Source of the DNA: Escherichia phage vB_EcoM_VR7 | Length of the DNA stretch: 64,000 nt | Sequence record: NC_014792.1 | Reading direction: 5' to 3' (one strand) | Shown here: piece by piece, positions 1 to 64,000 of the stretch | Position numbering within the stretch: the first letter of the stretch is position 1 | How the letters are laid out: every line of letters starts with the position of its first letter | Notes under the pieces: model-generated | The model's database searches: none | What the model was told of the DNA's origin: nothing | Seen by the model: the letters and a program-made list of their open reading frames with translations, nothing else | Position numbers and translations under genes: made by a program

Positions 1-1
1 A

Positions 2-781
2 GTTAAATCTAGAAAACTGAAAACCTCTTTAACTGTTGAGCTTGCGCAGGACCTGGAAGCAAATGGTTTCGATGCAACAGACTTCATTGATAATATCCTC
101 GGTATTCAAATGGCAGAGGAAATTAATAAGGACGTACTGCAATCTTTAATTACCGTAAGTTCACGTTTTAAAGTCCAGGGTGTTTCCGAAAAAGGTGTAC
201 TTAATCTTACTGATGCCGCTTATGATAATGCTCAGGACCGTGCTCGAACTCTGTATTATTATATGTGCGAAATGAATTCCGCAGTTCAACGTCAGACTTC
301 GTTCGCTGGTACATATGCAGTCGCTTCTTCCCGTTGTGCAGCTATTTTAGCCGCTTCTGGCTGGGTTGAGAAAAAGGAAGACCAAGATGAATTGGCCTAT
401 GGTGTTCTGAAGAACGGTTTGCCACTTTATGCAGATATGAATAGCCCGTGCGATTATGTTATTGTTGGTGTAAATGCTGATATGGGTGAAGGTCAGACGG
501 TCGCATCTTTGTATTATGCGCCTTATACGGAAGGTCTTAGTGAAGTTGATGATGAAGGTGACACCTCGGTTGGGGAATTCAAGGTTATTGTTGACCCTGA
601 AAGTTTACAGCCTACAGTTGCACTGTTAGCTCGTTATGCACTGACTGCGAACCCTTATACCGTTGCTAAAGACGATAAAGAAGCTCGCATTATTGATGGA
701 GCTGATATGGATAAGATGGCTAACCAAAGCCAATTGAGTTCTTATCTTGGTGTTAAACTTCCACCACTGGAAAAAGAATAA
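2..781 (+). CDS. 24: gp23/gp24-family capsid protein, C-terminal part; most likely head vertex protein gp24 by synteny (5' end outside window)
   Basis: Frame is open from window start to TAA at 779-781; late-gene strand; sits immediately before convergent rnlB as in T4; terminator hairpin follows. Confidence 0.5.
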   Translation, partial: VKSRKLKTSLTVELAQDLEANGFDATDFIDNILGIQMAEEINKDVLQSLITVSSRFKVQGVSEKGVLNLTDAAYDNAQDRARTLYYYMCEMNSAVQRQTSFAGTYAVASSRCAAILAASGWVEKKEDQDELAYGVLKNGLPLYADMNSPCDYVIVGVNADMGEGQTVASLYYAPYTEGLSEVDDEGDTSVGEFKVIVDPESLQPTVALLARYALTANPYTVAKDDKEARIIDGADMDKMANQSQLSSYLGVKLPPLEKE

Positions 782-803
782 GGGCCTTGCGGCCCTTTTT
801 CTT
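782..803 (+). terminator. Rho-independent terminator after capsid gene
   Basis: GGGCCTTGCGGCCC hairpin followed by TTTTTCTT. Confidence 0.6.
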
Positions 804-1806
804 ATGATACTAATTCAACCCATACTGGTCGCAATACTTCTTTGACCATTTCAATTAATTCTTTCTTAACTTCTGATGGGTTATCGGTTTGTTCTAGTGT
901 AATTCCTTCACGAGCCGATTCTTCCAGAATATCCTGGACAGTCAAACCCATTACCTTACCAAAATCTTTAGTAGTTACTTTACCAATCTTACTGATAACG
1001 TTATTAACGCGATTTAATGTAACATAACAAGCCAGAATACTAAGCAAATTATTGTCGATTTCAGACAGTTCTACTTTAGCTTTAATAGGTTTATCAGACT
1101 TTTTCTTTTCACTGAACTTAGAGTTCTTACATTTAATCGCTACGCGATTACCGTTTGGGGCCCATTTAGGATAACATGGCTTTAGAACATAACCTTCGGC
1201 GGTAAATGTCTCGCCTTTAGCTTCAGCTTTCCAAACATGGCTGTTGGCTTCAGTCAATCCGACATTATCAACCATGAAATTATAATCAGGAACAACTGAA
1301 TCTAAGTCATTTGGCAATTGAATAAGGTCTTCAAATTTACCACGCCCTAATAACGGGGCAATTTTAAAACCGAATGATTTACAGAATGAATGCATCATGT
1401 AATCATCGACATAAGTCTCATCACCACTTTCGGTCGTAACGATAATATCGAACACATAAAAGTCTTTTGTGCCATAATCAACGCCTTTCTGGATTCCGCC
1501 GCCCGCAAACTCACCAAATACCTGATAAGATACGGCAGCCGCAGTTTCCATGATTTCTTGTACAGCTTTAATAGAATCAGCGTAATTCTTCAATACAATT
1601 TCATAACCATAAAAGTCTTCAGCTGGAAGAATGGGCCCGGTGCGCTTAGCGCACGTTACTGCATCACGTTCTATGATTAAACTAAAGTTGGTTCCATGAA
1701 TCTTCTCACGTGCTACCCATTCACCATCGGTCATACCATGGGTACGGAGTTTTTCAATGAACTTATTGTTGTAGTGGTTTTCAAGACTCGAATATTTCTT
1801 AAACAT
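802..1806 (-). CDS. rnlB: RNA ligase 2
   Basis: 334 aa; near-identical N-terminus to T4 Rnl2 as recalled ([13 protein letters not shown]...[20 protein letters not shown]); KxHG nucleotidyltransferase motif. Confidence 0.9.
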
Positions 1807-1894
1807 AATTAATTAACCTTATAAATATCATTATAAATTATACCCTCTATACTTTCTTTCTCTGAAAGGAATTAATCGTATCGGAAGGTCTAGA

Positions 1895-1925
1895 ACCATT
1901 ATACCACAATTTTATTTGAAGCAAA
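1895..1925 (-). promoter_or_regulatory. MotA-dependent middle promoter upstream of rnlB
   Basis: Minus strand reads TTGCTTCA, 13 nt, TATAAT, then GGTTCTAGACC. Confidence 0.5.
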
Positions 1926-1929
1926 AAGG

Positions 1930-2193
1930 TCAGAATTTTACATACAATGTTGGCTTGTTTTCTTGCCAATTATAATTCCAGGTAAATGATGTAAATTTTT
2001 CTGCCCGCAGAAAATCAGATATCTTTGCGCGATTTCCTTCTTCATACTCTTTTTCAGAAACTGCCATATTAACAGCATCTTTGCCATTCTCGGCAGCGGC
2101 AATAGCCACTTTGCGAAATATAACAATAAAGTCATTTGCAACTTTATCTTGTGATTCTTTAGCCATTTGGCGTAGTTCTTCTGCGAATGTCAT
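1930..2193 (-). CDS. hypothetical protein (T4 24.2 position)
   Basis: 87 aa ORF, early-gene strand, 4 nt overlap with next ORF. Confidence 0.45.
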   Translation of the reverse strand: MTFAEELRQMAKESQDKVANDFIVIFRKVAIAAAENGKDAVNMAVSEKEYEEGNRAKISDFLRAEKFTSFTWNYNWQENKPTLYVKF

Positions 2194-2393
2194 TTCTTCA
2201 CCTTTTTGTTAAACAACCGCTTGCGGTATACGATTTTCTCTCGTGACTTGAACTTTTCTTTAGCTTGTTCAACATCAACCCAGGCCTTTGCCATTTCTTT
2301 AGCGGTCCCGCCTAATACCTTGGCGATTTCAATAAATGTCATACCAGTTTCATGCAGGAAATGTACTTTAACCTTATCCATAATGATTCCCAT
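2190..2393 (-). CDS. hypothetical small protein with helix-turn-helix-like segment (T4 24.3 position)
   Basis: 67 aa; segment MTFIEIAKVLGGTAKEMAK resembles an HTH; start may be the internal MDKVKV. Confidence 0.4.
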   Translation of the reverse strand: MGIIMDKVKVHFLHETGMTFIEIAKVLGGTAKEMAKAWVDVEQAKEKFKSREKIVYRKRLFNKKVKK

Positions 2394-2530
2394 GGTGAGT
2401 TAGGGAAGCTATCTTAACATGGAATTTTTAACTTGTAAACAGGAGTTTTATGCCAGATATTCTTGAACGTAAAGATTTACTTTACAACCGCCACTACCTT
2501 AATAAATATTAAATTAATAACGGAGGATTT

Positions 2531-3814
<1,284 letters not shown>

Positions 3815-3941
3815 TGCTACTGGGACTACACAACACGCCCACGAAGTAAAATATTTTATAATAGGACGCGACGGTTATACGGAAAATACTTCTGTTGGTG
3901 CTACTGTTACTATTGAAAAACTCTATAACTAAGGACTACAA

Positions 3942-4760
3942 ATGGCTATTACATTAAGTCCATCTTCAATAGACGTAGAATACGGTGACTCTTATACAGT
4001 CACTGCTAATATTCCAGATATTAGCCCTGGTTCATCTATTGTGTATAACTGGACTAAGAATAAAAAATTTATTAGTTCCGGAACTAATGTATTCACTGAA
4101 ATAGCATCATCGGTAGAAACATTCAGTATTGCGTGCCGAATTGAAATTATATCACCGGATAAAAACACTGAATATATTTTATCGGATTCTTGCTTGGTTA
4201 ATGTTAGTAAAAACACAAAAGCGGACGGTATAAATTCTCAGCTAGTTTATTCACCAGATGTTCATAAAATAGGTGACCAAGTTATTCTTTCTGTAGAATC
4301 CCATCATGTAGACCCTGGCTATATTAAAGGAGTTATTTGGAAAGATCCATCGGGTAATGTCGTGTCAATTGGTAAAGAATATACGCATAAGATTAAGACG
4401 ACAGAAGATGTTGTAGATGTAAAAATAGATTTGGCTTCTGAAAATTATGCCTATTACAATAAAACACTTCAAATTGTTCTTAAAGCTGTTGAAGAAGATA
4501 ATTCGGAGTGTAGTGTAAGATATATTCATCCTTTAGACCACAGGGATTCAGGATACATCTGGATGGGTTGGTGGGTTATGGACGAAATTGAAAGGGCGAC
4601 GGTAGAAGGATTAAATTGGAAAGCGCCGGACGGTACTGACCTGAAGTATAAGTGTGACTTGAAAACTCTTTCTATAATGCTTGACTTATATAATAATGTT
4701 GAAGTACAAGAATCAAGGAATGGTTATATTCTAAACAGGGCAGATTTACTTCCAAAATAA
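3942..4760 (+). CDS. Hoc-like paralog: short Ig-like N-terminal region plus Hoc-type C-terminal capsid-binding domain
   Basis: 272 aa; C-terminus (YIHPLDHRDSGYIWMGWWVMDEIERA...VEVQESRNGYILNRADL) matches the C-terminal domain of the neighbouring hoc product and of T4 Hoc as recalled. Confidence 0.7.
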   Translation: MAITLSPSSIDVEYGDSYTVTANIPDISPGSSIVYNWTKNKKFISSGTNVFTEIASSVETFSIACRIEIISPDKNTEYILSDSCLVNVSKNTKADGINSQLVYSPDVHKIGDQVILSVESHHVDPGYIKGVIWKDPSGNVVSIGKEYTHKIKTTEDVVDVKIDLASENYAYYNKTLQIVLKAVEEDNSECSVRYIHPLDHRDSGYIWMGWWVMDEIERATVEGLNWKAPDGTDLKYKCDLKTLSIMLDLYNNVEVQESRNGYILNRADLLPK

Positions 4761-4763
4761 AAA

Positions 4764-4785
4764 AGGGCCGCAAGGCCCTTTATCA
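4764..4785. terminator. Bidirectional terminator between convergent hoc-like and hoc genes
   Basis: GGGCCGCAAGGCCC hairpin with A/T runs on both sides; the minus-strand reading has the stronger T tract. Confidence 0.6.
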
Positions 4786-5889
4786 TTAATAGACGTAATC
4801 GTATATAATACCAGCTTCCAATGCCGAACGGTGGACGATACGACCGTTACGAGATTCCTGTACATCAACTTCCGGGTAATCACTAAGCATTTTGGCTAAT
4901 ACCGCCAGATGACAATAATATGGTGTATCCTCTTTAGTGGCTTTTTTCCAATCTGTACTTTCAGATGTTAATTTCTGAATAGCGTCCATAACCCACCAGC
5001 CACACCAAATATACGCAGTATTACGGACAGGAAGTGGATGTACATAAATTAAAGGGCATTCTTCTGGAATAACAGGCTCTGCTTCTTCCACCGTAACAGA
5101 CTTATTACCTGATTTAACTGAATTTGTAAAGCCTGTTTGCGATGCGGTAACTTCACAAGTATATGACTTCAAGCCTTCAGTGGATTCCGTTATTGCTCTT
5201 GTTGCTTCTGTTGAGTTGTCGTCCCATTTATATGCAAGAGTAGCACCAGGGATAGCAGGAGACACAGAAGCTGTCAAATTGAATGGAACATCAACCGTCG
5301 CAGTAGACGGGCCTGAAATCTCAACAGTGAACTCAGGAAATGTATTGTTTTCGACCGTAACAACTACTGCCTCAGGATTAATAACTTGATTGTCATAATC
5401 TGCAGCAGAAACGGTAATTTGACAAGTTAAAGAAACTGGTCCTGCGACAGTAGCAGTACGAGTAATATCTTTAGTAATTTCACCGGTAGACCACAAATAT
5501 GCTATTGTAGCTCCACCAGGTTCACCTGTTACGTCGGCCGAAGCGTTATATTCCTCGCCAACTTTAACGGTTGGAGTGGAAGTTGTTAATGTTGCAGTTG
5601 CAGACATAGTCTTGTTATTAACTGTAATAGTTGTTTGAGCCTCTGCCGTTTCAGGCTCTCCTTCTTCCGGCGTTGTGGTGGCAACAACTTTAATTACTTT
5701 TGAACCTGCTGGGCCAGCTGCAATATAATCCATAGTAGCAATAACAGAAGCTTGTGGAACATCATCAACGGTCCATACAAAAGATTCGGTACCAGCGACA
5801 GCGGCTCCAGCTCCAGTGGCAGTAAAATTAGTTGTTGCACCTATAACCGCTGTAGGTGTTAAAGGGGCAATTGATACAGTATAAGCCAT
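4786..5889 (-). CDS. hoc: Hoc, highly immunogenic outer capsid protein
   Basis: About 367 aa from MAYTVSIAPLTP; Ig-like repeats plus C-terminal YVHPLPVRNTAYIWCGWWVMDAIQK...YPEVDVQESRNG matching T4 Hoc; GGAG RBS before the internal ATG. Confidence 0.85.
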   Translation of the reverse strand: MAYTVSIAPLTPTAVIGATTNFTATGAGAAVAGTESFVWTVDDVPQASVIATMDYIAAGPAGSKVIKVVATTTPEEGEPETAEAQTTITVNNKTMSATATLTTSTPTVKVGEEYNASADVTGEPGGATIAYLWSTGEITKDITRTATVAGPVSLTCQITVSAADYDNQVINPEAVVVTVENNTFPEFTVEISGPSTATVDVPFNLTASVSPAIPGATLAYKWDDNSTEATRAITESTEGLKSYTCEVTASQTGFTNSVKSGNKSVTVEEAEPVIPEECPLIYVHPLPVRNTAYIWCGWWVMDAIQKLTSESTDWKKATKEDTPYYCHLAVLAKMLSDYPEVDVQESRNGRIVHRSALEAGIIYDYVY

Positions 5890-5916
5890 AAAAATCTCCA
5901 AAAGGCCATAGTGGCC

Positions 5917-6597
5917 TTAGTTTAAACGAATAAAAGATGAGTTACGTGTTTCACGAATAAGAATGGAACCGTCACGATTGATATAGTAAATCAAACTAAA
6001 CAATGTTTGGTGTGCGCTTGCATGAGTAAAAGAAGTAGGGCGTTCTTTCCAGTCCGGGGTCTCTTTAATCCACTGGTAAATCCACCAAGGGAGAGTACAA
6101 TATCCAGGAGCTTTGCCCAGCATAAGCAGATTGGGGCTAAAATTTTTAGGCAGTGTAAATTTAGGAGTTTCAGCTTCGATGATTTGAGCGACAGCTTCTT
6201 CAAAGTCTTCGGAAACAAACGGCACTTCAATTTCAACGAGTTTAACTTCTGATTCAGGAACAACTGCCTGGGTAACTTCGACTACTTCAACGGGTGCTTC
6301 TGGAGCATCAAACAAAAGAACAGCTTCAGGTTTAGCTGATTCTTCACCTTCAAACTTACTACCTGATAATTCATCATCAGCATTAATAAGGTCGGTGATG
6401 CTTAAGCCTTCGTTATCGTCCGGCATAGGCATGTCAGCAAATGCTTTAAGTCCTGCTTCCAGGTCAATCAACATATTATTGAAAGTTTTTGTTTTCTTAA
6501 CATCAACACCAAGCGATGATGCATATTCAGCTAATTTTTCTTTGGCTTCTTTTTTCTCGAGGACACGAATTTCCTCAATATAGTTCTTATCAATCAT
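5917..6597 (-). CDS. inh: probable Inh (prohead protease inhibitor)
   Basis: 226 aa acidic protein at the T4 inh position between hoc and uvsW; call is by length and synteny only. Confidence 0.45.
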   Translation of the reverse strand: MIDKNYIEEIRVLEKKEAKEKLAEYASSLGVDVKKTKTFNNMLIDLEAGLKAFADMPMPDDNEGLSITDLINADDELSGSKFEGEESAKPEAVLLFDAPEAPVEVVEVTQAVVPESEVKLVEIEVPFVSEDFEEAVAQIIEAETPKFTLPKNFSPNLLMLGKAPGYCTLPWWIYQWIKETPDWKERPTSFTHASAHQTLFSLIYYINRDGSILIRETRNSSFIRLN

Positions 6598-6615
6598 AAT
6601 GAACCTCGGTTATTG

Positions 6616-6623
6616 TATAAATA
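6616..6623 (+). promoter_or_regulatory. Late promoter (TATAAATA) upstream of uvsW
   Basis: Exact TATAAATA about 28 nt before the uvsW ATG. Confidence 0.6.
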
Positions 6624-6651
6624 TAGATATATTTATTACCTTGGAATCATC

Positions 6652-8151
6652 ATGGATATCAAAATCAACTTTTTAAATTTTAGTCATGTACATGTTGAAT
6701 GTGAAGATAGTATCTTCTATGAACTCCGTGACTATTTCAGTTTTGAAGCCGAAAACTATCGGTTTAACCCTAAATTCAAAGCGGGAGTTTGGGACGGACG
6801 TATCCGTCTCCTGGATTATAACCGTAAATTACCATACGGCTTAGTTAACCAGATTAAAAAATTCGCTGACCAGTTTGGTTATTCATTTTGGATTGACCCT
6901 CAAATCACCGAGAAAGAGGAAATCTCTCGTGCGGATTTCGATAAATGGGTCGAGTCAAAAGAAATCTATTCAGGCCATACCAAGATTACTCCCCATTGGT
7001 ACCAAACAGACGCCGTATACGACGGTCTGGTCAACAGAAGAAAGATATTGAACTTACCTACGTCTGCAGGTAAAAGCCTCATCCAGGCGCTTCTGGCGCG
7101 ATATTATCTCGAGAACTATGAAGGCAAGGTTCTTATCCTTGTACCTACAACCGCGCTTGTTGACCAGATGATTAACGATTTCGTCGATTACAGATTGTTC
7201 CCTCGAGAAGCTTGTCTCGGTATCCGTTCCGGAACTAAACGTGATTCAGATGCAATGATTTATGTGTCTACTTATCAGACGGCAGTAAAACAACCTAAAG
7301 AATGGTTTTCACAGTTCGGTCAGTTTATGAATGATGAATGCCATATGGCTACTGGTAAATCCATTTCGACTGTTATCGAAGGCCTGACTAATTGTATGTT
7401 TAAATTTGGTCTCTCTGGTTCTCTCCGTGACGGCAAAGCAAACCTTATGCAATATATGGGTCTGTTTGGTGATATCTTTAAACCAGTATCCACATCCCAA
7501 TTAATGGATGAAGGCCAAGTTACTGACCTTAAGATAAATAGTATTTTCCTTCGTTACCCTGATGAATTCACCGTTAAAATGAAAGGCAAATCTTATCAAG
7601 ATGAAATCAAGGTAATTACAAAAGCTACACGTAGAAATAAATGGGTAACAAACCTCGCACTCAAGCTTGCTAAAAAAGATGAAAACGTCTTTTTGATGTT
7701 TAAGAATATCGAGCATGGTAAATCGATGTTTGAAATGCTTAAGGAAGCAGGTCATGAGAACGTGTATTATGTTTCTGGGGAAGTTGATACAGAAACACGT
7801 AACGCATTAAAGGTCATGGCAGAGAATGGAAAGGGAATTATCGTTGTAGCTTCATATGGTGTATTCTCGACGGGGATTTCCGTTAAAAACCTCCATCATA
7901 TTATTTTCGCTCACCCGGTCAAGTCAAAGGTAATTGTACTCCAGACAATTGGTCGTGTACTTCGAAAACATGAATCCAAATCGCAAGCAAACGTTTTTGA
8001 TATCGTGGATGATATGGGTGTTAAACCTAAATCGGCAAATGCTAAAAAGAAATATGTTCATTTGAACTTCGCCCTAAAACATGGCCTTGAACGTATACAA
8101 CGATATGCTGATGAACGTTTTAACTATGTAATTAAACAGGTGGAAATATAA
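6652..8151 (+). CDS. uvsW: UvsW DNA/RNA helicase
   Basis: Strong match to T4 UvsW from MDIKINF; SF2 helicase motifs (LNLPTSAGKS, DECH); the track start at 6613 is rejected as an N-terminal extension. Confidence 0.9.
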   Translation: MDIKINFLNFSHVHVECEDSIFYELRDYFSFEAENYRFNPKFKAGVWDGRIRLLDYNRKLPYGLVNQIKKFADQFGYSFWIDPQITEKEEISRADFDKWVESKEIYSGHTKITPHWYQTDAVYDGLVNRRKILNLPTSAGKSLIQALLARYYLENYEGKVLILVPTTALVDQMINDFVDYRLFPREACLGIRSGTKRDSDAMIYVSTYQTAVKQPKEWFSQFGQFMNDECHMATGKSISTVIEGLTNCMFKFGLSGSLRDGKANLMQYMGLFGDIFKPVSTSQLMDEGQVTDLKINSIFLRYPDEFTVKMKGKSYQDEIKVITKATRRNKWVTNLALKLAKKDENVFLMFKNIEHGKSMFEMLKEAGHENVYYVSGEVDTETRNALKVMAENGKGIIVVASYGVFSTGISVKNLHHIIFAHPVKSKVIVLQTIGRVLRKHESKSQANVFDIVDDMGVKPKSANAKKKYVHLNFALKHGLERIQRYADERFNYVIKQVEI

Positions 8152-8378
8152 TGAAGTCATTTGAAGAAATTATGTATGAAGCGGCAATTGAAAGCTTCAT
8201 GTCTAAGATAGGTTCTTGTCAGACCATGGACGGTCTGAAGGAGCTGGAAGGTTATTATAAAAAGCGCAGCAAAGAAGCTGAATTGAAAGATTCCGATGAT
8301 ATCAGTGTTCGCGATGCTCTAGCAGGTAAACGTGCCGAGCTTGAGGATATGGACGACGAAGAAGACGAAGATTTCTAA
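8151..8378 (+). CDS. uvsW.1: UvsW.1 small acidic protein
   Basis: 75 aa; ATGA overlap with the uvsW stop; same position and size as T4 UvsW.1. Confidence 0.65.
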   Translation: MKSFEEIMYEAAIESFMSKIGSCQTMDGLKELEGYYKKRSKEAELKDSDDISVRDALAGKRAELEDMDDEEDEDF

Positions 8379-8435
8379 ATAAAAAGGCCCCAACCAAAAA
8401 GGAAGGGGCAAAACCAAAATGGTTAACAACACTAG

Positions 8436-8603
8436 CTAAATTAAAAGTTGGGTCTCGTTCAGTTGCTCTTGAGTATTTTCCGTAACTGGCAAACTCTGAA
8501 CATAATTATAACAGGCGCCCGGATGCACCGGACCTTGGTCTGTATCCACAACCAATGCAGAATCGATTGGAGTTTTACAGACAACACAAATCTTATCTGA
8601 CAT
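8436..8603 (-). CDS. small Cys-containing protein (CxxC...C), not in the ORF track (below 60 aa)
   Basis: 55 aa MSDKICVVCKTPIDSALVVDTDQGPVHPGACYNY...; GAGGAGA RBS; hairpin plus T-run terminator just downstream on the minus strand. Confidence 0.4.
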   Translation of the reverse strand: MSDKICVVCKTPIDSALVVDTDQGPVHPGACYNYVQSLPVTENTQEQLNETQLLI

Positions 8604-8635
8604 GATTGTCTCCTCAGTTAAACTTACATATCTAT

Positions 8636-8740
8636 TTAGTGCTTCTTTAATGCGGCATTAATAAACTGTTGAAATTCACGCATCTTCTCTTCAGAAGGTT
8701 TTAATGGTTTTCTAATATTTGCTTTACGACAACCCATCAT
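8636..8740 (-). CDS. small protein translationally coupled to uvsY, not in the ORF track
   Basis: 34 aa MMGCRKANIRKPLKPSEEKMREFQQFINAALKKH; ATGA overlap with the uvsY stop. Confidence 0.35.
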   Translation of the reverse strand: MMGCRKANIRKPLKPSEEKMREFQQFINAALKKH

Positions 8741-9171
8741 TTACCTGCCTCAAATTGTCTTATTTCTAACATATGTTTAAGTGCGAAACTTCGTGACTTA
8801 ACACCATCTAATGCAGCGCTACAGAAGTCCTGGAGCAGTGCCCAATATTGAATTGAAGTATCAATCTTAAGCACGCTTGAATCTGCAGCCATGACTGTTT
8901 TCAATTCTGACTTCTCGTACACATCCATGCATACTTCTTCCCCTGGGTCACCCCTTCCTGTATAATGGTCTAGTCGTTTTTTCAGTGCAGTCTTCTTCTG
9001 AATCTCAAGACGCATTATTTCTTTCTTGCAGTTAGTATACAATCTCAACCATTTGCTATGCAACAAAACGTTGTTTTGTGTTTCATATTGAATTTGTGTA
9101 CCATCAATTTTTAAATCTGCATCCAACTCATCCTGAAATACTTCCAACTTATATTCAATCTCTGTTTTCAT
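8737..9171 (-). CDS. uvsY: UvsY recombination mediator
   Basis: Matches T4 UvsY throughout (YSKWL..EIMRLEIQKKTALKKRLDHYTGRGD..SRSFALKHMLEIRQFEAGK); start taken at MKTEIEY because the upstream ATG lies inside the promoter. Confidence 0.85.
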   Translation of the reverse strand: MKTEIEYKLEVFQDELDADLKIDGTQIQYETQNNVLLHSKWLRLYTNCKKEIMRLEIQKKTALKKRLDHYTGRGDPGEEVCMDVYEKSELKTVMAADSSVLKIDTSIQYWALLQDFCSAALDGVKSRSFALKHMLEIRQFEAGK

Positions 9172-9196
9172 AATGTATCCAATGTAAGGGTCTAGA

Positions 9197-9226
9197 ACCA
9201 TTATACAGCCATAAAATTAAAGCATT
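9197..9226 (-). promoter_or_regulatory. MotA-dependent middle promoter for uvsY
   Basis: Minus strand reads TGCTTTA, 12 nt, TATAAT, then GGTTCTAGACC. Confidence 0.55.
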
Positions 9227-9614
9227 AACCGTTTTGACTTAACTGAATCCTGATTTGTTCGAGGGTGTCAGGGTCATCAACAATGCTGAACTGAACCGTT
9301 ACGATGATGGAGTTATCATCATACATAGGGACAACCGCAACCTGTAGATTGCTTATCCTTGGTTCGAAGTTCCGCACCGCGGAGACGATGTTGCGTTTAA
9401 TAGTATCTGTGATTAATGGAGTGATATTCTCAAAAAGCTGATTACTTATATCACATCCAAATTCAGGCATAAAAGGCCTTGACCCTTTTCTTGTGGTGAT
9501 TATTCCCAGAAGACTGTTCTTAACAGACCTTGCACCAGTTACTTTAGCAACGTCTTTATCCCAACTCATTGACAAGTCGGGAGGCACATCGCTATACATT
9601 TTGTTTATATTCAT
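9225..9614 (-). CDS. 25: baseplate wedge protein gp25
   Basis: 129 aa; strong match to T4 gp25 (NSLLGIITTRKGSRPF.PEFGCD). Confidence 0.85.
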   Translation of the reverse strand: MNINKMYSDVPPDLSMSWDKDVAKVTGARSVKNSLLGIITTRKGSRPFMPEFGCDISNQLFENITPLITDTIKRNIVSAVRNFEPRISNLQVAVVPMYDDNSIIVTVQFSIVDDPDTLEQIRIQLSQNG

Positions 9615-10244
9615 TTACATAAACTTAAACTTAAAGAATTCTTTAAGCCCCTTAATTACATGGACAGAATGCGCTCCACACTCACAAGAGATAGGAATAG
9701 CCATTTGGACCTGTGGCTTGAGAAGTTCTTCCGTTAGTGCATTGATATCATCGAGGGTAATTGCATTGTACAGGTCCTCGATTTCGGCCTCATTTAAGTC
9801 ATCAACAACGATGCGCTCGCCGCCTTCGGTGATAATATATTCAATGCAACAAGCAATCATTTTTCCTTTATCACCGTCTTCAAACAGTCCAGGATAACGG
9901 AATTTGATTTTAAACGACCCAAAATCACGAATAACTTCAGACTCGTCCACGATGCTCGCACGGCTAATCGTTACCGGAATATCTTGTTCCTTTCCACACT
10001 CACATACCCATGTATGCTCGACGTTGACAGCTCCGAGACTATTTGCCCAGAGATTAATAAGAAGCAGCTCGGCTTCCTGTTTGTTTAACCCTTTAGCATC
10101 AGTGCATTTATTAAGCAGTTCAATTATTGCAGGTTCCATACGCTTTTCTAATTTTGCCTGAAGCAAATCTTTATATTCGCGCAAGGTAAAAGCCCTACAA
10201 TTTATAGTTTTATTTTTAATTTGGACAATAAATTCATAAGTCAT
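9615..10244 (-). CDS. 26: baseplate hub protein gp26
   Basis: About 210 aa from MTYEFIV with AAGGAG RBS; T4 gp26 position; start at 10277 is rejected because it lies within the promoter. Confidence 0.65.
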   Translation of the reverse strand: MTYEFIVQIKNKTINCRAFTLREYKDLLQAKLEKRMEPAIIELLNKCTDAKGLNKQEAELLLINLWANSLGAVNVEHTWVCECGKEQDIPVTISRASIVDESEVIRDFGSFKIKFRYPGLFEDGDKGKMIACCIEYIITEGGERIVVDDLNEAEIEDLYNAITLDDINALTEELLKPQVQMAIPISCECGAHSVHVIKGLKEFFKFKFM

Positions 10245-10261
10245 AATTTGCTCCTTTACTG

Positions 10262-10273
10262 TATTTATAAATA
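10262..10273. promoter_or_regulatory. Overlapping divergent late promoters (TATTTATAAATA) for 26/25 (minus) and 51-54 (plus)
   Basis: Plus strand has TATAAATA at 10266-10273; minus strand reads TATAAATA at 10262-10269. Confidence 0.6.
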
Positions 10274-10297
10274 TCAATAAAGATAAAAGGGGATTCT

Positions 10298-11050
10298 ATG
10301 GCCAATATCGTAAGATGTGAAATGCCAGACGGAGTTCATCGTTTCAAACCGTTTACAGTCGCTGATTACCGTGATTTACTGCTTGTGCGAAACGACATGA
10401 ACAACAAACCCGTCGAAGAACAAAAACAATTATTAGACGAACTGTTAGAAGATTATTTTGGAGAGTATCCGAAAGCATGGAGACCTTACATATTCCTGAA
10501 GGTATTCACTTCCTCTATCGGCAAGACGAAAGTCCCGGTAGCGTTCGAATGTCAAAAATGTAAAAAGACAAAGCAGACTTTGTTTAACATGAGCCAAGGT
10601 CCATTGATAAATCCAACGATGGAAACCGCAGGGATAAAAATACAATTTAAGTTCCCTGAAGTGGAATATAAAGATAAGTCGGAGCTTGTTCTAAACACCA
10701 TCCAGACTGTCGAAGACTCGGAACAAAAGTACAATTGGGAAGACCTTCCTGAAGAAACGAAGATGCAGGTTATTGATGCCATTGATATAGAGAGCCTCGA
10801 AGAGCTCCTTAAGAAAATGCACTCGATTTATCTTCCATTTACATATGGTTGTTGCGAAAAGCACAAAACCGAATACACTGACCTGCTTGATGTCTTTAAG
10901 CTCATCCTTAACCCGGATGAAGTCTTTGTATTTTATCAAATTAACCACTTGCTGGTAAAGAATCAATATTCGCTGGATAGCATCATGCAAATGATTCCTA
11001 TCGAACGAGGTATCGCTTTATCGTTAGTTGAGAAGGACTTGAAGAAATGA
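10298..11050 (+). CDS. 51: baseplate hub assembly protein gp51
   Basis: 250 aa at the T4 gene 51 position; clear paralogy to the adjacent gp26. Confidence 0.65.
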
Positions 11051-12216
11051 CAGCTAAATCTATGCAGCGCGAAGGCTTTCCTAATATCAGCATACGCCTT
11101 TATGAAGATTATGATGCCTGGCTTGAACACCGTTTTGTAGAACTGGCTGCAACATTTACAACGTTAACCATGCGTGATTCCCTTTATGGAAGAAACGAGG
11201 GGCTGTTGCAATTCTATGACACAAAGAACTTACATACAAAAATGAATGGCGAACAAATTATTCAGGTCTCCGTTAAGAATGCCAACTCAGACCGAACCCA
11301 ATCCAGGATATATGGAAGCAAGCACTTTGCTGTTTCTGTGGATGCAAAGGGTGATAACATAATTACAATTCAACTGGCGCCCATTCACGAAATTGAAGAC
11401 CTGAAATTTAGTCGTATGTTTTACCCGAGTGTACAAGAAACATTAGTCGAAATGACCGGGGTAATTTATCAGGACCGACCATTACTTGCTCCTCCGATAA
11501 ACGGCATAAACGTTTATGCTCCTAATGTTCCATGGTGTGATTCGATGAACCAATATATGGAATTCATAAGGGAAGTAGGTCTTGCAGTTGAGTCTGATAA
11601 ATTTGTATTTGTATGGGAAGATATCGATGGCATAAGTATTCAGGATTATGAATGGTTAACTACACAAGAGCCGATTAATTTTGTGGTGGGTGAACCTCGA
11701 TTGGTTGGTCAGTTTGTACAAAACCTCGAGACTCCGTTAGCCTTCGATTTTGAATGGTTAACAAAGGCAAACCAACATACAAGAAAACCATATGAAAACG
11801 CAACCGTGTACGCACATTCATTCCTTGACAAGAATGCAACCAGAATAACTTTTGGGGAAGGACAAAACAGCATTCTGGTATCTCGTTCCGGGGGATATTC
11901 GGATTACACATACCGAAATGGTTTCGAGGAAGCACAACGATTAATAACCATGTCTCAATATGATGGTTACGCGCACTGCAAAACATACGGGAACTTTGAA
12001 TTAACCCCGGGTGATAAGATTAACTTCTATGACCCGAAGAACCAATTCAAATATGATTTTTACGTAGACGAAGTTATTCATGAAGTGAGTAACAATACAT
12101 CAATTACAAACCTCTATATGTTTACCAATGGTAAGCCTATCGAAGTTGAAGAACCACCGAAGGTTAAAAATGAACTTAAAACTGATTCTGCCGACGAAGA
12201 AAATACAGCTGGGTGA
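11047..12216 (+). CDS. 27: baseplate hub protein gp27
   Basis: 389 aa; extensive match to T4 gp27 ([32 protein letters not shown]). Confidence 0.9.
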
Positions 12217-12688
12217 TAAAGAGATTCATGTACCTAAGCTTGGACTTAAGCATCACAATCTGATTAAAAACGAACCTAATCCTTATGCTGCATTAAGAAA
12301 GATTATGCAATCGGTATTCCCTAATCTTACAGCAGCCGAATCCGACTTTGTATCTTTACATCTTCTGGAATTCAATGGTAAGCTAAAAGACAAACGCGAG
12401 ATTAATGGATTTACATATAAGCTGGATGATGTTTATATCTGTCAGCGCCTTGAATTCTCTTATCAAGGAAAGACATTTAAATTCCGCTCTAATAAACCGT
12501 ATGAAGAATTCGGACCAGTTGACAATCTCCTGGAGACCCTTTATCTCGGGGAAGATGTTCCAGACTTTCTGGATATGCCTGCTTTTGTTGCTAAGTGGGC
12601 AGACGATATCACAAGCACATTAGCAATCCCGGGTCCAAATGGTCCTGTTAAGGGGTTACTGAAAATAATGGAACTCCTAAATGAATAA
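12170..12688 (+). CDS. 28: baseplate hub distal subunit gp28
   Basis: About 172 aa from [10 protein letters not shown], overlapping the gp27 3' end; the track start at 12128 is rejected. Confidence 0.6.
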
Positions 12689-14426
12689 GAACTCCGAACA
12701 AACGAGCTTCAGACGCGGTGGACCTAATAAAAAGCTTATCGAAGAATTAGCACCACAAAGGAGGGCGGAAGCCCTCTCTGCTGAACAGAATGATGAATTA
12801 TCGAATCTGAATACAACTCTTACAAATACTCAGGCTGCAACCGAACTTGTATCGGAAGCTATTGAGGATAAGGGTAATCAGATTATTGAGAATATCCAGA
12901 CCAACAATGGAGTCCTCCAGGACATCAGTGCTGGGGTTGAACTGACGGCCGAAGCCACCGAGAAGACTCAACAAGGGATTAAAAACCTCACGGATATTCT
13001 CTCGGATAAGCTCGACAAACTCAGTGCAATGATAAGCGGTAAAATAGGCGTCACGTCTCCTGTGGCTGGTTCTGAAAGCCTTAAACCTGTGGAGGACGCA
13101 CTACCAGAGCCTGAAGAGAATAAGCCCACAGCGAGCGTTCCAGCGCTCATACCGCCAGAAGAACAAAAGCCCGACGCTGACTTCATTCCGGAACCAGAGC
13201 AACCAAAAACCGATGCAGAAGGTAAAGAGACTAATACCTGGTCACTTGGCGATAAGCTTGACACACTTTCGAAGATAACCGAAAAAGGATTTAAGGCATC
13301 GATTTCTGTTGCCGACCGAATCTCCGGGATGCTGTTCAAATATACAATTACGGCAGCAGCCGAAGCGGCCAAGCTTATTGGTGGATTATTGTTGTTGGTA
13401 TTCGGTATCGATGCAATACGAGTTTACTTCCAATATTTCATGAAGCAATTCGAAAAAGGATGGGCCGAATTTAATGACAAGTTCAAAGAATGGGGACCGT
13501 TGCTCGAAGGACTAATGACTTGGGCTAAGAATGCTGAAGCAATGTTTAGTGAAAGAAATTGGCTTGGGCTGGCAGAAGCTATTATCCGTGGAATGGTTAA
13601 CTTAACGAAGAATATGGCTCAACTTCTTATGCTTGGCATTTCAAAATTAATCTCGGCTATCTTAAGTAAAATCCCCGGGATGGGTGATTTGGCAGATAAT
13701 GTGGAAGCCTCTGCGTTGATGTCTTATCAGCAAAACACGGGCGCAACCCTTGATGATGAAGACCAAACGAAGATAGCTAAGTATCACGATAAACGTTCGG
13801 CCGAAGCAATGAAAACTGCGGAGAAGATGAATAAGAAGTATAAGGATAAACCTGAACTGATTAATCAAGCCGAAAAATATGGCAACCTTACCAAGGAACA
13901 AGCTGACCAGCTTCGTGCGGGTGGTATTGACACAAGCTTCAGAGACCTTCCAGAAGAAGAACGTCTGGACTATTTCAAGAAGCGTGATAAAACCCAAGCC
14001 GATATTATTCGTTTAACCCAGACTGCAGATAACTTAATGAAGCCAGATGCAACCGATAAAAAGAATGCTGAAGCCTCATATAAAGCAATCCAGGAACAGT
14101 TGGCTGACCCTGTTATGGCAAAAGGTGGAGCCCCGAAAGACCTTAATATGCATGCCCTCCTGGAAAAACTCGATAAGTCTCTTGAGAAGTTCAAAGACGA
14201 ACCGAAAGTTAAACCACCTGATGTTAAGGCTTCTCCGGATGCACAACAAGCTGCGAAGGTTGACGAAGGCATGAAGGCCAAAGAAAATAAATACAAGGAT
14301 GCACCAGCTAATGCGCAAATTAACACGGTCAATAATATTCAGAAGACTTCCAGGACGCAATACAATATGCCTCCTCAAAGTTCAACCCCTGCCCCTGGTA
14401 TGAGACAAGCCACGAGAATTAACTAA
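12681..14426 (+). CDS. 29: baseplate hub/tail length determinator gp29
   Basis: 581 aa; T4 gp29 position and size. Confidence 0.7.
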   Translation: MNKNSEQTSFRRGGPNKKLIEELAPQRRAEALSAEQNDELSNLNTTLTNTQAATELVSEAIEDKGNQIIENIQTNNGVLQDISAGVELTAEATEKTQQGIKNLTDILSDKLDKLSAMISGKIGVTSPVAGSESLKPVEDALPEPEENKPTASVPALIPPEEQKPDADFIPEPEQPKTDAEGKETNTWSLGDKLDTLSKITEKGFKASISVADRISGMLFKYTITAAAEAAKLIGGLLLLVFGIDAIRVYFQYFMKQFEKGWAEFNDKFKEWGPLLEGLMTWAKNAEAMFSERNWLGLAEAIIRGMVNLTKNMAQLLMLGISKLISAILSKIPGMGDLADNVEASALMSYQQNTGATLDDEDQTKIAKYHDKRSAEAMKTAEKMNKKYKDKPELINQAEKYGNLTKEQADQLRAGGIDTSFRDLPEEERLDYFKKRDKTQADIIRLTQTADNLMKPDATDKKNAEASYKAIQEQLADPVMAKGGAPKDLNMHALLEKLDKSLEKFKDEPKVKPPDVKASPDAQQAAKVDEGMKAKENKYKDAPANAQINTVNNIQKTSRTQYNMPPQSSTPAPGMRQATRIN

Positions 14427-14434
14427 GGAATAAC

Positions 14435-15541
14435 ATGAAAGTAAAAGAACTCGATTTCGATTTCGATATTGCGGGTTTATTTAACGGAGGTTCTAAGACC
14501 TCCGCTGGGCAGTCAAAAGCTGCCCAGACTCAAGCTACTATTGTGGCGCAATATCCAGCAGAACGAGCTTCCGGTAATGATTCTTCAGATGATATGCGAG
14601 TTAATGACCTTTATAAAAATGGTCTGTTATTCACGGCATACAATTTCAGTTCAAGAACATCTCCGGAATTACGCTCAGACAGGTCAAGCCAATTGACTTC
14701 ATTAAAGAAAGTTTCCAATGGTGCTTCATTTAACCCGGTTAAAAGTTTAACATCTTTTGCTAAATCAAAATTAACCGGCTCCGGTTCAACAGGTAAAAGT
14801 TTTGATTCAAACGCTGTTGCAAATATCCTGTTGCCTCGTTCGAAGTCTGATGTAGAATCCGTATCGCATCGATTCAACGATGTTGGCGAATCTCTTATTA
14901 CGAAAGGTGGCGGCTCAGCTACTGGTATTCTTAGTAACATCGCATCGACTGCAGTTTTTGGCGCGCTCGAATCAGTTACAAACGGTGTAATGGCCGACCA
15001 TGGTGAACAGATTTACACAACGGCAAGAAGCATGTATGCTGGTCCGGATAACAGGACAAAAGTTTACACATGGGAAATGACTCCACGTAGCGCGCAAGAC
15101 TTAATCCAGATAGTGAAGATATACGAGATTTTCAACTATTATTCTTATGGTGAAACTGGTAAAAGCTCCTTTGCTTCCGAGCTGAAAGATAAAATCGATA
15201 CGTGGTATAAATCCACCTTCCCTTCAAAAAGGAAAGCAATCGATAACTTTGACGGTAAGTTGCTCGGTGAAGAGATAACAAGCTTCTTAACGAACGTTCT
15301 GGTGGTCTCTAACCCTACTATCTGGTATATCCGCAACTTCGGTGATACAAGCTCATACGATGGCCGTGGGGAGCTATTTGGGCCATGTCAGATTCAGAGC
15401 ATAAGATTCGATAAATCTCCGGATGGTCATTTCGGTGGATTAGCTATTGCTCCTAACCTGCCATCGACTTTTGTACTTGAAATCACTTTCCGTGAAATCA
15501 TTACGCTTAACCGTGGCTCACTATATGCGGAAGGTTTCTAA
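14435..15541 (+). CDS. 48: baseplate tail tube cap gp48
   Basis: 368 aa; T4 gp48 position and size. Confidence 0.7.
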   Translation: MKVKELDFDFDIAGLFNGGSKTSAGQSKAAQTQATIVAQYPAERASGNDSSDDMRVNDLYKNGLLFTAYNFSSRTSPELRSDRSSQLTSLKKVSNGASFNPVKSLTSFAKSKLTGSGSTGKSFDSNAVANILLPRSKSDVESVSHRFNDVGESLITKGGGSATGILSNIASTAVFGALESVTNGVMADHGEQIYTTARSMYAGPDNRTKVYTWEMTPRSAQDLIQIVKIYEIFNYYSYGETGKSSFASELKDKIDTWYKSTFPSKRKAIDNFDGKLLGEEITSFLTNVLVVSNPTIWYIRNFGDTSSYDGRGELFGPCQIQSIRFDKSPDGHFGGLAIAPNLPSTFVLEITFREIITLNRGSLYAEGF

Positions 15542-16500
15542 TGTTTACTTTACAAGAATTTCAAACACAAGCGATTAATATCGACTTGCAGAGGAATAAC
15601 CTTTTTAGCGTGGTCTTCGCGACCGCGCCTTCCTCTAAATCTCAGAATCTTCTGGACCAGTTCGGTGGTGCGTTATTCAGCAACCTTCCTGTTAACTCGG
15701 ATTGGTTTGGTTTAACGCAAGGCGACTTAACCCAGGGAATAACAACTCTTGTTACTGCAGGAACTCAAAAGCTTATTCGTAAATCAGGGATAAGCAAATA
15801 TCTTATCGGGGCAATGAGTAACCGTGTTGTGCAATCATTATTAGGGGAATTTGAGGTTGGTACTTACCTGCTTGATTTCTTTAATATGGCTTATCCAACG
15901 GCCGGGCTATTAGTTCACTCCGTTAAGCTTCCGGACAACACATTGAACTACGAAATGGACCTTAACCATAACGCGCCAAATATCAAGATAACAGGGAGAG
16001 AATATTCTCCGTTGGTATTAAGCTTTAGAATGGATTCAGAGGCAGGGAACTTCAGAGCATTTAACGATTGGGTCAACTCTGTACAGGACCCAGTTACCCA
16101 GCTAAGGGCTTTGCCTGAAGATGTTGAAGCAGATATTCAGGTTAACCTTCACTCACGTAATGGATTGCCACACACGGTTGTTATGTTAACTGGTTGTGTT
16201 CCTGTAAGTGTATCTGCACCTGAATTGAGTTATGAAGGGGATAATCAGATAGCTACATTTGATGTGACTTTTGCTTATCGCGTTATGTCAACTGGGGCGG
16301 TGGGAAGAAATGCTGCATTAGAATGGTTGGAAGATAAGGTTATTAAGGGTGTATCTGGTATTAGTTCAGATAACAACTTGAACGCAGAAGTTGCCAAATT
16401 GAGTCGCTTGTCTGGTGCCCAATCTGGATTAACAAGTCTGTACAATACGTTCACTGGTTCTGGAAGAGCCGTCTCTGGTGGAAGTCAACGTATATTATAA
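15541..16500 (+). CDS. 54: baseplate tail tube initiator gp54
   Basis: 319 aa; T4 gp54 position and size; ATGA-type overlap with gp48. Confidence 0.7.
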   Translation: MFTLQEFQTQAINIDLQRNNLFSVVFATAPSSKSQNLLDQFGGALFSNLPVNSDWFGLTQGDLTQGITTLVTAGTQKLIRKSGISKYLIGAMSNRVVQSLLGEFEVGTYLLDFFNMAYPTAGLLVHSVKLPDNTLNYEMDLNHNAPNIKITGREYSPLVLSFRMDSEAGNFRAFNDWVNSVQDPVTQLRALPEDVEADIQVNLHSRNGLPHTVVMLTGCVPVSVSAPELSYEGDNQIATFDVTFAYRVMSTGAVGRNAALEWLEDKVIKGVSGISSDNNLNAEVAKLSRLSGAQSGLTSLYNTFTGSGRAVSGGSQRIL

Positions 16501-16507
16501 AAAGAAA

Positions 16508-16533
16508 GGGACCCGAAGGTCCCTTTTTTATTT
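16508..16533 (+). terminator. Rho-independent terminator after gene 54
   Basis: GGGACCCGAAGGTCCC hairpin followed by TTTTTTATTT. Confidence 0.7.
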
Positions 16534-16820
16534 GCGGAATGAAATGAAACCTGCTACAGTCATTACAGCTTCTTTCTTAACAAAGACTGTAATCGCAATT
16601 GGTGCTTCAGATTCAAGCTGTCCAGTTACTATACCATTAAAAATATTTTCTGTTTGTTCAGAATTTACAAAGTTTTCAACAGGGCGAAGGTCGAATTTCT
16701 TATCTTCACCAAATACACGTCGTAATTCATTACCCACTGCGCTGTCAAACTCTTCTGAAGCTGGGATAACATTCTCAACTACCAGTTCCTGACCATTAAA
16801 GCGAAAAGATGATTTCATTT
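16528..16820 (-). CDS. hypothetical protein downstream of alt
   Basis: About 97 aa from MKSSFRF with GAGGAAA RBS and its own early promoter; the longer track ORF overlapping alt is rejected. Confidence 0.45.
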
Positions 16821-16882
16821 TGTTTTCCTCATGTGCAATTGATATGAACATTGTATCGCACTTCCTTGTGCTTGTAAACCCC

Positions 16883-18934
16883 CTATGAAAGGAATTTAGG
16901 AGGAATACTTTCCAAATTAATACAACTAGCAAGAATACCAAGGCCTTGGTTGACTTTCTTCGTCACCCTGGAGGATGCAAACGATGCGAAGTCAACAGAT
17001 TCTTCTGGTTCCTCGCCTTTATAAACGACAAGCTCGCCAGTTTCCATCAACACATCACCATCATAGATAACTGCATTTTCATCCAGTTGGTCAGTGGTCT
17101 GAATGTCAGGTTCCAGCATTTTGACGTTCGCATTTCCTTGATACGACGCATCCGTAATTTTTGTAATCTTAACTATAGTTCCACGAGGAAGAATAACTTC
17201 TTGCTCGGTCGGGTTTCCTGACAATTCACCAGGAACAATTACGTTAATTAAGTCCGCTCCAGAAATTTTCCAACCGACATGCATCATTACGTGGTCGCGG
17301 CGGGCATCCGGCATATCTGGTAAAACAATTTCGTCATCAGCCTGGAAAGATGTCCCATCACGATAGTCCTGATGAACTGCGGCCATAGCAACGTTCGCCA
17401 CCCAGCCACCAAAGATAATCGGTTTAAACGACGTTGATACATAGTTCCTGAAATAAAATAATTTAGATTTCTTAATTTTATCAAATGTAGGAACGTTTAA
17501 ATATTGACCACGCCAAAGAGTTGTATTAGGCGGCAACTTATGTCCAATTTCAAAGGCCGAATCCAATTCCTTAATTGTTTCGACAACTCTGTCTAGATTT
17601 AGGAATTCAGCTTCTTCTTCATAATATTTGCCCATCAAATAATTATTAATATCGGCATAGTTTGCTCCACAATAATCTGCAATTGCTTCTCGCTGGCCAT
17701 AATGGAAACGGTTGTCAGTATACCCTGCTGTGAAATTAAGAGTATTTTCTGATGCTTCTTCGGCAAAGTCTTTAACTGCAACACGAATGGCGCTTGTGTA
17801 TTCTTTTTCCCAGAGCGAGGCTGCATAAGTGGCTGCATCTAGGTTAGGAGGAGCATCATTCATTTTTCTTTCGATAAATGCGGCTTTGCGAAGGTTAAGA
17901 ATCTCTGCGCATGATTCGGCAAAAATCTGCATCTGCTTCATGCTACCAACTGGGGCACGTTTAAGTTCACGATGCATACGGTTAAAAATTGGGTCAGAGT
18001 CTTCAACACGAATTTCTTCTTTCCAAACACCATTTGCGCGCATAGCCGTATCCGCGGCGCGCATACGAGCCATAGTATTCGTTTCGGAAGGTCGAACAAA
18101 AATTTCCAGTTCTTCGGCATCATCAATTAATTCAGCAGTTGCAGGTCGACTAAACTTAGCAGCTTCTGCATCAATTTCGTCCCAACCTTCTGGCACGGAA
18201 TCACTTGGTGCGTACTGGGCTTGTGCAATAGCTCGGCGACTGATTTTAGTTTTCTGGGCAACAGCAGCGTCGGTCTTTTTGTTTGCTGCGTCAATCAGAA
18301 CTTCGGCTGCGATTTCTTGTTTGGAGACTTGCGCACCGTTATCTTTATTAGTGAATACGTCGCCAACTTTTGTTGTGACTTTTTGATATTTCTCAGGGAC
18401 AGGTGGCATACCATCAACCGACAGCAGGTCAACGCCCTTTTTGTACATAATTACATAAGCGTTCTTTTTACCGAGACCAGAAGCATTCGGAAGAACATGA
18501 TAACGCCCGGAAGTTTTCATTTGAATCAGTCGATTCATAATACGAATAACAGCTTGCTCTTGACCTTTCATCTTTTTGGAAGGGAAACGGAACAAGACTA
18601 CATCAGGTTTGCCTAGTTTGATACTTTCCCAGACTGTGGTAAAAATCAGGTTAATCGCATCAAGAGGTTTTTCACCTAGGCCACCCTTCAGAGGAACAGC
18701 ATGGCCGTGTGAAGTCCCAGAGAGCAGGAATACCTCGGCAATTGCATCACCACGTTTATATTGTTTAACAGTTTCTTTGCCCGTGAATTGCATTAAACGG
18801 GCCATAAGAGAATTGGTCCCAGGAACACCGAATTGCCAAACCTGCGGGACCTTGTATTTTGGATTCATATTAATGACAGGATAACCGAAGGCTTCGATAT
18901 ATTTGTCAAAGAGTTCATTTAATTGTTCAGACAT
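16883..18934 (-). CDS. alt: Alt ADP-ribosyltransferase (virion-packaged)
   Basis: 683 aa; T4 alt position; R-S-E ART signature readable (RGQYL...YVSTS...EVILPRGT); KISRRAIAQAQ segment as in T4 Alt. Confidence 0.8.
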   Translation of the reverse strand: MSEQLNELFDKYIEAFGYPVINMNPKYKVPQVWQFGVPGTNSLMARLMQFTGKETVKQYKRGDAIAEVFLLSGTSHGHAVPLKGGLGEKPLDAINLIFTTVWESIKLGKPDVVLFRFPSKKMKGQEQAVIRIMNRLIQMKTSGRYHVLPNASGLGKKNAYVIMYKKGVDLLSVDGMPPVPEKYQKVTTKVGDVFTNKDNGAQVSKQEIAAEVLIDAANKKTDAAVAQKTKISRRAIAQAQYAPSDSVPEGWDEIDAEAAKFSRPATAELIDDAEELEIFVRPSETNTMARMRAADTAMRANGVWKEEIRVEDSDPIFNRMHRELKRAPVGSMKQMQIFAESCAEILNLRKAAFIERKMNDAPPNLDAATYAASLWEKEYTSAIRVAVKDFAEEASENTLNFTAGYTDNRFHYGQREAIADYCGANYADINNYLMGKYYEEEAEFLNLDRVVETIKELDSAFEIGHKLPPNTTLWRGQYLNVPTFDKIKKSKLFYFRNYVSTSFKPIIFGGWVANVAMAAVHQDYRDGTSFQADDEIVLPDMPDARRDHVMMHVGWKISGADLINVIVPGELSGNPTEQEVILPRGTIVKITKITDASYQGNANVKMLEPDIQTTDQLDENAVIYDGDVLMETGELVVYKGEEPEESVDFASFASSRVTKKVNQGLGILASCINLESIPPKFLS

Positions 18935-18959
18935 AATAGGTTCCTTATAAAATATGATG

Positions 18960-18967
18960 TATTTATA
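18960..18967 (-). promoter_or_regulatory. Late promoter (TATAAATA on minus strand) for alt
   Basis: Minus strand reads TATAAATA 25 nt before the alt ATG, with AAGGAA RBS; consistent with Alt being a packaged late protein. Confidence 0.55.
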
Positions 18968-18992
18968 CTAAAAAAGGGCCGAAGCCCTTTTG
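18968..18992 (-). terminator. Rho-independent terminator after gene 30
   Basis: GGGCCGAAGCCC hairpin with T-run on the minus strand. Confidence 0.6.
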
Positions 18993-20525
18993 TTATTTTA
19001 ACCCCGTCTGTGACCAGTCGCCAAATACTTCTTCGAAAGTATCTGCCTTATCTTTATCGAATCTGAACCCTTTGATAATCGGAAGGAACAGTTTAACAGT
19101 ATTATCTTTACGAGTTTCAGAAGTCAACCAACCATTACATTCACAGTCAGCAATCATTCCAACCAATTCACCTTTACGAGCCTTAATCATAAGAGCTTCG
19201 CGGTCCATTTCATGACGCTCATCAATTGGGATAATAGCCCATTTCTTAGTCTTCGGGTCTTTGACTTGTGTTGTATCTTTGAAGCCTGACCCACAATTGG
19301 TAACAATTTTACCGCAAGAAGATTGAAGCACAACACCACCAATTTTATTTGGGTCTTTCTCGTGCTCATAGAATCCGATAATTTCCAAAGCGATGTCAAT
19401 AACTTCTTTGAACTTGTACATATTCTTAGAACGCTTGTTTTCCCAAGGAGCTGCAGTGTTTTTAAGAATAATACCTTCGAGCTTTAAAGCAATATATTTC
19501 TTATAGATGGCTTTGGCTTCTTCGAGGTTATTAACCACGTGGTTTTCAATCAGAATCATGCGGTCGTAGCCATGAAGCACCACGTTATCTGCAATCATCT
19601 TCTCTAATACCGCGAACCGCACATCATATTTCAGAGGGTTAAGAATTTTAACATCTGAATACACTTCAATCAACGGAACATAATCCCAGACCTGGAATTT
19701 CATGCCAGCTGCTTCAACCGCAGTGATAGTTCCTTTTAATGATTTGTTCGCTAGACCGTTTGACTTAGTACGAGATTCCGCAGATTCAATTTGAGTCTCG
19801 GCTTGCTCTGTATCATCAAAAAGGAAGGCCAACCCATCATCCTGGACAACTGTTTTCTGTTCATGGTATACTAACTCACCATCAATCAAAACGCCCTCAG
19901 GATGTCTCTCACGCGCTTCACGGGTGGCTTCAATCAATTCCTTTTTAAGAAGGTCAAGCTTAAGATACTCATTTCCAGCGCGGGATAACAATCGAACATC
20001 ATCCAACTCATCGCCACGAACTTCTGCAAAACACCGGGCGCCATCGGCTTTCAATTGTGCAAAGGCCGGGAACTTAATGTTTTTAGCAATACCTGCTTCA
20101 TCGTAAGAAGAAGCAAGCATCTGTGGCTGTTCAGGAATTAAACCTTTCCAAACTTTATTCGCAATCGATACGGATGCCCCACATTCCAGGTCACGCATCA
20201 TCACACGACGCAGGACTTCAACATCATCTTTTTTACCATCAGCAATATAGCCAGATAATTCCTCGATTGCCGCATTACCTGTTAATTTACGAGGGGCTAA
20301 TGTAAATTCGATAAAGTCAAGCATATCACTTATATTCAACATGCCAAAGCTTTGAGTCGTTGTCCCAGGTTTTGGCCATTTCTTGATATAGAACTGAATG
20401 CCTTTGGAATATGTCAAACGATACACACGTTTAAGCGTTTCATTTTCAGAATACGATTCCAGGATAGCTTGTTTCTCTTTCGTAGAATCGGTTGCAGCAA
20501 TTTCATTTAAAATATCTAAAATCAT
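18993..20525 (-). CDS. 30: ATP-dependent DNA ligase gp30
   Basis: 510 aa; strong match to T4 DNA ligase across the protein (MILDILNEIA..., QLKADGARCFAEVRGDELDDVRLLSRAGNEY, C-terminal FEEVFGD). Confidence 0.95.
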   Translation of the reverse strand: MILDILNEIAATDSTKEKQAILESYSENETLKRVYRLTYSKGIQFYIKKWPKPGTTTQSFGMLNISDMLDFIEFTLAPRKLTGNAAIEELSGYIADGKKDDVEVLRRVMMRDLECGASVSIANKVWKGLIPEQPQMLASSYDEAGIAKNIKFPAFAQLKADGARCFAEVRGDELDDVRLLSRAGNEYLKLDLLKKELIEATREARERHPEGVLIDGELVYHEQKTVVQDDGLAFLFDDTEQAETQIESAESRTKSNGLANKSLKGTITAVEAAGMKFQVWDYVPLIEVYSDVKILNPLKYDVRFAVLEKMIADNVVLHGYDRMILIENHVVNNLEEAKAIYKKYIALKLEGIILKNTAAPWENKRSKNMYKFKEVIDIALEIIGFYEHEKDPNKIGGVVLQSSCGKIVTNCGSGFKDTTQVKDPKTKKWAIIPIDERHEMDREALMIKARKGELVGMIADCECNGWLTSETRKDNTVKLFLPIIKGFRFDKDKADTFEEVFGDWSQTGLK

Positions 20526-20535
20526 TAATCACCTC

Positions 20536-20817
20536 TTAGTCGTTGGCTCTATTATATGCCACGTCTTCCAAAAGCAAATCCAGACGCTTATGATAAGTGA
20601 ACACAAATTTCGTGGCACCGTCTGGTTTCATTTTAGTCATGAAGTGAACATAAATGAATCCTTGCTCAACACATTCACGCCAAACGGGATTATCTTTAGC
20701 CGGATTAATATCAAACGAGTAATCATGATTCACATGACGAATAAACTGGTTAACATGACCATAATCCATCGTGGTGGTTGGACCACGGTCAGAAATAGTA
20801 TGAACGACAAACATATT
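20536..20817 (-). CDS. hypothetical protein (T4 30.1 position)
   Basis: About 93 aa from MFVVH; short overlap with the upstream ORF. Confidence 0.4.
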   Translation of the reverse strand, partial: NMFVVHTISDRGPTTTMDYGHVNQFIRHVNHDYSFDINPAKDNPVWRECVEQGFIYVHFMTKMKPDGATKFVFTYHKRLDLLLEDVAYNRAND

Positions 20818-21628
20818 AACCCCTTCCACAGGTCGGTTGATTATACCAGTATTCAATACCAGTACCTACGCCATATTGGTATGGATATGCTGGATTATAT
20901 CCAGGAGTCCATGGCTGACCTGGCTGCCAGCCTTGTTGCATTTGTTGCTGAAGACGTCGAGTTTCACGAAACAGTTCTTCCAGTTTACGGAGTTCATCTG
21001 GTGTGAATTCTGGTTTGGTCGGTTCATCTTTGTGTTTCAGTTTAAGCTGTCCAGCAACATCGTCCCAATTAAAAACTTTGGAAGCTGTTTTAGGAATAGC
21101 ATCACGTTCACCACGAGCCATCCAATAAACCGGAACTGCAAGGATTTCACTCGCATGGTCGCAATGGTGAGCAAGGTCATCAATATAACAAATGACATTA
21201 TATTTGTCTTTTGCCTTCTGGAACAACTCCTCTTTAGAGGCTGTATGACCACACATCATAACTTCTTTAAACGCACCAGGGAACAAAGCATTCAGGTTGA
21301 ATTGACGATTCAGGCGGGCGTCAATGGAATCACCCAGGGCTGTAACGGCCACAAAATCATATTGTTCTTTGAGGTTATTAATAACCCTTAACGCATCTGC
21401 ATAAGGAGACAAATAACGAATAAAATCCGAACAGTTATATTTCTCAATCAACTGTGCGCCCAACTCTTCATCACAATTGAACAGTTTGCCCGGGGTCACA
21501 AATTTTTCATCCTGAATCATCTTAAGGATATGTTCCAGGGGTAAATTGTATTTTTGAGCGAAATAAGGCAAGCCAGATTGCCATGACAAACATACGCCAT
21601 CAATGTCTGTTAAAATAACGGGTTTCAT
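20816..21628 (-). CDS. HAD-like hydrolase/phosphatase (T4 30.2 position)
   Basis: 270 aa; N-terminal LTDIDGV motif typical of HAD phosphatases; Q/P/Y-rich C-terminal tail. Confidence 0.5.
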   Translation of the reverse strand: MKPVILTDIDGVCLSWQSGLPYFAQKYNLPLEHILKMIQDEKFVTPGKLFNCDEELGAQLIEKYNCSDFIRYLSPYADALRVINNLKEQYDFVAVTALGDSIDARLNRQFNLNALFPGAFKEVMMCGHTASKEELFQKAKDKYNVICYIDDLAHHCDHASEILAVPVYWMARGERDAIPKTASKVFNWDDVAGQLKLKHKDEPTKPEFTPDELRKLEELFRETRRLQQQMQQGWQPGQPWTPGYNPAYPYQYGVGTGIEYWYNQPTCGRG

Positions 21629-22092
21629 AATGCATCTCTCAATTGGTTAAGTATGTCAATAAATTCTTGTTCAGTCAATATTGTATCATGAACAGTAAGG
21701 TGGCTCGCCATCGAATGCTTTAAAACTTTGCCCTTTGTAGCTTGTAATGCGTCGCGGAATCCTTTGTTTTGGAGAGCTGCTTCAAAATATGCACTTGTAT
21801 ACAACTCTTTCCATGCTGCAGAGTATCTTGAAAAGGGAATTCCAAGCCAGAAAAGCGTCCCACGGTCCGCAGCTCTTGCATAAGCTCTTCCAGTTTGTTG
21901 TGCGACCAGCCCGGACATCCCAAATATACGTTTTTGTTGTTCATAATTTCTCACCTTGCACCCTTGTAGGAAGCCTTCAAGACCTCCAAACTGGATACCA
22001 TCCATAACAAAAGGCCATTTGGCAAAGTTACTTAATGCGCATGATGGCCACGGGAAATTGCTTCTGATTTCTAACTCAGACATCTTTGACAC
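21625..22092 (-). CDS. probable YbiA/NADAR-family protein (T4 30.3 position)
   Basis: 155 aa; SNF..W and GxxFxxxE...Q..K-like pattern and synteny; weak inference. Confidence 0.4.
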   Translation of the reverse strand: MSKMSELEIRSNFPWPSCALSNFAKWPFVMDGIQFGGLEGFLQGCKVRNYEQQKRIFGMSGLVAQQTGRAYARAADRGTLFWLGIPFSRYSAAWKELYTSAYFEAALQNKGFRDALQATKGKVLKHSMASHLTVHDTILTEQEFIDILNQLRDAL

Positions 22093-22288
22093 TTATAATT
22101 TCGACATCAGCCCAATGGCCATAACCCGGTAGACGGTCCGCAATGGATAATCCGCCGTCAGTTTTGAGCATTTTAATTGTCTTAGTATATGGTTCAATAT
22201 TTCGGGCCCATGGACTTACGTCAGTCACGCGATAAGTCACTTCAACCATTTCTGTGCCCAAAATTTTCTGAATCAATTTCTTAAACAT
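22076..22288 (-). CDS. hypothetical protein
   Basis: 70 aa ORF in the 30.x early block. Confidence 0.4.
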   Translation of the reverse strand: MFKKLIQKILGTEMVEVTYRVTDVSPWARNIEPYTKTIKMLKTDGGLSIADRLPGYGHWADVEIISVKDV

Positions 22289-22289
22289 A

Positions 22290-22484
22290 TTATCCTCGCT
22301 TTAAACATTTGATTACAGACAATTCTTGCCCCATGCGGACGTCTTCAGTTCCATCAACCCACAGGACTGCATAGGCTTCTTTAATGGAAATATTACTCAA
22401 TTTGAAAGCAGGCAGGACCTTGGAAATCATTCCAGGAATACCCACACCTTTTAACTGAACAGTTTGTGATAAGAATAGTTGCAT
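22290..22484 (-). CDS. hypothetical protein
   Basis: 64 aa ORF, tightly packed. Confidence 0.4.
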   Translation of the reverse strand: MQLFLSQTVQLKGVGIPGMISKVLPAFKLSNISIKEAYAVLWVDGTEDVRMGQELSVIKCLKRG

Positions 22485-22771
22485 TAGAACCTCATCTGGA
22501 AACCATGTGATTTGACATTCTTGCCATTAATATCAGATGAATTAATTTCACGTGCCGCGATTGGGTCAATATCAATGTCACGACTAAGCTTGGTGATTGC
22601 CAGAGTATCGCGCCCATTAACAGTCCTGAATTCAACTGGGCAAACTATATCCACATAGTTTTTAATGGATTCTTTAGTTGGTTGCTTATCAGCAGGTACA
22701 CCTGGACCAGCTTTGGAGAAAACAACTTCACAGAAATTTTTACGTGTATCAAAGTAAGTAGTCATAAACAT
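22484..22771 (-). CDS. hypothetical protein
   Basis: About 95 aa from MFMTTYF with GAGGAAAA RBS. Confidence 0.45.
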   Translation of the reverse strand: MFMTTYFDTRKNFCEVVFSKAGPGVPADKQPTKESIKNYVDIVCPVEFRTVNGRDTLAITKLSRDIDIDPIAAREINSSDINGKNVKSHGFQMRF

Positions 22772-22807
22772 AGTATTTTCCTCAAGGGGCTTTCGCCCCA
22801 TTTAAGA

Positions 22808-23173
22808 TTAGATATCAAATTCATTAAGAACTACATCAAAGATTGCTTCCAGGTGTTCAGGTTTTGCTTTGTTGCTCAGAATATGGCGAATCCAAGTTTT
22901 AACCAACAGCTTGCGATTAACACCATTCCAGCAAGGATGAGTACCTAAATCACGTTCGCGGAAATCATCATCTAAAGCAATTTTAAAGTTAGAACCAGTC
23001 ATAGTGATTGAAAGAGTGATACCATTTTCAAATCGCATATAAACGTAGTTGGGAGTCATATACTGTTCAATTTCACACACTGAACCATTTTTATGTTTCC
23101 ATAAACAAATAACTTCAGAAGAACCTGGGATACAGTTAGAAACATATTTGCGTTCAAAGTTGATGTAGTTCAT
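22808..23173 (-). CDS. hypothetical protein
   Basis: 121 aa; RBS and early promoter upstream. Confidence 0.5.
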   Translation of the reverse strand: MNYINFERKYVSNCIPGSSEVICLWKHKNGSVCEIEQYMTPNYVYMRFENGITLSITMTGSNFKIALDDDFRERDLGTHPCWNGVNRKLLVKTWIRHILSNKAKPEHLEAIFDVVLNEFDI

Positions 23174-23244
23174 TTTATTCTCCAGTTGTTTTCATTTGTT
23201 GGTACAGGTCTATAATATCATAACCTGTACCAAAGTAAACTGTT

Positions 23245-23613
23245 TTATGCGACTTTAATCCAATTATCTAAATTTAATTCACCCTTAGCTTTCATTTTTT
23301 CAATCAGATTATCTGCAGTGGTGCGACCATTTTGATACCAGGTTACATCTTCAGAATAACCAGTTTCTTCATCTTCATAGGTCTTACAACGAATCTTACC
23401 AAGAATTAAAGTTTTCAGTTCGTAGGTATCACCAGTAAAAAAGTTTGTTACCATAATTTTCCAGGAGAAGTCATCAGAAGGACCTTCTGGAGTCATGCAA
23501 GAAACGAATTCAAATTGTTCTTTATACAAGTGCCATTGCATTTCTTTAGTTTCAATGGCTTTGTAACCGTCGTGGTCTTTACCTTTGATGTATGAGTTAA
23601 GATTGATTTTCAT
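23245..23613 (-). CDS. hypothetical protein
   Basis: 122 aa; early promoter-like sequence upstream (23620-23690). Confidence 0.5.
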   Translation of the reverse strand: MKINLNSYIKGKDHDGYKAIETKEMQWHLYKEQFEFVSCMTPEGPSDDFSWKIMVTNFFTGDTYELKTLILGKIRCKTYEDEETGYSEDVTWYQNGRTTADNLIEKMKAKGELNLDNWIKVA

Positions 23614-23729
23614 TTTATTCTCCAGTGTTTTATTGTGTAACTCAGTATGGAATCATTATGCACTGGACCAACCCTGTTGTAAACCCCTTTATGGAAAATA
23701 AAAAAAGGGACTCCGAAGAGTCCCTGAAC

Positions 23730-23891
23730 TTATGCTTTCGGCTTACCAAAGCAAGCTGCATCGGCACGCAATACCGCACGAGCACGAGCCTGAAGTTTAT
23801 CAGTTACCTGATTGATTCGCTTGTTGGACGCACGCTTGTAACCAGCGCGTTTGGAGGAGCCATCAACAACTTTAACTTCTTTCTTAGCCAT
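23730..23891 (-). CDS. small highly basic protein (53 aa), not in the ORF track
   Basis: MAKKEVKVVDGSSKRAGYKRASNKRINQVTDKLQARARAVLRADAACFGKPKA; hairpin plus T-run terminator immediately after the stop on the minus strand. Confidence 0.3.
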   Translation of the reverse strand: MAKKEVKVVDGSSKRAGYKRASNKRINQVTDKLQARARAVLRADAACFGKPKA

Positions 23892-23922
23892 ATTAAATTC
23901 TCTTTAAAATAGAATGCAGGAC

Positions 23923-24117
23923 TTATTGACATTGCCTGCGCAAGCCCTCGAAGGGAACATTAGGTTTCGGATATTTAACGACAGGATAACCATAAACCTC
24001 GTCATCATACCAACCACGACTTAGACAGATAACCTTTTTCTGACGCGGGGTAGTACAAAATACATTCAAGAGGTACACCACAAAATTATCGGGGTCTAAA
24101 ACTATAATGATTCGCAA
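23923..24117 (-). CDS. hypothetical protein
   Basis: 64 aa ORF. Confidence 0.3.
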   Translation of the reverse strand: MRIIIVLDPDNFVVYLLNVFCTTPRQKKVICLSRGWYDDEVYGYPVVKYPKPNVPFEGLRRQCQ

Positions 24118-24187
24118 ATCATTAATCAGATAATTCGGTGGCTCCTCGATTTTCTAGCCGCACTTAAGGTAGCGAATCACCTACAGC

Positions 24188-24442
24188 TTACTTCAGGGTT
24201 ACGACAAAATGGCGAACAGCTTTGCGCGCAGCAGATGCCAGCGGCTTAGCAAATTTCAGTTCATCTTTTGCTTCGAGCACTGCGCGAAGGTCGGTTTGAA
24301 TCGGGTTAAGATGTTTGAAATACTGCAGAATTTCCAGTGCTTCGGCTTCAACATCAATAGATGCGCCGTAGTTTTCGTGACCGTTATTCCATGCAGTGCG
24401 TTGCAGTTCGAGAGCGTGTTGTAATTGTTTGTTTAAAGACAT
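24188..24442 (-). CDS. rIII: rIII lysis inhibition accessory protein
   Basis: About 84 aa from MSLNKQLQHALELQRTAWNNGHENYGASIDVEAEALEIL; close match to T4 rIII as recalled. Confidence 0.8.
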   Translation of the reverse strand: MSLNKQLQHALELQRTAWNNGHENYGASIDVEAEALEILQYFKHLNPIQTDLRAVLEAKDELKFAKPLASAARKAVRHFVVTLK

Positions 24443-24599
24443 TTTAGAAGCCTCAATATGAGGTGAATATTTGGTGGACACGTTCTTCTGAATTTCACTT
24501 CCTTTCGGCAAGTCTCTCAGTTGTAGTCCACCGTTTAGGATTCTCCGGGTAACTAACTGGTCCGGCAGCCAATCCATATTATTATTTATAACGCTAATT

Positions 24600-24947
24600 T
24601 TACTTATAAAGACAAGGAACAGCTTTATAATGACAGGTCACAAATTTCTGCTTAACTTCTTTAGCCTGCTTAAGTCCCAGAGCAACCAGAGGATGTGGAA
24701 CGTTTGCAATCTTGCCAACCGGAAGAGGAGTCAAATCACCTACTTCACAGAAGCCTTCAGGAACATCTGGACCAATCGAAAATACTTCACACATCTCTGG
24801 GATTTCACCCTGATGGAGTTTTCCGATAACAATACCTGATGCCGTAGTTTCTTCATCGCCAGCTTGCTTTGGCTCAGAAACCAAAATAATATATTCACCT
24901 ACTGCTTTAATTGGTAATTCCATATTTAATCCATGTTGTTTGGTCAT
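24600..24947 (-). CDS. 31: gp31 co-chaperonin (GroES-like) for capsid folding
   Basis: Strong match to T4 gp31 ([21 protein letters not shown]...CEVGDL..LPVG...[30 protein letters not shown]); the exact start (24947 or the internal MELP) is uncertain. Confidence 0.9.
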
Positions 24948-24978
24948 GTATTAATAATAACACGCGTTGTTTGAAGCA

Positions 24979-25278
24979 TTAAAGGACGAGCAGAGTCTCG
25001 GTCTGTAATCCATTCACAGAAATCAATTTATTGAAACAGAATGAACGCCACTCATTAAGCTTGGTATCAAATACCCTGATATAGCTAACCGGTTCTTTAC
25101 TAGCTTCTGGGCCAGGGGCCTGGATTTCTTTATACGGCAACAGGTCCAGGTCGCGAGTGCAAGTCATACGACGGATACTTCCATCTGCTTTTTCAAACAG
25201 AACTTCGTGAAAACCAACAGACAAGATAGTCTTGACTTTTTCACGGAGGCGAATTGTTTCTTGTTCAGTTAAAATCAT
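24979..25278 (-). CDS. hypothetical protein (T4 31.1 position)
   Basis: 99 aa ORF. Confidence 0.45.
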   Translation of the reverse strand: MILTEQETIRLREKVKTILSVGFHEVLFEKADGSIRRMTCTRDLDLLPYKEIQAPGPEASKEPVSYIRVFDTKLNEWRSFCFNKLISVNGLQTETLLVL

Positions 25279-25280
25279 AA

Positions 25281-25514
25281 TTATTCCAAAACAGTTTTAA
25301 TGGTGGTTGTACCGCGCGATTTTAAAGCGCTCAACAGGTTTTTACATTTTTCAAAAACTGGGTCCGTTTTATACCGGATGCTTTCATCAATCCATTCGGA
25401 TTTATAGTAAGACTTCCAGCGAGAGAAAAAGTTCTTTTTGTATTCTACTGAAAAAGCAATTATACCAGTTCCTCTTGAACTAAGCCCGGATATTTTAACC
25501 ATACGAAATTTCAT
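25281..25514 (-). CDS. hypothetical protein (T4 31.2 position)
   Basis: 77 aa ORF. Confidence 0.4.
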   Translation of the reverse strand: MKFRMVKISGLSSRGTGIIAFSVEYKKNFFSRWKSYYKSEWIDESIRYKTDPVFEKCKNLLSALKSRGTTTIKTVLE

Positions 25515-26095
25515 TATTCACCACAAAATTCGTTAATGTTTTCCCAGTTCAATTTGTCTAGACTACGCTTAGGCACATTGAACACCTCAATTCCTGCATT
25601 CTTCAAGATATCATCCCAACCAGGAATATTCTTGTCATACGTTTCACAGTAAACCAATTTCTTGATTCCTGATTGAGAAATTGCCTTCGCACAATCAGGG
25701 CAAGGAGAAAGCGTTACATACATAGTCGCTCCCTCAATTGACGAACCCATTCTTGCTGCAAACAGAATCGCATTAAGTTCTGCGTGGATTTCGTTGTTCT
25801 TTGACCATGCAGAATGTTCTTCACGATGAGCTTTCGCCAATACAAAACGGTCAACCTTACTGAATCTCACACATTCTGGCTTGTGGCCAGGGACGAGAAC
25901 AGGTTTAGGTTTATTCAGTAACCAACCTTGCTCCTCTGCATGCTCGCAACAGTTAACCCCACCTGCAGGGGAACCATTATACCCTGTAGAAATAATGCGA
26001 CCATTCTTTTCAATAACAGCTCCCACTTTCCAGGAGCAACATTTTGATTCTTGAGATACAAGGTATGCGATTTGCAGAACAGTAGTTGGTTTCAT
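25514..26095 (-). CDS. cd: dCMP deaminase
   Basis: 193 aa; zinc-binding deaminase motifs HAE and PCPDC (CEHAEEQG...HAELNAI...TLSPCPDCAKAI). Confidence 0.9.
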   Translation of the reverse strand: MKPTTVLQIAYLVSQESKCCSWKVGAVIEKNGRIISTGYNGSPAGGVNCCEHAEEQGWLLNKPKPVLVPGHKPECVRFSKVDRFVLAKAHREEHSAWSKNNEIHAELNAILFAARMGSSIEGATMYVTLSPCPDCAKAISQSGIKKLVYCETYDKNIPGWDDILKNAGIEVFNVPKRSLDKLNWENINEFCGE

Positions 26096-26434
26096 TTACA
26101 TCACCATGATATAGGCAGATTTATCAGTTTCAACACGATATAATTCATGTCGCAATTTCGTGATTGATTTAACACGTGAGGTTAATATACCATAACCATC
26201 TTTAAAGCGTTTTTTCTTATCAAAGAATACCACGCCTGCTAATGAATTACCGATTTCAACTGGTAACATAGTCAACAACACGCCATCATAATCAGCTGGG
26301 CTAATGCTTTTAAACAAAGTATCATTCATCAACAAAGCCCGGATAAATTGTATAGCACCATCAGAGAGACCGCGATGGTCTCCATCCTTGTCTTCCTGTA
26401 ATGCAGTGGTAATAGCTTCTACTAAACTAATCAT
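26096..26434 (-). CDS. hypothetical protein (cd.x block)
   Basis: 112 aa ORF. Confidence 0.45.
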   Translation of the reverse strand: MISLVEAITTALQEDKDGDHRGLSDGAIQFIRALLMNDTLFKSISPADYDGVLLTMLPVEIGNSLAGVVFFDKKKRFKDGYGILTSRVKSITKLRHELYRVETDKSAYIMVM

Positions 26435-26664
26435 TGAATATACACTCGCTGCGCTTCAACCAGACCATCAGAACCCAATTTCAATTGAGTAAACTGGTCA
26501 CCATCTTTTGGATTAATGACAATCATAAAACTGCGTGCAGATTCCTGAATAACTTTCAAAGTTGCATCAGGAAATCGCTGTGATACGCGGTTAATCATCG
26601 CTTGAGCAAATGCCTTCACTTTTTCATGGAACTCTTCAACAGTAATTGGGGTTTCGCTAAGCAT
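26431..26664 (-). CDS. hypothetical protein (cd.x block)
   Basis: 77 aa ORF, 4 nt overlaps with neighbours. Confidence 0.45.
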   Translation of the reverse strand: MLSETPITVEEFHEKVKAFAQAMINRVSQRFPDATLKVIQESARSFMIVINPKDGDQFTQLKLGSDGLVEAQRVYIQ

Positions 26665-27206
26665 CAGATTGTCTCCTGTTTTACTTGTTTAACGATAGAA
26701 GCTTTTGTTATATCGCCTTTGATAATATAACAATCTTCTGCAGTACCACGGTTTAACAGGCGCTCTGCTTCGTCTTCCGCATATTCTTTTGACACATGAC
26801 GAGAGTTAATCTCAATCTTGCCATTTTTAACCACAAGCAATTTCCAAACTGATGCAAGTTTTACTGGCACAGGTTCAACTTCTGGCTTAACACCAACTTC
26901 CGCCTGGATGAAATAATCAAATTCATCAGACAATGGACCAGCAGAAACAAACAGCGCACCATGATGCCTGTTCTGTGTGCTAGATATTTTTGCCAAATCC
27001 ACAAAATCATTTTCATCAATCAAACGAATCTCACAAACTTTTCTTCCACCGCTGATGGTATCAGGTACAATTTTCACTTCAAACGGAGTCATACCGATGT
27101 ATCCAGCAATTTGGTAATTAGCTGCCCAGCCTCCGGCAATAAATTGTTTTTTGGCATTTTCAGACGTGAACTTGTAAAACTTACCTTCTTCAAAGAAATC
27201 ACTCAT
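26664..27206 (-). CDS. hypothetical protein (cd.x block)
   Basis: 180 aa; GAGGAAAA RBS and early promoter-like sequence upstream. Confidence 0.5.
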   Translation of the reverse strand: MSDFFEEGKFYKFTSENAKKQFIAGGWAANYQIAGYIGMTPFEVKIVPDTISGGRKVCEIRLIDENDFVDLAKISSTQNRHHGALFVSAGPLSDEFDYFIQAEVGVKPEVEPVPVKLASVWKLLVVKNGKIEINSRHVSKEYAEDEAERLLNRGTAEDCYIIKGDITKASIVKQVKQETI

Positions 27207-27272
27207 TTTGTTTTCCTCATGTGTTGATGAAATTCATTATACACCATCCATGGTGAAAGTAAACACTTTAAA

Positions 27273-27551
27273 TTAAATTGCTTCTGCAATTGCAGTTTGA
27301 TTCTGGAAGTCAACCTTACAAGAAACAGTCAAGGTAGCTCCATCAATTTTGAATGGAACAATTGCAAATGCTGCACCAGGGTGGAGCTGGACAGTGATTG
27401 CATCAACTGCATCCGGGAACATGATTTCCAGAATAGCAGACAAACGACCATGCACTTTTAGTTCAGTCGACACGTCGACGATTTCGTATAGATAATCAGA
27501 TACAATCTGACTAAAAACTAATTTAACAATTTCAGAATATGTAGGAAACAT
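27273..27551 (-). CDS. hypothetical protein
   Basis: 92 aa ORF downstream of a middle promoter. Confidence 0.45.
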   Translation of the reverse strand: MFPTYSEIVKLVFSQIVSDYLYEIVDVSTELKVHGRLSAILEIMFPDAVDAITVQLHPGAAFAIVPFKIDGATLTVSCKVDFQNQTAIAEAI

Positions 27552-27593
27552 TTCTTTTCTCGCTTAGTTATTGGGGTTATCCAAAGGACCTAG

Positions 27594-27623
27594 ACCCATT
27601 ATAACATAAAATTTTTAAAGCAT
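27594..27623 (-). promoter_or_regulatory. MotA-dependent middle promoter
   Basis: Minus strand reads TGCTTTA, 12 nt, TATAAT, then GGGTCTAGGTCC. Confidence 0.5.
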
Positions 27624-27838
27624 TAATGGACGGTGTGAACCCGAACATCAACAACGAATCGGTCGGTGATTTCGACCATCGGTGCAAACTCTACATGATA
27701 TTCACCTTTATATCTTGTGTTCATATCATTACGAATTTTTACCAGCTCATTAATCAGGGCAGGTGACATTCCTTGCCCAGCTAGTTTGTTAAGGAAGCCG
27801 TATGCTTCCTCTTTAATTTCATCGTGTTTATCGTACAT
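27623..27838 (-). CDS. hypothetical protein
   Basis: About 71 aa from MYDKHDEIKEE; start choice uncertain. Confidence 0.35.
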   Translation of the reverse strand: MYDKHDEIKEEAYGFLNKLAGQGMSPALINELVKIRNDMNTRYKGEYHVEFAPMVEITDRFVVDVRVHTVH

Positions 27839-28040
27839 AATGCTCTTCCAGGAAGTCCAGGAGGGCCGTGGCGGAGGTAAAGATACCACCATCAACCTTG
27901 TCTTCATCTTGATAGTCCATCACATCCAGACCGATACGTCCATCAGTTAGCGGCCATACGCTGAAAAAGTATTCATAACCTTTTTCAATTTCTTCAATCT
28001 TGCGAAAAATCTTTTCGATATTGTTCATAGGTTTCCACAT
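27828..28040 (-). CDS. hypothetical protein
   Basis: About 70 aa from MWKPMNNIEK; start choice uncertain. Confidence 0.35.
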   Translation of the reverse strand: MWKPMNNIEKIFRKIEEIEKGYEYFFSVWPLTDGRIGLDVMDYQDEDKVDGGIFTSATALLDFLEEHYVR

Positions 28041-28054
28041 CTCTACTACTTGAG

Positions 28055-28062
28055 TATAAATA
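28055..28062 (+). promoter_or_regulatory. Late promoter (TATAAATA) driving the HNH endonuclease gene
   Basis: Exact TATAAATA 27 nt before the ATG, with GAGGA RBS. Confidence 0.55.
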
Positions 28063-28088
28063 TAGTATATCACCAAAGAGGACATACA

Positions 28089-29928
<1,840 letters not shown>

Positions 29929-29932
<4 letters not shown>

Positions 29933-30411
29933 ACACCAAGCTCCTTATAAAGTTCTTCGCGACAAGTTTTCAGAATTTTACCAGTTTCATAAGCTGTGCT
30001 TTCAGAAACATCACCAAGTGCAGCGGCAGCTTGCATTTGGCCATGGCGTTTAGCAGCATATTCAAAACTTTTTACTAGCTCACGAATACGTTCTTTTTCA
30101 TTGTATTCTTCAATAAATTCTGGATATTCCCAAACAGGTCGCATCATACGATACCACAGTTGGATGGTAATATAATTACTTCCATCCAGATTAATAATTT
30201 GTGAAGGCTTAATAGCGCCAGGAGCATAAAAAGTTACCTGTCTTACTACATCAATACCATCCACAATAGCCCAAGCAAAATCGAAGGTGGCCTTCTTTTC
30301 AATTGGCGTGCTCGCACAAGACCCTAACTTTAAGAGCTTTTGTAATACAGGAGATTTAACTCCTGAAATGTACACAGGATTAGCTACAAAGCTGTTATCA
30401 CGTAATGACAT
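29929..30411 (-). CDS. hypothetical protein
   Basis: About 160 aa from MSLRDNSF; GAGGAAA RBS and early promoter upstream. Confidence 0.45.
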
Positions 30412-30576
30412 AATAGTTTCCTCAAATATTTTATAATCCGTAGGAGCATTATACTCTGCTCCCAAGAGTTTGTAAACTACTTACCAAAAAGACCATCAAT
30501 ACACATGCTGAATACAATTCCAAAACAAAAGCATGCAAAACCCAATCTAAAAACATCCCAGCCATCGATACAGGCT

Positions 30577-30870
30577 TCAATCATGGCAACGCTCCTCTTT
30601 TAGTTCAGAACGATAATAACATAACATACCTTTTTGGTCATGTACATATCTTTTTACATCATTCATCCAAATCCTGAATTCTTGCGATGCTTCAAAAGGC
30701 ATACCAACCCAGGCTTGACCGTCAATAACCTTCACTTCCCATTGCTGACGGTATTCCATTAATGTCTGTGGCCAATTAGGATGAACTTGAATTGTGGGCT
30801 CCGCAACGGGCTTCTGGGCACATGAAACGAGTCCAATAGCCAAACATACTGCCATGATAGATTTCATCAT
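30577..30870 (-). CDS. o-spanin (outer membrane lipoprotein, Rz1-like; T4 pseT.2 equivalent)
   Basis: 97 aa; signal peptide with lipobox LVSC; directly downstream of, and overlapping, the i-spanin gene. Confidence 0.65.
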   Translation of the reverse strand: MMKSIMAVCLAIGLVSCAQKPVAEPTIQVHPNWPQTLMEYRQQWEVKVIDGQAWVGMPFEASQEFRIWMNDVKRYVHDQKGMLCYYRSELKEERCHD

Positions 30871-31220
30871 TTGGTGAGCTCCTGGAAGTCCTGGGCGAAC
30901 TTATCAAAGGACTGATTAATCTGTTTTTCAACTAATTTAGGCTTAGCTGCCACAACCTTAGTACGTTTTGCATCTACACGAAGTTTATCATTTTCCTTCT
31001 GCAGAAGTTCAACATATTCCTGGCGCTCCTGGTCAAGGAGATTAATTTGATTAACCTGGTCTTTTACTGATTGCAGATTTTTCGCGTTATCTTCTGCAAC
31101 TTTGGTGACCGCAGCCACCTCTGTCTTGAGATTATCCACTTTTGCTTTTAGATAGAAACCACTACCAGCAGTTACTACCAGGGCGAGCATAAGCCCCGCA
31201 GTGATATTACTTATTTGCAT
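30867..31220 (-). CDS. i-spanin (inner membrane, Rz-like; T4 pseT.3 equivalent)
   Basis: 117 aa; N-terminal transmembrane helix then a charged coiled-coil-like periplasmic domain. Confidence 0.65.
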   Translation of the reverse strand: MQISNITAGLMLALVVTAGSGFYLKAKVDNLKTEVAAVTKVAEDNAKNLQSVKDQVNQINLLDQERQEYVELLQKENDKLRVDAKRTKVVAAKPKLVEKQINQSFDKFAQDFQELTK

Positions 31221-31711
31221 AACTTGATGATTACCTCAACAATATCATCCTGGGATAAACCATTCAGGAGGATGTGATTTGTACTGTCAGATGCTGAAAT
31301 GCGGAACTGATTACCAACTTCATCCGCCATATCATCCTGGGTTAACACTGGATGTTTAATTCCCAGGCGGTGTTGAAGTGTCAGGGGTTCAACCACAACA
31401 TAACAAACACATCCATTGATATGCACATTAGGTTGGGTCTGATTGATGAACACTTCTGCATCATATTTAACCAAATGGTTCTTTAAGAAGTCAACCATTT
31501 CAGGAACAGATTCATGAAGTGCTTCTTTACGCTCTTCTGATTTCTTATTGCGATATTCCTTCTGTTTGGTCTTCAACTTATTATCAGACGCCAGTTTCTT
31601 TCTTAAGTCAGTAAGGAACCCAACATTTTTGGAACCTTTATAAACATAGATTCCGTCATGGCGGTCACCATATACATCAACAATCATTTCATTTGAAATC
31701 AGTTGCATATT
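31211..31711 (-). CDS. alc: Alc (inhibitor of host transcription on cytosine-containing DNA)
   Basis: 167 aa from MNMQLISNEM, the same length as T4 Alc; position between rnlA and the pseT block; the track start at 31813 is rejected. Confidence 0.55.
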   Translation of the reverse strand, partial: NMQLISNEMIVDVYGDRHDGIYVYKGSKNVGFLTDLRKKLASDNKLKTKQKEYRNKKSEERKEALHESVPEMVDFLKNHLVKYDAEVFINQTQPNVHINGCVCYVVVEPLTLQHRLGIKHPVLTQDDMADEVGNQFRISASDSTNHILLNGLSQDDIVEVIIKLCK

Positions 31712-31724
31712 CATAATATTTTCC

Positions 31725-31958
31725 TCAATAGCGGTTATAACCTCTAGGACCAAAAGAGTTTGCACCCAGGCGCTCATCTTTCTTTTTGGCTCTTGCTCTA
31801 AACCCAGAATCACCTGTTTGGTCTTTCAGTTCTTTTAACAATTTGGCCTTCAGGTCAGTAATGAAACCAATCCGGCGGTCTCCCTTGTAGACATAGATTC
31901 CATCATTTCTGTCACCATATGCCTTTGTAACTCTGTCATTTGAAATTAAGTTTAACAT
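31725..31958 (-). CDS. truncated Alc N-terminal-domain paralog
   Basis: About 77 aa; LISNDRVTKAYGDRNDGIYVYKGDRRIGFITDLKAKL closely parallels alc residues LISNEMIVDVYGDRHDGIYVYKGSKNVGFLTDLRKKL; similarity is also visible at DNA level. Confidence 0.45.
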   Translation of the reverse strand: MLNLISNDRVTKAYGDRNDGIYVYKGDRRIGFITDLKAKLLKELKDQTGDSGFRARAKKKDERLGANSFGPRGYNRY

Positions 31959-32029
31959 GTTTTGGTCCTCATCAGTAGTTGATGGAACCATTATGTATAG
32001 AAAGAAGGGGCTTGTACACCCCTTTTTTA

Positions 32030-33166
32030 TTATTCAGGCAGGATTACATCCGCTTGGTAGTCCGCTGGGATGTAAAGTTTATGATTTTTAAGGAAAACAT
32101 TATTGATTTGAGCGATGGTTTGCTCTGTTTCCTGGGGACGTTGATACGTGTTCATTAATACGGAGAACAAACCCGGATATGGTTTACACAGTTCTTGACC
32201 TTTAATCGCAAACTCGCGTCGGTCTTTTCCTGCCAACTGTTTCTGGGCATCAAGCAACAGTCCCAGGGTATTGGACAGATAATCCAGATGGGTCAAAGTA
32301 AAGGCATTAACTTTTTCACGAGCATAATCATCGCCAGTAAACATGGCAATAACATCATCTGCACCGCCTGCGACAACAACTTCAAAAAGACGCTGGTTAT
32401 TGTTAACAGAATCCTTTGTATGGTGTAAAGCACAATACCATTCTGTCTTAACTTTAAATTTGCGACCATCGACCAGCTCATAGACAAAGCCTTCAATCTC
32501 TTTCATATCACGGACGTTTTCAATTGTAGCCGGGTCATATGCTTCAACCAGGAATGGGCGAAGCGCGGCATCTTTAAACAAATCCCGATAAGGGATATAT
32601 TCACCAGTTTCATTATGGCGAACGTTCAGTAAAATCAGGTCACGTTCCTGGTAAGGCAAAACAATGCGGTTGGTTGGCGCAACATATTCCATATTGCATG
32701 TATAACCAGCTTCAGTAATTTCAGTTACACGCTCACGGAAAGCTATACGGTGTTCTTGTTTGAATACCTGCAGGGCTTCTGCTGCCTGGGAGCTTTTGAT
32801 TGACCCTTTGGATTTAAAAGCAATATTGGTCTGGTCCATATAAGTGGAGACAAGAGAGCCATCAGCCTTGGTCATGACCAGCGCAACTTCATCCATATTG
32901 ATATCCATGGTCAACGGATTTTCGCCCAAGTTAAAGAACTTTTCCATAGGACGAGCCGCAATACGAACTGGACCATCTGCATCCATTTCAAACATAATGC
33001 CACGGCACTCTAATGCATCATCAAGGAGCCAATCACTATAGGAAGCATAGTTATAGCTAAAGATGCGGAACTTAGTTTCAAATGGAGAAACGAAATCAGT
33101 ATAGAAAAACTTACCTTTTTCAGATTCAGCGCACAGCTTCATTAAGTTGTCATATAATTCAATCAT
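32030..33166 (-). CDS. rnlA: RNA ligase 1
   Basis: 378 aa; strong match to T4 Rnl1 (FRIFSYNYASYSDWLL.DALECRGIMFEMD...TKADGSLVSTY). Confidence 0.95.
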   Translation of the reverse strand: MIELYDNLMKLCAESEKGKFFYTDFVSPFETKFRIFSYNYASYSDWLLDDALECRGIMFEMDADGPVRIAARPMEKFFNLGENPLTMDINMDEVALVMTKADGSLVSTYMDQTNIAFKSKGSIKSSQAAEALQVFKQEHRIAFRERVTEITEAGYTCNMEYVAPTNRIVLPYQERDLILLNVRHNETGEYIPYRDLFKDAALRPFLVEAYDPATIENVRDMKEIEGFVYELVDGRKFKVKTEWYCALHHTKDSVNNNQRLFEVVVAGGADDVIAMFTGDDYAREKVNAFTLTHLDYLSNTLGLLLDAQKQLAGKDRREFAIKGQELCKPYPGLFSVLMNTYQRPQETEQTIAQINNVFLKNHKLYIPADYQADVILPE

Positions 33167-33579
33167 TTCTTCACCTTATGTTGGTAGTTCCACGGGGGAT
33201 TAAAAAGCTTTATGAACATCGGCTCTTCCAGAGACATAGTTTCGACTGACATCGTACCAAGTTCATTGGTCATTGATAGATTGAAACATTGTCGTGCATA
33301 GAATACCACCTTTTGACCTGCATGTAAAGCTTCATGTATCATCCGGGATTTGTTTGAATCACTCGTTTGTTCTATACGATTGATTGCAGTCCGGTAATAA
33401 TTGATTCGCTTCTTCAGGTTGTTCGTCTTACCAATATACACTAGTTCATCGTCAACTGAAATAGCGTAGATAACATTTTTCTTGTTCGCGAGTGTAAGGG
33501 TAGGGATTTTACCATCGACTAACTCTAACTCCGCATATTTTATAAAACTGTATTCGTCAGCGATTTGTTTCATAGACAA
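33163..33579 (-). CDS. denA: endonuclease II (GIY-YIG nuclease)
   Basis: 138 aa; GIY-YIG-like motif VIYAISVDDELVYIGKTNNLKKRINYY; T4 denA position between rnlA and nrdB. Confidence 0.7.
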   Translation of the reverse strand: MSMKQIADEYSFIKYAELELVDGKIPTLTLANKKNVIYAISVDDELVYIGKTNNLKKRINYYRTAINRIEQTSDSNKSRMIHEALHAGQKVVFYARQCFNLSMTNELGTMSVETMSLEEPMFIKLFNPPWNYQHKVKK

Positions 33580-33581
33580 AA

Positions 33582-33598
33582 AGGGCCGAAGCCCTTTC
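33582..33598 (-). terminator. Hairpin terminator between nrdB and denA
   Basis: GGGCCGAAGCCC hairpin with T-run on the minus strand. Confidence 0.5.
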
Positions 33599-33599
33599 C

Positions 33600-34778
33600 T
33601 TATAGATATTTACGGAAACCAGCAAGAACATTCTCATCGACGTCATTGTCAATCTGGGCTACCAGGTAAGCGGACAACTCAACTTCTTGTGGCGCAGATT
33701 GCACATTATCAGAATTGAGATATTCGCGAATCCATGGAATCGGGTGCTTAGTAGATTCTAACACGATTTCACAAGGGAGACCGCATTGCTTCATACGAGA
33801 AACTGTCAGGTAATCGATGAACCGGTTAAGAATCTCGACGCTCAGCCCGGGGAGTCCACCATCTTTAAACAGATGCACAGCCCATTCTTTTTCCTGACGA
33901 TTGACTTCCATGAAAATAGCTGCGGCTTCTGCTTCACATTCGTGAGCAATTTTAACCCATTCGTCACCGTCAACACCAGTCTGCAGCTGACGAAGAATAT
34001 ATTGGGTTCCCTTAAGGTGGAGCTGCTCATCACGTGCGATGAACTTCATTATCTTCGCATTGCCTTCCATGATTTCCATGTTCTTATGGAAGTTGAAAGT
34101 ACAAGCAAAAGATACATAAAAACGAATTGCTTCCAGGGCGTTAATGACATGCAGGCAGAGATAAAGAGATTTCATCAATGCTCGTTTGGCAATAGCTTCT
34201 TGTTTGATAGCTCGTTCCAAACGTTGGTCCACTTCGGGAGTTTCTTTGGCCAGTTCAACAAAAGCAATCTGGTTTTGCCATTGACGAGTTTTATTCAGAA
34301 CATCATCATAGTAATAGCCAATTGATTCGGCTCGCTTCATGATTGCATCATCTAACAGGATTTCGTCGAATACCTTCGCCGGGTCTGTATAGAGATTTCG
34401 CATGATGTGTGTATAAGAACGAGAGTGAATTGTCTCGCTGAATGTCCAGGTCTGAATCCATGTATCAAGACTCGGGTCAGAAACTAATGCGGCTAATGCT
34501 GCAGCCGGAGCACGACCCTGGATACTGTCCAGAAGTGATTGGTACTTCAGGTTATTGGTAAAAATATTTTGTTGATGTTCAGGAAGCTTATTAAATTGAG
34601 CTCCGTCCATCATCAGGTTTACTTCCTCGGGCCGCCAGAAGAATGACAATTGCTTTTCTGTTAATTCTTCAAAAACTTTATGACGCTGGATATCATAACG
34701 GGCGATGCCCAATCCTGAACCAAAAAACATCGGCTCGGCTAAAACATCCACCGGAGTGGTATTAAAAACTGTACTCAT
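33600..34778 (-). CDS. nrdB: ribonucleotide reductase small subunit (uninterrupted, no intron)
   Basis: 392 aa continuous ORF; strong match to class Ia R2 and T4 NrdB. Confidence 0.95.
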   Translation of the reverse strand: MSTVFNTTPVDVLAEPMFFGSGLGIARYDIQRHKVFEELTEKQLSFFWRPEEVNLMMDGAQFNKLPEHQQNIFTNNLKYQSLLDSIQGRAPAAALAALVSDPSLDTWIQTWTFSETIHSRSYTHIMRNLYTDPAKVFDEILLDDAIMKRAESIGYYYDDVLNKTRQWQNQIAFVELAKETPEVDQRLERAIKQEAIAKRALMKSLYLCLHVINALEAIRFYVSFACTFNFHKNMEIMEGNAKIMKFIARDEQLHLKGTQYILRQLQTGVDGDEWVKIAHECEAEAAAIFMEVNRQEKEWAVHLFKDGGLPGLSVEILNRFIDYLTVSRMKQCGLPCEIVLESTKHPIPWIREYLNSDNVQSAPQEVELSAYLVAQIDNDVDENVLAGFRKYL

Positions 34779-34816
34779 TTTATTTCCTCAATAGCTCATC
34801 CATGAGCATAATTATA

Positions 34817-37072
34817 TCAAAGTTTACAAGCGGAGCAGTCTTCTGCTTTAGGAGCTTCGATTTCGTAATCGTCTGTTCCGGAACCGTCTCTAGTGTTATG
34901 ATAATAAAGGTTTTTTCCACCAAAATACCAGAAGTACATCAAGTCGTCAAGCATAACTGACATCGGAACTTTTCCTTTCGGAAAAATCTGTGGGTCATAG
35001 TATGTGTTTGCTGAAGCTGATTGACATACCCATTTCAACATAATAGCTACCATCGTAAGATAAGGTTTATTACCTTTCTTAGCTAGCACCCATGCATAAT
35101 CGTACAATCCTTTATTGTGCTCAATATTGGGCACGACTTGATTAAAGGAACCCTCTTTTGACTCTTTAATAGAGACTGGTCCACGCGGAGGTTCGATACC
35201 GTTTGTACTGTTAGAAACTTGGGAAGATGACTCACAAGGCATAAGTGCTGATAATGTGCTATTACGGATGCCATATGCAACCAGGTCTTCCCGCAACTGC
35301 GCCCAGTCACAAACGTAGTTTGGAGCTGCGATTTGGTCAATCTTTTTATTGTACCAGTCGATAGGTAATTCGCCTCGAGCCCAACGAGTGTCTGAATAAT
35401 ATTCGCAAGGTCCTTTTTCTTTGGCGAGCTTGATTGATGCTCGGATAAGGCCATATTGTAATCTCTCAAATAATTCATGGGTTAAATCGTTTGCATCAGC
35501 GTAAGAAGCGAAATTGCTTGCCAGCCATGCAGCATAGTTAGTAACCCCAACACCCAGGTTACGGCGTTTTTTGGCTTTCAGAGCTTCTTTAACCGGATAA
35601 CCTTGGTAGTCCAACAGGTTATCAAGAGCACGAACTTGAACTTCAGCCAGCTCGTTAATCTTGTCTTGGTCCTGCCAGTCAAAACTATCCAGAACAAATG
35701 CAGACAATGTGCACAATCCGATTTCAGCGTCTTCACTGTTTACATCAGTAGTCGGGATTGCAATTTCACAACATAAATTCGATTGACGAATCGGAGCCTT
35801 ATCGCGGATGAACGGAGTATAGTCATTCACATTATCAACGAACTGCGGATAAACTCGGGCAGTGCCGGAACGTTCGGTCATGAATAATTCGAACAGGTCT
35901 TTTGCTTTGATGCGCTTCTTACGAACTGTCGGGTCTTTTTCCAAGGCTTCGTATAACTCACGGAATTTATCCGGGTTATCAAAATATGAATAATACAATT
36001 CACCACCGGCTTCGTGTGGACTAAACAGAGTGATGTAATCATTCTTAGCCAGTCGTTCCATCATCAGGTTATTCAACTGAACACCATAGTCCATATGTCT
36101 GATGCGGTTTTCTTCAACGCCCTTGTTGTTCTTCAGAACGAGTAAATTTTCAACTTCCAAATGCCATAAAGGATAATAAGCAGTAGCAGCGCCGCCACGG
36201 ATTCCACCTTGTGAACAGGATTTAACAGCCGTTTGGAAATGTTTCCAGAACGGAATAACACCAGTATGCTTGACTTCACCCATACCGATTTTCGAACCTT
36301 CAGCACGAATCATGCCAACGTTGATACCGATACCCGCCCGCTTACTGATATATTCGATGATTGAATTGGCGGTCTTATTGATTGACTTCAGGGAGTCAGC
36401 AGCTTCGATAACCACACAGGAACTGAACTGCCGGGTAGGTGTTCTGGCGCCCGCCATGATAGGTGTGGGCAACGAAACCTGTCTTGTGGATACTGCATCA
36501 TAAAAACGGCAAACGTGCTTCAGACGGTCCGTTGGTTCATCCTGGTGCAGTGCCATGCCGATAGCCATGATAGCGAATTGCGGAGTCTCGTAGATTTTAC
36601 CGGTGGTTTTATCTTTAACCAGGTATTTCTCTTTCAACTGCATCGCGCCTGCATAAGTCAGGTCAAAATCACGTTCGTGTTTGATACGAGATTCCAGATA
36701 AGTAATCTCTTCGGCGGAGTAGCTTGACAACAGTTCCGGGTCATATTTGCCTTCATTGACACAATAAGAAATCTGGTCAATAAAAGAACGTGGCTCGAAC
36801 TGACCATAGACATCTTTACGCAGAGCAAACATCGTAGCTTTGGCCGCAACATATTGGTAATCTGGTTCTTCAACCGAGATAAGTCCAGCAGACACTTTGA
36901 TGATAACCGTCTGAATATCGCGAGTAGTCATACCATCGCGCAGATGTGGTTTGATTGTTTCGTATAATTCATACGGGTCGATATTAGTTCCTTCACATGA
37001 CCAGGAAAGAACTTTAATAATTTTCTGGCCATCAAAATCTTGAGATACGCCACTACTTTTTTGTACTTGCAT
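34817..37072 (-). CDS. nrdA: ribonucleotide reductase large subunit
   Basis: 751 aa; near-identical to T4 NrdA over long stretches (GIGINVGMIRAEGSKIGMGEV, C-terminal CSACKL). Confidence 0.95.
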   Translation of the reverse strand: MQVQKSSGVSQDFDGQKIIKVLSWSCEGTNIDPYELYETIKPHLRDGMTTRDIQTVIIKVSAGLISVEEPDYQYVAAKATMFALRKDVYGQFEPRSFIDQISYCVNEGKYDPELLSSYSAEEITYLESRIKHERDFDLTYAGAMQLKEKYLVKDKTTGKIYETPQFAIMAIGMALHQDEPTDRLKHVCRFYDAVSTRQVSLPTPIMAGARTPTRQFSSCVVIEAADSLKSINKTANSIIEYISKRAGIGINVGMIRAEGSKIGMGEVKHTGVIPFWKHFQTAVKSCSQGGIRGGAATAYYPLWHLEVENLLVLKNNKGVEENRIRHMDYGVQLNNLMMERLAKNDYITLFSPHEAGGELYYSYFDNPDKFRELYEALEKDPTVRKKRIKAKDLFELFMTERSGTARVYPQFVDNVNDYTPFIRDKAPIRQSNLCCEIAIPTTDVNSEDAEIGLCTLSAFVLDSFDWQDQDKINELAEVQVRALDNLLDYQGYPVKEALKAKKRRNLGVGVTNYAAWLASNFASYADANDLTHELFERLQYGLIRASIKLAKEKGPCEYYSDTRWARGELPIDWYNKKIDQIAAPNYVCDWAQLREDLVAYGIRNSTLSALMPCESSSQVSNSTNGIEPPRGPVSIKESKEGSFNQVVPNIEHNKGLYDYAWVLAKKGNKPYLTMVAIMLKWVCQSASANTYYDPQIFPKGKVPMSVMLDDLMYFWYFGGKNLYYHNTRDGSGTDDYEIEAPKAEDCSACKL

Positions 37073-37203
37073 GTTTTCCTCTGTTATAAAATGGGGTCAT
37101 GCTTATACTAACACATGACCCCTGGAGCGGAATCGTATTTATAGAAGGAAGTTAAGTCCGACCATTACGACCAAAAATAAAATGCCAGCAATTTGAATTT
37201 TCA

Positions 37204-38862
<1,659 letters not shown>

Positions 38863-38866
<4 letters not shown>

Positions 38867-39204
38867 TTTAATTCCTTAACTGCCTTTTTAATGGCAGTAA
38901 AATCTTTGCGAATATCGAGAACCAATTTGTAAAGATGTTTAATTGTATCTGTATCAAAATATGATACCGCGCAACGTGATTGGCGAATATCTTCTAATGA
39001 ATATTTGCTTTCGCTTGTGCCATATCCAATGATACCACTAATGCACTTGTCATTAAGCGTATACTTCTGGGGGACATCAATAATATTTTTAGGATAGATG
39101 TAAAGGCTCCAATCAAATTTTTGTTCAAGCGTATTAACCTTAACTTCAAGAACCAGTTCAGGATGCGCATCATCTTTAGCAAAACAAGTGTATTCAACAA
39201 GCAT
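38863..39204 (-). CDS. hypothetical protein (frd.2 position)
   Basis: About 113 aa from MLVEYTCF with GAGGAAAA RBS; the longer track ORF is rejected. Confidence 0.45.
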
Positions 39205-39214
39205 TATATTTTCC

Positions 39215-39454
39215 TCACGCTTTCTTAGCGATTTTCCAGTCAGCTTTAAATTGGTCAACATCAGAGTGGTGAATCCAGAAACCAGATGAGCTACCATCTT
39301 CATAAAGAGGACAACCATCACACTCATCTTTCCAACCCATTGCACACAAAGTTTCTTCTGCTTTTTCCAGAGCTTCTGGATTGTTACCTTGGATTGTGAA
39401 GTACCATTTGCCTTTAACTTCTGAATCTTTGATGCTCTCACGTTTTAATTTCAT
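39215..39454 (-). CDS. hypothetical protein (frd.3 position)
   Basis: 79 aa; Cys/His-containing (CAMGWKDECDGCP). Confidence 0.45.
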   Translation of the reverse strand: MKLKRESIKDSEVKGKWYFTIQGNNPEALEKAEETLCAMGWKDECDGCPLYEDGSSSGFWIHHSDVDQFKADWKIAKKA

Positions 39455-39513
39455 TTTATTCTCCTCAAGTTGGTAAGGCTATAGTATCACTACCATAGCC
39501 CTGTTGTAAACAT

Positions 39514-39741
39514 TTATTTTTGAATTAAGCCCATATAAAATTCAGCATCTTCAACATGCATACCATCACAATACTCGTCAGTCATAAAACGAGTCAGGTC
39601 TTCAAGAGGGCCTTGAACTTCAATTTGGATACTAAAGAATTGAGTATCTTTTATGTAAGTCATACTCAAAGAAGGATAACGATTACGGATAACTTCGTAA
39701 GTGTATTCAAAATCAACAATATCAATATTAACTTTAGCCAT
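39514..39741 (-). CDS. hypothetical protein
   Basis: 75 aa; RBS and early promoter upstream. Confidence 0.45.
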
Positions 39742-39805
39742 TTTATTTTCCTCATGTAGTTGATAGGTCTATAGTATCTCAACCATAGACAGTGTACACT
39801 ACTTT

Positions 39806-40072
39806 TTAAATTTTATCAAGCCATTTGCCAAGTTTAGTCATTTCTTTAGTAGCTTTTTCTAGACTTCTGAACTTGACTAACAAAGGATAAGTATCTACAC
39901 CCATAACTAAAGTGGTTACAAGACTATGCTCGCCTACAAGCCATAGAGAATACGTTTGAACATCAAGTCCGTAATTTCGGTCTTTATGAACACGTACACC
40001 CATCACTTCAAACTGTTCGCTGGCTTTTTCTACTGCATCCAGGAAATCATCTTTAGTCATATTAAATTCCAA
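39806..40072 (-). CDS. hypothetical protein
   Basis: 88 aa ORF. Confidence 0.4.
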   Translation of the reverse strand: MEFNMTKDDFLDAVEKASEQFEVMGVRVHKDRNYGLDVQTYSLWLVGEHSLVTTLVMGVDTYPLLVKFRSLEKATKEMTKLGKWLDKI

Positions 40073-40433
40073 AGGTAGCTTTAATCAAGGCAATGACTTC
40101 CGCTGCATTTTTGTGATTAACCTGCACATGAATGGTTTGCGTGTCAACAACAGGAGCTGGAGCTTCATCCACTTCTAAGAAGTATTGGAATTCACCTTCA
40201 GCGAGCTCGAAATAGTATTCACCTTTCATGTCCATGGAAGTAAAGATTGTCCCGTCTTTCATTTCAATCATTTCAACAAAATACTCACCATAATAGCATC
40301 CCATATCCAGAACTTTAAAGGTGTCACCACACTCTGCCATCCGCTTAACCATAAGTGCATTATCATCTGGACAGTCAGCGATGAAACGTTTTTTAGCAGC
40401 GGGGTCTAATACGTAAGTTTTACCAGTTTCCAT
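40062..40433 (-). CDS. hypothetical protein
   Basis: 123 aa; RBS and early promoter upstream. Confidence 0.45.
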   Translation of the reverse strand: METGKTYVLDPAAKKRFIADCPDDNALMVKRMAECGDTFKVLDMGCYYGEYFVEMIEMKDGTIFTSMDMKGEYYFELAEGEFQYFLEVDEAPAPVVDTQTIHVQVNHKNAAEVIALIKATFGI

Positions 40434-40510
40434 TTTTATTTCCTCAGTTGTTATCAGCAGTTGATGGAATCATTATGCCTTAGCTCAAGGAGCTTGTACA
40501 CTACTTTTTG

Positions 40511-40540
40511 AAAATAAAAAAGGGACCCGAAGGTCCCCTT
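40511..40540 (-). terminator. Rho-independent terminator after gene 32
   Basis: GGGACCTTCGGGTCCC hairpin followed by TTTTTTATTTT on the minus strand. Confidence 0.7.
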
Positions 40541-40543
40541 ATA

Positions 40544-41455
40544 TTAAAGGCCAGCCAGAAGGTCGTCAAGACCATCATCAGAAGGCTCTGGAGTGCTTGG
40601 AGCAGTCGCAGTGCGTTCAGACTTAGCAGGTTTGTTGGAAGTGAAGTCTTCCATATCTTTATCAAAATCGTCCAGGTCAGCGCCCAGTTTATCAGCTTGT
40701 GCAGCAGCTTTAGAAGCAGCACCGCCGAGAGCAGCCGTACCCATTACTTTAGAGAATTTCTTCTGATTCTCTTCAAGGGATTTAAACACCAGCAATTCAT
40801 TCAGGTCAGACATTTCGTCCCAAAGTTTTTTCTGGAACGCTTCATCATTGATGCCAGCGATTTCAGACTGGTTCATGAATTTGGAATCATCGTAGTTTTT
40901 ATAACCGGAAACCATTTTAGATTTCAGTACGAAGTTCGCACCTTCAAAAGGACAAGTTACATCAATAGCTGTTTCGCCCATGTCAACATCGACTTCAACC
41001 ATCTGGTTGATTTTGTCCATGATTTTCTTACCGAAGCGGTATTTGAATACTTGACCTTCGTTAGACGGAACAGCAGGGTCTTTAATGACCAGGATGTTAG
41101 CCCAGTAAGAAGTATTACGCTTCAGTTTACGATATTCGGATTCGTTTGTATTGTACAGGTCATTCTTATTCATGTACGCACACACAGGACAGTTTTCATA
41201 GTCGCCGTGAGTAGAAGTACAGTTTTCAATATACCATTGACCAGCATTTTTAAAGCCGTGGTTAACCAACTTAATGAACGGAGATGGATTTTCTTCATTC
41301 TTAGAAGGCAGGAAACGAATAACCGCAGAGCCGACGCCATCAGTATCTTTCAGTTTCCATTCTTTTTTATCGTCAGAAGAGAAACCGGCACCACCTTTCA
41401 GAGCGTTCAGGGAAGCGGCGAGGTCAGCTGGGTTACGACGTTTAAACATAGACAT
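40544..41455 (-). CDS. 32: gp32 single-stranded DNA-binding protein
   Basis: 303 aa; strong match to T4 gp32 (AVIRFLPSK...HGFK..G.WYIE.C.STHGDY; acidic C-terminal tail). Confidence 0.95.
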
Positions 41456-41525
41456 AGTGATTTCCTTAGATTATTTGATTTTAACAGTTGTTTTGATTAC
41501 GTATTAATTATACTACTTTTTATTT
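41456..41525 (-). promoter_or_regulatory. gene 32 leader: middle-promoter-like element plus A/U-rich 5' UTR (probable gp32 translational operator)
   Basis: Minus strand reads GCGCTTTA, 12 nt, TATAAT, then an A/U-rich leader of about 45 nt before the ATG; operator function is inferred from T4 biology. Confidence 0.4.
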
Positions 41526-41636
41526 AAAGCGCATTTATCACGGTGACGTTTTAAATGATTTATAGATGTTTCATATCCACATAAATCACAAATGGCCCTT
41601 GGTAATTTTTTACCTTTAAACCCTTTGGGATGAATA

Positions 41637-42185
41637 TTATCTGGGTTTGAGTAACGGCGCTTTAGCAGAATCACTAAGAGTTTTTATCACTTCAATACCT
41701 CTGATATTATTTATTTTATCATCTTTTTCATAAAAGCGATTTAAGCCTTCAGAAATTGATTTCTTATGCTCCGTGCTTTTTGGAACATCCTTTTGTGCTT
41801 CCGAAATACATTGATTTGTGTATATGGAATTTTTCATTCCATATCTTGGTGCGCGTTCACCGGCACCACCAAATGCACCATGAGCTGTTGCTTTATTAAA
41901 GAATAGCGGTGATTTTGGTATATTATAATGAGAGTGGTACCACTCTTCCTCGTCCAAAACATCTTCACAGACATCGAGTATTTTAACTGTCGGCTTTTCG
42001 AGTTGAATAGCTTCAAGAAAATCAGCTTGCTCACATGAGGACCAATATTCTCTTCTTGAAGTATATTTCAAATCAATTATAACACCATTTTCAAAAGCGC
42101 AATTATGCTTTGACCCAATGTAAAAATAAGGAGGTGTTTTATTTTTCAGACGAGTTTCAAATGTAAACCAATATACAACATTCAA
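41637..42185 (-). CDS. segG: GIY-YIG homing endonuclease (SegG-like)
   Basis: 182 aa; N-terminal VVYWFTFETRL...PYFYIGSK GIY-YIG-like motif; sits between genes 32 and 59 like T4 segG. Confidence 0.55.
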   Translation of the reverse strand: MNVVYWFTFETRLKNKTPPYFYIGSKHNCAFENGVIIDLKYTSRREYWSSCEQADFLEAIQLEKPTVKILDVCEDVLDEEEWYHSHYNIPKSPLFFNKATAHGAFGGAGERAPRYGMKNSIYTNQCISEAQKDVPKSTEHKKSISEGLNRFYEKDDKINNIRGIEVIKTLSDSAKAPLLKPR

Positions 42186-42835
42186 AACTTACACCCTTTA
42201 ACAGTCTCGATGAACAATTTACGAGCTTCAAGAGCATCTATATTTAAGATTTTCTTATAAGCATTTAGTTTGGTTGAATACTTATCCCAAACCAAATCGT
42301 TAGTCTGTTCATCATGTTTATTTATTATATGCAAAAATGAGTCAAGCAAACAAAACGTTTCAAATGAGATAACATTCGATTGGAGAAGTTTGAAAATATA
42401 ACTTGTGTTCACTTTAGTATTATACTCAAAAATCTCTTGAAGCGATTTGACTTCACTTTTCTTACTAAAGTAATAGATGTTCTTTATATCATCTTCGTAT
42501 ACTTGTTTAATTCTTTTAAGTCTGCCGATGTATTCCCTATAAAATATCAGAGCATCGGCATCACTTATATCACCTATCCATGCATCCTGGTTCGCGACCA
42601 GGTTTGACATGAATATTAACGTTAATTCTTTGAGAGTGTACTTATCGCTAAGCTTTTCGAAAAAATACTTGTCACGACGTTTTTGATAAGCACTATCGGA
42701 GATTCGCATGGTCCAGTTATATTTGATAATATCATAACGACCCGAAAAATGCTGTTTGATGGATAAGTACAGTTGATATACTGATTTACCATTTATGTAT
42801 CGGTTGTTATTTGGAGGCATGCGAATCGTAATCAT
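42182..42835 (-). CDS. 59: gp59 helicase loader
   Basis: 217 aa; near-identical to T4 gp59 (YNWTMRISDSAYQKRRDKYFFEKLS...ANQDAWIGDISDADALIFYREYIGRLK). Confidence 0.9.
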   Translation of the reverse strand: MITIRMPPNNNRYINGKSVYQLYLSIKQHFSGRYDIIKYNWTMRISDSAYQKRRDKYFFEKLSDKYTLKELTLIFMSNLVANQDAWIGDISDADALIFYREYIGRLKRIKQVYEDDIKNIYYFSKKSEVKSLQEIFEYNTKVNTSYIFKLLQSNVISFETFCLLDSFLHIINKHDEQTNDLVWDKYSTKLNAYKKILNIDALEARKLFIETVKGCKF

Positions 42836-43125
42836 AACAAAAAGTCCAGCGTATTAGTTTTCTGTGTACGAGACATACTTGGACGAAGCAGGTTATCATC
42901 ATATGCTTCGTTCATAATCTTATCAATGATTCCTGCCGGGATATATCGAGCAAAATTACCCTCAGGAACACCACGTTCTTCTAACCAGGCAGTCGTAGCT
43001 TCCAGATAAGACATTTCAGTTGACTCAACCATGGCTTCAATATCAAGCCCGTTTTGCTGTTTACTAATCGCCCCGGAAGGCGATTCAGTTTTCTGTGTAT
43101 CAAAATTAACTAAAGAGGACATCAT
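42832..43125 (-). CDS. 33: gp33 late transcription co-activator
   Basis: C-terminal two-thirds matches T4 gp33 (MSYLEATTAWLEE...NLLRPS...KTNTLDFLL); start is uncertain (43122/43125 or 43152) and overlaps the dsbA 3' end. Confidence 0.75.
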   Translation of the reverse strand: MMSSLVNFDTQKTESPSGAISKQQNGLDIEAMVESTEMSYLEATTAWLEERGVPEGNFARYIPAGIIDKIMNEAYDDNLLRPSMSRTQKTNTLDFLL

Positions 43126-43375
43126 AGAGCTCCACAGCTTCGGTTTTTTCATCTTCAAAACGCTCACGAGTACCTTTATGATACAGGCCGAGCTGTGTAT
43201 TGAACATCTTACCGTCAACACCTAATTCAGTTTTTGCCTTATCTTTAAGGTCTTTAATTTCGTCTGCATATGCTTCCATTTTTAATTTAGTATCGGAAGC
43301 AGCTTTAATCAGCTTGGCCAGTTCAGCACCGTGAGTATCAGGACAAAATTCAACTTTCACTTTTTTCTCTTTCAT
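43106..43375 (-). CDS. dsbA: DsbA double-stranded DNA-binding protein (late transcription)
   Basis: 89 aa; T4 dsbA position between rnh and 33. Confidence 0.65.
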   Translation of the reverse strand: MKEKKVKVEFCPDTHGAELAKLIKAASDTKLKMEAYADEIKDLKDKAKTELGVDGKMFNTQLGLYHKGTRERFEDEKTEAVELYDVLFS

Positions 43376-43383
43376 AATATACC

Positions 43384-44328
43384 TTAATAAAATTCAGCAA
43401 TATTTGCAGTTAGTTTAGACAGACCAGACTTAACAAAGTAAGGATAAACTTTACTTTTGGCTGGGATAGTGTAGTTATTATATCGTTCTAAGATTGAAGC
43501 GGATATTTCCGTTGGGATAAAGTCCATATCAATCAACAATTGGTTTTCACAGAATCTATTATATTGCTCTTCTGTTAAAAGCGTTTTCAGGACGTCATGG
43601 TCGTAATAGTTGAGCGCAATTTGTTCAAGCTCAGCAGCACGGGTCGGTGGAGTACGTTCACCTTCTTCGTGAGTGTAATAAAAATCACCACGAACTTTGA
43701 TGCTTGACACGTTATCTTTTTTGTCGCCTTTAACAACTTTTGTTACGCAATCCATAAGGGCATCGCCAGATTTTGTTTTTACATATTTTTTCTGCATCGG
43801 GGACCATTGTTTTACCCCAGGGAATTTATGCAACTGGGTAAAGTCACCATCCGAAGAAACAATCATAACCGGATGTCCGAGACCGGTGAGCAACTTCGTT
43901 AATACTGCAATATGGTCGTCTGCCTCAACTTTATCCATATTCATCACGATGTAAGGCATGTATTTTTCCATTTCATCAATGATGATGTGCATGGCAGCAT
44001 GTAGACCTTCCCAATCGAATTGAGACTCTTCACGAGCTTTCGCACGGTTTTTCTTATAATAATAAGATTTCGTCCGGCGCCAATAACCATTCTTCGAGTT
44101 ATCAACACAAATAATTGGAATCGTATAACCGAGCTTCTTGAACTGCACAATATTTTTTCTGATGGAGTTCAGAACCAGGTGGCGGGTCATTGCGGTTGTT
44201 ACCTTTGGATAACCAGCGTCTTTGCCGAATTCCTGGAATGCCGCAGCCATGATTAGCTGACTAAAATCGAGTAACTGAAAACCTTCTTTTTGACGGTCTT
44301 CTTCAGGGAGTAAAAAATCTAAATTCAT
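43384..44328 (-). CDS. rnh: RNase H (5'-3' exonuclease, FEN-like)
   Basis: 314 aa; strong match to T4 RNase H (YMPYIVM..DK.EADDHIAVL, SSDGDFTQLHK.P.VKQWSPM.KK). Confidence 0.9.
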   Translation of the reverse strand: MNLDFLLPEEDRQKEGFQLLDFSQLIMAAAFQEFGKDAGYPKVTTAMTRHLVLNSIRKNIVQFKKLGYTIPIICVDNSKNGYWRRTKSYYYKKNRAKAREESQFDWEGLHAAMHIIIDEMEKYMPYIVMNMDKVEADDHIAVLTKLLTGLGHPVMIVSSDGDFTQLHKFPGVKQWSPMQKKYVKTKSGDALMDCVTKVVKGDKKDNVSSIKVRGDFYYTHEEGERTPPTRAAELEQIALNYYDHDVLKTLLTEEQYNRFCENQLLIDMDFIPTEISASILERYNNYTIPAKSKVYPYFVKSGLSKLTANIAEFY

Positions 44329-44357
44329 ATGAACCTCTGTTCAATTAGTTGACTCGA

Positions 44358-44386
44358 TTATATTAGCATAAAATTTTTAAAGCAAT
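44358..44386 (-). promoter_or_regulatory. MotA-dependent middle promoter for rnh
   Basis: Minus strand reads TGCTTTA, 12 nt, TAATAT; GAGG RBS before the rnh ATG. Confidence 0.5.
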
Positions 44387-44393
44387 ATAAATA
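44386..44393 (+). promoter_or_regulatory. Late promoter (TATAAATA) for gene 34
   Basis: Exact TATAAATA 30 nt before the gene 34 ATG; divergent from the rnh promoter. Confidence 0.65.
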
Positions 44394-44423
44394 CACGTAT
44401 ACCAATCAATAAGGATAAAGCAC

Positions 44424-47400
44424 ATGGCCGATATTTTAAAACCAGCATTCAGAGCAACATCCGGTCTCGATGCTGCTGGTGAGAAAGTCATTAATGTCGC
44501 TAAAGCTGATTACTCAGTTTTGTCAGACGGCGTGAACGTAAACTTCTTTATAGAAGAAAACACAATTCAACAATATGATGCAACACGCGGATATAAGAAA
44601 GATTTTGCAGTTATTTATGATAACCGTATTTGGGTTTCCCAACGCGAAATCGCAGAACCAGCAGGCTCATTTGTTCAGCAATATTGGACTGCAACCCGTA
44701 CTGACCCGAAATGGGAAACTGTTGCATCACCGACTCGTCAGCTTAATTCCGGGGAATTTATCGCGGTCGACTCAGCTGCAAGCTTTACCACATTTACATT
44801 GCCTCCGAACCCGACTGATGGTGATACCATCGTTATTAAAGATATCGGCGGCAATACCGGTTATAATGAAATCAAAGTTCAATCTAGCAATGTGCCGGGG
44901 CAAGGTAACCAAAAAATTGTTCGTTTTGGTAATCAGTATTCAGAAGTTTTAATTACCAAACCGTTCTCTTATAACATGCTTATTTTCTCCAACCGTTTAT
45001 GGCAGTTCTGGGAAGCAGGGAACGAAGAACGTGGAATAAGAATTGAACCAAGCTCTGGTAAATATCGTGCTCAGGCTGCAGACTTTATTATGCGCCGCTA
45101 CACGACTGCAGAGAAGATTACATTTGTTCTTCCTAAGTATGCTAACCAAGGTGATATTGTCAAATCGGTAGATATAGATGGATTAGGGCCATTATATCAC
45201 CTGGATGTTGAAACGTTTGACGAGTCAAGCTCTCTGGGTAAACAGGGACAGCACAGTATGGAATTCCGTACAACTGGTGATGGCTTCTTCGTTTATAATG
45301 CCACTGAAAAACTGTGGGTGACTTGGGATGGTGATAACAAAACTCGCCTGCGTGTAATCCGTGACAGTGTGAAATTGCTGCCAAACGAAAGCATTATCGT
45401 ATTTGGTAATGATAACAGCACTCCACAGACAATTAACATCGACCTTCCAACGGGTGTTCGTCCTGGGGACGTAGTTAAGATTGCTCTGAACTATCTTCGC
45501 AAGGCACAGACTGTTAATATTAAGGCCACCGCGCTTGATAAAATCGCGTCTTCTGTTCAGCTGCTTCAGTTCCCGAAACGTTCGGAATATCCACCTGACA
45601 CTGAATGGGTATTGGTTGACTCTTTGACTTTCAATGGCAACATAAGTTATACGCCGGTTATCGAATTAAGTTATCTTGAAGATACGGTTAAGAACATTAA
45701 CTATTGGGTTGTTGCACAAAACGTTCCGACTGTTGAGCGTGTTGACTCAAAAGATGATTTGACCCGAGCTCGTCTGGGTGTTATTGCACTGGCTAACCAG
45801 GCTCAGGTTAACGTTGACCATGAAAATAACCCTGAAAAAGAATTAGCAATTACCCCGCAAACTTTAGCTAACCGTGTGGCTACTGAATCACGCCGCGGTA
45901 TTGCACGAATCGCTAACACAGCACAGGTTAACCAGGATACGACTTTTGCTTTCCAGGATGATATTATCGTTTCTCCGAAAAAGTTAAACGAACGTACAGC
46001 TACAGAAACAAGACGTGGGCTCGCAGAAATCGCCACACAGCAAGAAACTGATGCAGGTATAGATGATACCACAATCATCACTCCACGCAAGCTACAAGCT
46101 CGCCAGGGCTCCGAAAGCTTATCGGGTATTGTCAAGTATGTTCCTACTACTGGGACTACTCCAGCTGCAAGTCGTATAACTGTTGGGACTAACGTTTATA
46201 ATAAGAACACAACTAATTTAGTTATTTCTCCTAAAGCTTTAGACCAATATAAAGCTGACCAGAATAACCAAGGTGCTGTATATCTAGCAACTCAGTCAGA
46301 AGTTAACGCAGGGGCAACAAATACAGGATTCAGTAACTCGGCAGTAACTCCTGAAACATTAGGTGCTCGCAGAGCAACAGATTCAAACCACGGTTTAATC
46401 GAGATTGCAACTCAGGTTGAAACTAATGCCGGTACTGATTATACCAGAGCTGTAACTCCTAAAACGTTGAATGACCGTAAAGCAACAGAATCATTATCCG
46501 GCATAGCCGAGATTGCTACGCAATCAGAATTTGATACTGGAACTGATGATACTCGTATTGCAACGCCATTAAAAATTAAAACTAGATTTAATAATACTGC
46601 TCGTACTTCTGTTATTGCAGCAAGTGGTTTAGTAGAAACAGGGACGCTCTGGGACCATTATACGCTGAATATTCTTGAAGCAAATGAGACTCAACGTGGC
46701 ACCGCAAGACTGGCTACTCAGTTGGAAGTAAACACGGGTACTGACGATAAAACAATCGTTACTCCGCTTAAGTTGATGTCGAAAAAAGCTACAGAAGGCA
46801 CCGAAGGTATTGTTCGCATCGCTACTCGCGCAGAAACCATCGCAGGAACAAGTTCAGTTCTGGCTGTTTCTCCGGTAAGTCTGAAATGGATTGTACAGTC
46901 CGAACCAACATGGGCAGCAACCACGACGACACGCGGCTTTGTTAAGATGTCTGAAGGCGCAATTACTTTTGTCGGTAATGCAACCGCAGGTTCCACTCAG
47001 GCTCTTGACCTGTACGAGAAAAATAGCTATGCTATTTCGCCATACGAGTTAAACAAAACCCTTGGTAACTTCCTGCCGCGTTTGGCAAAAGCGGTAGACT
47101 CTGATAAATTGGACAACCTGGACAGTACGCAGTTCGTTCGTCGTGATGTAGCCCAGGATATTAACGCTGCTATGACATTTAAACAGCCTGTAAGAATTGA
47201 AAGTACTTTAACCGTTACAGGTGTGGTTAATTTGAGTGGTTCTATTACTTCAAATAATACTACATTAACCGGTTCTACTACAATCAATAGCAATTCTACA
47301 GTAGGTGCTCTGAATTACATTGAGTTTACTTCAGAATCTCAAGGCTCCGGTACTTGGAACTCCCAACATGATAGTAATGTTAAAGCTCCTGTATTTTTAA

Positions 47401-48299
47401 ATATAACTACTCCGGTAGGCTCATCTAGATATGTTCCTTTAATTAAGCAACGTTATAAAGATGGGACATTTACCTTTGGTACATTGATAAATGAACCCAC
47501 CTCAAATGATGAGGGTGCTTTTATTCTTCACTATATAGATGCGGTAAAACCCCAGCGCAAATGGACCTTTAGACGTAACGGCGATTTAGAAATAACTGCA
47601 GGTAATTTCGTTCTTGGTAATGGGTCTGCTATAATTAACGGGGGTCTTAGTGTTACTAAAGCTTCAGGTATCACAACCACCGGGCTAGTTGCTAATAGTG
47701 AATCTAGATTCGAAGGCGCTGTTACTATTAACAACTTCCTTACGGTAAGCAACAAAGCTACACTTAACAACGGCTTAGCTGTTCAGAAATATGCAAGGGT
47801 TGCAGGAGATAAGACTTCTGATATCTATAGTAGAAAACCTACAATGGATACCGCAGGTTTTTGGTCTGTTGACATTAATGATTCAGCCACATATAATCAG
47901 TTCCCGGGTTATTTCAAAATGGTTGAAAAGACCAACGAAGTAACTGGTCTGCCTTATTTGGAGCGTGGTGAAGAAGTTAAATCACCGGGTACATTAACTC
48001 AGTTTGGTAACACACTGAATTCACTCTATCAAGATTGGATTACTTATCCGAATACGACCACGGCAAGCACCACTCGCTGGACTCGTACATGGCAGCAGAA
48101 CAAAAATGCATGGTCTGGTTTTGTTCAGGTCTTTGATGGTGGTAACCCACCGCAGCCTTCGGATATCGGTGCATTGCCTGCTGATAACGCTTCGATGAGC
48201 AACCTGACTATCAGAGATTGGTTAAGAATCGGTAACGTACGTATTGTTCCGGACCCAGTAACTAAATCCGTTAAATTCGAATGGATTGATACACCATAA
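44424..48299 (+). CDS. 34: long tail fibre proximal subunit gp34
   Basis: 1291 aa; long stretches near-identical to T4 gp34 (SSVQLLQFPKRSEYPP, ATETRRGIARIA repeats, C-terminal FVQVFDGGNPPQPSDIGALP). Confidence 0.95.
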   Translation: MADILKPAFRATSGLDAAGEKVINVAKADYSVLSDGVNVNFFIEENTIQQYDATRGYKKDFAVIYDNRIWVSQREIAEPAGSFVQQYWTATRTDPKWETVASPTRQLNSGEFIAVDSAASFTTFTLPPNPTDGDTIVIKDIGGNTGYNEIKVQSSNVPGQGNQKIVRFGNQYSEVLITKPFSYNMLIFSNRLWQFWEAGNEERGIRIEPSSGKYRAQAADFIMRRYTTAEKITFVLPKYANQGDIVKSVDIDGLGPLYHLDVETFDESSSLGKQGQHSMEFRTTGDGFFVYNATEKLWVTWDGDNKTRLRVIRDSVKLLPNESIIVFGNDNSTPQTINIDLPTGVRPGDVVKIALNYLRKAQTVNIKATALDKIASSVQLLQFPKRSEYPPDTEWVLVDSLTFNGNISYTPVIELSYLEDTVKNINYWVVAQNVPTVERVDSKDDLTRARLGVIALANQAQVNVDHENNPEKELAITPQTLANRVATESRRGIARIANTAQVNQDTTFAFQDDIIVSPKKLNERTATETRRGLAEIATQQETDAGIDDTTIITPRKLQARQGSESLSGIVKYVPTTGTTPAASRITVGTNVYNKNTTNLVISPKALDQYKADQNNQGAVYLATQSEVNAGATNTGFSNSAVTPETLGARRATDSNHGLIEIATQVETNAGTDYTRAVTPKTLNDRKATESLSGIAEIATQSEFDTGTDDTRIATPLKIKTRFNNTARTSVIAASGLVETGTLWDHYTLNILEANETQRGTARLATQLEVNTGTDDKTIVTPLKLMSKKATEGTEGIVRIATRAETIAGTSSVLAVSPVSLKWIVQSEPTWAATTTTRGFVKMSEGAITFVGNATAGSTQALDLYEKNSYAISPYELNKTLGNFLPRLAKAVDSDKLDNLDSTQFVRRDVAQDINAAMTFKQPVRIESTLTVTGVVNLSGSITSNNTTLTGSTTINSNSTVGALNYIEFTSESQGSGTWNSQHDSNVKAPVFLNITTPVGSSRYVPLIKQRYKDGTFTFGTLINEPTSNDEGAFILHYIDAVKPQRKWTFRRNGDLEITAGNFVLGNGSAIINGGLSVTKASGITTTGLVANSESRFEGAVTINNFLTVSNKATLNNGLAVQKYARVAGDKTSDIYSRKPTMDTAGFWSVDINDSATYNQFPGYFKMVEKTNEVTGLPYLERGEEVKSPGTLTQFGNTLNSLYQDWITYPNTTTASTTRWTRTWQQNKNAWSGFVQVFDGGNPPQPSDIGALPADNASMSNLTIRDWLRIGNVRIVPDPVTKSVKFEWIDTP

Positions 48300-48307
48300 G
48301 AGGTATT

Positions 48308-49444
48308 ATGGAAAAATTTATGGCTGAATTTGGACAGGGATATGTCCAGGTTCCCGTGCTTTCTGAAAATAACGCAGTAAGATATAAATTGTCGATTGCA
48401 GGGACTTGTACTAAATCGCCAAACTATCCCTACGTTAAGTTTCAAGATGAGGCCTTCGGGCCTCAGAACTTCCAGAATGGATTAAACCTTATTGAAATCG
48501 ACCCGGTAACAAATACAATTACAGCAACCAAAAACTATGGTTTCACAAAGGATTATGATGTAATTTCACAAGCTTTTGTGACTTACATTAATTCAATCCC
48601 GGCTGGTAGAATTGTTTGTTTGATATCACAGGGTAAATTAAATGCATCACAGACTTTAATAAATTGGTTTCGTACCCATGGTTCGACTGCATTCCCAGAT
48701 AAGTGGTTAATCGACCAGGTTGACACATCTTATGCAGCCTTTTATATCTCAGGTCGAAATGCAATCGTTAAAGAACATGTGCTGTATAATGATGGGGTAA
48801 CTGTTGAGGATGTATTGACTCCATTGGAAATGGTGTACGACGACTTTGCTGATGTGGGTGGCACAGGCTTCCCTGTACGAGTCGTGGAAGACGAAAATAC
48901 ATATTACAATAATGTTACACAAGAAATAAAACGCTTCCCCACAGACGACCCTATCACTCCTGTGGCCGCATATAATATGGCTCCTGGTGATACATTTTAT
49001 CTGAAGTTTCAATTGACATATGACCAGGCCCTTAAAGACCTTGGGACAACTCAAATGTCTGTACGATTCTTTACTGGTCAGACAATGATTCAGTCAAATG
49101 ATTATGATATCCCGGCGACTGGTCAGGCAAGTCCGCCAGCTGGTGCATGGATGACGTTTGAACGTTATGTAGTTGTTCCACCGAATGCTGATGGATTTAC
49201 ATTATATGCAAGGAAGACTGTAACCGCAGGTCAGGGTGGAGTAAGGAATATTTTCTTCACAGAAATAGCGAGACAAGAAACTCAAGCCAAATCTGCTGAA
49301 ATCGGTGTCAACGGTATAAGAATGGTTGTTGCCGGAGAACCAGGTAATATGGGTAATGTCATTGCACAATTGAATGATAAAAATGCAACAAGGTCCAGTC
49401 AAGCTGGATTCGTATTTGCGGCTGAATTCAGAGAAAAACAATAA
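48308..49444 (+). CDS. 35: long tail fibre hinge protein gp35
   Basis: 378 aa; T4 gp35 position and size. Confidence 0.75.
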   Translation: MEKFMAEFGQGYVQVPVLSENNAVRYKLSIAGTCTKSPNYPYVKFQDEAFGPQNFQNGLNLIEIDPVTNTITATKNYGFTKDYDVISQAFVTYINSIPAGRIVCLISQGKLNASQTLINWFRTHGSTAFPDKWLIDQVDTSYAAFYISGRNAIVKEHVLYNDGVTVEDVLTPLEMVYDDFADVGGTGFPVRVVEDENTYYNNVTQEIKRFPTDDPITPVAAYNMAPGDTFYLKFQLTYDQALKDLGTTQMSVRFFTGQTMIQSNDYDIPATGQASPPAGAWMTFERYVVVPPNADGFTLYARKTVTAGQGGVRNIFFTEIARQETQAKSAEIGVNGIRMVVAGEPGNMGNVIAQLNDKNATRSSQAGFVFAAEFREKQ

Positions 49445-49467
49445 GGGCCTTCGGGTCCTTTTTTCGT
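49445..49467 (+). terminator. Hairpin terminator after gene 35
   Basis: GGGCCTTCGGGTCC hairpin followed by TTTTTT. Confidence 0.55.
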
Positions 49468-49475
49468 TATAAATA
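49468..49475 (+). promoter_or_regulatory. Late promoter (TATAAATA) for genes 36-37-38
   Basis: Exact TATAAATA 25 nt before the gene 36 ATG. Confidence 0.65.
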
Positions 49476-49500
49476 CTCCTATCTAATAAGGGGAACTAAT

Positions 49501-50160
49501 ATGGCCGATTTAAGAGTAGGCTCAACGACTGGCGGGTCAGTAATATGGCACCAGGGTAATTTTCCGTTGACGCCGGTTAGCAACGATGTTTTTTACAAAA
49601 CATACAAAGTATACACAGAATTCAATAAACCACAAGCAGCAGATAACGACTTTGTTTCTAAAGCAGCAGGTGGGACATATCTGAACACTGTAGGGTTTGA
49701 TAAAGATTTACAGTTTAAAGACACCGATGGGTATTGGGTTAAATTAGGACGTAAAGTAAACAACTCCCCAATGTCTGCTACATATTCTTTCTCTTTTAGA
49801 ATGAGTAAAGGAATGGGCCTTGAGACATCTGATGGTACTCCGTTTGTAATTTTTGACCCGACTACTGTTGTAGGTGCAAACCGTCTTACTGTAATGGGCG
49901 ATATCCTTGGTCGTCAAATTAAAGACGAATCAGGTCGAGTGTTTTCTCCAGGGAATACTCCGTCAAAAGCACAAGTTGGCTTGAGTGATGTGGATAACGC
50001 CAAACAGGTCCAAATAAATAATAGTAACATACAATCAATGGCTGGTGTTCTTTCAGCCCCAAATTTTATATCTAGGAACCCAGGTACGTTGAACGAACAC
50101 GTTCCTCGTATTGACCAGGTTGTTCTTAGAGGTACATACGAAGATTTTGGATATTATTAA
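49501..50160 (+). CDS. 36: long tail fibre distal connector gp36
   Basis: 219 aa; N- and C-termini match T4 gp36 ([22 protein letters not shown]; C-terminal DFGYY). Confidence 0.9.
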
Positions 50161-50168
50161 GAGGCAAT

Positions 50169-53100
50169 ATGGCTACTTTAAAAGCGATACAATTTAAAAG
50201 AAGTAAGACAGCTGGTGCCAAGCCTACTGTAGACCAGTTGGTTGAAGGTGAACTGGCTATTAACTTACGCGACCGTACTATTTTTACCAAGTCTGACCAG
50301 AACCAGATTATTGACCTTGGTTTTGCTAAAGGTGGTCAGGTTGACGGCAACGTTACTATTAACGGACTTTTGACCCTTAATGGCGATTACACCCAAACTG
50401 GTGGGATGCAAGTAACTGGTGATATTTACTCTGGTGCAGGCGTTAGCGCCTTAGTTTATCGAGCAAGAAATGGCTCTTTTTATTCAAGAGCATCAAATGA
50501 GACGTCTAACGCCCACATGTGGTTTGAAAATGCAAATGGTTCTGAACGTGGTGTTTTATATGCCAAACCACAGCTTGAAAATGAAGGTACTATTACCATG
50601 CGAGTTAAGCAGGGTACAGCAGCAGGTGCCGGCAATATAGAATTCCATTTTATTTCTTCAGGTGGTGGTATTTTTCAGGCCCCTATTTTAAAGGCTACGA
50701 CATCTATCACCACTCCTACTATTACGGTTAACCTGGTCAATCATGATTTCAAAGCGTTTGGTCAATACGACAGTCAGTCTTTAGTTAACTATGTTTATCC
50801 TGGAACCGGCGAAACGAATGGTGTAAACTATCTTCGTAAAGTTCGCGCTAAGTCCGGTGGCACTATGTGGCATGAGCTTTGTACTGCTCAATTAGGCCAA
50901 GCTGATGAAATTTCTTGGTGGACAGGTAATACTCCACAGTCAAAACAGTATGGTATTCGTAACGACGGACGAATGGCCGGCCGTAATAGCCTTGCATTAG
51001 GTACATTCACTGAAGGTTTCCCATCTAGTGATTATGGTAGCTTCGGTGCAATGGGCGATAAGTATCTTGTTCTCGGTGACATTGCAACTGGTCTGAAATA
51101 TATCAAACAAGGTAATTTTGATTTAGTTGGCGGCGGATATTCTGTTGCGTCAATTACCACAGACGGGTTCCGTGGCACAAGTAAAACCTTATTTGGCCGT
51201 AGTAATGACCAAGGTTTAACATGGCTTCTTCCCGGCCAAAACTCCTCAATGGTTTCAATTCGTACAGAAATTGATGGTAATAACTCCGGTGACGGACAAA
51301 CCCACCTTGGTTATAACAGTAATGGTAAACTTTATCACTATTTTCGTGGTACAGGTCGTGTAGCTATTTCAATGGCTGAGGGGCTTATTGTTGAGCCAGG
51401 AATTTTAGATATTAAAACCGGTTCCAATGGCGTTGCTATTAGAGCGGACGGAACAGTATCTTCAATACAAAGAATTAAATTTGATAACGGATTAGTTCTT
51501 ACTGGTGCTAGACCCGACGGTATTCAACTTGACGCTCCTACAGCAGCAGATGGCACTAAAACTATACTGTGGGCTGGTGGTACTCGCACAGGTCAGAATA
51601 AAAGTTATGTATCTATTAAAGCGTGGGGTAATTCATTTAATGCCACTGGTGATAAATCTCGTGAATCTGTTTTCGAGGTTGCTGATGGTAACGGTTATTA
51701 TTTTTATGCTCAACGCGTAGCTCCTACTGGTGTTGAAACGGTTGGTCCTGTGGTTATGCAATTAGCGGGTAGTTTATTGGCCCGTGGTACATTAAACACT
51801 GATAGCAATCTTTATGTGAAAGGATTGAGTACACATGAAGGTGCTGTGACCATGAATAATGGTCTTCGCTTAGTCGGTGGTTCTTCTATTACCGGCCAAG
51901 TTAAAATCGGCGGAACTGCTAATGCATTAAGAATTTGGAATGCCGAATACGGTGCTATTTTCCGTCGTTCTGAAAGTAACTTTTATATTGTTCCAACCAA
52001 TCAAAATGAAGGCGAAAGTGGAGACATTCACAGCTCTTTAAGACCAGTGAGAATAGGATTAAGCGATGGTGCAGTTGGGTTAGGAAGAGATTCTTTTATA
52101 GTAGATCAAAATAATGCTTTAACTACGATAAACAGTAACTCTCGCATTAATGCTAACTTTAGAATGCAATTAGGACAATCCGCTTATATTGATGCTGAAT
52201 GTACTAACACAGTTAGCCCGGCTGGTGCAGGGACTTTTGCTTCACAAAATAATGAAAACGTTCGTGCTCCATTCTATATGAATATTAATCGTACAGATAC
52301 AAGTACTTACGTTCCTATTTTGAAACAACGATATGTCCAAGGAAACAGTTGTTATTCTCTGGGAACTCTACTTAACGGCGGTAACTTCAGAGTTCATTAT
52401 CATGAAGGCGGCGACAATGATTCAACAGGCCCTTTAGTTAAATACTATGGGTGGGAATTCAATAGAACAGGCGATTTTATTTCCCCTGGTAAATTAGGTG
52501 CTGGTGCGGTTCGTATTGGTACTGACGGTAATATTACAGGTGGTTCTGGCAACTTTGCTAACTTGAACAGTACAATCGAATCGCTTAAAATCGATATTGT
52601 ATCAAGCTATCCAATTGGTGCCCCTATTCCATGGCCAACAGATACTCCTCCTGCTGGTTATGCTTTAATGACGGGTCAAACCTTTGATACCGGAGCTTAT
52701 CCTAAACTGGCTGTTGCGTATCCTAGTGGGGTTATTCCGGATATGCGTGGACAAACTATCAAAGGTAAACCAAGTGGTCGAGCTGTGTTGAGTGCGGAAG
52801 CTGATGGTATTAAGTCTCACAACCATGGCGGCTCTGTTGCGAGTACTGATTTAGGTACTAAGACCACCTCATCATTTGATTATGGTACTAAGACCACCTC
52901 ATCATTTGATTATGGTACTAAAACCAGTAACACAACAGGTAACCATAACCATAGCGTTAGTGGTACTACTAGCTCGGCTGGTGCTCATACCCATACACTT
53001 ACATTTCATAATGGCGCTTCCAGCGGTGGTTCTGTGGTCGGTGCAAGTCCTTCCGATTATACGGCAAAAACTACAACTACTAGTTCAGCCGGTGCTCATA

Positions 53101-53309
53101 CTCATACTTGGTCAGGTACTACCAACACTACCGGTAACCATGCCCACACCGTTGGTATTGGTGCTCATAGCCATTCGGTCGGCATTGGTGCTCATACGCA
53201 CACAGTAGCAATCGGGTCCCACGGTCATGGTCTTACCATAAATAGTACAGGTAATACAGAAAACACGGTTAAAAACATTGCTTTTAACTATATCGTTCGT
53301 TTAGCATAA
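50169..53309 (+). CDS. 37: long tail fibre distal subunit gp37 (receptor-binding tip)
   Basis: 1046 aa; N-terminal, central and C-terminal blocks near-identical to T4 gp37, including His-box motifs ([21 protein letters not shown]) and terminal [11 protein letters not shown]. Confidence 0.95.
52854..52913 (+). repeat. Perfect 30 bp tandem duplication in the gp37 tip region (encodes [10 protein letters not shown] twice)
   Basis: ggtactaagaccacctcatcatttgattat occurs twice back to back, followed by a degenerate partial copy. Confidence 0.85.
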
Positions 53310-53336
53310 GGAGAGGGGCTTCGGCCCCTTCTGAAT

Positions 53337-53882
53337 ATGAAAATTTATCACTTTTATTTTGACACAAAAGAATTTTACAAAGAAGAAAATTATAAACCCA
53401 TTAAAGGTCTTGGTCTTCCTGCTCATTCAACAATTAAAAAACCTTTAGAACCTAAAGAAGGTTTCGCTGTTATATTTGATGAACGCACTCAAGACTGGAT
53501 TTATGAAGAAGACCATCGAGGCAAACGTGCATGGACTTTTAATAAAGAAGAAATCTTAATAAATGACATAGGAAGTCCGATTGGTATAACTTTCGATAAA
53601 CCTGGTGAGTTTGATATATGGACAGATGATGGCTGGAAAGAAGACGAAACATATAAACGAGTAATGATTCGTAATCGGAAAATCGAGGGGTTTTATAAAG
53701 AATTCCAGGTATTAAGTAATATGGTTGAAGCCTCTGTTGCTGATAAGAAAGAAAAATTCTATCACCAGAATCTTAAACGTTTCTTTGCTCTTTTAGAAAA
53801 ACACGAACACTTAGGTGGTGAATTTCCGGCTTGGCCAGAGAAAGAGAAAAAATCCTTTTTCAAAAGATTGTTTAAAAAATAA
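53337..53882 (+). CDS. 38: gp38 tail fibre assembly chaperone (T4-type)
   Basis: 181 aa; near-identical to T4 gp38 (MKIYH.YFDTKEFYKEENYKP.KGLGLPAHSTIKKPLEPKEG). Confidence 0.9.
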   Translation: MKIYHFYFDTKEFYKEENYKPIKGLGLPAHSTIKKPLEPKEGFAVIFDERTQDWIYEEDHRGKRAWTFNKEEILINDIGSPIGITFDKPGEFDIWTDDGWKEDETYKRVMIRNRKIEGFYKEFQVLSNMVEASVADKKEKFYHQNLKRFFALLEKHEHLGGEFPAWPEKEKKSFFKRLFKK

Positions 53883-53896
53883 TAACGCAAAAGCAT

Positions 53897-53904
53897 TATA
53901 AATA
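53897..53904 (+). promoter_or_regulatory. Late promoter (TATAAATA) for holin gene t
   Basis: Exact TATAAATA 19 nt before the t ATG, with AAGGAG RBS. Confidence 0.65.
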
Positions 53905-53922
53905 TCTTTAAAGGAGAAAAGT

Positions 53923-54576
53923 ATGGAACCAAAAGTAGGAATCTCAATTCCCGACCTACTTTTTGGACTTCTTGATAGAATTTTTAAAGATAATGCAACC
54001 GGGAAAGTTGTTTTTTCCCGGGTACTAGTTATTGTTCTATTATTTTTAATGGCGGTAATCTGGTATAAAGGTGATGCAATTTTAGATGCGTATAGGGATG
54101 CTTCATATGCCTCGTACACAGAAATGATAAGGCAAGACCAGGATAACAGATTTAAAATTGCAGCTATCGAGCAAATCCAGATAGTTCACTCATCAAGCGG
54201 AGCAGACTTTACAGCGATATATTCCTTTAGACCCACTAACCTTAACTACTTCGTGGATATGGTGGGGTATGAGGGGATATTACCTGAATCAGTTGACGAA
54301 AAAAATTTGGGTGGGTTTCCAATAGATAAGACTTCAGCGGAATATTTGGCGGGGGTTAATGGTAATTATTTTGAATCTGGTACGGAATCTGTATTCTTAC
54401 CAACAAAGAAAAAAAGCAGCTTCGCATATATGTTCAGCTGCCCATTCTTTAATTTGGAAAACGTTTATGCTGGCACGGTTTCGCTGTACTGGTATAAGCA
54501 AAAACCCGACCTTGGTTTTGATAGACTTTCTGCTATGTGTGGACAAGCAGGTCGTACGCTCGGGCGTACACGTTAG
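53923..54576 (+). CDS. t: holin T
   Basis: 217 aa; strong match to T4 holin (LLFGLLDRIFKDNATGKV, single TMD, large periplasmic domain). Confidence 0.9.
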   Translation: MEPKVGISIPDLLFGLLDRIFKDNATGKVVFSRVLVIVLLFLMAVIWYKGDAILDAYRDASYASYTEMIRQDQDNRFKIAAIEQIQIVHSSSGADFTAIYSFRPTNLNYFVDMVGYEGILPESVDEKNLGGFPIDKTSAEYLAGVNGNYFESGTESVFLPTKKKSSFAYMFSCPFFNLENVYAGTVSLYWYKQKPDLGFDRLSAMCGQAGRTLGRTR

Positions 54577-54848
54577 AATCCGGAGGTATACATCATCAGA
54601 TATCGGTGTATATCTTCGAATCCTTCGTTAAATTGTTCAATGATTTGTTCAATTTCATCTTCAGATAAACTTTTAAACAACTTGTTAAACGATACATTGT
54701 TTAACTCATTCCCATTCTCATTCCTCAATCCCAACTCATTCAAAAACGCGATAAACACATCACGCTTCATCGTAATATCTTCCCGGTCGGTTTTAATCAA
54801 AATAGATGTAACGGTAACAATTTCAGAAACGATTTCAAATTTAGTCAT
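54573..54848 (-). CDS. asiA: AsiA anti-sigma70 factor
   Basis: 91 aa; match to T4 AsiA (EIVTVTSILIK..REDI...R..FIAFLNE.G; C-terminal DEFNEGFE..YRYL.MYT). Confidence 0.85.
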   Translation of the reverse strand: MTKFEIVSEIVTVTSILIKTDREDITMKRDVFIAFLNELGLRNENGNELNNVSFNKLFKSLSEDEIEQIIEQFNEGFEDIHRYLMMYTSGF

Positions 54849-54906
54849 TTTATTTTACTCAAGTATTCAATAAGACATTCAATTATTCAGTAAGGATATT
54901 GTACTA

Positions 54907-55071
54907 TTATTCCTCTGGGTTGTACACATGATTTTCCATGTGTACAGCATATTCCTGATACATATCTTCAATTGGTTCCTGGAACTTAAAATCAGCTCCA
55001 AGAAATTCCTCAAAGCAAGCCTGCTCGCGTGTACGCTGACCAGTGATGGTGTTCTCTAAGTTATGACTCAT
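54907..55071 (-). CDS. small acidic protein (54 aa), not in the ORF track
   Basis: MSHNLENTITGQRTREQACFEEFLGADFKFQEPIEDMYQEYAVHMENHVYNPEE; weak RBS; between asiA and motA. Confidence 0.3.
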   Translation of the reverse strand: MSHNLENTITGQRTREQACFEEFLGADFKFQEPIEDMYQEYAVHMENHVYNPEE

Positions 55072-55172
55072 AGCCTTTACCCTTATGTTTCTGTTTACGA
55101 GTTGACTCTTTAAAGTTTTTCTTCTTGTCCTTATGGACAGAAGCCTTATTGAAATCGTGCTTAGCTACTAGA

Positions 55173-55370
55173 TTATTCATAATGTGCAATTACCTCTCTT
55201 AAACATCCACCTGTAAGACTGAAACGCTTGGCTACCCCACACTCAATGATATGTTCTGAAAGCATATTCACATCAGTATAACCCAGCTCGACGATGAAGT
55301 ATTTTATAGTTTCCTTATCACGAGAATTTAAACTATTGAAATACTCTGATTTTGAATTAAGAGTCTTCAT
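55173..55370 (-). CDS. hypothetical protein
   Basis: 65 aa ORF. Confidence 0.4.
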   Translation of the reverse strand: MKTLNSKSEYFNSLNSRDKETIKYFIVELGYTDVNMLSEHIIECGVAKRFSLTGGCLREVIAHYE

Positions 55371-55632
55371 GTAATTTCCTTAATTGATATTCTAAAGAGC
55401 TAATAATTTCTTTATTAGTTGCTATATACATATCACGCAGGAAAGGCTTCAATCCTACCATGCTTTCATAAAATGTCTTAGAACTAATATCCTTTATATA
55501 TTCGTGGTCTAAAGCATCCCAGGCGGGTTGGTTAACATAAGTTCCCCAGTTATCTTCCATCATAGCATTCAGACGTTTGATATGATTAATATGACCTTCG
55601 ATTGCATCAATTTGGAGTTGTTTAAGGTTCAT
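55357..55632 (-). CDS. hypothetical protein
   Basis: 91 aa ORF, 1 nt start/stop overlap with the upstream ORF. Confidence 0.4.
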   Translation of the reverse strand: MNLKQLQIDAIEGHINHIKRLNAMMEDNWGTYVNQPAWDALDHEYIKDISSKTFYESMVGLKPFLRDMYIATNKEIISSLEYQLRKLHEDS

Positions 55633-56093
55633 TAGTAAAGGTCCTCTGAATAAAGTTCGTCTTCGCGACCGCCACGTTCAATACGTACCTGGCCTGCATA
55701 AGTAGCAATAATCATGGCTTCTTTACGAGTCCAATAATTGCTGTATTGGTCGATAAATCCTTGGTCGTCACCACATACCTGACATGAAACCACTTTGTCT
55801 TCAACTGCATCCAATACTGCAGCCATGTCTTTAGAATAATGACGAGCACCCGGAATAACGAGTGTTCCACCTTCCTTTAATTTAAAACGGTTCGCTGCCG
55901 AAACAATACGTCGTTGGAATTTCTGGTCATTACACCAGTACCCGAGCTCCCAACAGATTTCTGGGACTTCATCCAGGACATCTTGTTCTGTATATTCACC
56001 ACCATAAGAAGCTAATTTAGCAGCAAGACTTTCAGGAGTCTCACGTGATAGAGCCAGGTCTAATAGTTCAAGGCGTTCTTTGAAGGTTTTCAT
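55632..56093 (-). CDS. hypothetical protein (possible nucleotide-binding fold)
   Basis: About 153 aa from MKTFKERL; ATGA coupling with the upstream ORF; no confident family assignment. Confidence 0.45.
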
Positions 56094-56422
56094 TTGAACC
56101 AACCTTTAACACGTTGCCACAGACTTTTCTGTTGAGCTTTATTAACACCAATTGAGCGAATAACTGGTTGTGATTCCTGGTATTCTTTGTAGTCAGCTTT
56201 ATAGACTTCATATGCCGCTGGAACAAAGGCACCAATCGCCGCCATGAAGTTCTTGCGAATACCAAACGGAGCTGCTGCATCATCTTGGCGGTGGATAAGA
56301 TACTGACCAGCTTTGACCTTGACAATAGTTCCAAGGTAAGCGCCATGATACCAAACATCCCAACCCTCTTGAGTAGGTTCTACACAAGCACGCAAGTCAT
56401 TAACAATATTCAGCTTATTCAT
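56090..56422 (-). CDS. hypothetical protein
   Basis: 110 aa ORF. Confidence 0.45.
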
Positions 56423-56429
56423 AATTTCC

Positions 56430-57038
56430 TCACTTTAAGATGTTAATAACATGCTGAATGTTTTCAGTTGACATATGATTGTCAATGTAGGTATTCAATC
56501 CACCTACTTTAACGCTAAATCCCACGTCTGTAAACTGTTTTACTATCTTTTGTTCAGTATTATATGCATGCACGCGAATCTGACCATCACGTCGCACATC
56601 AATCTGTTTTAATGTCTTGACACGCTTGAACTTCACAATCAAATTACTGCGGTCTTCTGAAATGCTCTTAAAGTCAATACCAATGGACAACAATTGCTCT
56701 TTGATATATTCTGCAGTCGCTTCCATTTCATCAGTCACACCGCGTTTTGTTCTTGTCTTCTTTACTTCCAGAAGGTCAGGATTATTTTCATTTGCCCAAA
56801 GTTCAGCTGCATCCAGAATAAGGTCAACACCCTTTTCTGTAATCATCAAACCATCACCAGAAGCTTCAACATAGTTGTTATTCAACAATGTCTGTACGCT
56901 ATCAATTGATGTGTTCTGCTGGTCTAAAACAACCTCAGGACGAACAAAGTTGTTTTTGTATACAAACACCAGAGCATTAACATCAGTCTCGTGTAGAGCG
57001 TTCTGGGAGCATTTAACGATATAATTTAACTTGTTCAT
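56430..57038 (-). CDS. motA: MotA middle-transcription activator
   Basis: 202 aa; T4 motA position; partial motif match (E.SGDGL.IT..G); call is moderate. Confidence 0.65.
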   Translation of the reverse strand: MNKLNYIVKCSQNALHETDVNALVFVYKNNFVRPEVVLDQQNTSIDSVQTLLNNNYVEASGDGLMITEKGVDLILDAAELWANENNPDLLEVKKTRTKRGVTDEMEATAEYIKEQLLSIGIDFKSISEDRSNLIVKFKRVKTLKQIDVRRDGQIRVHAYNTEQKIVKQFTDVGFSVKVGGLNTYIDNHMSTENIQHVINILK

Positions 57039-57040
57039 AA

Positions 57041-57268
57041 TTATCCCTTGATGGATTTCATGTAATTTGATGCATATGATTGTACCACAGTACGCTTCAT
57101 ATGGGAAGTAGAAACAACAACATCAATCGCTTGTTTACGTTCTTCTTTAGAATTCGCCAGTTTGAACATGTCAAAGTAGTAATAGCAAGCTTCTTTGTTA
57201 GATTTGAATTTAGCGTTGATGTATTCTTGACCTTCATTCTGTTGTGCAGTAAACATTTTATTCTCCAA
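57041..57268 (-). CDS. hypothetical protein (motA.1 position)
   Basis: 75 aa; early promoter and RBS upstream. Confidence 0.45.
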   Translation of the reverse strand: MENKMFTAQQNEGQEYINAKFKSNKEACYYYFDMFKLANSKEERKQAIDVVVSTSHMKRTVVQSYASNYMKSIKG

Positions 57269-57348
57269 AGTTTTTGTGATTCAGTGTGTAACTCAGTATG
57301 GAATCATTATGCATCAGGTCAAGGGTCTTGTACACTACTTTTTAAAAT

Positions 57349-57372
57349 AAAAAAGGACCCCGAAGGGTCCTA
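57349..57372 (-). terminator. Rho-independent terminator downstream of gene 52
   Basis: GGACCCTTCGGGGTCC hairpin followed by TTTTTTATTTT on the minus strand. Confidence 0.65.
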
Positions 57373-57462
57373 GTTTTTAAGAATCAATCACTTTGCCAAT
57401 AACCCAGGCAATCAACAGGCCAACTACAGCAGCACAAATCACTGCATATTCATTTTCTATGC

Positions 57463-58842
57463 TCATAGAGCCTCCAAGTCATTAAGGTATTCAGTTTTAA
57501 CATCAGTTGCCTTCCAGTACTCATGCTCAGCTTTCTTAGCCTTTGCTTCGTCTGCAAGCTTCTTGGCTTCGTCAGAGGTCATATGGTAGATGTTCATCGC
57601 CACTAACTTCTCTGCATAATCGCCATATATTTCGCTTGCCTGGAGCTCCTCAATCAACTTCTTACGAGGTTTCCCCTGGATAACAACCTTGCCGTCAATC
57701 ACTTCTTTAATAAAGAAGACTTTCGCCCGGGCCAGTTTAAATGCTGCTTCAGTTTCTTTAATCTTGCTATCAATTCGCACTTGGACATAAGTCTTACGGA
57801 CATCAACGAAATCGCGAATCAGGTCAAGCGTGTTGGTGTATTCAGCCAGTTTACCTTTGTGATTAAGCACTGTTAAATTCTGGGAGAGCTTTTCAATCAG
57901 ACCAAAGTCTTTCATGATTTTCTCATGATTCTCTTCTTCAGTGCCGTCCAGCTTGTATTCTTTACGGAATTTAATCTTAAACCCAAAACCATGTTCGCCG
58001 CAGTTATCTTTCCAGGTGATAAAACCTTTCTCTTCCAGCGGGTCCAGGATTTTACTTGTATACTTTTCCAGGTTCCATTGAACCGGGATTTCAGTAATTT
58101 CCATTTGAGTCCTGGAAGTCATTTTGTACGTGCCATGAAGCTCATACTTACCAGGCTCTTCCAGCTCAACCACTTCACCGCGGAATTCTGGATATTTTAC
58201 TTTCGGAGCAACCGGCTCACGACCTTCCACGATAGCTTTAACAGCTTCCTTGACATCCTGGAACGAATGAGGAAGAATATCAGTAGCGAAGCCAACAGCA
58301 ATCCCAGAAGTGGCGTTAAGTAATACAGTAGGAATAACAGGAAGATAAAAAGCAGGAGGCTTATGTTCTTCATCAGGATGGACCGGAGCATATTCTGTAT
58401 CCTTAAACAAGTTGTAAAAGTTCTTTGAAACCCTTGCGAATACATAACGAGCTGATGATGCTTCTGGAACCATTCTGGAACCAAAGTTGCCCTGTCCATC
58501 AAACATAGGGTATTCATTTTTATATGTTGCGACCAAACCAGAAGTTGCTTCTTCAGCTGATGCTTCACCATGGTGATAACCATAATCAGCTACGCCACCT
58601 GCGATGGATGCAACCTTGTGGAATTTATTCTTATCGCCACGAGCCAGGTCTAATGCTCTCGCCATAACAAATCTGTGAACTGGTTTAAAACCATCAATCA
58701 TGTTTGGGATGGCGCGACCTTCCACAGTGTAGATAGCATATGACAATGCTTCCACATCAATAATGTCTTTTAGACTACGTGGGTTAAGGGACCCCATGGA
58801 ATCACTGAACTGTTTGGACATCATACTTAAAACGTCAGACAT
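57463..58842 (-). CDS. 52: DNA topoisomerase II medium subunit gp52
   Basis: 459 aa; strong match to T4 gp52 (AIPNMIDGFKPV.RFV.ARALDLARG.K.KFHK.ASIAGGVAD.GYHHGE). Confidence 0.9.
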   Translation of the reverse strand: MSDVLSMMSKQFSDSMGSLNPRSLKDIIDVEALSYAIYTVEGRAIPNMIDGFKPVHRFVMARALDLARGDKNKFHKVASIAGGVADYGYHHGEASAEEATSGLVATYKNEYPMFDGQGNFGSRMVPEASSARYVFARVSKNFYNLFKDTEYAPVHPDEEHKPPAFYLPVIPTVLLNATSGIAVGFATDILPHSFQDVKEAVKAIVEGREPVAPKVKYPEFRGEVVELEEPGKYELHGTYKMTSRTQMEITEIPVQWNLEKYTSKILDPLEEKGFITWKDNCGEHGFGFKIKFRKEYKLDGTEEENHEKIMKDFGLIEKLSQNLTVLNHKGKLAEYTNTLDLIRDFVDVRKTYVQVRIDSKIKETEAAFKLARAKVFFIKEVIDGKVVIQGKPRKKLIEELQASEIYGDYAEKLVAMNIYHMTSDEAKKLADEAKAKKAEHEYWKATDVKTEYLNDLEAL

Positions 58843-58983
58843 ATATCACCTTACCAGATTAACGAATGTACTGCCATTATAGCATCAGAAATAAAAAGCA
58901 CAACCTGCACTAGTGCAAACATAACTCCATAATACAGCGCTACCAATAAGGTAGCAAGGGCTAACGAGTAGCCCAAGATTTTC

Positions 58984-59172
58984 TTAATCATTGCTCACCG
59001 CGGAAACCATAAATTTAACAAAGGCATCAACTACAAACCATCCACACAAGAAATAAACAAACCACATAGGCGGGATGAAGACACCTGCGACAAAAAGAGT
59101 TACTAAAACAATGACCGCCACTAGATAAATGAATGAAAAGACTGATGTCATATTTTCCTCAAGGGCGTCCAA
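58984..59172 (-). CDS. small membrane protein
   Basis: 62 aa with two hydrophobic helices; T4 ac/stp region. Confidence 0.4.
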
Positions 59173-59240
59173 AGACGCCAGTTAATTTCAGATTATGACG
59201 ATGCCATTGCATCACATGTTCATTATGGAAATTACTCATA

Positions 59241-59690
59241 TTAATAGCTCTGTAGAATGAATTTAAAGTTATCAGCAAGCATGCGATTCATTTCTGAAAG
59301 GGTCTGGCAATCAGAACTATGCGAGCGAGTGAACGCCATCGCAATTTGACCTTTACCATAACCAGTTGTCAGAGGTTTCATTTTAGAAACCGGGACAAAC
59401 AGGACTTCATAGATAACCCCATTGTTCGCCATTGTGCGAGACAGTTGTGAACGCTGTTTGCGGATGTGACTTAATACAGTGTCAAACCCTTGTTGTGAAC
59501 GTTGGTTACCAACATAAAAACGTGCAGCAACAATACGTGATTCGCCTTCACCTTTGACCACGAAATAAAAACCTGGTTGGGTGATAGCTTCTTTAGTTGG
59601 ACGACCCGCAACATAATTACCATTATGGATGTAAGCAATAGTGGTAGCGCCAGCATTCAGTACGTCACGACGAGTCATGTAAGTAGTCAT
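59241..59690 (-). CDS. hypothetical protein; positional candidate for Ndd
   Basis: 149 aa, close to T4 Ndd size and position; no sequence recall to confirm. Confidence 0.4.
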
Positions 59691-59763
59691 ATTAATTTCC
59701 TCAGTAAGTTAAAGTTTTGTGCTCCAGTGGGGTCATTATACTCTGACCCCAAGAGTTTGTACA

Positions 59764-60108
59764 CTATTTTTGAAGCTGTTCTAAAATAAATCCGCTGGTG
59801 TAAAGGCTTGCATTATAAAGGCGGTCAAGAGACAATGAATCCAATCCATAAGCTTCGCGAATTGCATTGATAGCACTTTCGTAACTGGTATAATAAACAT
59901 CGCGATAATCACGGTCCATAGTCATGCGGAACTTAATAAATTTATAGAAACCAGTTTCAGGGTCCTGATAGAATGCAAATTCTGCAGACATCAAATTTTT
60001 AAGGTGAACAACTTTTGTGCCACCTGAATAACTTAAATCAAAGGCTTCTGATACGCTAATTTGTTTAAAGAACATAATGTTGCGATTGCCAAAAAAGACT
60101 TTAGACAT
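59764..60108 (-). CDS. hypothetical protein
   Basis: 114 aa; GAGGAAA RBS. Confidence 0.4.
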   Translation of the reverse strand: MSKVFFGNRNIMFFKQISVSEAFDLSYSGGTKVVHLKNLMSAEFAFYQDPETGFYKFIKFRMTMDRDYRDVYYTSYESAINAIREAYGLDSLSLDRLYNASLYTSGFILEQLQK

Positions 60109-60124
60109 AATGATTTCCTCAATT

Positions 60125-60370
60125 TTATTCAGGGTCTACCGCGCTATCCCACAAGTCAACTTCTTCTGATGATTCCATCAGTTCATCGACCGTAAAACAT
60201 TCAGTATTATTTTCAATTGCAAAGCGCTTGCGATACCAGGGGTAATCCAAACAGTTTTCAGTGCGCACAGGGCGTTCACTGTTATCCATCAAAGGTGAAA
60301 TGCGAATCAGTTGTTGACCATTACCCAGGACAAATTTTTCACCAACTACAATGTCTTTAAAAAGTTTCAT
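60125..60370 (-). CDS. hypothetical protein
   Basis: 81 aa; GGAG RBS. Confidence 0.4.
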   Translation of the reverse strand: MKLFKDIVVGEKFVLGNGQQLIRISPLMDNSERPVRTENCLDYPWYRKRFAIENNTECFTVDELMESSEEVDLWDSAVDPE

Positions 60371-60573
60371 TGCTTAGCTCCATTCCAAATTACGTCAACA
60401 ACAGACTTCAGACCATTATCCTGGATTTGCGTGAACACTTCAGCAGCAATCCAGACCTGGAAACCAATCATTACAATGGCACCAATGAAAATCAGGATAA
60501 TCATCGCCACAATAAACTTGAACATAAAGTCAAAGCGACGATTGGATTTTTTAAATTGTGATTGGTAATTCAT
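60367..60573 (-). CDS. small membrane protein
   Basis: About 68 aa from MNYQSQ with GAGGA RBS; one clear transmembrane helix. Confidence 0.4.
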   Translation of the reverse strand: MNYQSQFKKSNRRFDFMFKFIVAMIILIFIGAIVMIGFQVWIAAEVFTQIQDNGLKSVVDVIWNGAKQ

Positions 60574-60839
60574 AATATTATCCTCAAAAGAAATAGTTAA
60601 AGTAAACACGCACATGGTCAATCATAAAAACAATTGGGAAAATGCTCAGGACAACAAACAGTACAAACATGTTCCAAATGGCTTTAAGTAACTTTTTCAT
60701 AATCATCTCCAGTAGTTGATAGGTTCATTATACTACAACCACCGGAGATGTACACTCTTTTATGCTGTTATTAATAAACTAAAACACACACAAATCATTG
60801 GAATGGATAATACCCAGATAAGACACCAATTTTTGCTGC

Positions 60840-61106
60840 TCAAAATATCACCTCTTTGATTTCAATCAATCCCCTGTACAATGCAGTGCGGAGGTCATAA
60901 AGAATATCTATGCCATCAACATTATCCAGCTTGCCATCAATAAGCTTTTCCAAATCTTCCTTTGATGCAACCAATGGGCGAAGAAATTTACAATCAGAAA
61001 GAGATAACTCTGTAGTAACATCATCACCATCACCTGACGCATCATACATAGCGGCAATAACCCATACCTGTACTTTGTGTTTGGCGTAGTATAATTTAAT
61101 ATCCAT
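60840..61106 (-). CDS. hypothetical acidic protein
   Basis: About 88 aa from MDIKLYY with GGAG RBS; early promoter upstream. Confidence 0.4.
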   Translation of the reverse strand: MDIKLYYAKHKVQVWVIAAMYDASGDGDDVTTELSLSDCKFLRPLVASKEDLEKLIDGKLDNVDGIDILYDLRTALYRGLIEIKEVIF

Positions 61107-61181
61107 TTTTTCTCCAGTTGTTTGGTAACTCAGTATGGAATCATTATACATAGACTCCATACTGATGTACACTATTTTTAA

Positions 61182-61457
61182 TTAATTGTGCATTTGTTCT
61201 TTAACTTCTTTGTATGCACCAACTGCACTCACGACCCCAGTAAAATCTGCAGTCCCACGATAGAGATAGAAAGCAATTTCAGTCAGGTGGTAGACTTCAA
61301 ATTCTGAAAGATAAACGATAACGTCATAATAGGCAACTTGACCCTGGACTTCATTGAATACTACATCAAAAATTTCATGGGTTGGAAAATTGATGTTGTT
61401 GTTTTTGAGTGCTTGAATGAGAATTTGTTTGATGTGGTGAGTAGTAACGTGTTCCAT
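61182..61457 (-). CDS. hypothetical protein
   Basis: About 91 aa from MEHVTTHH with GAGGA RBS. Confidence 0.4.
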   Translation of the reverse strand: MEHVTTHHIKQILIQALKNNNINFPTHEIFDVVFNEVQGQVAYYDVIVYLSEFEVYHLTEIAFYLYRGTADFTGVVSAVGAYKEVKEQMHN

Positions 61458-61504
61458 GATAATGTCCTCATTTGTTGGTGTGAGGACATTATTACACAGT
61501 TGGT

Positions 61505-62098
61505 TCAGCTTGTAAACCGGTGATAGGGAAATTTTTCTTCTGAACAAGAACGGAGGTACCAACCATCCCCTTGTGACTTCTGCACAAGTCCAGACTCAGG
61601 AACGAAAGCACCAGGTCCAGCAAGGAATTTTGGTTTAAATCTATAACCTTTGATAGTCTCTTTTACATTAAACATAATCATAAGGTCAGCAAGCTTGTGC
61701 TGCATAAAGGGTCCAAGATTAACTCCGTAACCATGTGGATAATCGCCCTGGTGACCAGTATGCACGGATATCCATTTGGAGCCAGATTGGTGAGTCTTAA
61801 CTTCGATTCTTACCCCTTCCTGGGAGACTACATCGAATGCAAAAGAGAATGGGTTATTGTAATCTTCATCGCCGCCACATAAGAAACCGGAGGTCCATTT
61901 GGCAATAGCTTGTTCGGCCATTGTAGCTACCATACATCTTTGCATGACTTGCTCATGGTCCTGGGCTGGGTCTTTACGCAATGAATACCTGGCAGTGTCT
62001 ACAATCTTTTGCAGGGATTCGGGGGTTAAGTCTTCCTTTGTATAAAGAAAGGAGGGCATCTTTTTCAGATGCTCCCATGTTTTACTCTTCTGAATCAT
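61505..62098 (-). CDS. putative PD-(D/E)xK-like nuclease; positional candidate for denB
   Basis: About 197 aa from MIQKSK with GAGG RBS; D...E.K pattern (FAFDVVSQEGVRIEVKT); near rIIB as T4 denB is. Confidence 0.4.
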   Translation of the reverse strand: MIQKSKTWEHLKKMPSFLYTKEDLTPESLQKIVDTARYSLRKDPAQDHEQVMQRCMVATMAEQAIAKWTSGFLCGGDEDYNNPFSFAFDVVSQEGVRIEVKTHQSGSKWISVHTGHQGDYPHGYGVNLGPFMQHKLADLMIMFNVKETIKGYRFKPKFLAGPGAFVPESGLVQKSQGDGWYLRSCSEEKFPYHRFTS

Positions 62099-62351
62099 CT
62101 TGAACCTCATCGATACCGACGATTCCTCGGATATGAAGCTCGCCATAGTACAAACGGTCATTAGCATCAAATGTATCGGAATCCGGGTCAGGGAATTCCC
62201 CAACAACTACTTCATCACATTCCAACCAGCCATAGTGAACATCACCTTCATGCTTGATGAGCTTACCACAGTAAACTGTTCCTGCATAATGATGACCCCG
62301 GAGATTTGAAACTTTGATGTCACGGTCTGACACATTGAAATGCTTAATCAT
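62082..62351 (-). CDS. hypothetical acidic protein
   Basis: 89 aa ORF. Confidence 0.4.
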   Translation of the reverse strand: MIKHFNVSDRDIKVSNLRGHHYAGTVYCGKLIKHEGDVHYGWLECDEVVVGEFPDPDSDTFDANDRLYYGELHIRGIVGIDEVQDDSEE

Positions 62352-62354
62352 AAT

Positions 62355-62564
62355 TTATTCACCAAAATAAGAAATACGGATTGCCAGTACATGAGCGTAA
62401 GCGCTCATTGCATCTAACTGGGCATTCAAAAGACCTTGCTGACGATTATCGAGAGTTTCAAAAACACCACCTTTAATAAACTCTTCAAGAGCATTGATTT
62501 TCAGGACCAGTTGGTCATATTCTTCAACTACACGTGCTTGGAAACCTAACATTTCTTTAGACAT
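62355..62564 (-). CDS. hypothetical protein
   Basis: 69 aa ORF. Confidence 0.4.
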   Translation of the reverse strand: MSKEMLGFQARVVEEYDQLVLKINALEEFIKGGVFETLDNRQQGLLNAQLDAMSAYAHVLAIRISYFGE

Positions 62565-63048
62565 TGTGTTCTTCCATATATTTTAATCGAGCTTCATTTG
62601 CTTCTTCTGGAGTTGCAAAAGCTCCGACTTGAGTTTGTTTTTTATTTCGCATAATAGTGGCTCGCCATGGTTTATTCAAAGCTCGTTTATCAAACGAGAC
62701 TCCTTTAAATCCAGACTTGTTGTTATTATACGGGCGCTTATTTAAAGCATTCTCACCTGGACTAACCCATCTGCAGTTATCGGGAGAGTACCCTTTATCG
62801 TTATCTGTTCGGTCAAGTTGATGTTTGTCAGTGGGTCGTGACCCCATATCTGTATAAAATCTTTCAAAATCATGCAGCCATTCATCGCAAACAGTGATAC
62901 CCCGCCCGCCATATCGAGAATAACTAATATGTGTTGGATTGCAACACCGAGCTTTCATGCCAATCCATACAATGTATTCAGGCGTGTGACCTAGCCCGTG
63001 GACAATACCACGAGCCGAGCCATCTTTAGCAATTGTTTGTTTAATCAT
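62557..63048 (-). CDS. HNH endonuclease with C-terminal AP2-type DNA-binding domain (homing endonuclease-like)
   Basis: 163 aa; HNH core (DRTDNDKGYSPDNCRWVSPGEN) then AP2-like segment (SGFKGVSFDKRALNKPWRATIMRNKKQTQVGAFATPEEA). Confidence 0.7.
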   Translation of the reverse strand: MIKQTIAKDGSARGIVHGLGHTPEYIVWIGMKARCCNPTHISYSRYGGRGITVCDEWLHDFERFYTDMGSRPTDKHQLDRTDNDKGYSPDNCRWVSPGENALNKRPYNNNKSGFKGVSFDKRALNKPWRATIMRNKKQTQVGAFATPEEANEARLKYMEEHNV

Positions 63049-64000
63049 TGAAACGTTCGGTCACATCTTCAAGAACCAGGTAACCACAAACCCTCATCTT
63101 ACTATCGGAATAATCCACCGGGATACTTACAACATCACGTGGGTGAACTTTACAGGATACGATACGGCCATCACCATGACCAAAACCGCTTCCGATATAA
63201 CCTTTAGAGCAAACATGCAGTCCAGTTGAACAGGTCTGTTCGTCATTGTCATTCACACGAGAGCGCGGCATTTTAACATATTGACCAGGGCTGTTGTCAA
63301 ATGTATTTGAGTGACAATCTTTGTAGGTTGAACGAACCATTTTCCAGGCGATGAAATGACCGTCTTCAGTGATTTCGATATCGTTCGCAACCAGGAAGTC
63401 AAACAAACGCTGTACTGCTTTCTCGCTTGGGTTCTCAAGGAGATTCTCAAGGAACGGCAGATAGAATTCAAAATCTTCGCCATTTTGCATTGAATTGATG
63501 ATACGAGTAACCAGACCGGAGCGCAGTTCAATTCCCTGATAGAACAGACTACCGCCTTCAATACGCACATCGCCTTTCACATATTTTTGCACCGCAGCTT
63601 TGATAGAGATAAACTCGATAGCATCATCAAAACGAGATTCTTTGAGTGCCTGGATAATAGCATCAAAGTGTTTATGGTCTTTTGTTGCGTTCCAGACTGT
63701 ACGACCTTCGGTGATGGAAACGAATTTGCTTGATGCGTTCCATACGATTTCCGGTCGGCTTCCACCAATTGTATCAGTAACTGGGACCACTTGAGGTTCA
63801 TTAGGAACCGTTACTGTAATATTTCCGGTAATAACTACTTCAGAAGGCTTAAATTCTTTATCATTTTTCAAAACGCGACGAATGGTATCAACTGAAATAT
63901 TGTACCAGTCAGCTAGTTCCTGCTGTGTATAGTTACCTGAAGCATACAGAGAAACAATTTGTTTTTGTTCGTATTCAGAGACGCATTTAATATTGTACAT
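63041..64000 (-). CDS. rIIB: rIIB lysis inhibition protein
   Basis: 319 aa; strong match to T4 rIIB (MYNIKC...YTQQELADW...DTIRRVLKN...ENLLENPS.KAV.RLFDFLVANDIEITEDG); start codon is the last three bases of the window, so the promoter is outside. Confidence 0.9.
   Translation of the reverse strand: MYNIKCVSEYEQKQIVSLYASGNYTQQELADWYNISVDTIRRVLKNDKEFKPSEVVITGNITVTVPNEPQVVPVTDTIGGSRPEIVWNASSKFVSITEGRTVWNATKDHKHFDAIIQALKESRFDDAIEFISIKAAVQKYVKGDVRIEGGSLFYQGIELRSGLVTRIINSMQNGEDFEFYLPFLENLLENPSEKAVQRLFDFLVANDIEITEDGHFIAWKMVRSTYKDCHSNTFDNSPGQYVKMPRSRVNDNDEQTCSTGLHVCSKGYIGSGFGHGDGRIVSCKVHPRDVVSIPVDYSDSKMRVCGYLVLEDVTERFND

Follow-up and report, generated by a model that had tools for sequence, protein, structure and literature searches.

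Promoter-early stem-loops (PeSLs) have been described in RB49/phi1 (Arbiol et al. 2010, PMC2839356) and in PST/T4 and nt-1/KVP40 (Comeau et al. 2014, PMC4122927). Their stem-loops lie mostly between the two promoter boxes (-35 and -10) or over the -10, and for those of RB49/phi1 a role in attenuating or insulating read-through has been shown experimentally (PMC2839356). The T4 early promoters (Pe) have a known extended consensus that reaches beyond the hexamers, and the mechanism of their shut-off is stated to be unknown (PMC2988021). Apart from a mention of 'PeSL-like sequences' near gene 43 of JS98, the VR25/SP18 group is uncatalogued in the PeSL papers (PMC2839356, PMC4122927), and our literature search found no paper on the promoters of the VR/SP18 group.

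Here we analyse a stretch of 64,000 nt from Escherichia phage vB_EcoM_VR7 (NC_014792.1), referred to below as the window, and describe 14 elements that are, with a probability we put at roughly 85%, sigma70-dependent early promoters of a T4-like Gaprivervirus phage, packaged as intergenic, PeSL-type exchangeable cassettes. In this layout, the stop codon of the upstream gene comes first, in some copies with a C(UUCG)G intrinsic terminator behind it, and a UP-like, A-rich tract leads into the -35, a G plus T(G/T)TACA. After 16-18 bp of spacer come a (T/C)A(T/C)(A/T)AT -10, a predicted start A about 7 nt downstream of it, and a leader of 20-43 nt with a GAGG or GGAG ribosome-binding site before the ATG.

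The window cassettes match the published PeSL elements, and the idea of a recombination cassette is not new (PMC2839356, PMC4122927). As in PeSLs, a stop codon, an AT-rich tract, sigma70-type -35 and -10 boxes, a stem-loop, an SD and a start codon form an intergenic composite, and the stem-loops sit mostly between the boxes or over the -10 and contain G.T pairs. Both kinds of element lie among small non-essential ORFs. PeSLs are found where genes have been inserted, deleted or replaced between close relatives, the joints being in or beside the stem-loop, and joints inside the element are also seen at some of the window cassettes. Contrary to the TTGACA of the RB49 PeSLs, the window -35 is GT(G/T)TACA, of T4 type, and the window stems differ from the published ones in not being of the G-run/C-run kind. 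A further difference is that cassette junctions in the window are not enriched for rearrangement over other junctions. Demonstrated promoter and terminator/attenuator activity, and mini-circles formed between neighbouring copies, also serve to define PeSLs; for the window elements the promoter and terminator roles are predicted from sequence. The present analysis adds the T4-like coliphages of the VR25/SP18 group, an uncatalogued lineage, to the PeSL picture.

Detection and extent of the family

A loose pattern search together with a PWM scan gave 14 copies of the early-promoter cassette in the window, all on the minus strand, to which all coordinates of copies given below refer. A preliminary description of this DNA had reported a dispersed family of promoter cassettes at 12 sites; the family is real, with the module present at 12/12 of them, and the search and scan added the copies at 16878 and 54926. 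The PWM was built from the window copies and scored leave-one-out, with 10 Markov shuffles as the control, and the copies reached 10-46 bits compared with a shuffled-sequence maximum of 12 bits. Its sole plus-strand match, at 53871, is the late-type promoter of the holin gene t. The main dispersed repeats that an unsupervised search picked out of the window, families D3-D11, are these cassettes again. The counts of promoter-like sites in a generic sigma70 scan were not above those in shuffled sequence (61 vs 52, 56 vs 52 and 59 vs 50); such a scan is therefore blind to the cassettes, and a family-specific PWM was needed. No Rfam family reached the gathering score anywhere in the window.

All 14 cassettes are intergenic, with the stop codon of the upstream gene on one side and the SD and start codon of the downstream gene on the other, and all are oriented in the early-gene direction. 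They occur in hyperplastic regions, around 30.x, cd, pseT, frd, arn/motA and ndd/denB, where the ORFs are small and variable; the tail-fibre and other plus-strand blocks of the window contain none.

The copies are related but far from uniform. Their near-identity, as asserted in the preliminary description, was overstated: aligned with one another, the copies average 44% pairwise identity, where 26% is expected at random, and the most similar pair reaches 67% over 83 aligned positions; exact tracts common to copies measure, at the longest, 29, 23, 23, 21 and 18 bp. Homology between most copies is short, and exact tracts of 15-29 bp fall in three places, namely the terminator hairpin with its T-run, the A-tract with the -35, and the -10 with the leader and SD-ATG segment. 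Within-genome paralogues reach an identity of 0.67 in the window and 0.76 in T4, compared with 0.41 and 0.37 for positional orthologues between the two phages; that paralogues are closer than positional orthologues points to concerted evolution.

Promoter sequence

An AT-rich tract and sigma70-type boxes are present in 14/14 copies, with the consensus aaAAAg.aGT(g/t)TACA, 16-18 bp, (t/c)ATAAT. Beyond the hexamers, the copies have in common the A-tract, a G that does not vary ahead of T(G/T)TACA, another G following the -10, and YA where the start is predicted, which is an A after a pyrimidine in 12/14 copies. The positions outside the hexamers (G at -37, the A-tract and eight positions after the -10) hold about 12 bits of information, compared with about 14.5 bits in both hexamers, so the alignment reveals more than shared -35 and -10 hexamers.

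When applied to T4, the window PWM scores the sites 129917, 130309, 133330, 146142, 146874, 163672, 166806 and 167085 at 18-38 bits. Site 133330, found by the PWM at an orthologous junction, is the curated promoter Pe133295 (annotated in NC_000866). Orthologous junctions that carry a promoter in both T4 and the window lie downstream of gene 32, upstream of motA, at cd.3|cd.2, at 30.8|30.7 and at frd.1. The recovery of T4 promoters including Pe133295, together with the direction of the cassettes and their position between a stop codon and SD plus ATG, supports the earlier identification of T4-type early promoters, and early timing is predicted from sequence and orthology.

The cassettes resemble the T4 Pe 'uber' UP/-35/TGn/-10 promoters (Hinton 2010, PMC2988021) in their A-rich upstream tract, GTTTAC-type -35 and TATAAT-like -10, and also in having a conserved initial transcribed region, which is CTATCAAC in T4 and CCATCAAC or CCATACTG in window copies. 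They differ in that the commonest window -35 is TGTACA (9/14) where T4 has TTTACA, and the commonest -10 is CATAAT or TATAAT followed by G where T4 has TACTAT. In the promoter scan, only copies 39510 and 23239 had a TGn extended -10, which 12/14 lack; its scarcity is a difference in detail from T4 and no ground for excluding the cassettes from sigma70 early promoters.

MotA-dependent middle promoters were considered and rejected. Their mark would be a MotA box, (a/t)(a/t)TGCTT(t/c)A, with its centre at -30 and replacing the -35; no cassette has TGCTT there, and all have GT(G/T)TAC at -35. MotA-box-like repeats are seen elsewhere in the window, at 27602-27625 and 44364-44387.

Copies with a predicted upstream terminator

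The representative copy, 40500 (40431..40545), lies between gene 32 and an FRD2-family gene. The gene 32 stop codon is followed by the hairpin GGGGACC-TTCG-GGTCCC (40540-40519), a T-run and then the A-tract. Its -35, TGTACA (40500-40495), is preceded by G and separated by a 17-bp spacer from the -10, CATAAT (40477-40472), with a predicted start A at 40465, a GAGG SD and, at 40433, the ATG that starts the FRD2-family gene. The closest paralogue of this copy, with 67% identity, is copy 57334 (57254..57371), which lies downstream of gene 52, with a small ORF and motA following it (hairpin 57354-57371, -35 57329-57334, -10 57306-57311, ATG 57256). Copy 23683 (23611..23725), between 30.9 and 30.8, has a 29-bp exact tract in common with copy 57334 (hairpin 23706-23725, -35 23678-23683, -10 23655-23660, ATG 23613).

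These are the only copies (3/14) with a canonical C(TTCG)G hairpin and T-run. Their upstream hairpins fit the pattern of an intrinsic terminator, with a GC-rich stem, a short loop and a T-run after a stop codon, so that the picture of a terminator-plus-promoter unit with a frequently adjacent GC hairpin applies to these three and fails for the remaining copies. C(UUCG)G tetraloop hairpins and intrinsic terminators were reportedly described in T4 intercistronic regions by Tuerk et al. in 1988; the window's GC stems closed by C(TTCG)G are like them, a likeness of sequence pattern alone. Further GC hairpins closed by C(TTCG)G occur in the window at 16505-16526, 18972-18991 and about 33580-33598, the first two of which have T-rich tails in a terminator scan.

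Rearrangements among related genomes

The window was compared with 7 related genomes (8 genomes in all), including SP18, TH15, TH44, TH54 and TH55. From gene 32 to frd.1 there are six module orders in the eight genomes, with chimeric cassettes at the joints, in which the -35 half goes with the gene upstream, and the -10 half with its leader goes with the gene downstream. Copy 39798 is one such case, its -35 half varying with the upstream gene in relatives; the position of copy 39510 is occupied by a different cassette in five relatives, and TH15 carries a mosaic cassette with a ACTGAGTTACAC patch. An extra ORF flanked by two TTCG hairpins is present at the 23683 junction in SP18 and TH54, and another, of about 53 aa and joined in the SD-ATG segment, at the 61171 junction in TH15, TH44 and TH55. 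For the ORF downstream of copy 30476, SP18 and TH15 have a deletion and TH44 a replacement, the edge of the break being at about 30409-30418. Finally, genomes differ in whether they have a 30476-type cassette between ndd.1 and the ORF that follows. This insertion/deletion comprises the cassette only, and its sequence agrees with that of a copy 30 kb distant as far as the ATG. Comparison with related genomes places joints in cassettes, terminator hairpins or the SD-ATG segment.

Joints inside cassettes, or chimeric cassettes, were found at 6/14 copies. Structural differences affect 6/14 cassette junctions and 25/57 junctions without a cassette (Fisher test per junction, odds ratio 0.96, p = 1), and we therefore reject a hot-spot reading; with no enrichment at their junctions, the cassettes are usable recombination substrates and not demonstrated hot spots. 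The equal rate in this sample cautions against regarding such cassettes as hot spots dedicated to recombination. Gene junctions of any kind account for 64/80 distinct break coordinates, and homing-endonuclease genes, or ORFs in tight coupling and without a cassette, are involved in many of the structural differences. The proposal that the repeats mediate deletions and gene shuffling therefore holds in that cassettes take part (joints inside them, mosaics, one indel), but their junctions are not enriched.

These data bear on the possible, though less probable, alternative that the copies are alike through selection for very strong promoters, by constraint or convergence, with no special role in rearrangement, and that only gene-preserving rearrangements survive. 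The even rate of structural differences and the location of breaks at gene junctions in general agree with it, as do the conservation of cassette cores (96.3%, compared with 93.2% for flanking genes) and the extended consensus already known for T4 early promoters. It would not readily account for joints inside the element in chimeric and mosaic cassettes, for the indel that matches a distant copy through to the ATG, or for the greater likeness of within-genome paralogues in both the window phage and T4, and the subfamily tracts of 23-29 bp exceed the positions required for polymerase contacts.

Stem-loops over the promoter boxes

A stem-loop is present in 11/14 copies, comprising the three upstream terminators, one over the -35 and seven enclosing the -10; for 8/14 copies the fold surpasses that of 99% or more of the shuffles (z -2.7 to -6.5). 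The -35 is enclosed in the copy downstream of rnlA (31956..32032; -35 32013-32018, -10 31990-31995, ATG 31958), by the hairpin AAGGGG/CCCCTT at 32005-32024. Among the copies with an enclosed -10, copy 61171 (61104..61185; -35 61166-61171, -10 61143-61148, ATG 61106) has a 13-bp stem, TCAGTATGGAGTC / GATTCCATACTGA, with the -10 hexamer as its loop, and copy 60754 (60698..60768; -35 60749-60754, -10 60727-60732, ATG 60700) has a 17-bp stem around the -10. Copy 59763, upstream of ndd (59688..59777; -35 59758-59763, -10 59735-59740, ATG 59690), carries the stem GGGGTCA/TGACCCC around its -10, and copy 39798, upstream of an FRD3-family gene (39739..39812; -35 39793-39798, -10 39771-39776), carries GTCTAT/ATAGAC. 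Upstream of frd.1 (DUF5417), copy 39510 (39452..39524; -35 39505-39510, -10 39481-39486) is predicted to form a 12-bp stem by pairing of its spacer with the -10 hexamer. The -10 is likewise surrounded by GGGAGCA/TGCTCC(T) in copy 30476, downstream of pseT.2 (30409..30490; -35 30471-30476, -10 30448-30453), and by GGTACAGGT/ACCTGTACC in copy 23239, between 30.8 and 30.7 (23171..23253; -35 23234-23239, -10 23212-23217), a stem also present at the orthologous T4 promoter (T4 coordinate 129917).

Neither a terminator nor a significant stem was found in copies 54926, 27263 and 16878. The first, a weaker family member upstream of asiA (54846..54940), has its -35 at 54921-54926 and a TACAAT -10 at 54898-54903. 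Copy 27263 (27204..27277), between cd.3 and the next ORF at the position of T4 Pe133295, has TTTACT as its -35 (27258-27263) and its -10 at 27236-27241; the fold of its spacer palindrome, CACCAT/ATGGTG, is not significant. Copy 16878 (16816..16892) lies immediately 3' of the alt stop codon (-35 16873-16878, -10 TACAAT 16850-16855, ATG 16818). The spacer palindrome of copy 40500, AGCTC/GAGCT, is broken in 6/7 relatives with a fold that is not significant, and was treated as chance. What had been described as an often palindromic spacer proves in seven copies to be one arm of a stem enclosing the -10.

Stems are absent from 3/3 terminator copies and present in 8/11 others (hypergeometric p about 0.055), which suggests that the upstream terminator and the box-enclosing stem are complementary across copies. 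Conservation across relatives is 95-100% in stem-forming spacers, compared with only 79-81% in those of 2/3 terminator-type cassettes. Orthologue covariation within the genus gave little signal, the stems being near-invariant in the 7 relatives, and paralogous cassettes and T4 were used instead. In one subfamily of 15 distinct cassettes, a 7-bp stem is 99% paired (slid controls 44-56%), and a single pair of this stem is seen as AU, GC, CG and UA. Internal G.T pairs on the sense strand number about 20 locus-positions, compared with 1 for A.C mismatches. The sense strand is the stabler in 35/44 distinct strong hairpins, a preference that is suggestive only, since they represent only about 9 loci, of which about 7 favour sense. 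Compensatory changes and the sense-strand preference together argue that pairing itself is under selection, which refines the PeSL model: -10-enclosing stems are kept by compensatory changes, with the sense strand favoured.

Because the 5' arm lies upstream of the predicted start, the stem can form only in read-through RNA or unwound DNA and not in the cassette's own transcript. Without a following T-run, the -10-enclosing stems are not canonical intrinsic terminators. The most likely role of the stems, which most terminator-less copies carry, is, by analogy with the PeSL stem-loops of RB49/phi1, attenuation or insulation of read-through, which would give each small gene module its own transcriptional input.

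In copy 60754 and at T4 166806, the SD GGAG lies within the 3' arm of the stem that encloses the promoter. In T4 e, soc and I-TevI, the ribosome-binding site is hidden by a hairpin in read-through RNA and free in transcripts that start inside the hairpin. Similarly, only transcripts from the cassette's own promoter would have a free SD at 60754 and T4 166806, although the e, soc and I-TevI cases use late promoters where the window case would use an early one, and in most cassettes the stem stops short of the SD. We consider it unlikely that the -10-enclosing stems form a conserved, structure-selected sense-strand switch telling read-through from own-promoter transcripts. The stem in read-through RNA would stop or destabilise the transcript, or hide the ribosome-binding site (60754, T4 166806), and own-promoter transcripts without the 5' arm would be fully active. 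Small genes would then be expressed from their own early promoter only, with their shut-off coupled to early-promoter shut-off, and promoter-plus-ORF modules would be functionally autonomous and hence freely exchangeable.

Also unlikely is an action of the stems as DNA, whereby extrusion of a hairpin or cruciform from supercoiled or unwound DNA would expose the -10 as a single strand and modulate formation of the open complex, or feed a structure-specific nuclease (e.g. endonuclease VII) and so set off local recombination. The -10 does lie in or at the loop in 7 copies, the sense-strand G.T bias also fits pairing of the non-template DNA strand, and the PeSL authors speculated on a protein targeting the stem-loop (PMC2839356), but extrusion is improbable for 6-7 bp stems with 8-nt loops, and cassette junctions show no excess of rearrangement. 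We rejected as very improbable a function of the inverted repeats as operators, at which a dimeric regulator of phage or host would shut off early promoters. Despite their centring on the -10 and the stated ignorance of how T4 early promoters are shut off (PMC2988021), arm sequences vary between cassettes by compensatory substitutions that keep pairing alone, arm lengths (5-17 bp) and loop sizes are variable, G.T pairs on one strand are A.C mismatches on the other, and three strong copies have no repeat at all.

Exchange of promoter and ORF modules

Returning to PeSL-type exchangeable cassettes, the phage recombination system would use the shared tracts of 15-29 bp as portable homology, and promoter-plus-ORF modules would thereby be gained, lost, reordered and replaced, leaving mosaic cassettes. 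These changes are seen in the comparison with relatives, and from them we infer the recombination mechanism. Autonomous or semi-autonomous MITE-like elements with their own insertion mechanism are hardly credible and were rejected. In their favour, one cassette is present or absent between an identical gene pair, and in SP18 and TH44 the same cassette type is found at two loci far apart. Against them, terminal inverted repeats, target-site duplication and an associated transposase are all missing, the empty and filled alleles at ndd.1 differ by short AATA-type microhomology with the end of the upstream gene altered in the filled one, and homology to the donor-type copy continues past the SD as far as the ATG, which is what ectopic recombination or gene conversion would be expected to leave.

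The window and its relatives provide base-resolution examples of promoter-plus-ORF modules reordered, lost and gained, with joints in the terminator hairpin, the -35/spacer or the SD-ATG segment. They are also of use in annotation, as the 14 sites give predicted positions for the promoters, transcription starts and true start codons of small early genes. Plain ORF calling misplaces several of these starts, e.g. those for which the cassette-based ATG is at 31958, 30411, 61106 or 57256.

Cassette census

The window belongs to a T4-like coliphage in the genus Gaprivervirus (VR25/SP18/TH15 group), of whose genome it makes up the right-hand 64 kb; in the regions tested it is 95-98% identical to VR25. 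Early and middle genes, arranged as alt-30.x-cd-pseT-nrd-td-frd-32-59-rnh and asiA-arn-motA-52-ndd-denB-rIIB, occupy the minus strand at 16.5-44.4 kb and 54.6-64 kb; the plus strand encodes the tail fibres and the holin. The representative promoter cassette (40545-40431, minus strand) begins with the gene 32 stop codon and a GGGGACC-TTCG-GGTCCC hairpin with a T-run, followed by an A-tract, TGTACA preceded by G, a 17-bp spacer and CATAAT; a conserved GATTCCATCAAC comes next, then the ribosome-binding site (GAGG) and start codon (ATG) of an FRD2-family gene. The adjoining ORFs encode gp32 (PF08804), FRD2, FRD3 and DUF5417 (frd.1).

All 12 sites named in a preliminary description of this DNA have this layout, and a loose pattern search and a scan with a position weight matrix (PWM) built from the window's own copies revealed two more, at 16878 and 54926 (copies are named by the first base of the -35). 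All 14 copies lie on the minus strand. Their leave-one-out PWM scores are 10-46 bits, against at most 12 bits in ten Markov-shuffled windows, and the sole plus-strand match, at 53871, overlaps the TATAAATA late-type promoter of gene t. In an unsupervised repeat search, the cassettes emerged as the principal dispersed repeats (D3-D11); a generic sigma70 scan of the window gave no excess of promoter-like sites. The observation of dispersed cassettes is confirmed.

PeSLs (promoter-early stem-loops) have been defined as composite cassettes that combine an early promoter, a stem-loop and an AT-rich tract; they occur in hyperplastic regions, interspersed with ORFans, were shown to act as promoters and terminators, and are involved in the formation of mini-circles and the shuffling of modules (PMC2839356; PMC4122927). 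PeSL-like sequences are also mentioned near gene 43 of JS98 (PMC2839356). Judged by sequence, the window cassettes match this class. The preliminary description was right about the kind of element, although the kind had been published already, and overstated both near-identity and terminator frequency. Our literature search found no catalogue of PeSLs for the VR/SP18 group.

A candidate degenerate fifteenth copy (61456-61516, minus strand; 12.7 bits; TTTACA, 17 bp, AATAAT) lies within the end of denB, and downstream of it GTCCTCA...TGAGGAC could form a 7-bp stem that would mask the ribosome-binding site of the next ORF. Six of the 14 downstream genes (23613, 23173, 57256, 61106, 60700 and 39454) have a GGAG-containing ribosome-binding site of the CTGGAGAATAAAATG type, GGAG being the target of the T4 RegB endoribonuclease, and most of the others have GAGGAAA. 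Longest-ORF calling misplaces the starts of several small early genes (31958, 30411, 61106, 57256 and 16818), for instance at an ATG within the -10 CATAATGG at 31991 or at TTG/GTG starts inside cassettes; the cassette layout favours downstream ATGs with proper ribosome-binding sites.

Shared sequence and T4 counterparts

Sharing is not confined to the promoter hexamers: about 12 bits of information lie outside them, compared with about 14.5 bits within. The additional information comes from a G that invariably precedes the -35, the A-tract (about -45 to -39), a G after the -10 and the seven positions that follow. The predicted start, 7 nt past the -10, is an A preceded by a pyrimidine in 12 of the 14 copies. 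Near-identity is too strong a term, as pairwise identity over 83 aligned positions averages 44% (random, 26%) and reaches 67% at most. The longest exact tracts common to copies measure 29, 23, 23, 21, 18 and 17 bp, and just 18 of 91 copy pairs share one of at least 12 bp. Within subfamilies, 57334, 23683 and 61171 have (C/T)ATAATGATTCCATACTGAGTTAC in common, 40500 and 32018 share CATAATG(A/G)TTCCATCAACT, and 30476 and 59763 share TACAAACTCTTGGG..CAGAGTATAATG.

An extended consensus is established for T4 early promoters (PMC2988021). The window PWM matches T4 promoters at the corresponding junctions: 30.8/30.7, 30.9/30.8, cd.3/cd.2, after rnlA and gene 32, before motA, at frd.1 and in the ndd region. 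The cd.3/cd.2 match (-35 at 133330, start at 133295) coincides with Pe133295, an early promoter annotated in NC_000866 (T4). In both phages, the copy after gene 32 and the one before motA are mutual closest paralogues (identity 0.67 here, 0.76 in T4), whereas positional orthologues between the window and T4 at these sites reach only 0.41 and 0.37. This greater likeness of paralogues than of orthologues indicates within-genome homogenisation; alternatively, the consensus may have been co-adapted lineage-wide.

Rearrangement at cassettes

Across the window and seven relatives (SP18, TH15, TH40, TH54, TH44, TH55 and VR25), eight genomes in all, six module orders occur between gene 32 and frd.1. 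With A, A2 and A3 denoting FRD2 paralogues, B a small ORF and C FRD3, the window reads 32 / A B / C / frd.1; VR25, 32 / A3 / A B / C / frd.1; SP18, 32 / A2 / A B / frd.1; TH40, TH44 and TH55, 32 / A2 / C / A B / frd.1; TH54, 32 / A2 / C / A / frd.1; and TH15, 32 / A B* / A2 / C / frd.1. The cassette 3' of gene 32 is constant regardless of the gene that follows. In the cassette before C, the -10 half and leader are constant while the -35 half tracks the upstream gene (AAAGTAGTGTACA after B, CAGTTTACA after A2). The A2/A junction of SP18 equals the TH54 A2/C cassette, identical as far as the ATG, and TH15 has a mosaic copy with a ACTGAGTTACAC patch in place of CAACTACT.

At 30.9/30.8, SP18 and TH54 have an extra ORF flanked by two TTCG hairpins with T-runs; three relatives have an extra ORF of ~53 aa at the 61171 locus, with the joint in the SD-ATG segment; and at the 30476 locus the downstream ORF is lost or swapped in relatives, the break edge lying within the leader. 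A 30476-type cassette is present between ndd.1 and the next ORF in SP18 and TH44 and absent there from the window, VR25 and TH15. Together with the gene 32-frd.1 joints, these cases seem to support recombination within cassettes.

With a junction counted as different if it differed structurally in one or more of the seven relatives, cassette junctions were not enriched for differences (6 of 14 vs 25 of 57 others; odds ratio 0.96, p = 1). Several of the non-cassette events involve homing-endonuclease genes, or small ORFs where neighbouring genes are tightly coupled. Given this equal per-junction frequency, the cassettes represent usable homology rather than demonstrated hot spots: the earlier proposal that the copies are capable of mediating deletion and shuffling is partly supported, by the joints inside cassettes, and the junction counts do not demonstrate a causal hot-spot role. 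Much of the junction bias is explained by selection for gene-preserving joints.

Terminators and stem-loops

The GC hairpin described as frequently adjacent to the promoter does occur, but a canonical upstream hairpin with a T-run is found only at 40500, 57334 and 23683 (3 of 14 copies), closed each time by C(TTCG)G. Eight further copies fold far better than shuffles, the stem enclosing the -10 in seven (61171, 60754, 59763, 39798, 39510, 30476 and 23239) and the -35 in one (32018); the other three have neither an upstream terminator nor a better-than-shuffle stem. T4 likewise has -10-enclosing stems, at 129917, 133330, 146142 and 166806. Internal stems are present in none of the three copies with a terminator vs eight of the 11 without (hypergeometric p ~0.055), a complementarity that fits a role common to both.

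Selection acts on the structure of the stems. In the GGG-NN-CA / TG-NN-CCC subfamily (15 distinct cassettes, window and relatives), 99% of cells are paired, against 44-56% in slid controls, and one pair appears as AU, GC, CG and UA. Across relatives, stem-forming spacers are 95-100% conserved; those of 40500 and 57334, two of the three terminator-type cassettes, are 79-81% conserved. Non-Watson-Crick positions in the stems comprise sense-strand G.T at about 20 locus-positions vs one A.C, and of 44 distinct strong hairpins, 35 fold more stably on the sense strand (about 7 of 9 loci). This bias and stability point to sense-strand pairing, in read-through RNA or non-template DNA, and disfavour a symmetric protein-binding site.

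Because the 5' arm of the -10-enclosing stems lies upstream of the predicted start, a promoter's own transcript would be unable to form the stem. In the 60754 cassette (60698-60768, minus strand), the 3' arm of the promoter-enclosing stem covers the GGAG ribosome-binding site, and the promoter-enclosing stem at T4 ~166806 likewise extends to a GGAG/GGAGG ribosome-binding site. Read-through RNA would thus be masked for translation at both sites, and the promoter's own transcript would not; T4 has precedents for ribosome-binding sites concealed in read-through RNA.

Promoterless C(TTCG)G hairpins are also present on the minus strand at 16505-16526, 18972-18991 and ~33580-33598, after an alt.-3-like ORF, gene 30 and nrdB, respectively, the first matching the gene 32 hairpin except at about one base. 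C(UUCG)G hairpins occur in T4.

Other features of the window

A 163-aa ORF between denB.1 and rIIB (62557-63048, minus strand) is missing from VR25, SP18, TH15, TH40, TH44 and TH55, all the relatives that span this junction, each with a 502-bp alignment gap; its weak AP2-domain match, below the Pfam cut-off, suggests a homing-endonuclease-type insertion. Likely homing-endonuclease genes are the ORF at 28050-28814 (plus strand; NUMOD3 motif, mobE-like in the VR25 annotation), missing from TH15, TH44, TH54 and TH55, and that at 41637-42185 (minus strand), which lies between genes 32 and 59 in the position of segG and is missing from VR25, TH40, TH44 and TH54; the presence or absence of these two is unrelated to cassettes. 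SP18 (1-3757) has a tandem pair of alt genes (alta and altb) against a single alt in the window; the difference is an insertion of ~1.9 kb at window 18934-18941, which is not a cassette site.

The tail-fibre genes 34-37 (46850-53900, plus strand) are mosaic with respect to the relatives, with identity of only 65-80%, or no alignment, over much of genes 34, 36 and 37. In a 427-aa ORF at 2531-3814 (plus strand), extended repeat arrays with periods of 9 and 18 nt (GGT ATT CAA GGT ...; 2603-3478, families D1 and D2) encode a predicted collagen-like Gly-X-Y tract. Finally, a 24-nt repeat at 27602-27625 and 44364-44387, reading AATGCTTTAAAAATTTTATG on the minus strand and including a MotA-box-like TGCTT, lies in long cassette-free intergenic gaps upstream of cd.3 and of rnh; both sites are probably middle promoters.

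Follow-up and report, generated by a model that had tools for sequence, protein, structure and literature searches.

A frameshifted SegG-family GIY-YIG gene, probably a homing cassette, between genes 59 and 32 of Escherichia phage vB_EcoM_VR7

The reading frame between genes 59 and 32 of Escherichia phage vB_EcoM_VR7 is probably a free-standing GIY-YIG homing cassette of the SegG family. In this T4-like Gaprivervirus genome the cassette, which carries a frameshift, sits at the 3′ terminus of gene 59, immediately before gene 32. The window analysed was the whole stretch of 64 000 nucleotides from the VR7 record (NC_014792.1), and the phage-collection records nearest to it were Gaprivervirus genomes. 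The ORF at 41637..42185 on the minus strand encodes 182 amino acids, with a TTG start at 42183-42185 that overlaps the stop codon of gp59 (T-TTG-A) and a TAA stop at 41637-41639. The product matched YP_004063938.1, ‘gp32.1 putative homing endonuclease’ of Escherichia phage vB_EcoM_VR7, exactly; gp32.1 is an already annotated element of an ordinary kind. Both neighbours bore out the location assigned in the initial annotation, the upstream flank being the helicase loader gp59 (ORF 42182..42835, minus strand; Pfam T4_Gp59_N/C, E values of 1.9e-48 and 4e-39) and the downstream flank the single-stranded DNA-binding protein gp32 (ORF 40544..41455, minus strand; Pfam gp32, E value of 7.7e-51), each with strong PHROG matches in addition.

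The VR7 ORF matched PHROG 7504 ‘homing endonuclease’ with an E value of 1.3e-48, tblastn detected relatives in 236 phage records and dN/dS over the whole seg gene was 0.11 against the closest intact relative, TH15; 41637-42185 is, on these three counts, not a chance reading frame. The gene is real, but the boundary at 41637 that had been taken as its end is a product of the frameshift, and the ancestral gene reaches 41513. Another ORF of 339 amino acids (40508-41527, plus strand) runs antisense to gene 32 with a low-complexity translation, and is almost certainly spurious because of that translation and its overlap with the strongly supported gene 32. The features of the locus are as follows.

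41637..42185, minus strand: seg ORF as found, 175 native residues and 7 out-of-frame residues (APLLKPR)
41513..42185, minus strand: full extent of the ancestral seg gene, 223 codons after removal of one A
41661..41663, minus strand: frameshift site, from DNA alignment with TH15, Ursula and PKO111
41871..42185, minus strand: GIY-YIG catalytic domain, residues 1-105, common to T4 SegG
41706..41849, minus strand: NUMOD3-like helical repeats at about residues 113-160, which open the DNA-binding half
41513..41674, minus strand: displaced C-terminal frame, listed as a 53-amino-acid ORF, with the basic linker and zinc knuckle
Codons 41531-41590, minus strand: putative zinc knuckle C199-x2-C202-x11-H214-x3-C218, in the reconstructed frame
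41507..41533, minus strand: GCTTTA-N12-TATAAT kept from the empty site, probable middle-type promoter of gene 32 by analogy with T4
41432..41449, minus strand: gene 32 start, ATG TTT AAA CGT CGT AAC, predicted target or immunity site
41435-41437, minus strand: gp32 codon 5, CGT in VR7 and not the usual AAA

Assignment of the N-terminal domain to the GIY-YIG alpha/beta fold held up. Across 60 diverse homologues Y5, P19, Y22, G24, Y47, S50, E80 and N97 were invariant, in keeping with the GIY and YIG tyrosines, the metal-binding glutamate and the conserved asparagine. The GIY-YIG-like motif initially noticed at the N-terminus is present, the two tyrosine motifs being V4-Y5-W6 and Y22-I23-G24, with Y5, Y22 and G24 unvarying in the same homologues. 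A second motif of the form Y-x-(G/S)-S (Y47...S50) is equally invariant, which makes the motif assignment ambiguous, and was weakly paired by hhalign with YVGS of I-TevI. The metal-binding glutamate and the asparagine of the fold were found in E80, on the helix at 76-86, and N97; we infer from order and spacing, rather than from residue-level superposition, that these are the equivalents of E75 and N90 of I-TevI. The canonical catalytic arginine of GIY-YIG enzymes lies on the first helix (R27 in I-TevI). No conserved arginine follows either motif, and the R of T4 SegG corresponds to D55 in VR7; R12 or K26, both almost invariant, may fill the arginine role. In the predicted model additional beta-hairpins (strands 29-32 and 35-38) lie between the two motifs.

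The match to PHROG 7504 was confined to residues 1-115 of the VR7 protein and positions 1-114 of 210 in the profile. A profile search for the GIY-YIG domain (PF01541 or related), which had been proposed as the check on the fold, did not yield a match: Pfam and NCBIfam gave no GIY-YIG hit for the 182-amino-acid ORF or for the 223-amino-acid reconstruction, even at E≤10. T4 SegG was likewise unmatched by the Pfam GIY-YIG profile and by NCBIfam, so the test is insensitive for the SegG subfamily and annotation by these profiles alone will under-call such nucleases. Profiles of the N-domain built from 18 and 60 sequences gave nothing or chance matches only among PDB sequences, and alignment of an N-domain profile by hhalign with the catalytic domain of I-TevI returned an unusable probability of 0.6%. 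An exhaustive profile search recovered 229 relatives of the N-domain. Among 113 distant relatives scanned with Pfam, 78 contained NUMOD3, five matched SegE_GIY-YIG (PF19835) weakly and a few had NUMOD1 or I-TevI DNA-binding domains, as would be expected around the catalytic domain of a homing endonuclease. There were no paralogues of the N-domain elsewhere in the window.

The remainder of the protein is of a different kind from that of T4 SegG. Alignment with T4 SegG, SP18 SegG and database homologues separated the C-terminal halves into two unrelated classes, a T4/SP18 type that ends in a ...GW(I/N)P... motif and a VR7 type composed of NUMOD3-like helices, a basic linker and a zinc knuckle; tblastn matches to genes of the T4/SP18 type covered 58-69% of the VR7 query. 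The initial match to T4 segG consequently stands for the N-terminal ~105 residues, which are homologous, and fails for the C-terminal half, which is of the other type and unalignable. The VR7 gene is not a full-length orthologue of T4 SegG, as the two do not share a DNA-binding half, and a full-length orthologue was ruled out on the failure of the C-terminal halves to align. NUMOD3 (PF07460) did not match the VR7 protein and gave a sub-threshold E value of 0.0036 for the PKO111 orthologue; the predicted model places helices at 121-131 and 138-151 with low confidence. The four putative zinc ligands, C199, C202, H214 and C218, were invariant in 12 orthologues, and the region was modelled with pLDDT values of 82-86. 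Foldseek found weak resemblance to the beta-beta-alpha fingers of Sgf11 and the RAD18 UBZ (E values of 0.6-1.3). In VR7 the zinc-knuckle codons are out of frame.

The distribution of the cassette pointed to mobility. Comparison with relatives lacking the gene, as had been suggested initially, revealed a precise presence/absence polymorphism among 34 phage records of ≥90% identity: one (TH15) had the VR7-type allele, eight had the SP18-type allele (SP18, DK-13, UPEC07, RZ, TH22 and TH55 account for the eight records) and the remainder were empty, records being scored as seg-less when the query was covered over 76-77% in two pieces. Near-identical phages thus have the same site in three states, empty (VR25, VR26, VR20 and others), SP18/T4-type or VR7-type, as expected of a mobile cassette. 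Further orthologues were obtained by exact-protein look-ups, and all those examined (Ursula, PKO111, PSE-D1, KP179 and eight metagenomic contigs) were located between gp59 and gp32. A scan of IMG/VR with the alignment of the C-terminal half found no locus.

The junctions of the cassette were exact between seg-bearing and seg-less relatives. At the upstream junction insertion replaces the last nine codons of gp59 (...NCQITLQSL to ...GCKF), and these rewritten residues therefore tolerate replacement; gp59 is 217 amino acids ending KGCKF (42182-42196) in VR7 and 222 amino acids ending KNCQITLQSL in the seg-less VR25. At the other junction the cassette ends inside a GCTT(T/C)A-N12-TATAAT stretch that is retained from the empty site and conserved between seg-bearing and seg-less relatives. 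In gp32 and gp59 VR7 is nearer to seg-less VR25, with identities of typically 98-100% per 100 bp, than to the carrier TH15 (93-100%), and therefore the cassette sits in a VR25-like background. A mosaic allele of 229 amino acids was seen at locus L041 (ENA ERZ13616301 contig, P0002), in a background of the Gaprivervirus type; its first ~113 residues differ from VR7 only at H102R and the remainder is 58% identical. The gp32 gene of this contig is recoded differently, as CGT CGC AAA, and the spacer between seg and gp32 is 145 nt with two promoter-like copies of GCTTCA...TATAAT.

The middle and late promoters of T4 gene 32 are embedded in segG, and the gp32 operator of T4 overlaps the segG 3′ end (PMC2988022, PMC535899). 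By analogy, GCTTTA-N12-TATAAT at 41507..41533 is probably the middle-type promoter of VR7 gene 32, and this putative promoter overlaps the 3′ end of the full-length seg gene. A scan of 41350-42900 for sigma-70 promoters and terminators gave results not above the shuffled expectation, and the T4 late-promoter motif TATAAATA was absent from the seg gene and its immediate surroundings.

Presence of the VR7-type allele was associated with recoding of the start of gene 32. Of the 36 loci that lack a VR7-type allele, 32 have a gp32 that begins MF-K-R-K, with the consensus AA[AG] CG[TC] AAA at codons 3-5. These codons deviate from the consensus in 11 of 12 VR7-type carriers and in 4 of the 36 other loci (Fisher's exact p = 6.5e-7, uncorrected for phylogeny). 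Three recodings were identified: AAA CGT CGT in VR7 (41435-41443), TH15 and Ursula; CGT CG[CT] AAA in five metagenomic carriers; and AA[AG] AGA AAA in PKO111 and two metagenomic carriers. PSE-D1 and KP179, which are additional carriers of the PKO111 lineage outside the count of 12, also have the AGA recoding. All three recodings keep basic residues. The basic motif formed by the residues of codons 3-5 at the gp32 N-terminus is needed for gp32 cooperativity. In each of four matched backgrounds no multi-nucleotide cluster other than the recoding occurred within the first 300 nt of gene 32. The association has exceptions: the most divergent carrier (L047) keeps the consensus codons, an empty site (L021) nevertheless has CGT CGT in gp32, and CGT CG[TC] occurs with an SP18-type allele in the Salmonella phage KM16 (L049) and with a T4-type allele at L012. 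Between T4 (L006) and the seg-less T4-like loci L028 and L029, a substitution cluster and a 3-nt indel were observed at gene 32 nt 52-63.

These sequence comparisons suggest, as the leading interpretation and with a likelihood around even or slightly above, that the VR7-type enzyme targets the opening codons of gene 32 and that recoding makes carriers immune. The recoded codons may alternatively be markers co-converted from the donor, or reflect translational or functional constraints of gp32 itself, rather than confer immunity, an explanation that we regard as plausible and somewhat the wrong side of even. They lie 17-158 nt from the seg stop, within typical co-conversion tracts, and recoded alleles are found without a VR7-type seg gene (L021, L012 and KM16). 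Co-conversion accounts less readily for three different recodings in four matched genetic backgrounds, each of them a codon swap of 2-3 nt that preserves a basic residue. Moreover, at 41457-41460 and 41478, which separate the seg stop from the recoded codon, VR7 matches VR25 and not TH15, which argues against simple hitchhiking of the recoded codon. The recoded starts of KM16, L012 and L021 may record a past zinc-knuckle allele that was then replaced or lost.

A broader reading of target choice and immunity, held tentatively and at a little below an even chance, is that the locus preserves the record of an arms race. The zinc-knuckle branch would target the opening codons of gene 32, for the essential, basic Lys-Arg-Lys motif of gp32, and lineages would have escaped in at least three independent ways with the charge unchanged, by AAA to CGT at codon 3, by AAA to CGT at codon 5 and by CGT to AGA at codon 4. 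The same record would include resistant empty sites (L021), allele replacement (KM16, L012 and SP18) and a fresh broken copy (VR7).

The frameshift in VR7 was located by DNA alignment. VR7 reads GCT AAA GCG where TH15 reads GCT AAG CG, which is one extra A, and Ursula and PKO111 also read GCT AAG at this site. The VR7 seg frame is broken after codon 175, and three-frame translation revealed a second frame that runs past the VR7 stop with a conserved-looking tail. Removal of the extra A yielded a 223-amino-acid protein that aligned end to end with the 219-223-amino-acid proteins of TH15, Ursula and PKO111. The 90%-identity cluster has ten members, nine of them 223 amino acids long, the VR7 protein alone being 182; the intact 223-amino-acid frame is present in TH15 and eight metagenomic copies. 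Over the 48 codons after the shift, the restored frame differed from TH15 by five synonymous changes and one non-synonymous change (dN/dS about 0.05). As this purifying pattern persists downstream, the frameshift is of very recent origin unless it is a sequencing error. Of the 34 columns that are invariant in the C-terminal alignment, 13 fall in the lost segment, and the four putative zinc ligands are all among them; a genuine frameshift, with loss of these ligands and of the conserved linker, would probably leave the enzyme without function. On its sequence the VR7 copy as recorded is most likely a freshly inactivated gene, and overlap of the seg 3′ end with the promoter region of gene 32 may be the reason why the DNA is retained.

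It is less probable, at a little under one chance in three, that the extra A arose in sequencing or assembly and that VR7 encodes an intact 223-amino-acid enzyme in a cassette that is an active homing endonuclease gene. The uniform length of the nine other cluster members and the purifying pattern in the restored frame are both in keeping with such an error, as is a single-base change in a homopolymer, here a three-base run. A run of just 2-3 bases is, however, atypical of homopolymer errors, the deposited record annotates the 182-amino-acid product and degenerate copies of homing endonuclease genes are common, an example being the T4-type copy at L032. At this locus (IMG/VR 3300045988_128797) the longest frame of the T4-type segG is 175 amino acids and is devoid of a normal, intact N-terminus, and the gene seems to be a further case of degeneration in this slot.

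That the truncated 182-amino-acid protein retains nuclease activity, its specificity being altered or relaxed, was judged improbable. The truncation leaves the catalytic domain untouched, along with about 70 residues of the DNA-binding half, and the zinc finger of I-TevI is a distance determinant not required for binding, which counts in favour of an active truncated form; the segment lost from VR7 nevertheless comprises 13 invariant positions with all four zinc ligands and the basic linker, and no other database sequence ends at the VR7 truncation point. Programmed +1 ribosomal frameshifting at GCU-AAA-G, which would restore low-level full-length protein and so regulate a toxic nuclease, is scarcely credible and was rejected: although tRNA-Lys could, from the sequence, slip from AAA onto AAG by +1 re-pairing and seg genes are known for low-level expression (PMC2988022), the shifted arrangement is unique to VR7, every relative having an in-frame version of the site, the A-site codon is GCG, which is neither slow nor a stop, and no stimulatory element was seen.

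The initial annotation had counted three endonuclease-like genes in the window. Candidates besides the seg gene were an HNH-like/NUMOD3 ORF, a denA-type GIY-YIG ORF and a weak AP2-like ORF. The ORF at 28050-28814 (plus strand, 254 amino acids) lies on the opposite strand to its neighbours and has an N-terminal HNH-like stretch and a NUMOD3 match (E value of 1.9e-4), with the late-promoter motif TATAAATA at 28055-28062. A Mob-type homing endonuclease is its probable identity, and the ORF is likely to be among the other two genes intended. The ORF at 33163-33579 (minus strand, 138 amino acids) adjoins nrdB- and nrdA-sized ORFs, matches Pfam GIY-YIG (E value of 9.3e-6) and looks like denA. The denA product, endonuclease II, is a GIY-YIG nuclease and not a homing endonuclease. 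A weak AP2-domain match (E value of 1.2e-3) was found in the ORF at 62557-63048 (minus strand, 163 amino acids), which is followed by an ORF at 63041-64000 (minus strand) with an N-terminal helix-turn-helix that runs off the end of the window; these two may form another endonuclease-type insert.

The observations on the seg locus can be accommodated in a mechanism modelled on T4 SegG, for which nuclease activity and marker exclusion have been demonstrated experimentally (PMC2988022, PMC2330249, PMC535899). The intact 223-amino-acid enzyme would consist of an N-terminal GIY-YIG nuclease tethered to a DNA-binding half of NUMOD3-like helices, linker and C2HC zinc knuckle. In a mixed infection it would cut the homologous region of a co-infecting seg-less phage, and recombinational repair would then copy the cassette, together with markers close to it, into the cleaved genome, the net effect being intron-less homing, or localised marker exclusion. 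Enzymes of this type would recognise the first codons of gene 32, carriers being protected by recoding of the Lys-Arg-Lys codons. In VR7 the extra A at 41661-41663 would remove the conserved linker and the zinc knuckle and so inactivate the enzyme.

Taken alone, VR7 gp32.1 changes little, being of a well-studied kind and already annotated as a putative homing endonuclease. Its interest lies in the modular evolution of GIY-YIG enzymes, with one catalytic domain and two unrelated DNA-binding halves in one slot, and in the homing endonuclease life cycle, of which empty, occupied, replaced and degenerating sites are found in one genus. Should the target-site prediction be true, the locus would offer a directly testable pair of enzyme and target in an essential gene.

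Swapping of DNA-binding domains and competition of endonucleases for one slot are well documented in phages. T4 SegG (gene 32.1) resembles the VR7 element in occupying the same slot between genes 59 and 32 in the same orientation, in its homologous N-domain (57% identity between VR7 and a T4 SegG-type N-domain), in the overlap of its 3′ end with the gene 32 control region and in its absence from some close relatives. It differs in its ...GWIP... tail, in place of which the VR7 type has NUMOD3-like helices and a C2HC zinc knuckle, and the VR7 copy, unlike that of T4, is frameshifted. The cleavage site of T4 SegG was reportedly described as ‘distant’ by Liu and colleagues in 2003, whereas the predicted target of the VR7 type is the first codons of gene 32. 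The segG gene of Shigella phage SP18, of the same genus, has the identical insertion point, and its first ~85 nt are 99% identical to VR7 and its first 38 residues identical; after about 100 nt identity falls to 65-70%, and the sequences then become unalignable, SP18 having a C-terminus of the T4/SP18 type. A shared 5′ part followed by divergence implies allele replacement by recombination inside the gene.

I-TevI is encoded by the T4 td intron, whereas the VR7 gene is free-standing; the two proteins are 13% identical in sequence, and the hairpins modelled between the motifs are extra to VR7. The zinc finger of I-TevI is of the Cys4 kind and lies in the linker, in contrast to the C2HC, C-terminal zinc knuckle of the VR7 type. 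I-BmoI and other NUMOD3-containing GIY-YIG endonucleases share with the VR7 type the order of a GIY-YIG domain followed by NUMOD3-type helices, although in the VR7 type NUMOD3 is below the Pfam threshold. Different endonuclease genes in the same intergenic slot, as at the seg locus, are also known from SegH and Hef, which according to the citation of Sandegren et al. (2005) in PMC2988022 replace mobC and mobE in related T-even phages. Unlike those genes, the competing seg alleles have their catalytic domain in common, and the difference between them is confined to the DNA-binding half.

What the first reader, a model, noticed from the sequence alone, without database searches (positions are those of the whole stretch)
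52800..53309. Repeat expansion in the gp37 receptor-binding tip
The tip region has a perfect 30 bp tandem duplication ([10 protein letters not shown] twice) and an apparent extra copy of the His-box unit (VGIGAHSHS before [17 protein letters not shown]) compared with T4 gp37 as I recall it. The His boxes are known in T4 gp37 to coordinate metal ions in the needle domain, and this region sets host range, so repeat changes here are likely to matter functionally.
Basis: partly seen in the sequence, partly recalled or inferred. Interest (0 to 1): 0.5.

Follow-up and report, generated by a model that had tools for sequence, protein, structure and literature searches.

The report
Long-stem tail-fibre tip, paired repeats
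The two "extra" repeats in this phage's tail-fibre tip are real, but they are the two matching halves of one extra layer in a hairpin-shaped needle, a longer-needle version that most relatives (and phage lambda) already have, so phage T4 is the short exception rather than this phage being an unusual expansion.

Summary
ORF 50169-53309 is a T4-type gp37. It carries a perfect 30-bp tandem duplication (52854-52913, [10 protein letters not shown] twice). Compared with T4 gp37 (PDB 2XGF) it has exactly two insertions: 10 aa on the outgoing strand of the needle and one 9-aa VGIGAHxH unit on the returning strand. That gives 8 HxH motifs against T4's 7.

The two changes are not independent. In 250 complete homologous tips, the His-free outgoing linker (22/32/42/52/73 aa) always matches the number of 9-aa returning units (1/2/3/4/6). 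One further tip, seen only in the earlier parse, is 62/5. The 14-aa modules on the two strands are always equal in number as well.

The 8-HxH form is common. It occurs in 13 of 15 sampled T-even gp37 tips, in lambda Stf, and in many prophage fibres. T4 is the short form.

The stem here is closest to phage ESCO10, whose repeat pair is also perfect but differs by the same 2 nt in both copies. This indicates concerted evolution, not a fresh expansion. The receptor-binding head (52995-53078), not the repeats, is the unique part of this allele. Any functional effect of needle length is untested.

Verdict: an ordinary member of a known family. The strict pairing rule is a tidy by-product.

The parts
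50169..53309 (+). Gene 37-like ORF (1046 aa), the distal long-tail-fibre subunit with a T4-type adhesin tip.
   Evidence: ORF list and translation. Gene order is gp34-gp35-gp36-gp37-gp38-t. Last 269 aa match 2XGF at E = 1e-100.
52617..52760 (+). Collar (knob) domain, aa 817-864.
   Evidence: Pfam PF07484 Collar, E = 2.7e-10, 40.5 bits against a cutoff of 24.
52815..52994 (+). Outgoing (ascending) strand of the needle stem, aa 883-942, 60 aa against 50 in T4. Contains HxH 1-3 (nt 52818-52826, 52944-52952, 52986-52994).
   Evidence: Mapped from the published T4 boundaries 882-931 through the alignment.
52854..52883 (+). [10 protein letters not shown] unit, copy 1 (aa 896-905).
52884..52913 (+). 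[10 protein letters not shown] unit, copy 2 (aa 906-915). Identical to copy 1 at 30/30 nt. This is the 10-aa insertion relative to T4.
52914..52943 (+). Diverged third unit [10 protein letters not shown], leading into HxH 2.
52995..53078 (+). Head (tip) subdomain, aa 943-970, the presumed receptor-binding surface. It is a unique allele.
   Evidence: Equivalent to T4 932-959. No DNA match in the phage or E. coli genome collections. It is a singleton at 60% identity among 76 head clusters. The nearest relative is a prophage Stf head at about half the self-score.
53079..53255 (+). Returning (descending) strand of the needle stem, aa 971-1029, 59 aa against 50 in T4. Contains HxH 4-8 (nt 53097-53105, 53139-53147, 53166-53174, 53193-53201, 53220-53228).
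   Evidence: T4 boundaries 960-1009.
53139..53228 (+). Array of four HxH motifs at 9-aa spacing: [33 protein letters not shown]4 has three; one unit is the 9-aa insertion.
53256..53309 (+). Conserved C-terminal segment returning into the knob ([17 protein letters not shown]), plus the stop codon.
   Evidence: 100% identical to VR25 and ESCO10 over 53240-53299. Invariant in the alignment.
53314..53329 (+). Intergenic stem-loop with a UUCG loop, lying between GGAG (53310-53313) and the gene 38 ATG (53337).
   Evidence: Fold of -15.8 kcal/mol, z = -2.3. Conserved in T4, VR25, ESCO10 and PhiZZ6.
53337..53882 (+). Gene 38-like tail-fibre assembly chaperone (181 aa), T4 type.
   Evidence: phrog_105 'tail fiber assembly', E = 1e-42. 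Same position as gp38 in T4, VR25 and PhiZZ6.

Best explanation
The region encodes a T4-type gp37 receptor-binding tip of the long-stem class. In this fold each chain runs out from the collar along a thin needle, forms the small head, and runs back. The needle is therefore a six-stranded bundle whose HxH pairs from three chains hold metal ions on the axis.

The needle is built from paired modules. Each 10-aa GTKxxSxFDY unit on the outgoing strand lies level with one 9-aa xVxIGxHxH unit on the returning strand. The window has one more such pair than T4, which predicts:
- an eighth metal site;
- a needle longer by very roughly 2-3 nm.

This long form was inherited with an ESCO10-like stem allele; it was not created in this phage. 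The perfect identity of the two 30-bp copies reflects repeated homogenisation of the adjacent copies, by gene conversion or by slippage/unequal exchange, which is frequent in T-even phages.

Shown here:
- the repeats and both insertions;
- the strict pairing rule across homologues;
- the sharing of the long form by relatives;
- the concerted pattern of substitutions.

Inferred:
- the eighth metal site;
- the added length;
- the molecular route of homogenisation;
- any effect on adsorption.
For: (1) Two insertions only relative to 2XGF/T4.

(2) Topology. The chain doubles back at the head, giving a six-strand needle with 7 HxH motifs in T4. The stem is 882-931 plus 960-1009 and the tip is 932-959. 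The published contact G921-F970 fits the antiparallel register i+j = 1891. That register puts T4's FDY unit 895-904 opposite 987-996, [10 protein letters not shown].

(3) Pairing rule. In 250 complete tips the linker length and number of 9-aa spacings pair as follows:
- 22/1 (2 tips)
- 32/2 (127)
- 41 or 42/3 (104)
- 52/4 (11)
- 73/6 (1)
- 62/5 in one further tip, seen only in the earlier parse
The 5 apparent exceptions resolve on inspection: a His-to-Asn change, an extra HxH inside the linker, no HxH before the head, and 12-aa modules. The 14-aa modules on the outgoing and returning strands number (0,0) in 108 tips, (1,1) in 139 and (2,2) in 3, with nothing off the diagonal.

(4) The rule is not just shared ancestry. 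Six head types each occur on two or three stem classes. PhiZZ6 and PhiZZ23 are nearly identical from the repeat to the stop codon, apart from a 30-bp indel and a 27-bp indel.

(5) The long form is shared by VR25, phage 212, Ozark, ECCR664, F2, mar005P1, TU01, phi25-307, PhiZZ6, ESCO10, 04086, TuIa and lambda orf-314.

(6) Both stem halves of the window are ESCO10-like: 93-97% on the outgoing strand and 88-92% on the returning strand.

(7) Perfect 30/30 pairs occur in the window, ESCO10 and VR25 with three different sequences. The window and ESCO10 differ by the same 2 nt in both copies. Other alleles show 22-27/30.
Against: - No trimer structure or metal analysis exists for this protein. The single-chain AlphaFold model was of low confidence (pLDDT 64, pTM 0.24) and shows only a hairpin around the head.
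- The axial register rests on published domain boundaries plus one published contact, not on coordinates.
- Units of 10 and 9 residues do not match exactly, and the reason is unexplained.
- The homologue set is related by descent and was chosen by similarity to the window, so counts are not independent samples.
- The homogenisation route cannot be resolved (conversion versus loss and re-duplication).
- Nothing here tests whether needle length changes host range.
Confidence: 0.8

Rival explanations
1. A recent expansion specific to this lineage. A T4-like 7-HxH ancestor gained a 30-bp duplication and a His-box duplication in this phage, changing host range.
For: The 30-bp copies are perfectly identical, which on its face suggests a recent event. 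T4 has one copy fewer of each unit. The title of Tetart et al. 1996 (cited) shows that duplications in this gene can widen T4 host range.
Against: The nearest stem allele (ESCO10, 93-97%) already has two copies and four arrayed HxH motifs, as do 12 other T-even tips and lambda. The returning-strand units share only 20/27 nt, so they are old. Perfect pairs with different sequences in three phages point to homogenisation rather than new duplications.
Confidence: 0.07
2. A compensatory duplication. Recombination joined a short-class outgoing strand and head to a long-class returning strand. A new 30-bp duplication then restored the register.
For: Gene 37 is mosaic relative to the closest genome, VR25. 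The nearest head relatives in prophages are all short class. The outgoing copies are perfect while the returning copies are diverged.
Against: Both stem halves are ESCO10-like, and ESCO10 itself has the two-copy form with a perfect pair. The register was therefore never broken in the stem allele now present.
Confidence: 0.06
3. Assembly or sequencing artefact: the true genome has one FDY copy.
For: Perfect short tandem repeats are a classic place for errors. The exact 48-60-bp sequence was not found in the IMG/VR or metagenome collections.
Against: A 60-bp repeat lies well within a single read. The reading frame is intact. With one copy, the protein would pair a 32-aa linker with three 9-aa spacings, a combination seen in 0 of 250 tips. 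ESCO10 and VR25, assembled independently, have the same structure.
Confidence: 0.02
4. The two repeat families vary independently and the match in numbers is due to shared ancestry only.
For: Many of the 250 sequences are close relatives, so raw counts overstate independence.
Against: Six head types each occur on several stem classes, always matched. The PhiZZ6/PhiZZ23 pair differs by both indels in an otherwise near-identical background. Six length classes are seen in total (five in the 250-tip table plus 62/5 in the earlier parse) with no off-diagonal case.
Confidence: 0.03

Closest known systems
Phage T4 gp37 receptor-binding tip (PDB 2XGF; collar, needle/stem, head; seven HxH iron sites)
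   Same: Same domain order and same conserved collar and C-terminus (E = 1e-100). Same HxH motif type. Same 14-aa modules flanking a 28-aa head. Same neighbouring gp38 chaperone gene and intergenic hairpin.
   Different: One extra stem layer: +10 aa outgoing and +9 aa returning, giving 8 HxH against 7. The head sequence is unrelated in detail ([28 protein letters not shown] against [28 protein letters not shown]). The gp37 rod is only about 77% identical in DNA over 80% of its length.
gp37 of Escherichia phage vB_EcoM_ESCO10 (Dhakavirus, OM386655)
   Same: Nearest stem allele: [10 protein letters not shown]..., a two-copy perfect FDY pair, four arrayed HxH motifs and a GLTINS ending. DNA identity is 93-97% (outgoing) and 88-92% (returning).
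   Different: Head of a different type and length (56-aa HxH-to-HxH gap against 37). Its FDY units read GTKNTSSFDY. The rod is unrelated upstream of about 52640.
gp37 of vB_EcoM_VR25 (Gaprivervirus), the closest genome overall
   Same: 97.6% identity across the 20 kb upstream and 96% into the first 180 nt of gene 37. About 95% from the end of gene 37 through gp38 and t. Same 8-HxH class with a perfect 30-bp pair.
   Different: Most of gene 37 is only 65-83% identical or unalignable. The head gap is 55 aa. The FDY codons differ.
Phage lambda side tail fibre Stf C-terminus (orf-314) and related E. coli/Shigella prophage tail fibres
   Same: Same collar-needle-head tip with identical module grammar. 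Lambda is also 42/3x9, i.e. 8 HxH. The nearest head relative of the window is a common prophage Stf head.
   Different: Different N-terminal fibre shafts and different virion context. Most of the prophage clusters nearest in head type are the short 32/2 class.
Laboratory T4 host-range mutants with duplications in gene 37 (Tetart et al. 1996, J Mol Biol 258:726)
   Same: Tandem duplications within the same C-terminal adhesin region, bounded by conserved His-containing motifs. The title is confirmed in reference lists.
   Different: The paper could not be read here. From my recollection those duplications include the specificity segment itself and were selected in the laboratory. The repeats here are stem units in a natural allele. 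No functional link can be transferred.

Membership tests
T4-type gp37 adhesin tip (collar-needle-head, as in PDB 2XGF) | Sequence homology across the whole tip, including the conserved C-terminus ...[15 protein letters not shown] | tested here: met
   phmmer against 2XGF, E = 1.1e-100, covering query 10-269 and chain 2-242.
T4-type gp37 adhesin tip (collar-needle-head, as in PDB 2XGF) | Phage tail collar domain preceding the needle | tested here: met
   Pfam PF07484 at aa 817-864, above the gathering score.
T4-type gp37 adhesin tip (collar-needle-head, as in PDB 2XGF) | HxH motifs on both the outgoing and returning strands, flanking a short head insertion | tested here: met
   Three HxH motifs before and five after a 28-aa head. 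Spacings are 42, 14, 37, 14, 9, 9, 9 against T4's 32, 14, 37, 14, 9, 9.
T4-type gp37 adhesin tip (collar-needle-head, as in PDB 2XGF) | Adjacent T4-type gp38 assembly chaperone (not a T2-type gp38 adhesin) | tested here: met
   The 181-aa ORF at 53337-53882 matches phrog_105 'tail fiber assembly', E = 1e-42. It sits in the same position as in T4.
T4-type gp37 adhesin tip (collar-needle-head, as in PDB 2XGF) | Intertwined trimer with axial metal ions bound by the HxH pairs | not testable with these tools
   Only single-chain prediction was available, and it was of low confidence (pLDDT 64). Metal content needs experiment.
Long-stem (8-HxH) class of the tip | A 42-aa His-free linker with two FDY units, together with four HxH motifs at 9-aa spacing | tested here: met
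   The window falls in the (42, 3) class with 101 other tips.
Gaprivervirus (genome backbone) | High nucleotide identity to type members outside the fibre tip | tested here: met
   97.6% identity over 93% of window 30000-50000 to VR25. Only this part of the window was compared, and ICTV thresholds for the whole genome were not tested.

The most novel reading that the evidence does not exclude
Needle length in T4/lambda-type fibre tips may be a quantised trait that switches often. It would be set by adding or removing matched 30-bp and 27-bp units on the two strands of the hairpin. The outgoing repeats would be kept near-identical, and so prone to recombination, by concerted evolution. Phages would then retune the reach of a given receptor-binding head, for example to a different LPS or capsule depth, without changing the head. 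The window, ESCO10, VR25 and the PhiZZ6/PhiZZ23 pair would be snapshots of this process. How two separate indels become fixed together, with no unmatched intermediates seen among 250 tips, would be the open mechanistic question.
Probability: 0.25. Interest if true: 0.55.

Novelty: new member of a known kind. Interest (0 to 1): 0.3.

Why it matters
For this phage, the repeats say little about host range. The informative part is the unique head on a known long stem.

More generally, the strict one-to-one pairing of outgoing and returning units gives three practical rules:
- Engineering: chimeric gp37 or Stf tips should be joined so that unit numbers on both strands match.
- Quality control: an unmatched count flags a frameshift, a pseudogene or a misassembly.
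- Experiment: it defines a simple test of whether needle length, as distinct from head sequence, affects adsorption.

It also corrects the habit of treating T4 as the default form. T4 is the short variant.

Tried and rejected
- Compensatory duplication after a register-breaking recombination. I raised this idea, when the returning strand appeared VR25-like. Fine-scale identity showed both stem halves are ESCO10-like, and ESCO10 already has the perfect pair. Rejected.
- Single-chain AlphaFold2 of the tip with a 38-sequence alignment. Low confidence (pLDDT 64, pTM 0.24). Not used for fold search and not used as evidence beyond a hairpin around the head.
- Independent copies of the exact allele. 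An exact 60-bp search of IMG/VR and an exact 48-bp search of metagenomes found nothing.
- Relatives of the head. Searches of the phage and E. coli genome collections returned alignments that stop at HxH 3, so there is no DNA relative of the head.
- Primary papers. Bartual et al. 2010 and Tetart et al. 1996 are not held. Structural facts were taken from papers that describe them. The details of the Tetart duplications remain unverified.
- A literature search for 'His boxes' with 'tail fiber' found nothing in the held library.
Full report
WHAT IS THERE

The finding lies at the 3' end of a 1046-codon ORF (50169-53309, + strand). This ORF sits in the order gp34 (44424-48299), gp35, gp36, gp37, then a 181-aa ORF and a holin-sized ORF. 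The last 269 residues match the crystal-structure construct of the phage T4 long-tail-fibre tip (PDB 2XGF) at E = 1e-100. A Pfam tail-collar domain covers aa 817-864. The downstream ORF is a T4-type tail-fibre assembly protein (phrog_105, E = 1e-42). The surrounding genome is closest to the Gaprivervirus vB_EcoM_VR25, at 97.6% over window 30000-50000.

CHECK OF THE OBSERVATION

Tandem Repeats Finder reports a single array in the gene: 52847-52926, period 30, 2.7 copies. In frame, 52854-52883 and 52884-52913 are identical at 30 of 30 bases. Each encodes [11 protein letters not shown] diverged unit, [10 protein letters not shown], follows.

The HMMER alignment to 2XGF has exactly two gaps on the T4 side. 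One is 10 residues at the second [10 protein letters not shown]. The other is 9 residues at one VGIGAHxH unit. The T4 genome record gives the same result.

HxH motifs number eight here (aa 884, 926, 940, 977, 991, 1000, 1009, 1018) and seven in T4 (883, 915, 929, 966, 980, 989, 998).

HOW THE TWO CHANGES RELATE

Papers that describe the T4 structure give the following picture:
- Each chain leaves the collar, runs to the head, doubles back and returns, so the needle has six strands.
- The stem consists of residues 882-931 and 960-1009, and the tip of 932-959.
- G921 contacts F970 of another subunit.

An antiparallel register in which residue numbers sum to 1891 (882+1009) reproduces that contact. 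It places T4's [10 protein letters not shown] (895-904) level with 987-996, [10 protein letters not shown]. So the His-free outgoing linker runs alongside the closely spaced HxH units of the returning strand.

In the window the outgoing stem is 60 residues (52815-52994) and the returning stem is 59 (53079-53255). Both are 50 in T4. The two "extra" repeats therefore look like the two halves of one added layer.

TEST ON HOMOLOGUES

I parsed tips from three sources:
- a word-indexed search (120 proteins);
- an exhaustive HMMER search of cluster representatives (150 proteins);
- 15 phage records.

In 250 complete tips, the distance from the first HxH to the next module always matched the number of 9-residue spacings at the C-terminal array:
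- 22 with 1
- 32 with 2 (127 tips)
- 41 or 42 with 3 (104 tips)
- 52 with 4 (11 tips)
- 73 with 6

One further tip, seen only in the earlier parse, is 62 with 5.

Five sequences looked odd, and each resolved on inspection:
- a His-to-Asn change inside one motif;
- an additional HxH within the linker whose parts sum correctly;
- two tips with no HxH before the head;
- one tip with 12-residue modules on both sides.

A second module, 14 residues long and next to the head, is also always present in equal numbers on the two strands: 0/0 in 108 tips, 1/1 in 139 and 2/2 in 3.

This is not only shared ancestry. Six head types each occur on two or three stem classes, always matched. The river isolates PhiZZ6 and PhiZZ23 differ by three substitutions from the repeat to the stop codon, plus a 30-bp indel and a 27-bp indel. 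The single PhiZZ23 returning unit is a clean hybrid of the two PhiZZ6 units.

IS THE LONG FORM UNUSUAL?

It is not. These phages all have the 42/3x9, eight-HxH form, many with the same [20 protein letters not shown] peptide: VR25, phage 212, Ozark, ECCR664, F2, mar005P1, TU01, phi25-307, PhiZZ6, ESCO10, 04086 and TuIa (the last sequenced decades ago). Lambda orf-314 (Stf) has it as well. Only T4 and PhiZZ23 in my sample are the short form. The sample was chosen by similarity to the window and so leans towards the long form. Among prophage fibres, the short and long forms are both abundant.

ORIGIN OF THE ALLELE

Against VR25, identity is 96% up to 50347. It then falls to 65-83% or nothing across most of gene 37, and recovers near the stop codon.

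The stem is closest to the Dhakavirus ESCO10. Identity is 93-97% for 52760-52939 and 88-92% for 53120-53239. The two share unusual residues ([10 protein letters not shown]; HGHGLTINS).

The head (52995-53078) has no DNA relative in the phage or E. coli genome collections. It is a singleton among 76 head clusters. Its nearest protein relative is a common E. coli prophage Stf head. The allele is thus a known long stem carrying a new head, joined at the conserved His-containing flanks.

WHY THE 30-BP COPIES ARE PERFECT

Across alleles the two copies share 22 to 30 of 30 bases. Three phages have perfect pairs, each with a different sequence:
- the window (AAG ACC ACC TCA TCA);
- ESCO10 (AAA AAC ACC TCA TCA);
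- VR25 (AAA ACC ACA TCA AGC).

The window and ESCO10 have stems only about 5% apart, yet they differ by the same two bases in both copies. That is the signature of concerted evolution: a change in one copy spreads to its neighbour, or one copy is lost and re-made.

The returning units in the window share only 20 of 27 bases. The copy number itself is therefore old. I first considered that the perfect pair was a fresh compensatory duplication after a recombination that mismatched the strands. One search removed the premise.

FUNCTION

Shown:
- the extra layer exists;
- it is matched on both strands;
- it adds one HxH motif.

Inferred:
- An eighth axial metal site.
- A needle longer by roughly 2-3 nm. 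This is scaled from a needle of about 15 nm or a tip of about 20 nm for 50 residues per strand.

A 2025 structural paper also suggested that the HxH number tracks needle length. Known T4 host-range and receptor-contact mutations lie in the head. I found no evidence that stem length changes specificity. The recurrence of one head on several stem lengths leaves open that length is tuned separately.

WHAT REMAINS UNEXPLAINED

- Why the paired units are 10 and 9 residues long.
- How two separate indels about 280 bp apart become fixed together when no unmatched intermediates are seen.

LIMITS

- The primary structure paper and the 1996 duplication paper were not available.
- The single-chain structure prediction was poor.
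- Reads could not be examined.

VERDICT

The interpretation as a notable expansion is only partly right. The feature is an ordinary member of the long-stem class of a well-known tip. Its by-product is a clear, testable pairing rule.

Noticed in passing
window 50169-53309 compared with L013 (VR25) and L014 (ESCO10): Gene 37 is a three-part mosaic. The first ~180 nt are 96% VR25-like. The rod is only 65-83% similar to VR25 and is best matched by T4-group phages at ~77%. The stem is ESCO10-like (88-97%). The head has no DNA relative. The last ~60 nt plus gene 38 are 92-100% identical to both.
   Followed up: partly
window 53310-53339: Between the gene 37 stop and the gene 38 ATG lies GGAG followed by a GC-rich stem-loop with a UUCG loop (53314-53329; -15.8 kcal/mol). 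It is conserved almost base for base in T4, VR25, ESCO10 and PhiZZ6. From memory, this resembles the known T4 gene 38 arrangement in which a hairpin brings a distant Shine-Dalgarno sequence close to the start codon. One record annotates the site as a terminator.
   Followed up: partly
L001 (PhiZZ6) 3240-3840 vs L007 (PhiZZ23) 540-1077: Two Citrobacter rodentium phages from the same study carry the same head on stems that differ by exactly one layer (a 30-bp and a 27-bp indel). Sequence divergence rises sharply just upstream of the FDY repeat, which suggests a recombination breakpoint at the repeat. This is a natural pair for testing the effect of needle length.
   Followed up: partly
proteins P0241 and P0253: A divergent tip family has a 22-aa linker with no FDY unit and only two arrayed HxH motifs. 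It carries extra 14-aa HGHHMDFWT-type modules in equal numbers on both strands. This extends the pairing rule to a different module sequence.
   Followed up: no
proteins P0001-P0003, P0009, P0024: Several 'Shigella' or 'E. coli' tail fibre proteins of 230-455 aa sit on contigs of 165-169 kb. These are probably T-even phage genomes within bacterial assemblies, with gene 37 called in fragments. All listed hits of that search were shorter than 470 aa.
   Followed up: no
L016 (X55190): The record for phage TuIa genes 37/38 is filed under the organism name Tequatrovirus T4. A hit labelled 'T4' can therefore carry the long 8-HxH form.
   Followed up: yes

Follow-up and report, generated by a model that had tools for sequence, protein, structure and literature searches.

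The N-terminus of Arn.3, one of four small proteins encoded between motA and asiA in Escherichia phage vB_EcoM_VR7 (NC_014792.1), is on sequence comparison homologous to the N-terminal part of CmdA, the antitoxin of the bacterial defence system CmdTAC. The window, that is, the whole stretch of DNA analysed, comprised 64,000 nucleotides of this phage, which is T4-like (genus Gaprivervirus); the 3-kb stretch around the four-gene block matches vB_EcoM_VR25 at 95% identity and Shigella phage SP18 at about 90%. Taken alone the block is ordinary: T4 orphan genes of this kind were known, and the phage is closely related to one already sequenced. The new element is the homology of the Arn.3 N-terminus with CmdA.

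Organisation of the block and its flanks

The features of the region are as follows.

54573–54848, minus strand: asiA, anti-sigma-70 factor (Pfam AsiA, E 8e-21)
54907–55071, minus strand: asiA.1-like ORF, 54 aa, overlapping the DUF7230 ORF by 11 nt
55061–55180, minus strand: DUF7230 ORF, 39 aa, strongly basic, overlapping the 3′ end of arn.1 by 8 nt
55173–55370, minus strand: arn.1 orthologue, 65 aa, full length (phrog_4452)
55357–55632, minus strand: arn.2 orthologue, 91 aa (phrog_1844)
55632–56093, minus strand: arn.3 orthologue, 153 aa counted from the ATG
55635–55922, minus strand: PF26092 (T4_Y16D) core of Arn.3, residues 58–153 (approximate)
55947–56093, minus strand: CmdA-like module of Arn.3, residues 1–49, two helices (4–16 and 20–29) and a linker
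56090–56422, minus strand: arn.4 orthologue, 110 aa, pI 9.4, PF26821 (label precomputed for its relatives)
56430–57038, minus strand: motA, middle transcription activator (MotA_activ 2e-12, MotCF 2e-9)
57041–57268, minus strand: 75-aa ORF (phrog_17275), the first gene past the terminator
57354–57371, minus strand: strong intrinsic terminator-like hairpin, AGGACCCTTCGGGGTCCT then TTTTTATTTT, between gp52 and the unit containing the block

The four ORFs named in the original prediction (65, 91, about 153 and 110 aa) are real, each being recovered on the minus strand at its coordinates, and their tight coupling was evident when the junctions were read in the sequence: arn.4 and arn.3 overlap by 4 nt (ATGA), arn.3 and arn.2 by 1 nt (TAATG), and arn.2 and arn.1 by 14 nt, the last being an overlap that the prediction had not included. 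Both flanking genes, asiA and motA, had been named correctly, but the block does not occupy the whole interval between them, as two further small ORFs, the asiA.1-like ORF and the DUF7230 ORF, also lie there. The DUF7230 ORF is kept in 38 related loci and is missing from the T4 annotation.

The cluster consists of nine genes in the order 75-aa ORF, motA, arn.4, arn.3, arn.2, arn.1, DUF7230 ORF, asiA.1-like ORF and asiA, with 2 nt between the stop codon of the 75-aa ORF and motA, and 7 nt between the motA stop codon and the arn.4 start. asiA is the final gene of this co-directional cluster and is convergent with the holin gene t. The hairpin at 57354–57371 is probably the upstream boundary of the transcription unit to which the block belongs. 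Within the four-gene block no strict MotA-box promoter was found; in the window as a whole, where 3 strict MotA-box matches would be expected, there are 12, every one of them on the minus strand. Given the terminator upstream and the lack of a strict MotA-box promoter in the block, all nine genes of the cluster look, from their layout, like one transcription unit. In T2 the arn genes are early/middle expressed, and arn.4 to arn were reported as one transcript (2026 T2 preprint).

The four genes are orthologues of T4 arn.1 to arn.4

Judged by protein similarity and gene order, the four genes are orthologues of T4 arn.1 to arn.4. Arn.3 and its T4 counterpart (UniProt Y16D) are 70% identical over 153 aa (E 1.5e-80), and the VR25 protein is the same at every residue (100%); Arn.4 is 75% identical along the full 110 aa of the extended T4 frame, and 54/54 of its relatives are labelled PF26821; Arn.1 is 67–70% identical (67% over 64 aa; phrog_4452, E 2e-33); and Arn.2, the most divergent, is 41% identical (phrog_1844, E 8e-40). 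The order and orientation of the genes between motA and asiA are the same in T4, and the ATGA and TAATG junctions are identical. T4 carries arn, whose product inhibits McrBC, and VR25, the closest relative, has an Arn-like gene of 93 aa at the arn position as well as a 59-aa gene between arn.4 and motA, whereas all of these are absent here. The Arn.3 N-terminus is ‘MKTFKERL’, which is CmdA-like, in place of ‘MNPFINRL’ in T4.

All four ORFs have orthologues in dozens of T4-like phages, and dN/dS against relatives was between 0.07 and 0.27 where dS was unsaturated. The ORFs thus exceed chance and purifying selection acts on all four genes.

The block as first described was therefore already known, as a set of uncharacterised T4 orthologues. 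The original prediction had left its function unassigned, and this stands: T4 arn.1 to arn.4 are themselves uncharacterised, so that the four genes do not have well-characterised T4 orthologues of unrelated function. A June 2026 preprint on T2 likewise describes arn.1 to arn.4 as genes of unknown function, for which it offers counter-defence as a guess, and a CRISPRi-ART knock-down screen scored all four T4 genes as ‘Not Fit’, that is, dispensable in the laboratory. The T4 arn product itself is an anti-restriction protein that inhibits McrBC; in T4 and T2 it shares an operon with arn.1 to arn.4, which often bear its product name. However, none of the four proteins gave a significant BLASTP match to T4 Arn. 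None of them resembles Arn, and the database label ‘anti-restriction nuclease’, which was taken over from the names of the genes, is no guide to what they do.

The N-terminus of Arn.3 is homologous to CmdA

CmdTAC (PD-T4-9) is a recently described toxin–antitoxin–chaperone system in which the toxin CmdT ADP-ribosylates mRNA, thereby blocking translation and aborting T-even infections; CmdA is the antitoxin and CmdC a SecB-like chaperone. PADLOC gave a single match in the block, between residues 1–30 of Arn.3 and positions 1–30 of the 77-position model PD-T4-9_B (E 6.9e-7). The same model matches 24 of 106 members of the Arn.3 family, with a best E of 2.4e-10, a count like that of the family sequences extracted with the N-terminal module (about 24). 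When residues were replaced in turn by alanine, 3–7 bits against PD-T4-9_B were lost at F4, R7, L11, L15, T19, E21 and S22/L23, and these sensitive positions are those that are invariant in the phage module.

A CmdA sequence for direct comparison was not obtained by tblastn of the Arn.3 N-terminus against plasmids, by blastn against E. coli genomes, by using SecB as bait against phages, or from the supplements of the CmdTAC papers. A degenerate DNA pattern run against genome contigs returned only an unrelated ABC permease family; the serine code used, WSN, also admits threonine. By the degenerate pattern scan of viral contigs a real cmdTAC operon was retrieved, in a P2-like element in which it adjoins a portal-like gene (locus L146). 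PADLOC identified its CmdT (8e-92), a 77-aa CmdA (3.7e-35) and CmdC (2e-58). In an alignment of 61 columns, this CmdA (residues 1–61) and residues 1–49 of Arn.3 are 39% identical (E 1e-9), and they agree at 16 of the first 30 positions. These comparisons indicate that Arn.3 residues 1–49 are homologous to the N-terminal part of CmdA. The alignment starts from the first methionine, conserved positions of CmdA coincide with those of the Arn.3 module, and CmdA, like Arn.3, starts with two helices (PMC11618068).

Beyond this region the two proteins differ. CmdA continues into a disordered chaperone-addiction tail ending in an Ala-Ala ClpXP degron (SEAA in the retrieved CmdA), whereas Arn.3 has neither the tail nor the Ala-Ala and runs on into the folded PF26092 domain, which ends in SEDLY. 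CmdA belongs to a bacterial defence system and is encoded between CmdT and the SecB-like CmdC, whereas Arn.3 is phage-encoded and its neighbours arn.4 and arn.2 give no PADLOC match. In the papers searched we found no mention of a relationship between Arn.3 and CmdA, and no natural phage inhibitor of CmdTAC; nor does Arn.3 appear in the supplementary tables of the CmdTAC paper, the IP-MS data included.

The core of Arn.3 is a widespread phage domain

The remainder of Arn.3 was assigned to PF26092 through the precomputed label carried by every relative, the copy of Pfam that was searched being one without that model. An exhaustive search gave 714 representative clusters of this core, mostly stand-alone proteins of 90–125 aa, a few being C-terminal fusions; no Pfam family was found in the N-terminal parts of ten long fusion proteins, and in all of the profile-search matches listed PF26092 stands alone. 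By tblastn the domain occurs in 1578 phage records, mostly without the N-terminal module, and its hosts include T-even, Kuttervirus, Phapecoctavirus, phiKZ-like and Erwinia jumbo phages. When distantly related members are compared, H85, G112, F113, R123 and L147 are invariant and R84, Q111, D115, Q135, S149 and E150 nearly so; in the two family alignments (A1 and A2) the motifs RIVxAANR, GARH, QGFID, TRxEA, GQ and the C-terminal SEDLY are invariant. From these invariant polar residues, the core looks like an enzyme or a ligand binder.

Structure prediction gave folded models for both Arn.3 and Arn.4. In Arn.3 the core is folded (pLDDT 92–98), and the fold matches domains within phage ‘large polyvalent’ proteins (E 1.6e-3, 26% identity); Arn.4 is modelled as an N-terminal helix and a four-stranded sheet, followed by helices. 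Structure comparison found no solved relative of either protein, PDB anti-defence proteins included, and the family and structure searches matched the Arn.3 core to no known enzyme fold or family. The core is thus notable in its own right, being widespread in large lytic phages and having no solved structural relative. The glycine-rich, nucleotide-binding-like segment that had been described in Arn.3 did not survive comparison with its relatives: G77 and G78 are unconserved, position 83 may be G, S, A or C, and only G112, of QGF, is invariant. Arn.3 contains no Walker A (GxxxxGK[ST]) or GxGxxG motif, and it has no fold match that would indicate nucleotide binding.

The block is best read as a set of separate parts

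Gene neighbourhoods were compared at 79 loci with Arn.3 relatives, 40 of them T4-like and 39 from other phages. arn.4 and arn.3 are adjacent in 40/40 of the T4-like loci and arn.2 is usual, whereas arn.1 and arn are variable, arn.1 being absent from about half. At all 39 other loci the Arn.3 relative is alone, with Arn.1, Arn.2 and Arn.4 found only in T4-like loci, and no partner gene is common to these 39. MazG-like and NADAR-like genes lie near the Arn.3 relative in one lineage only, and some of the non-T4-like relatives sit among genes for topoisomerase, exonuclease, RNA ligase or thymidylate synthase. Set against the locus L017, arn.1 shows almost no divergence (pS 0.00), whereas arn.3 has a dS of 1.6, and adjacent genes of the block therefore differ in their histories.

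For the small proteins themselves, no significant match came from sequence searches of Pfam, NCBIfam or the PDB with any of the four. Arn.1 was considered as a relative of bS18 (phmmer E 0.16) and rejected, as profile comparison gave a probability of 9%; a similarity of Arn.4 to the TNF-like protein LIGHT (E 0.06) was taken as chance. Arn.2 scored 20 bits against AsiA in a nine-sequence database, and its last helix weakly resembles helix alpha-2 of RaiA. To judge by context, Arn.4, Arn.2 and Arn.1 are small proteins that probably bind host or defence proteins.

The best reading of the block is thus a cassette of accessory proteins that act, and can be exchanged, separately, and not a multi-subunit machine; its role is most likely counter-defence. 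An accessory role is favoured by the dispensability of the genes in T4, by the anti-restriction function of their T4 neighbour arn and by the match of the Arn.3 fold to domains of phage ‘large polyvalent’ proteins; the first two of these, and the homology of the Arn.3 N-terminus to CmdA, point towards counter-defence. The original prediction had taken the four genes for one co-translated module with a possible part in host takeover. The occurrence of Arn.3 relatives alone at 39 loci, the variability of arn.1 and arn among T4-like phages and the unequal divergence of neighbouring genes all speak against a single machine, and the evidence points more towards counter-defence than towards takeover.

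Module alleles and sensitivity to CmdTAC

CmdTAC restricts all 12 of the T-even phages in the BASEL collection by 10^2 to 10^5, except Bas35 and Bas38, and for T4 restriction of at least 1000-fold is stated directly. Arn.3 was read from ten BASEL genomes and T4, with Bas44, Bas46, T2 and T6 outside the comparison; as the paper names Bas35 and Bas38 as the only ones to escape, the other BASEL phages are given as restricted. The module (identity counted against CmdA residues 1–30) was distributed as follows.

T4, Bas37, Bas39, Bas40, Bas41, Bas42, Bas43 and Bas45: MNPF(I/V)NRLKMLNVPL, 10–11/30 identical; restricted
Bas35 and Bas38: MKTF(K/E)ERL, 15–17/30 identical; not restricted
Bas36 (Paracelsus): MKTF(K/E)ERL, 17/30 identical, the most CmdA-like; restricted (counter-example)

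Escape from CmdTAC was therefore seen for 2/3 phages with the CmdA-like module and 0/8 with the divergent one (one-sided Fisher test, p = 0.055). The module in the window is of the CmdA-like type (16/30) and nearly the same as that of Bas35. The association of module type with escape is suggestive and imperfect, with the alleles of alt.-3 and gp23 as possible confounders; T4 mutants that escape CmdTAC map to alt.-3 and not to arn.3 (PMC11618068). In Bas38 and Bas36, compared with Bas40, the module differs while the core is almost identical. Such a variable module over a near-constant core suggests that the module has been exchanged, or selected, by itself.

Is Arn.3 an antitoxin mimic?

The N-terminal helices of CmdA are presumed, from such systems generally, to be the toxin-binding part. 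In the mechanism that we propose, the CmdA-like helices of Arn.3 would bind CmdT-type toxins; Arn.3, unlike CmdA, would do so without a chaperone-addiction tail or Ala-Ala ClpXP degron; and it could in consequence persist when infection brings about the loss of CmdA, go on neutralising the toxin and so serve as an orphan antitoxin mimic that needs no chaperone. An accessory counter-defence cassette in which Arn.3 is a candidate CmdT-directed antitoxin mimic is accordingly a reading that we put forward tentatively, at somewhat less than an even chance. T4 is restricted despite its Arn.3 module, which is the divergent variant, and the core has a far wider distribution than the module, so that the main function of Arn.3 may not concern CmdT; both points count against mimicry. 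A more specific version, in which Arn.3 carries a fused, degron-free and chaperone-independent CmdA part and the alleles of the 45-residue module decide whether a T-even phage is killed by CmdTAC or escapes it, is more doubtful still. If true, it would explain the insensitivity of Bas35 and Bas38 and would predict that the phage studied here is insensitive.

The concept has precedents. T4 Dmd is a phage antitoxin mimic directed against RnlA/LsoA. TifA, which acts against ToxIN, and AdfB and DarG-like proteins, which act against DarTG, are stand-alone phage relatives or mimics of antitoxins, with which a lytic phage neutralises an abortive-infection toxin of its host, and the concept for Arn.3 is the same; orphan antitoxin-like counter-defence genes against DarTG are present in T4-like phages, so that ADP-ribosyltransferase toxins are among the targets of antitoxin mimics in this group. 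Compared with the known mimics, the candidate Arn.3 would differ in having the toxin-proximal part only, fused to an unrelated, widespread domain. Were Arn.3 an antitoxin mimic, a conserved T4 orphan gene would gain a function, the natural resistance of two BASEL phages would have a molecular explanation, and there would be a further case of phages borrowing antitoxin parts.

We give a similar weight, again short of even, to the view that the similarity to CmdA reflects ancestry alone and that Arn.3 acts through its PF26092 core on a target other than CmdTAC. The P2-borne cmdA might then go back to a 5′ fragment captured from a T-even arn.3, or a generic two-helix module might be common to both families; the core would be an enzyme or ligand binder in, for example, nucleotide or RNA metabolism, or would act on some other host target, and the N-terminal helices would merely pack on it or regulate it. 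The ancient and widespread core (714 clusters and 1578 records, mostly without the module), its enzyme-like invariant polar residues, the restriction of T4 and Bas36 despite their modules, the mapping of T4 escape mutations to alt.-3 and the company that the gene keeps elsewhere, among topoisomerase, exonuclease, RNA ligase and thymidylate synthase genes, all fit this view. It accounts less readily for the sharp variation of the module over near-identical cores (Bas38 compared with Bas40), which looks like selection on the module, for the presence of the CmdA-like variant in both CmdTAC-insensitive BASEL phages and for the coincidence of conserved positions between the two families, and the core matches no known enzyme fold or family.

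Two other explanations concern the block more than Arn.3. That the four proteins form one co-translated module and join AsiA and MotA in taking over the host, for instance as RNA polymerase binders, is improbable. The tight overlaps, the position between motA and asiA, the constant adjacency of arn.4 and arn.3 in the T4-like loci examined and the early/middle expression in T2 would be expected of such a module, but overlapping starts are normal across the cluster, including between genes of unrelated function. Moreover, relatives of Arn.3 occur in many phage families without the other three genes, arn.1 is missing from about half of the T4-like loci, the genes have differing evolutionary histories, and none of the proteins resembles a known RNA polymerase binder; the genes are also dispensable in T4, whereas transcription takeover factors matter. 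More improbable again is that any of the small proteins acts on translation, with Arn.2 as a RaiA/HPF-like ribosome binder. This idea arises from the C-terminal helix of Arn.2, LRDMYIATNKEIISSLEYQLRKL, which hhalign aligns with RaiA helix alpha-2 at 50% identity over 26 columns (probability 55%), from an E of 0.11 for the Arn.2 profile against the PDB, and from a match of the NCBIfam RaiA model to Arn.2 residues 16–88 (E 0.13). The match is, however, to one amphipathic helix and not to a whole domain; among 13 members of the Arn.2 family the RaiA model matches one and the Pfam ribosomal S30AE model none, and the likeness of Arn.1 to bS18 had been rejected.

Start codons and the ArcZ site

For arn.3 an alternative start, a TTG three codons upstream of the ATG, would give a protein of 156 aa. 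The annotation of T4 arn.1 (43 aa) is N-terminally truncated, the full length here being 65 aa. The candidate starts in T4 or T2 are a TTG for arn.1 and an ATA for arn.4. The ArcZ pairing site reported for arn.2 of T2 and T4 is not conserved here, a comparison that rests on the seed only, as pairing energies for the whole 56-nt sRNA are meaningless. The start-codon observations on arn.1 and arn.4 bear on the reading of the operon in terms of ArcZ and RNase E given in the 2026 preprint.

Start codons of arn.1 and arn.4 in T4

The arn.1 gene is annotated as 43 aa in both T4 and T2, but members of its family are 65-75 aa long, with a conserved N-terminal pattern (DYFNSLN...IK.FI.ELGY). The following positions were compared:

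T4 (NC_000866) 1896-2087 of the T4 locus, minus strand: arn.1, counterpart of window 55173-55370
Window 55355-55385: 3' end of arn.2 and start of arn.1, compared with the pairing site of the sRNA ArcZ reported for T2

In T4, the arn.1 start codon is probably a TTG overlapping the end of arn.2. Given this start and the length of the family members, the '70-nt intergenic region' with a GCAUU RNase E site described in the 2026 T2 preprint is, on our reading of the frame, Arn.1 coding sequence, with GCAUU falling at codons R-H-F. The TTG start region of T4 arn.1 lies under the ArcZ site, CCAGGGAAAU. This site was not conserved at 55355-55385 of the window, where UUAAGGAAAU is found in its place, and the GCAUU motif was also absent from this arn.2/arn.1 junction, at which the two genes have no spacer between them. 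The energy of the ArcZ seed duplex was -9.9 kcal/mol for the window, a value equal to the median background energy along the local transcript, versus -23.0 kcal/mol for T4.

A second start codon was in question for arn.4, which is annotated as 68 aa in T4:

T4 2831-3157 of the same locus, minus strand: arn.4 frame, counterpart of window 56090-56422

The T4 frame remains open past the annotated start, as far as 10 nt downstream of the motA stop codon, and in this extended form it is 75% identical to window arn.4 over all 110 aa and is preceded by a Shine-Dalgarno sequence (GAGGAA). The start codon, ATG in the window and in the BASEL T4-like phages, is ATA in reference T4, so that arn.4 there either is AUA-initiated or has lost its start codon.

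Small genes and transcription signals around the block

Window 55061-55180 (T4 1787-1900), minus strand: 39-aa ORF, Pfam DUF7230
Window 55061-55075, compared with 1083-1364 and 2730-2906 of the locus of VR25, the closest relative: gene-sized indels
Window 57354-57371, both strands: terminator-like hairpin between gp52 and a 75-aa ORF
Window 9200-9224, 27598-27622, 44360-44384 and 62725-62749, minus strand: example matches to the strict MotA-box pattern

The DUF7230 ORF overlaps the 3' end of arn.1 in the window and encodes a very basic product (pI about 10). Conserved copies of it occur at 38 related loci, the T4 copy being 87% identical, and it is unannotated both in T4 and in the VR25 RefSeq record. 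Two genes of VR25 are missing from the window: an Arn-like one of 93 aa, which in VR25 separates the DUF7230 ORF from the asiA.1-like ORF, and one of 59 aa, located there between arn.4 and motA. Both differences are small gene-sized indels in a region that is otherwise 95% identical.

The hairpin has a perfect, GC-rich 7-bp stem with T-runs and scored as a terminator on both strands. Scanning the whole window with a strict middle-promoter pattern (TGCTTNA, 11-13 nt, TANNNT) gave 12 matches against 3.2 expected, all on the minus strand, and none of the 12 fell inside the arn block.

Neighbours of arn.3 in other phages

L064 4200-4784, with L029, L033, L034, L038 and L048 in the same group: Arn.3-like locus with candidate NADAR- and MazG-type neighbours
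Phage WilhelmHis (Bas35) 6841-6996, minus strand: extra 51-aa gene, MKTFKIVVEFYNGEG..., between arn.3 and arn.4

The L064 group belongs to one lineage, in which the phage contigs measure about 142-153 kb; a sixth locus comes from a 10-kb fragment. Here the gene resembling arn.3 is found about 1.2 kb upstream of a candidate NADAR/YbiA-type gene, a type that is ADP-ribose-related, and about 2.7 kb downstream of a candidate MazG gene, both assigned by eye. This pattern was not observed in other lineages.

The 51-aa insert of Bas35 was absent from the other BASEL phages examined, and it is another candidate cause of the insensitivity of Bas35 to the CmdTAC toxin-antitoxin-chaperone defence.

Follow-up and report, generated by a model that had tools for sequence, protein, structure and literature searches.

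Evidence that an open reading frame downstream of rIIB in coliphage VR7 is denB (endonuclease IV), a predicted PD-(D/E)xK nuclease

The denB locus and its neighbours

The window analysed here is a stretch of 64,000 nucleotides from Escherichia phage vB_EcoM_VR7 (NC_014792.1), and all positions given below without further qualification are positions in the window. The open reading frame (ORF) under study, its start signals and the genes around it are the following.

61505..62098, minus strand: denB coding sequence, 594 nt, encoding 197 aa followed by a TGA stop (from the ORF list and the translation)
62105..62108, minus strand: Shine-Dalgarno sequence GAGG, separated by a 6-nt spacer from the ATG at 62096..62098 (direct reading of the sequence)
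62082..62351, minus strand: hypothetical ORF of 89 aa, PHROG 2237, whose last 17 nt overlap the start of denB
62355..62564, minus strand: denB.1 homolog, 69 aa, 51% identical to T4 DenB.1 (E 9e-21)
62557..63048, minus strand: HNH endonuclease gene, 163 aa, PHROG 374 (E 1e-58), between rIIB and denB.1
63041..64000, minus strand: rIIB, 319 aa, 64% identical to T4 RIIB (E 1e-154), PHROG 609
59241..59690 (about): ndd
57463..58842: gene 52, topoisomerase
33166..33573: denA
31214..31714: alc

The ORF is real, consisting of exactly one minus-strand coding sequence that opens with the ATG at 62098 and is preceded, 6 nt upstream, by GAGG. A mechanical search for ORFs places the start at a TTG at 62206, which we rejected because the extension falls within the upstream gene 62082..62351. 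The ATG, on the other hand, is the start used in the annotation of phage VR25, where the overlap with the upstream ORF is the same 17 nt, and in an alignment of 26 homologs it coincides with the N-termini of the DenB family (MIxNSxTW...). This alignment comprises the query, T4 DenB and 24 other proteins, the homologs being 24-66% identical to the query.

A first, sequence-only reading had placed a candidate nuclease near rIIB, in the region where T4 encodes denB, and the placement is borne out by the gene order: rIIB, denB.1, denB, a run of small ORFs and ndd follow one another on the same strand, with gene 52 beyond them, as in T4 and VR25. The genes cd and td are also present in the window, alongside alc, denA and ndd. 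Over 61000..64000 the DNA is 98% identical to that of VR25, one insertion excepted. This insertion is the HNH endonuclease gene, which overlaps each of its neighbours by 8 nt and is lacking between rIIB and denB.1 in VR25 and SP18, where the matches are split in two around 62557..63048, while in TH54, MN01, DCP80 and phage 212 they run continuously across it. The pattern of presence and absence fits a mobile homing-endonuclease insertion.

The locus differs from that of T4 in the additional 89-aa ORF between denB.1 and denB, which is missing from T4, and the phage belongs to a genus without gene 42. The 17-nt overlap of this ORF with the denB start suggests coupled translation. We considered the 89-aa protein as a Gaprivervirus-specific regulator of DenB and rejected the idea, since the ORF is widespread in genera whose DNA contains hydroxymethylcytosine (hmC): it adjoins denB in 656 phage records from several genera, T6, WG01/MX01 and Klebsiella phages included.

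Elsewhere in the window, a short ORF on the minus strand directly upstream of alc (31770..31955) matches the first 60 residues of Alc at 50% identity and, as judged from this similarity, is a putative partial alc paralog. Its counterpart in VR25, gp201, carries the annotation 'inhibitor of host transcription'.

Homology, active-site residues and predicted fold

Homology, synteny, fold prediction and residue conservation were computed for the product of 61505..62098 itself. The protein matches PHROG 1360 ('DenB-like DNA endonuclease IV') from end to end (E 6e-80; residues 1-196 against positions 1-203 of the 203-position profile). By BLASTP it is 45% identical to T4 DenB (NP_049887, 185 aa) over 178 aa (E 6e-57), a near-full-length similarity between proteins encoded in the same slot downstream of rIIB and denB.1. 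Its identity to the denB products of other Gaprivervirus phages (VR25, YP_009210032; VR20; VR26; SP18) is 95-98.5%, with VR25 at 98.5%, and these genes agree with it in length, in start and in the 17-nt upstream overlap. When 50,697 phage records were searched by tblastn, 1089 gave a denB match; 33 records are 90-99% identical to the denB product, and the annotated ones among the 33 are labelled denB or endonuclease IV; all 33 come from phages of the Gaprivervirus type. By sequence the family is nevertheless a narrow one, with 22 cluster representatives matched among 1.84 billion proteins. A second ORF resembling DenB, which in this block would have spoken against the sequence-only reading, was seen neither in the window nor anywhere in the VR25 genome, which is complete; the next best phmmer hit has an E-value of 0.63.

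That reading could not choose between the denB ortholog and some other nuclease; homology and synteny decide for the ortholog. A different PD-(D/E)xK nuclease, for example of the homing or restriction type, could in principle have displaced denB from its slot, as this block does take up mobile nuclease genes (the HNH gene is one) and scans of the ORF against Pfam-A and NCBIfam returned sub-threshold noise only, with no family match. The empty scans, however, reflect the libraries: T4 DenB itself is without an NCBIfam match, no member of the 26-homolog alignment, T4 DenB included, rises above the Pfam threshold, and the Pfam-A set that we scanned does not contain PF26887, a precomputed Pfam family listed for 15 of 15 close homologs. 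The full-length match to PHROG 1360, the homology to T4 DenB and the 26-homolog alignment refute a displacement of this kind, to which we attach practically no credence.

Weak matches to the Pfam family NOV_C, a member of the PDDEXK clan, were seen in 6 of the 26 family members. A sequence search of the PDB, run both with the single sequence and with a profile of the 26-homolog alignment, gave no meaningful match; hits to photosystem subunits and to Pil1/Lsp1 helices, with E-values of about 0.01-0.3, were treated as chance. The search of 1.84 billion proteins also brought up two long ones, P0030 (643 aa) and P0036 (1745 aa). Each is hit 10 times along its length by a short piece of DenB, query residues 172-194 in P0030 and 89-138 in P0036, as would be expected of repeat proteins; a connection with the function of DenB is improbable.

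The residues on which the functional assignment turns map to the window as follows.

61793..61843, minus strand: motif FAFDVVSQEGVRIEVKT, residues 86-102, which holds D89, E99, K101, F88 and R97 (from the alignment and the model)
61832..61834, minus strand: codon of D89, predicted catalytic triad D...ExK
61802..61804, minus strand: codon of E99, predicted catalytic triad D...ExK
61796..61798, minus strand: codon of K101, predicted catalytic triad D...ExK
61913..61915, minus strand: codon of E62, in helix 48-68, a putative metal-binding residue in the first helix of the PD-(D/E)xK core
61886..61888, minus strand: codon of G71, invariant in the 26 homologs
61559..61576, minus strand: codons of S175 to W180 (SQGDGW), from the pairwise alignment with T4 DenB

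Across the 26-homolog alignment E62, G71, D89, R97, E99, V100, K101 and D138 are invariant. Since D89, E99 and K101 are retained down to 24% identity, the D...E.K pattern is not a chance occurrence. T4 DenB and the window protein have in common E62, G71, D89, the ExK motif and the residues corresponding to T4 S176 and T2 G180/W181; thus the positions defined by mutations are kept (G71; S175 for T4 S176; G179 and W180 for T2 G180 and W181). The column of T4 W88 is occupied here by F88, and it is aromatic (W, F or Y) in all family members aligned. The two proteins also differ in the loop from D89 to R97, which is 3 residues shorter in the window protein, and at the C-terminus, which is 14 residues longer here, as in most members other than T4, with an extra strand predicted at 192-194.

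An AlphaFold2 model built on the 26-homolog alignment has a mean pLDDT of 91.3 and a pTM of 0.88; confidence is lowest over residues 71-90 (block means 72-80), a segment that includes D89. In the model E62 lies in helix 48-68, D89 stands immediately before a short strand (90-91) and E99-V-K101 falls within strand 97-103. As modelled, this layout is the canonical arrangement of a PD-(D/E)xK core. Foldseek matched the model to NhoI (E 6e-4, probability 0.99). The same core fold is predicted as in R.SwaI (5tgq), Eco15I (8q5m), NhoI (8q5n), DpnI (4esj), PvuII (1ni0) and Hjc (2wcw), enzymes of the PD-(D/E)xK superfamily that likewise carry E...D...ExK on helix, strand and strand, at an identity of only 5-15%. 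The profile and structure searches that the sequence-only reading had called for, namely the full-length match to PHROG 1360 and the structural match to NhoI, were thus both positive, and its guess of a PD-(D/E)xK nuclease agrees with the restriction-endonuclease-like fold predicted by AlphaFold2 and Foldseek. A conserved PD-D/ExK motif in DenB was stated independently in 2025, from AlphaFold2 models and alignments (PMC12405507).

In the BFVD library of viral structures the best matches to the model are DenB homologs (TM 0.8-0.9), followed by uncharacterised phage proteins and by proteins labelled restriction endonuclease, NO VEIN C-terminal or PDDEXK-like. Among the uncharacterised proteins, A0A060AI46, A0A7S9SP41, A0A6J5L8Z3, A0A2I6UGH3 and A0A2U7UBU7 reach TM 0.5-0.67 at 11-22% identity to DenB; the sources of these DenB-like proteins are uncultured Caudovirales, a Salinibacter phage and a Pandoravirus. 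In view of structural matches at such low identity, the DenB-like variant of the fold may extend beyond the 22 cluster representatives.

With E. coli endonuclease IV (Nfo), DenB shares only the name. Nfo is a TIM-barrel AP endonuclease, whereas the fold predicted for DenB is PD-(D/E)xK, and the AP-endonuclease Pfam family gave no match in the denB ORF or in the 26 family members.

It might also be asked whether the ORF is a decayed or non-catalytic remnant of denB. The frame is intact, at the length usual for the family and behind a good ribosome-binding site, every invariant family residue is present, and protein identity stays high (90-99%) across 33 independently isolated phages. Neither the ORF nor the alignment nor the relatives provided any support for decay, and we regard a remnant as next to impossible.

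We conclude that 61505..62098 is very probably orthologous to T4 denB, the gene for endonuclease IV, in a T4-like coliphage of the Gaprivervirus type, and that its product is very probably a metal-dependent PD-(D/E)xK nuclease, small and made up of a single domain. It is an ordinary gene, annotated already and of a kind characterised already. For genome annotation the label denB (endonuclease IV, PD-(D/E)xK fold) is justified with high confidence, and the case is a routine one.

Activity expected from the T4 and T2 enzymes

What follows on the substrate of the enzyme, its specificity for dC, its need for metal and its role in infection is inferred from experiments on T4 and T2 DenB. T4 endonuclease IV requires a divalent cation (Mg2+, Mn2+, Co2+ or Ca2+). 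In single-stranded DNA it breaks the phosphodiester bond that lies 5' to a dC, preferring TCA; double-stranded DNA, single-stranded RNA and denatured T4 DNA containing glucosylated hmC are not cut (PMC1635256). The enzyme is highly toxic when cloned, and its expression in E. coli is lethal (PMC1635256). Mutation W88R abolishes activity. The S176N enzyme retains 17.5% activity, but its cleavage of dC tracts is no longer restricted and polarised, and it is no longer toxic (PMC2175332). Restriction enzymes of the PD-(D/E)xK type act on a duplex recognition site; DenB, by comparison, would act on single-stranded DNA with specificity for dC.

Defence by retron Eco2 is triggered when T2 DenB cuts the retron's msDNA upstream of dC, and the mutations by which T2 escapes Eco2 lie in DenB: G71R, near the active site, and G180E and W181*, at the DNA-binding interface. 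The G71R protein is catalytically inactive (PMC12916289). DenB is accordingly described as the phage trigger sensed by Eco2 (PMC12916289, PMC12405507). DenB is also a chief cause of the low frequency at which host or plasmid DNA is transduced by T-even phages (PMC12115623).

Although the protein is only 45% identical to the characterised T4 enzyme, we expect the same chemistry and the same role as in T4 and T2. In the active site that we propose, Mg2+ would be bound and a water molecule activated by four residues: E62 from the long helix, D89 ahead of the second core strand, and the pair E99 and K101 from the third. By orthology with the T4 enzyme, the denB product would nick cytosine-containing single-stranded DNA 5' of dC, and the region of S175 and G179-W180 would contribute to DNA binding and to the reading of dC tracts. 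During infection this activity would assist in the destruction of host and plasmid DNA and block the replication of DNA with unmodified dC, the phage's own DNA being spared through modification of its cytosines. By cleaving retron msDNA, the denB product would likely act as a trigger of retron Eco2; because the positions altered in Eco2 escape mutants are retained in its DenB, the phage should be Eco2-sensitive.

Cytosine modification and self-protection

T4 DNA escapes DenB through the replacement of cytosine by glucosylated hmC. This explanation cannot be transferred as it stands, since VR25, the closest complete genome, is without a recognisable dCMP hydroxymethylase or glucosyltransferase: tblastn and phmmer searches with T4 gp42 (dCMP hydroxymethylase) and beta-glucosyltransferase found no homolog in the complete VR25 genome or in the window. 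With T4 gp42 as the phmmer query, a second thymidylate-synthase-like gene was not found either, td itself scoring at noise level. Genes 56, alc, denA and denB are kept in VR25, the gp56 dCTPase at 68% identity. The absence of recognisable hmC genes from the genus has been noted in two papers, in which a non-canonical base was suggested (PMC8056088, PMC12115623). In a BREX study, restriction analysis is reported to show non-glycosylated 'modified cytosines' in VR7 DNA, which is described differently from the DNA of a hydroxymethylated T4 mutant (PMC6326788, Supplementary Fig. S4).

The retention of a dC-specific nuclease alongside the lack of a recognisable hmC pathway points to an uncharacterised cytosine modification in the genus. 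We advance, tentatively and with some doubt, the reading that discrimination between self and non-self by Gaprivervirus DenB depends on such a modification or on an uncharacterised biosynthetic enzyme. That the lineage is without the T4 dCMP hydroxymethylase and glucosyltransferases, whether these were lost or never had, and yet keeps denB, denA, alc and gene 56, forms part of the same reading and is offered equally tentatively. If this were true, denB would offer a genetic route to the modification or the enzyme, a question already raised in the two papers. The identity of the ORF as denB is unaffected by the question of self-protection.

As a rival to an ordinary denB, the ORF might encode a true DenB homolog with shifted discrimination, which would distinguish host dC from some other cytosine modification, or which would be kept in check through its timing or a partner protein and not through base modification. 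Such a shift would accord with the absence of gp42 and beta-glucosyltransferase from VR25, which is 98% identical in this region and keeps gp56, with the lack of hmC genes at the level of the genus, with the non-glycosylated modified cytosines of VR7 and with the hypothetical 89-aa ORF that overlaps the denB start. Every residue of known importance in T4 or T2 DenB is, however, conserved or conservatively replaced; the 89-aa neighbour occurs also in hmC-containing genera, T6 among them, and so is no adaptation specific to Gaprivervirus; and the VR7 modification may after all be hmC, formed by an enzyme that has escaped recognition. We therefore consider shifted discrimination improbable, and an ordinary denB, conserved in the residues that matter, remains the preferred reading.

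A brief search for the gene behind the cytosine modification found none. In VR25 the T4 slot uvsX - (segA) - beta-gt - 42 - imm holds only one hypothetical gene of 167 aa (23422..23925, minus strand, within the stretch 22052..24309 of L003, a part of the VR25 genome; PHROG 1754), whose product has no Pfam match. Homologs of PHROG 1754 occur also in JS10, Bp7, IME08 and WG01, which we take to be Dhakavirus-type phages. Dhakavirus carries a hydroxymethylase gene (PMC12115623). Since phages that carry this gene have the PHROG 1754 protein as well, the protein is unlikely to replace gene 42, and we dropped it as a candidate. A Pfam scan of ten other hypothetical ORFs of the VR lineage yielded only DUF7275 and DUF7277, both in one protein. 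In Erwinia phages the homologs of PHROG 1754 adjoin an arabinose-5-phosphate isomerase gene.
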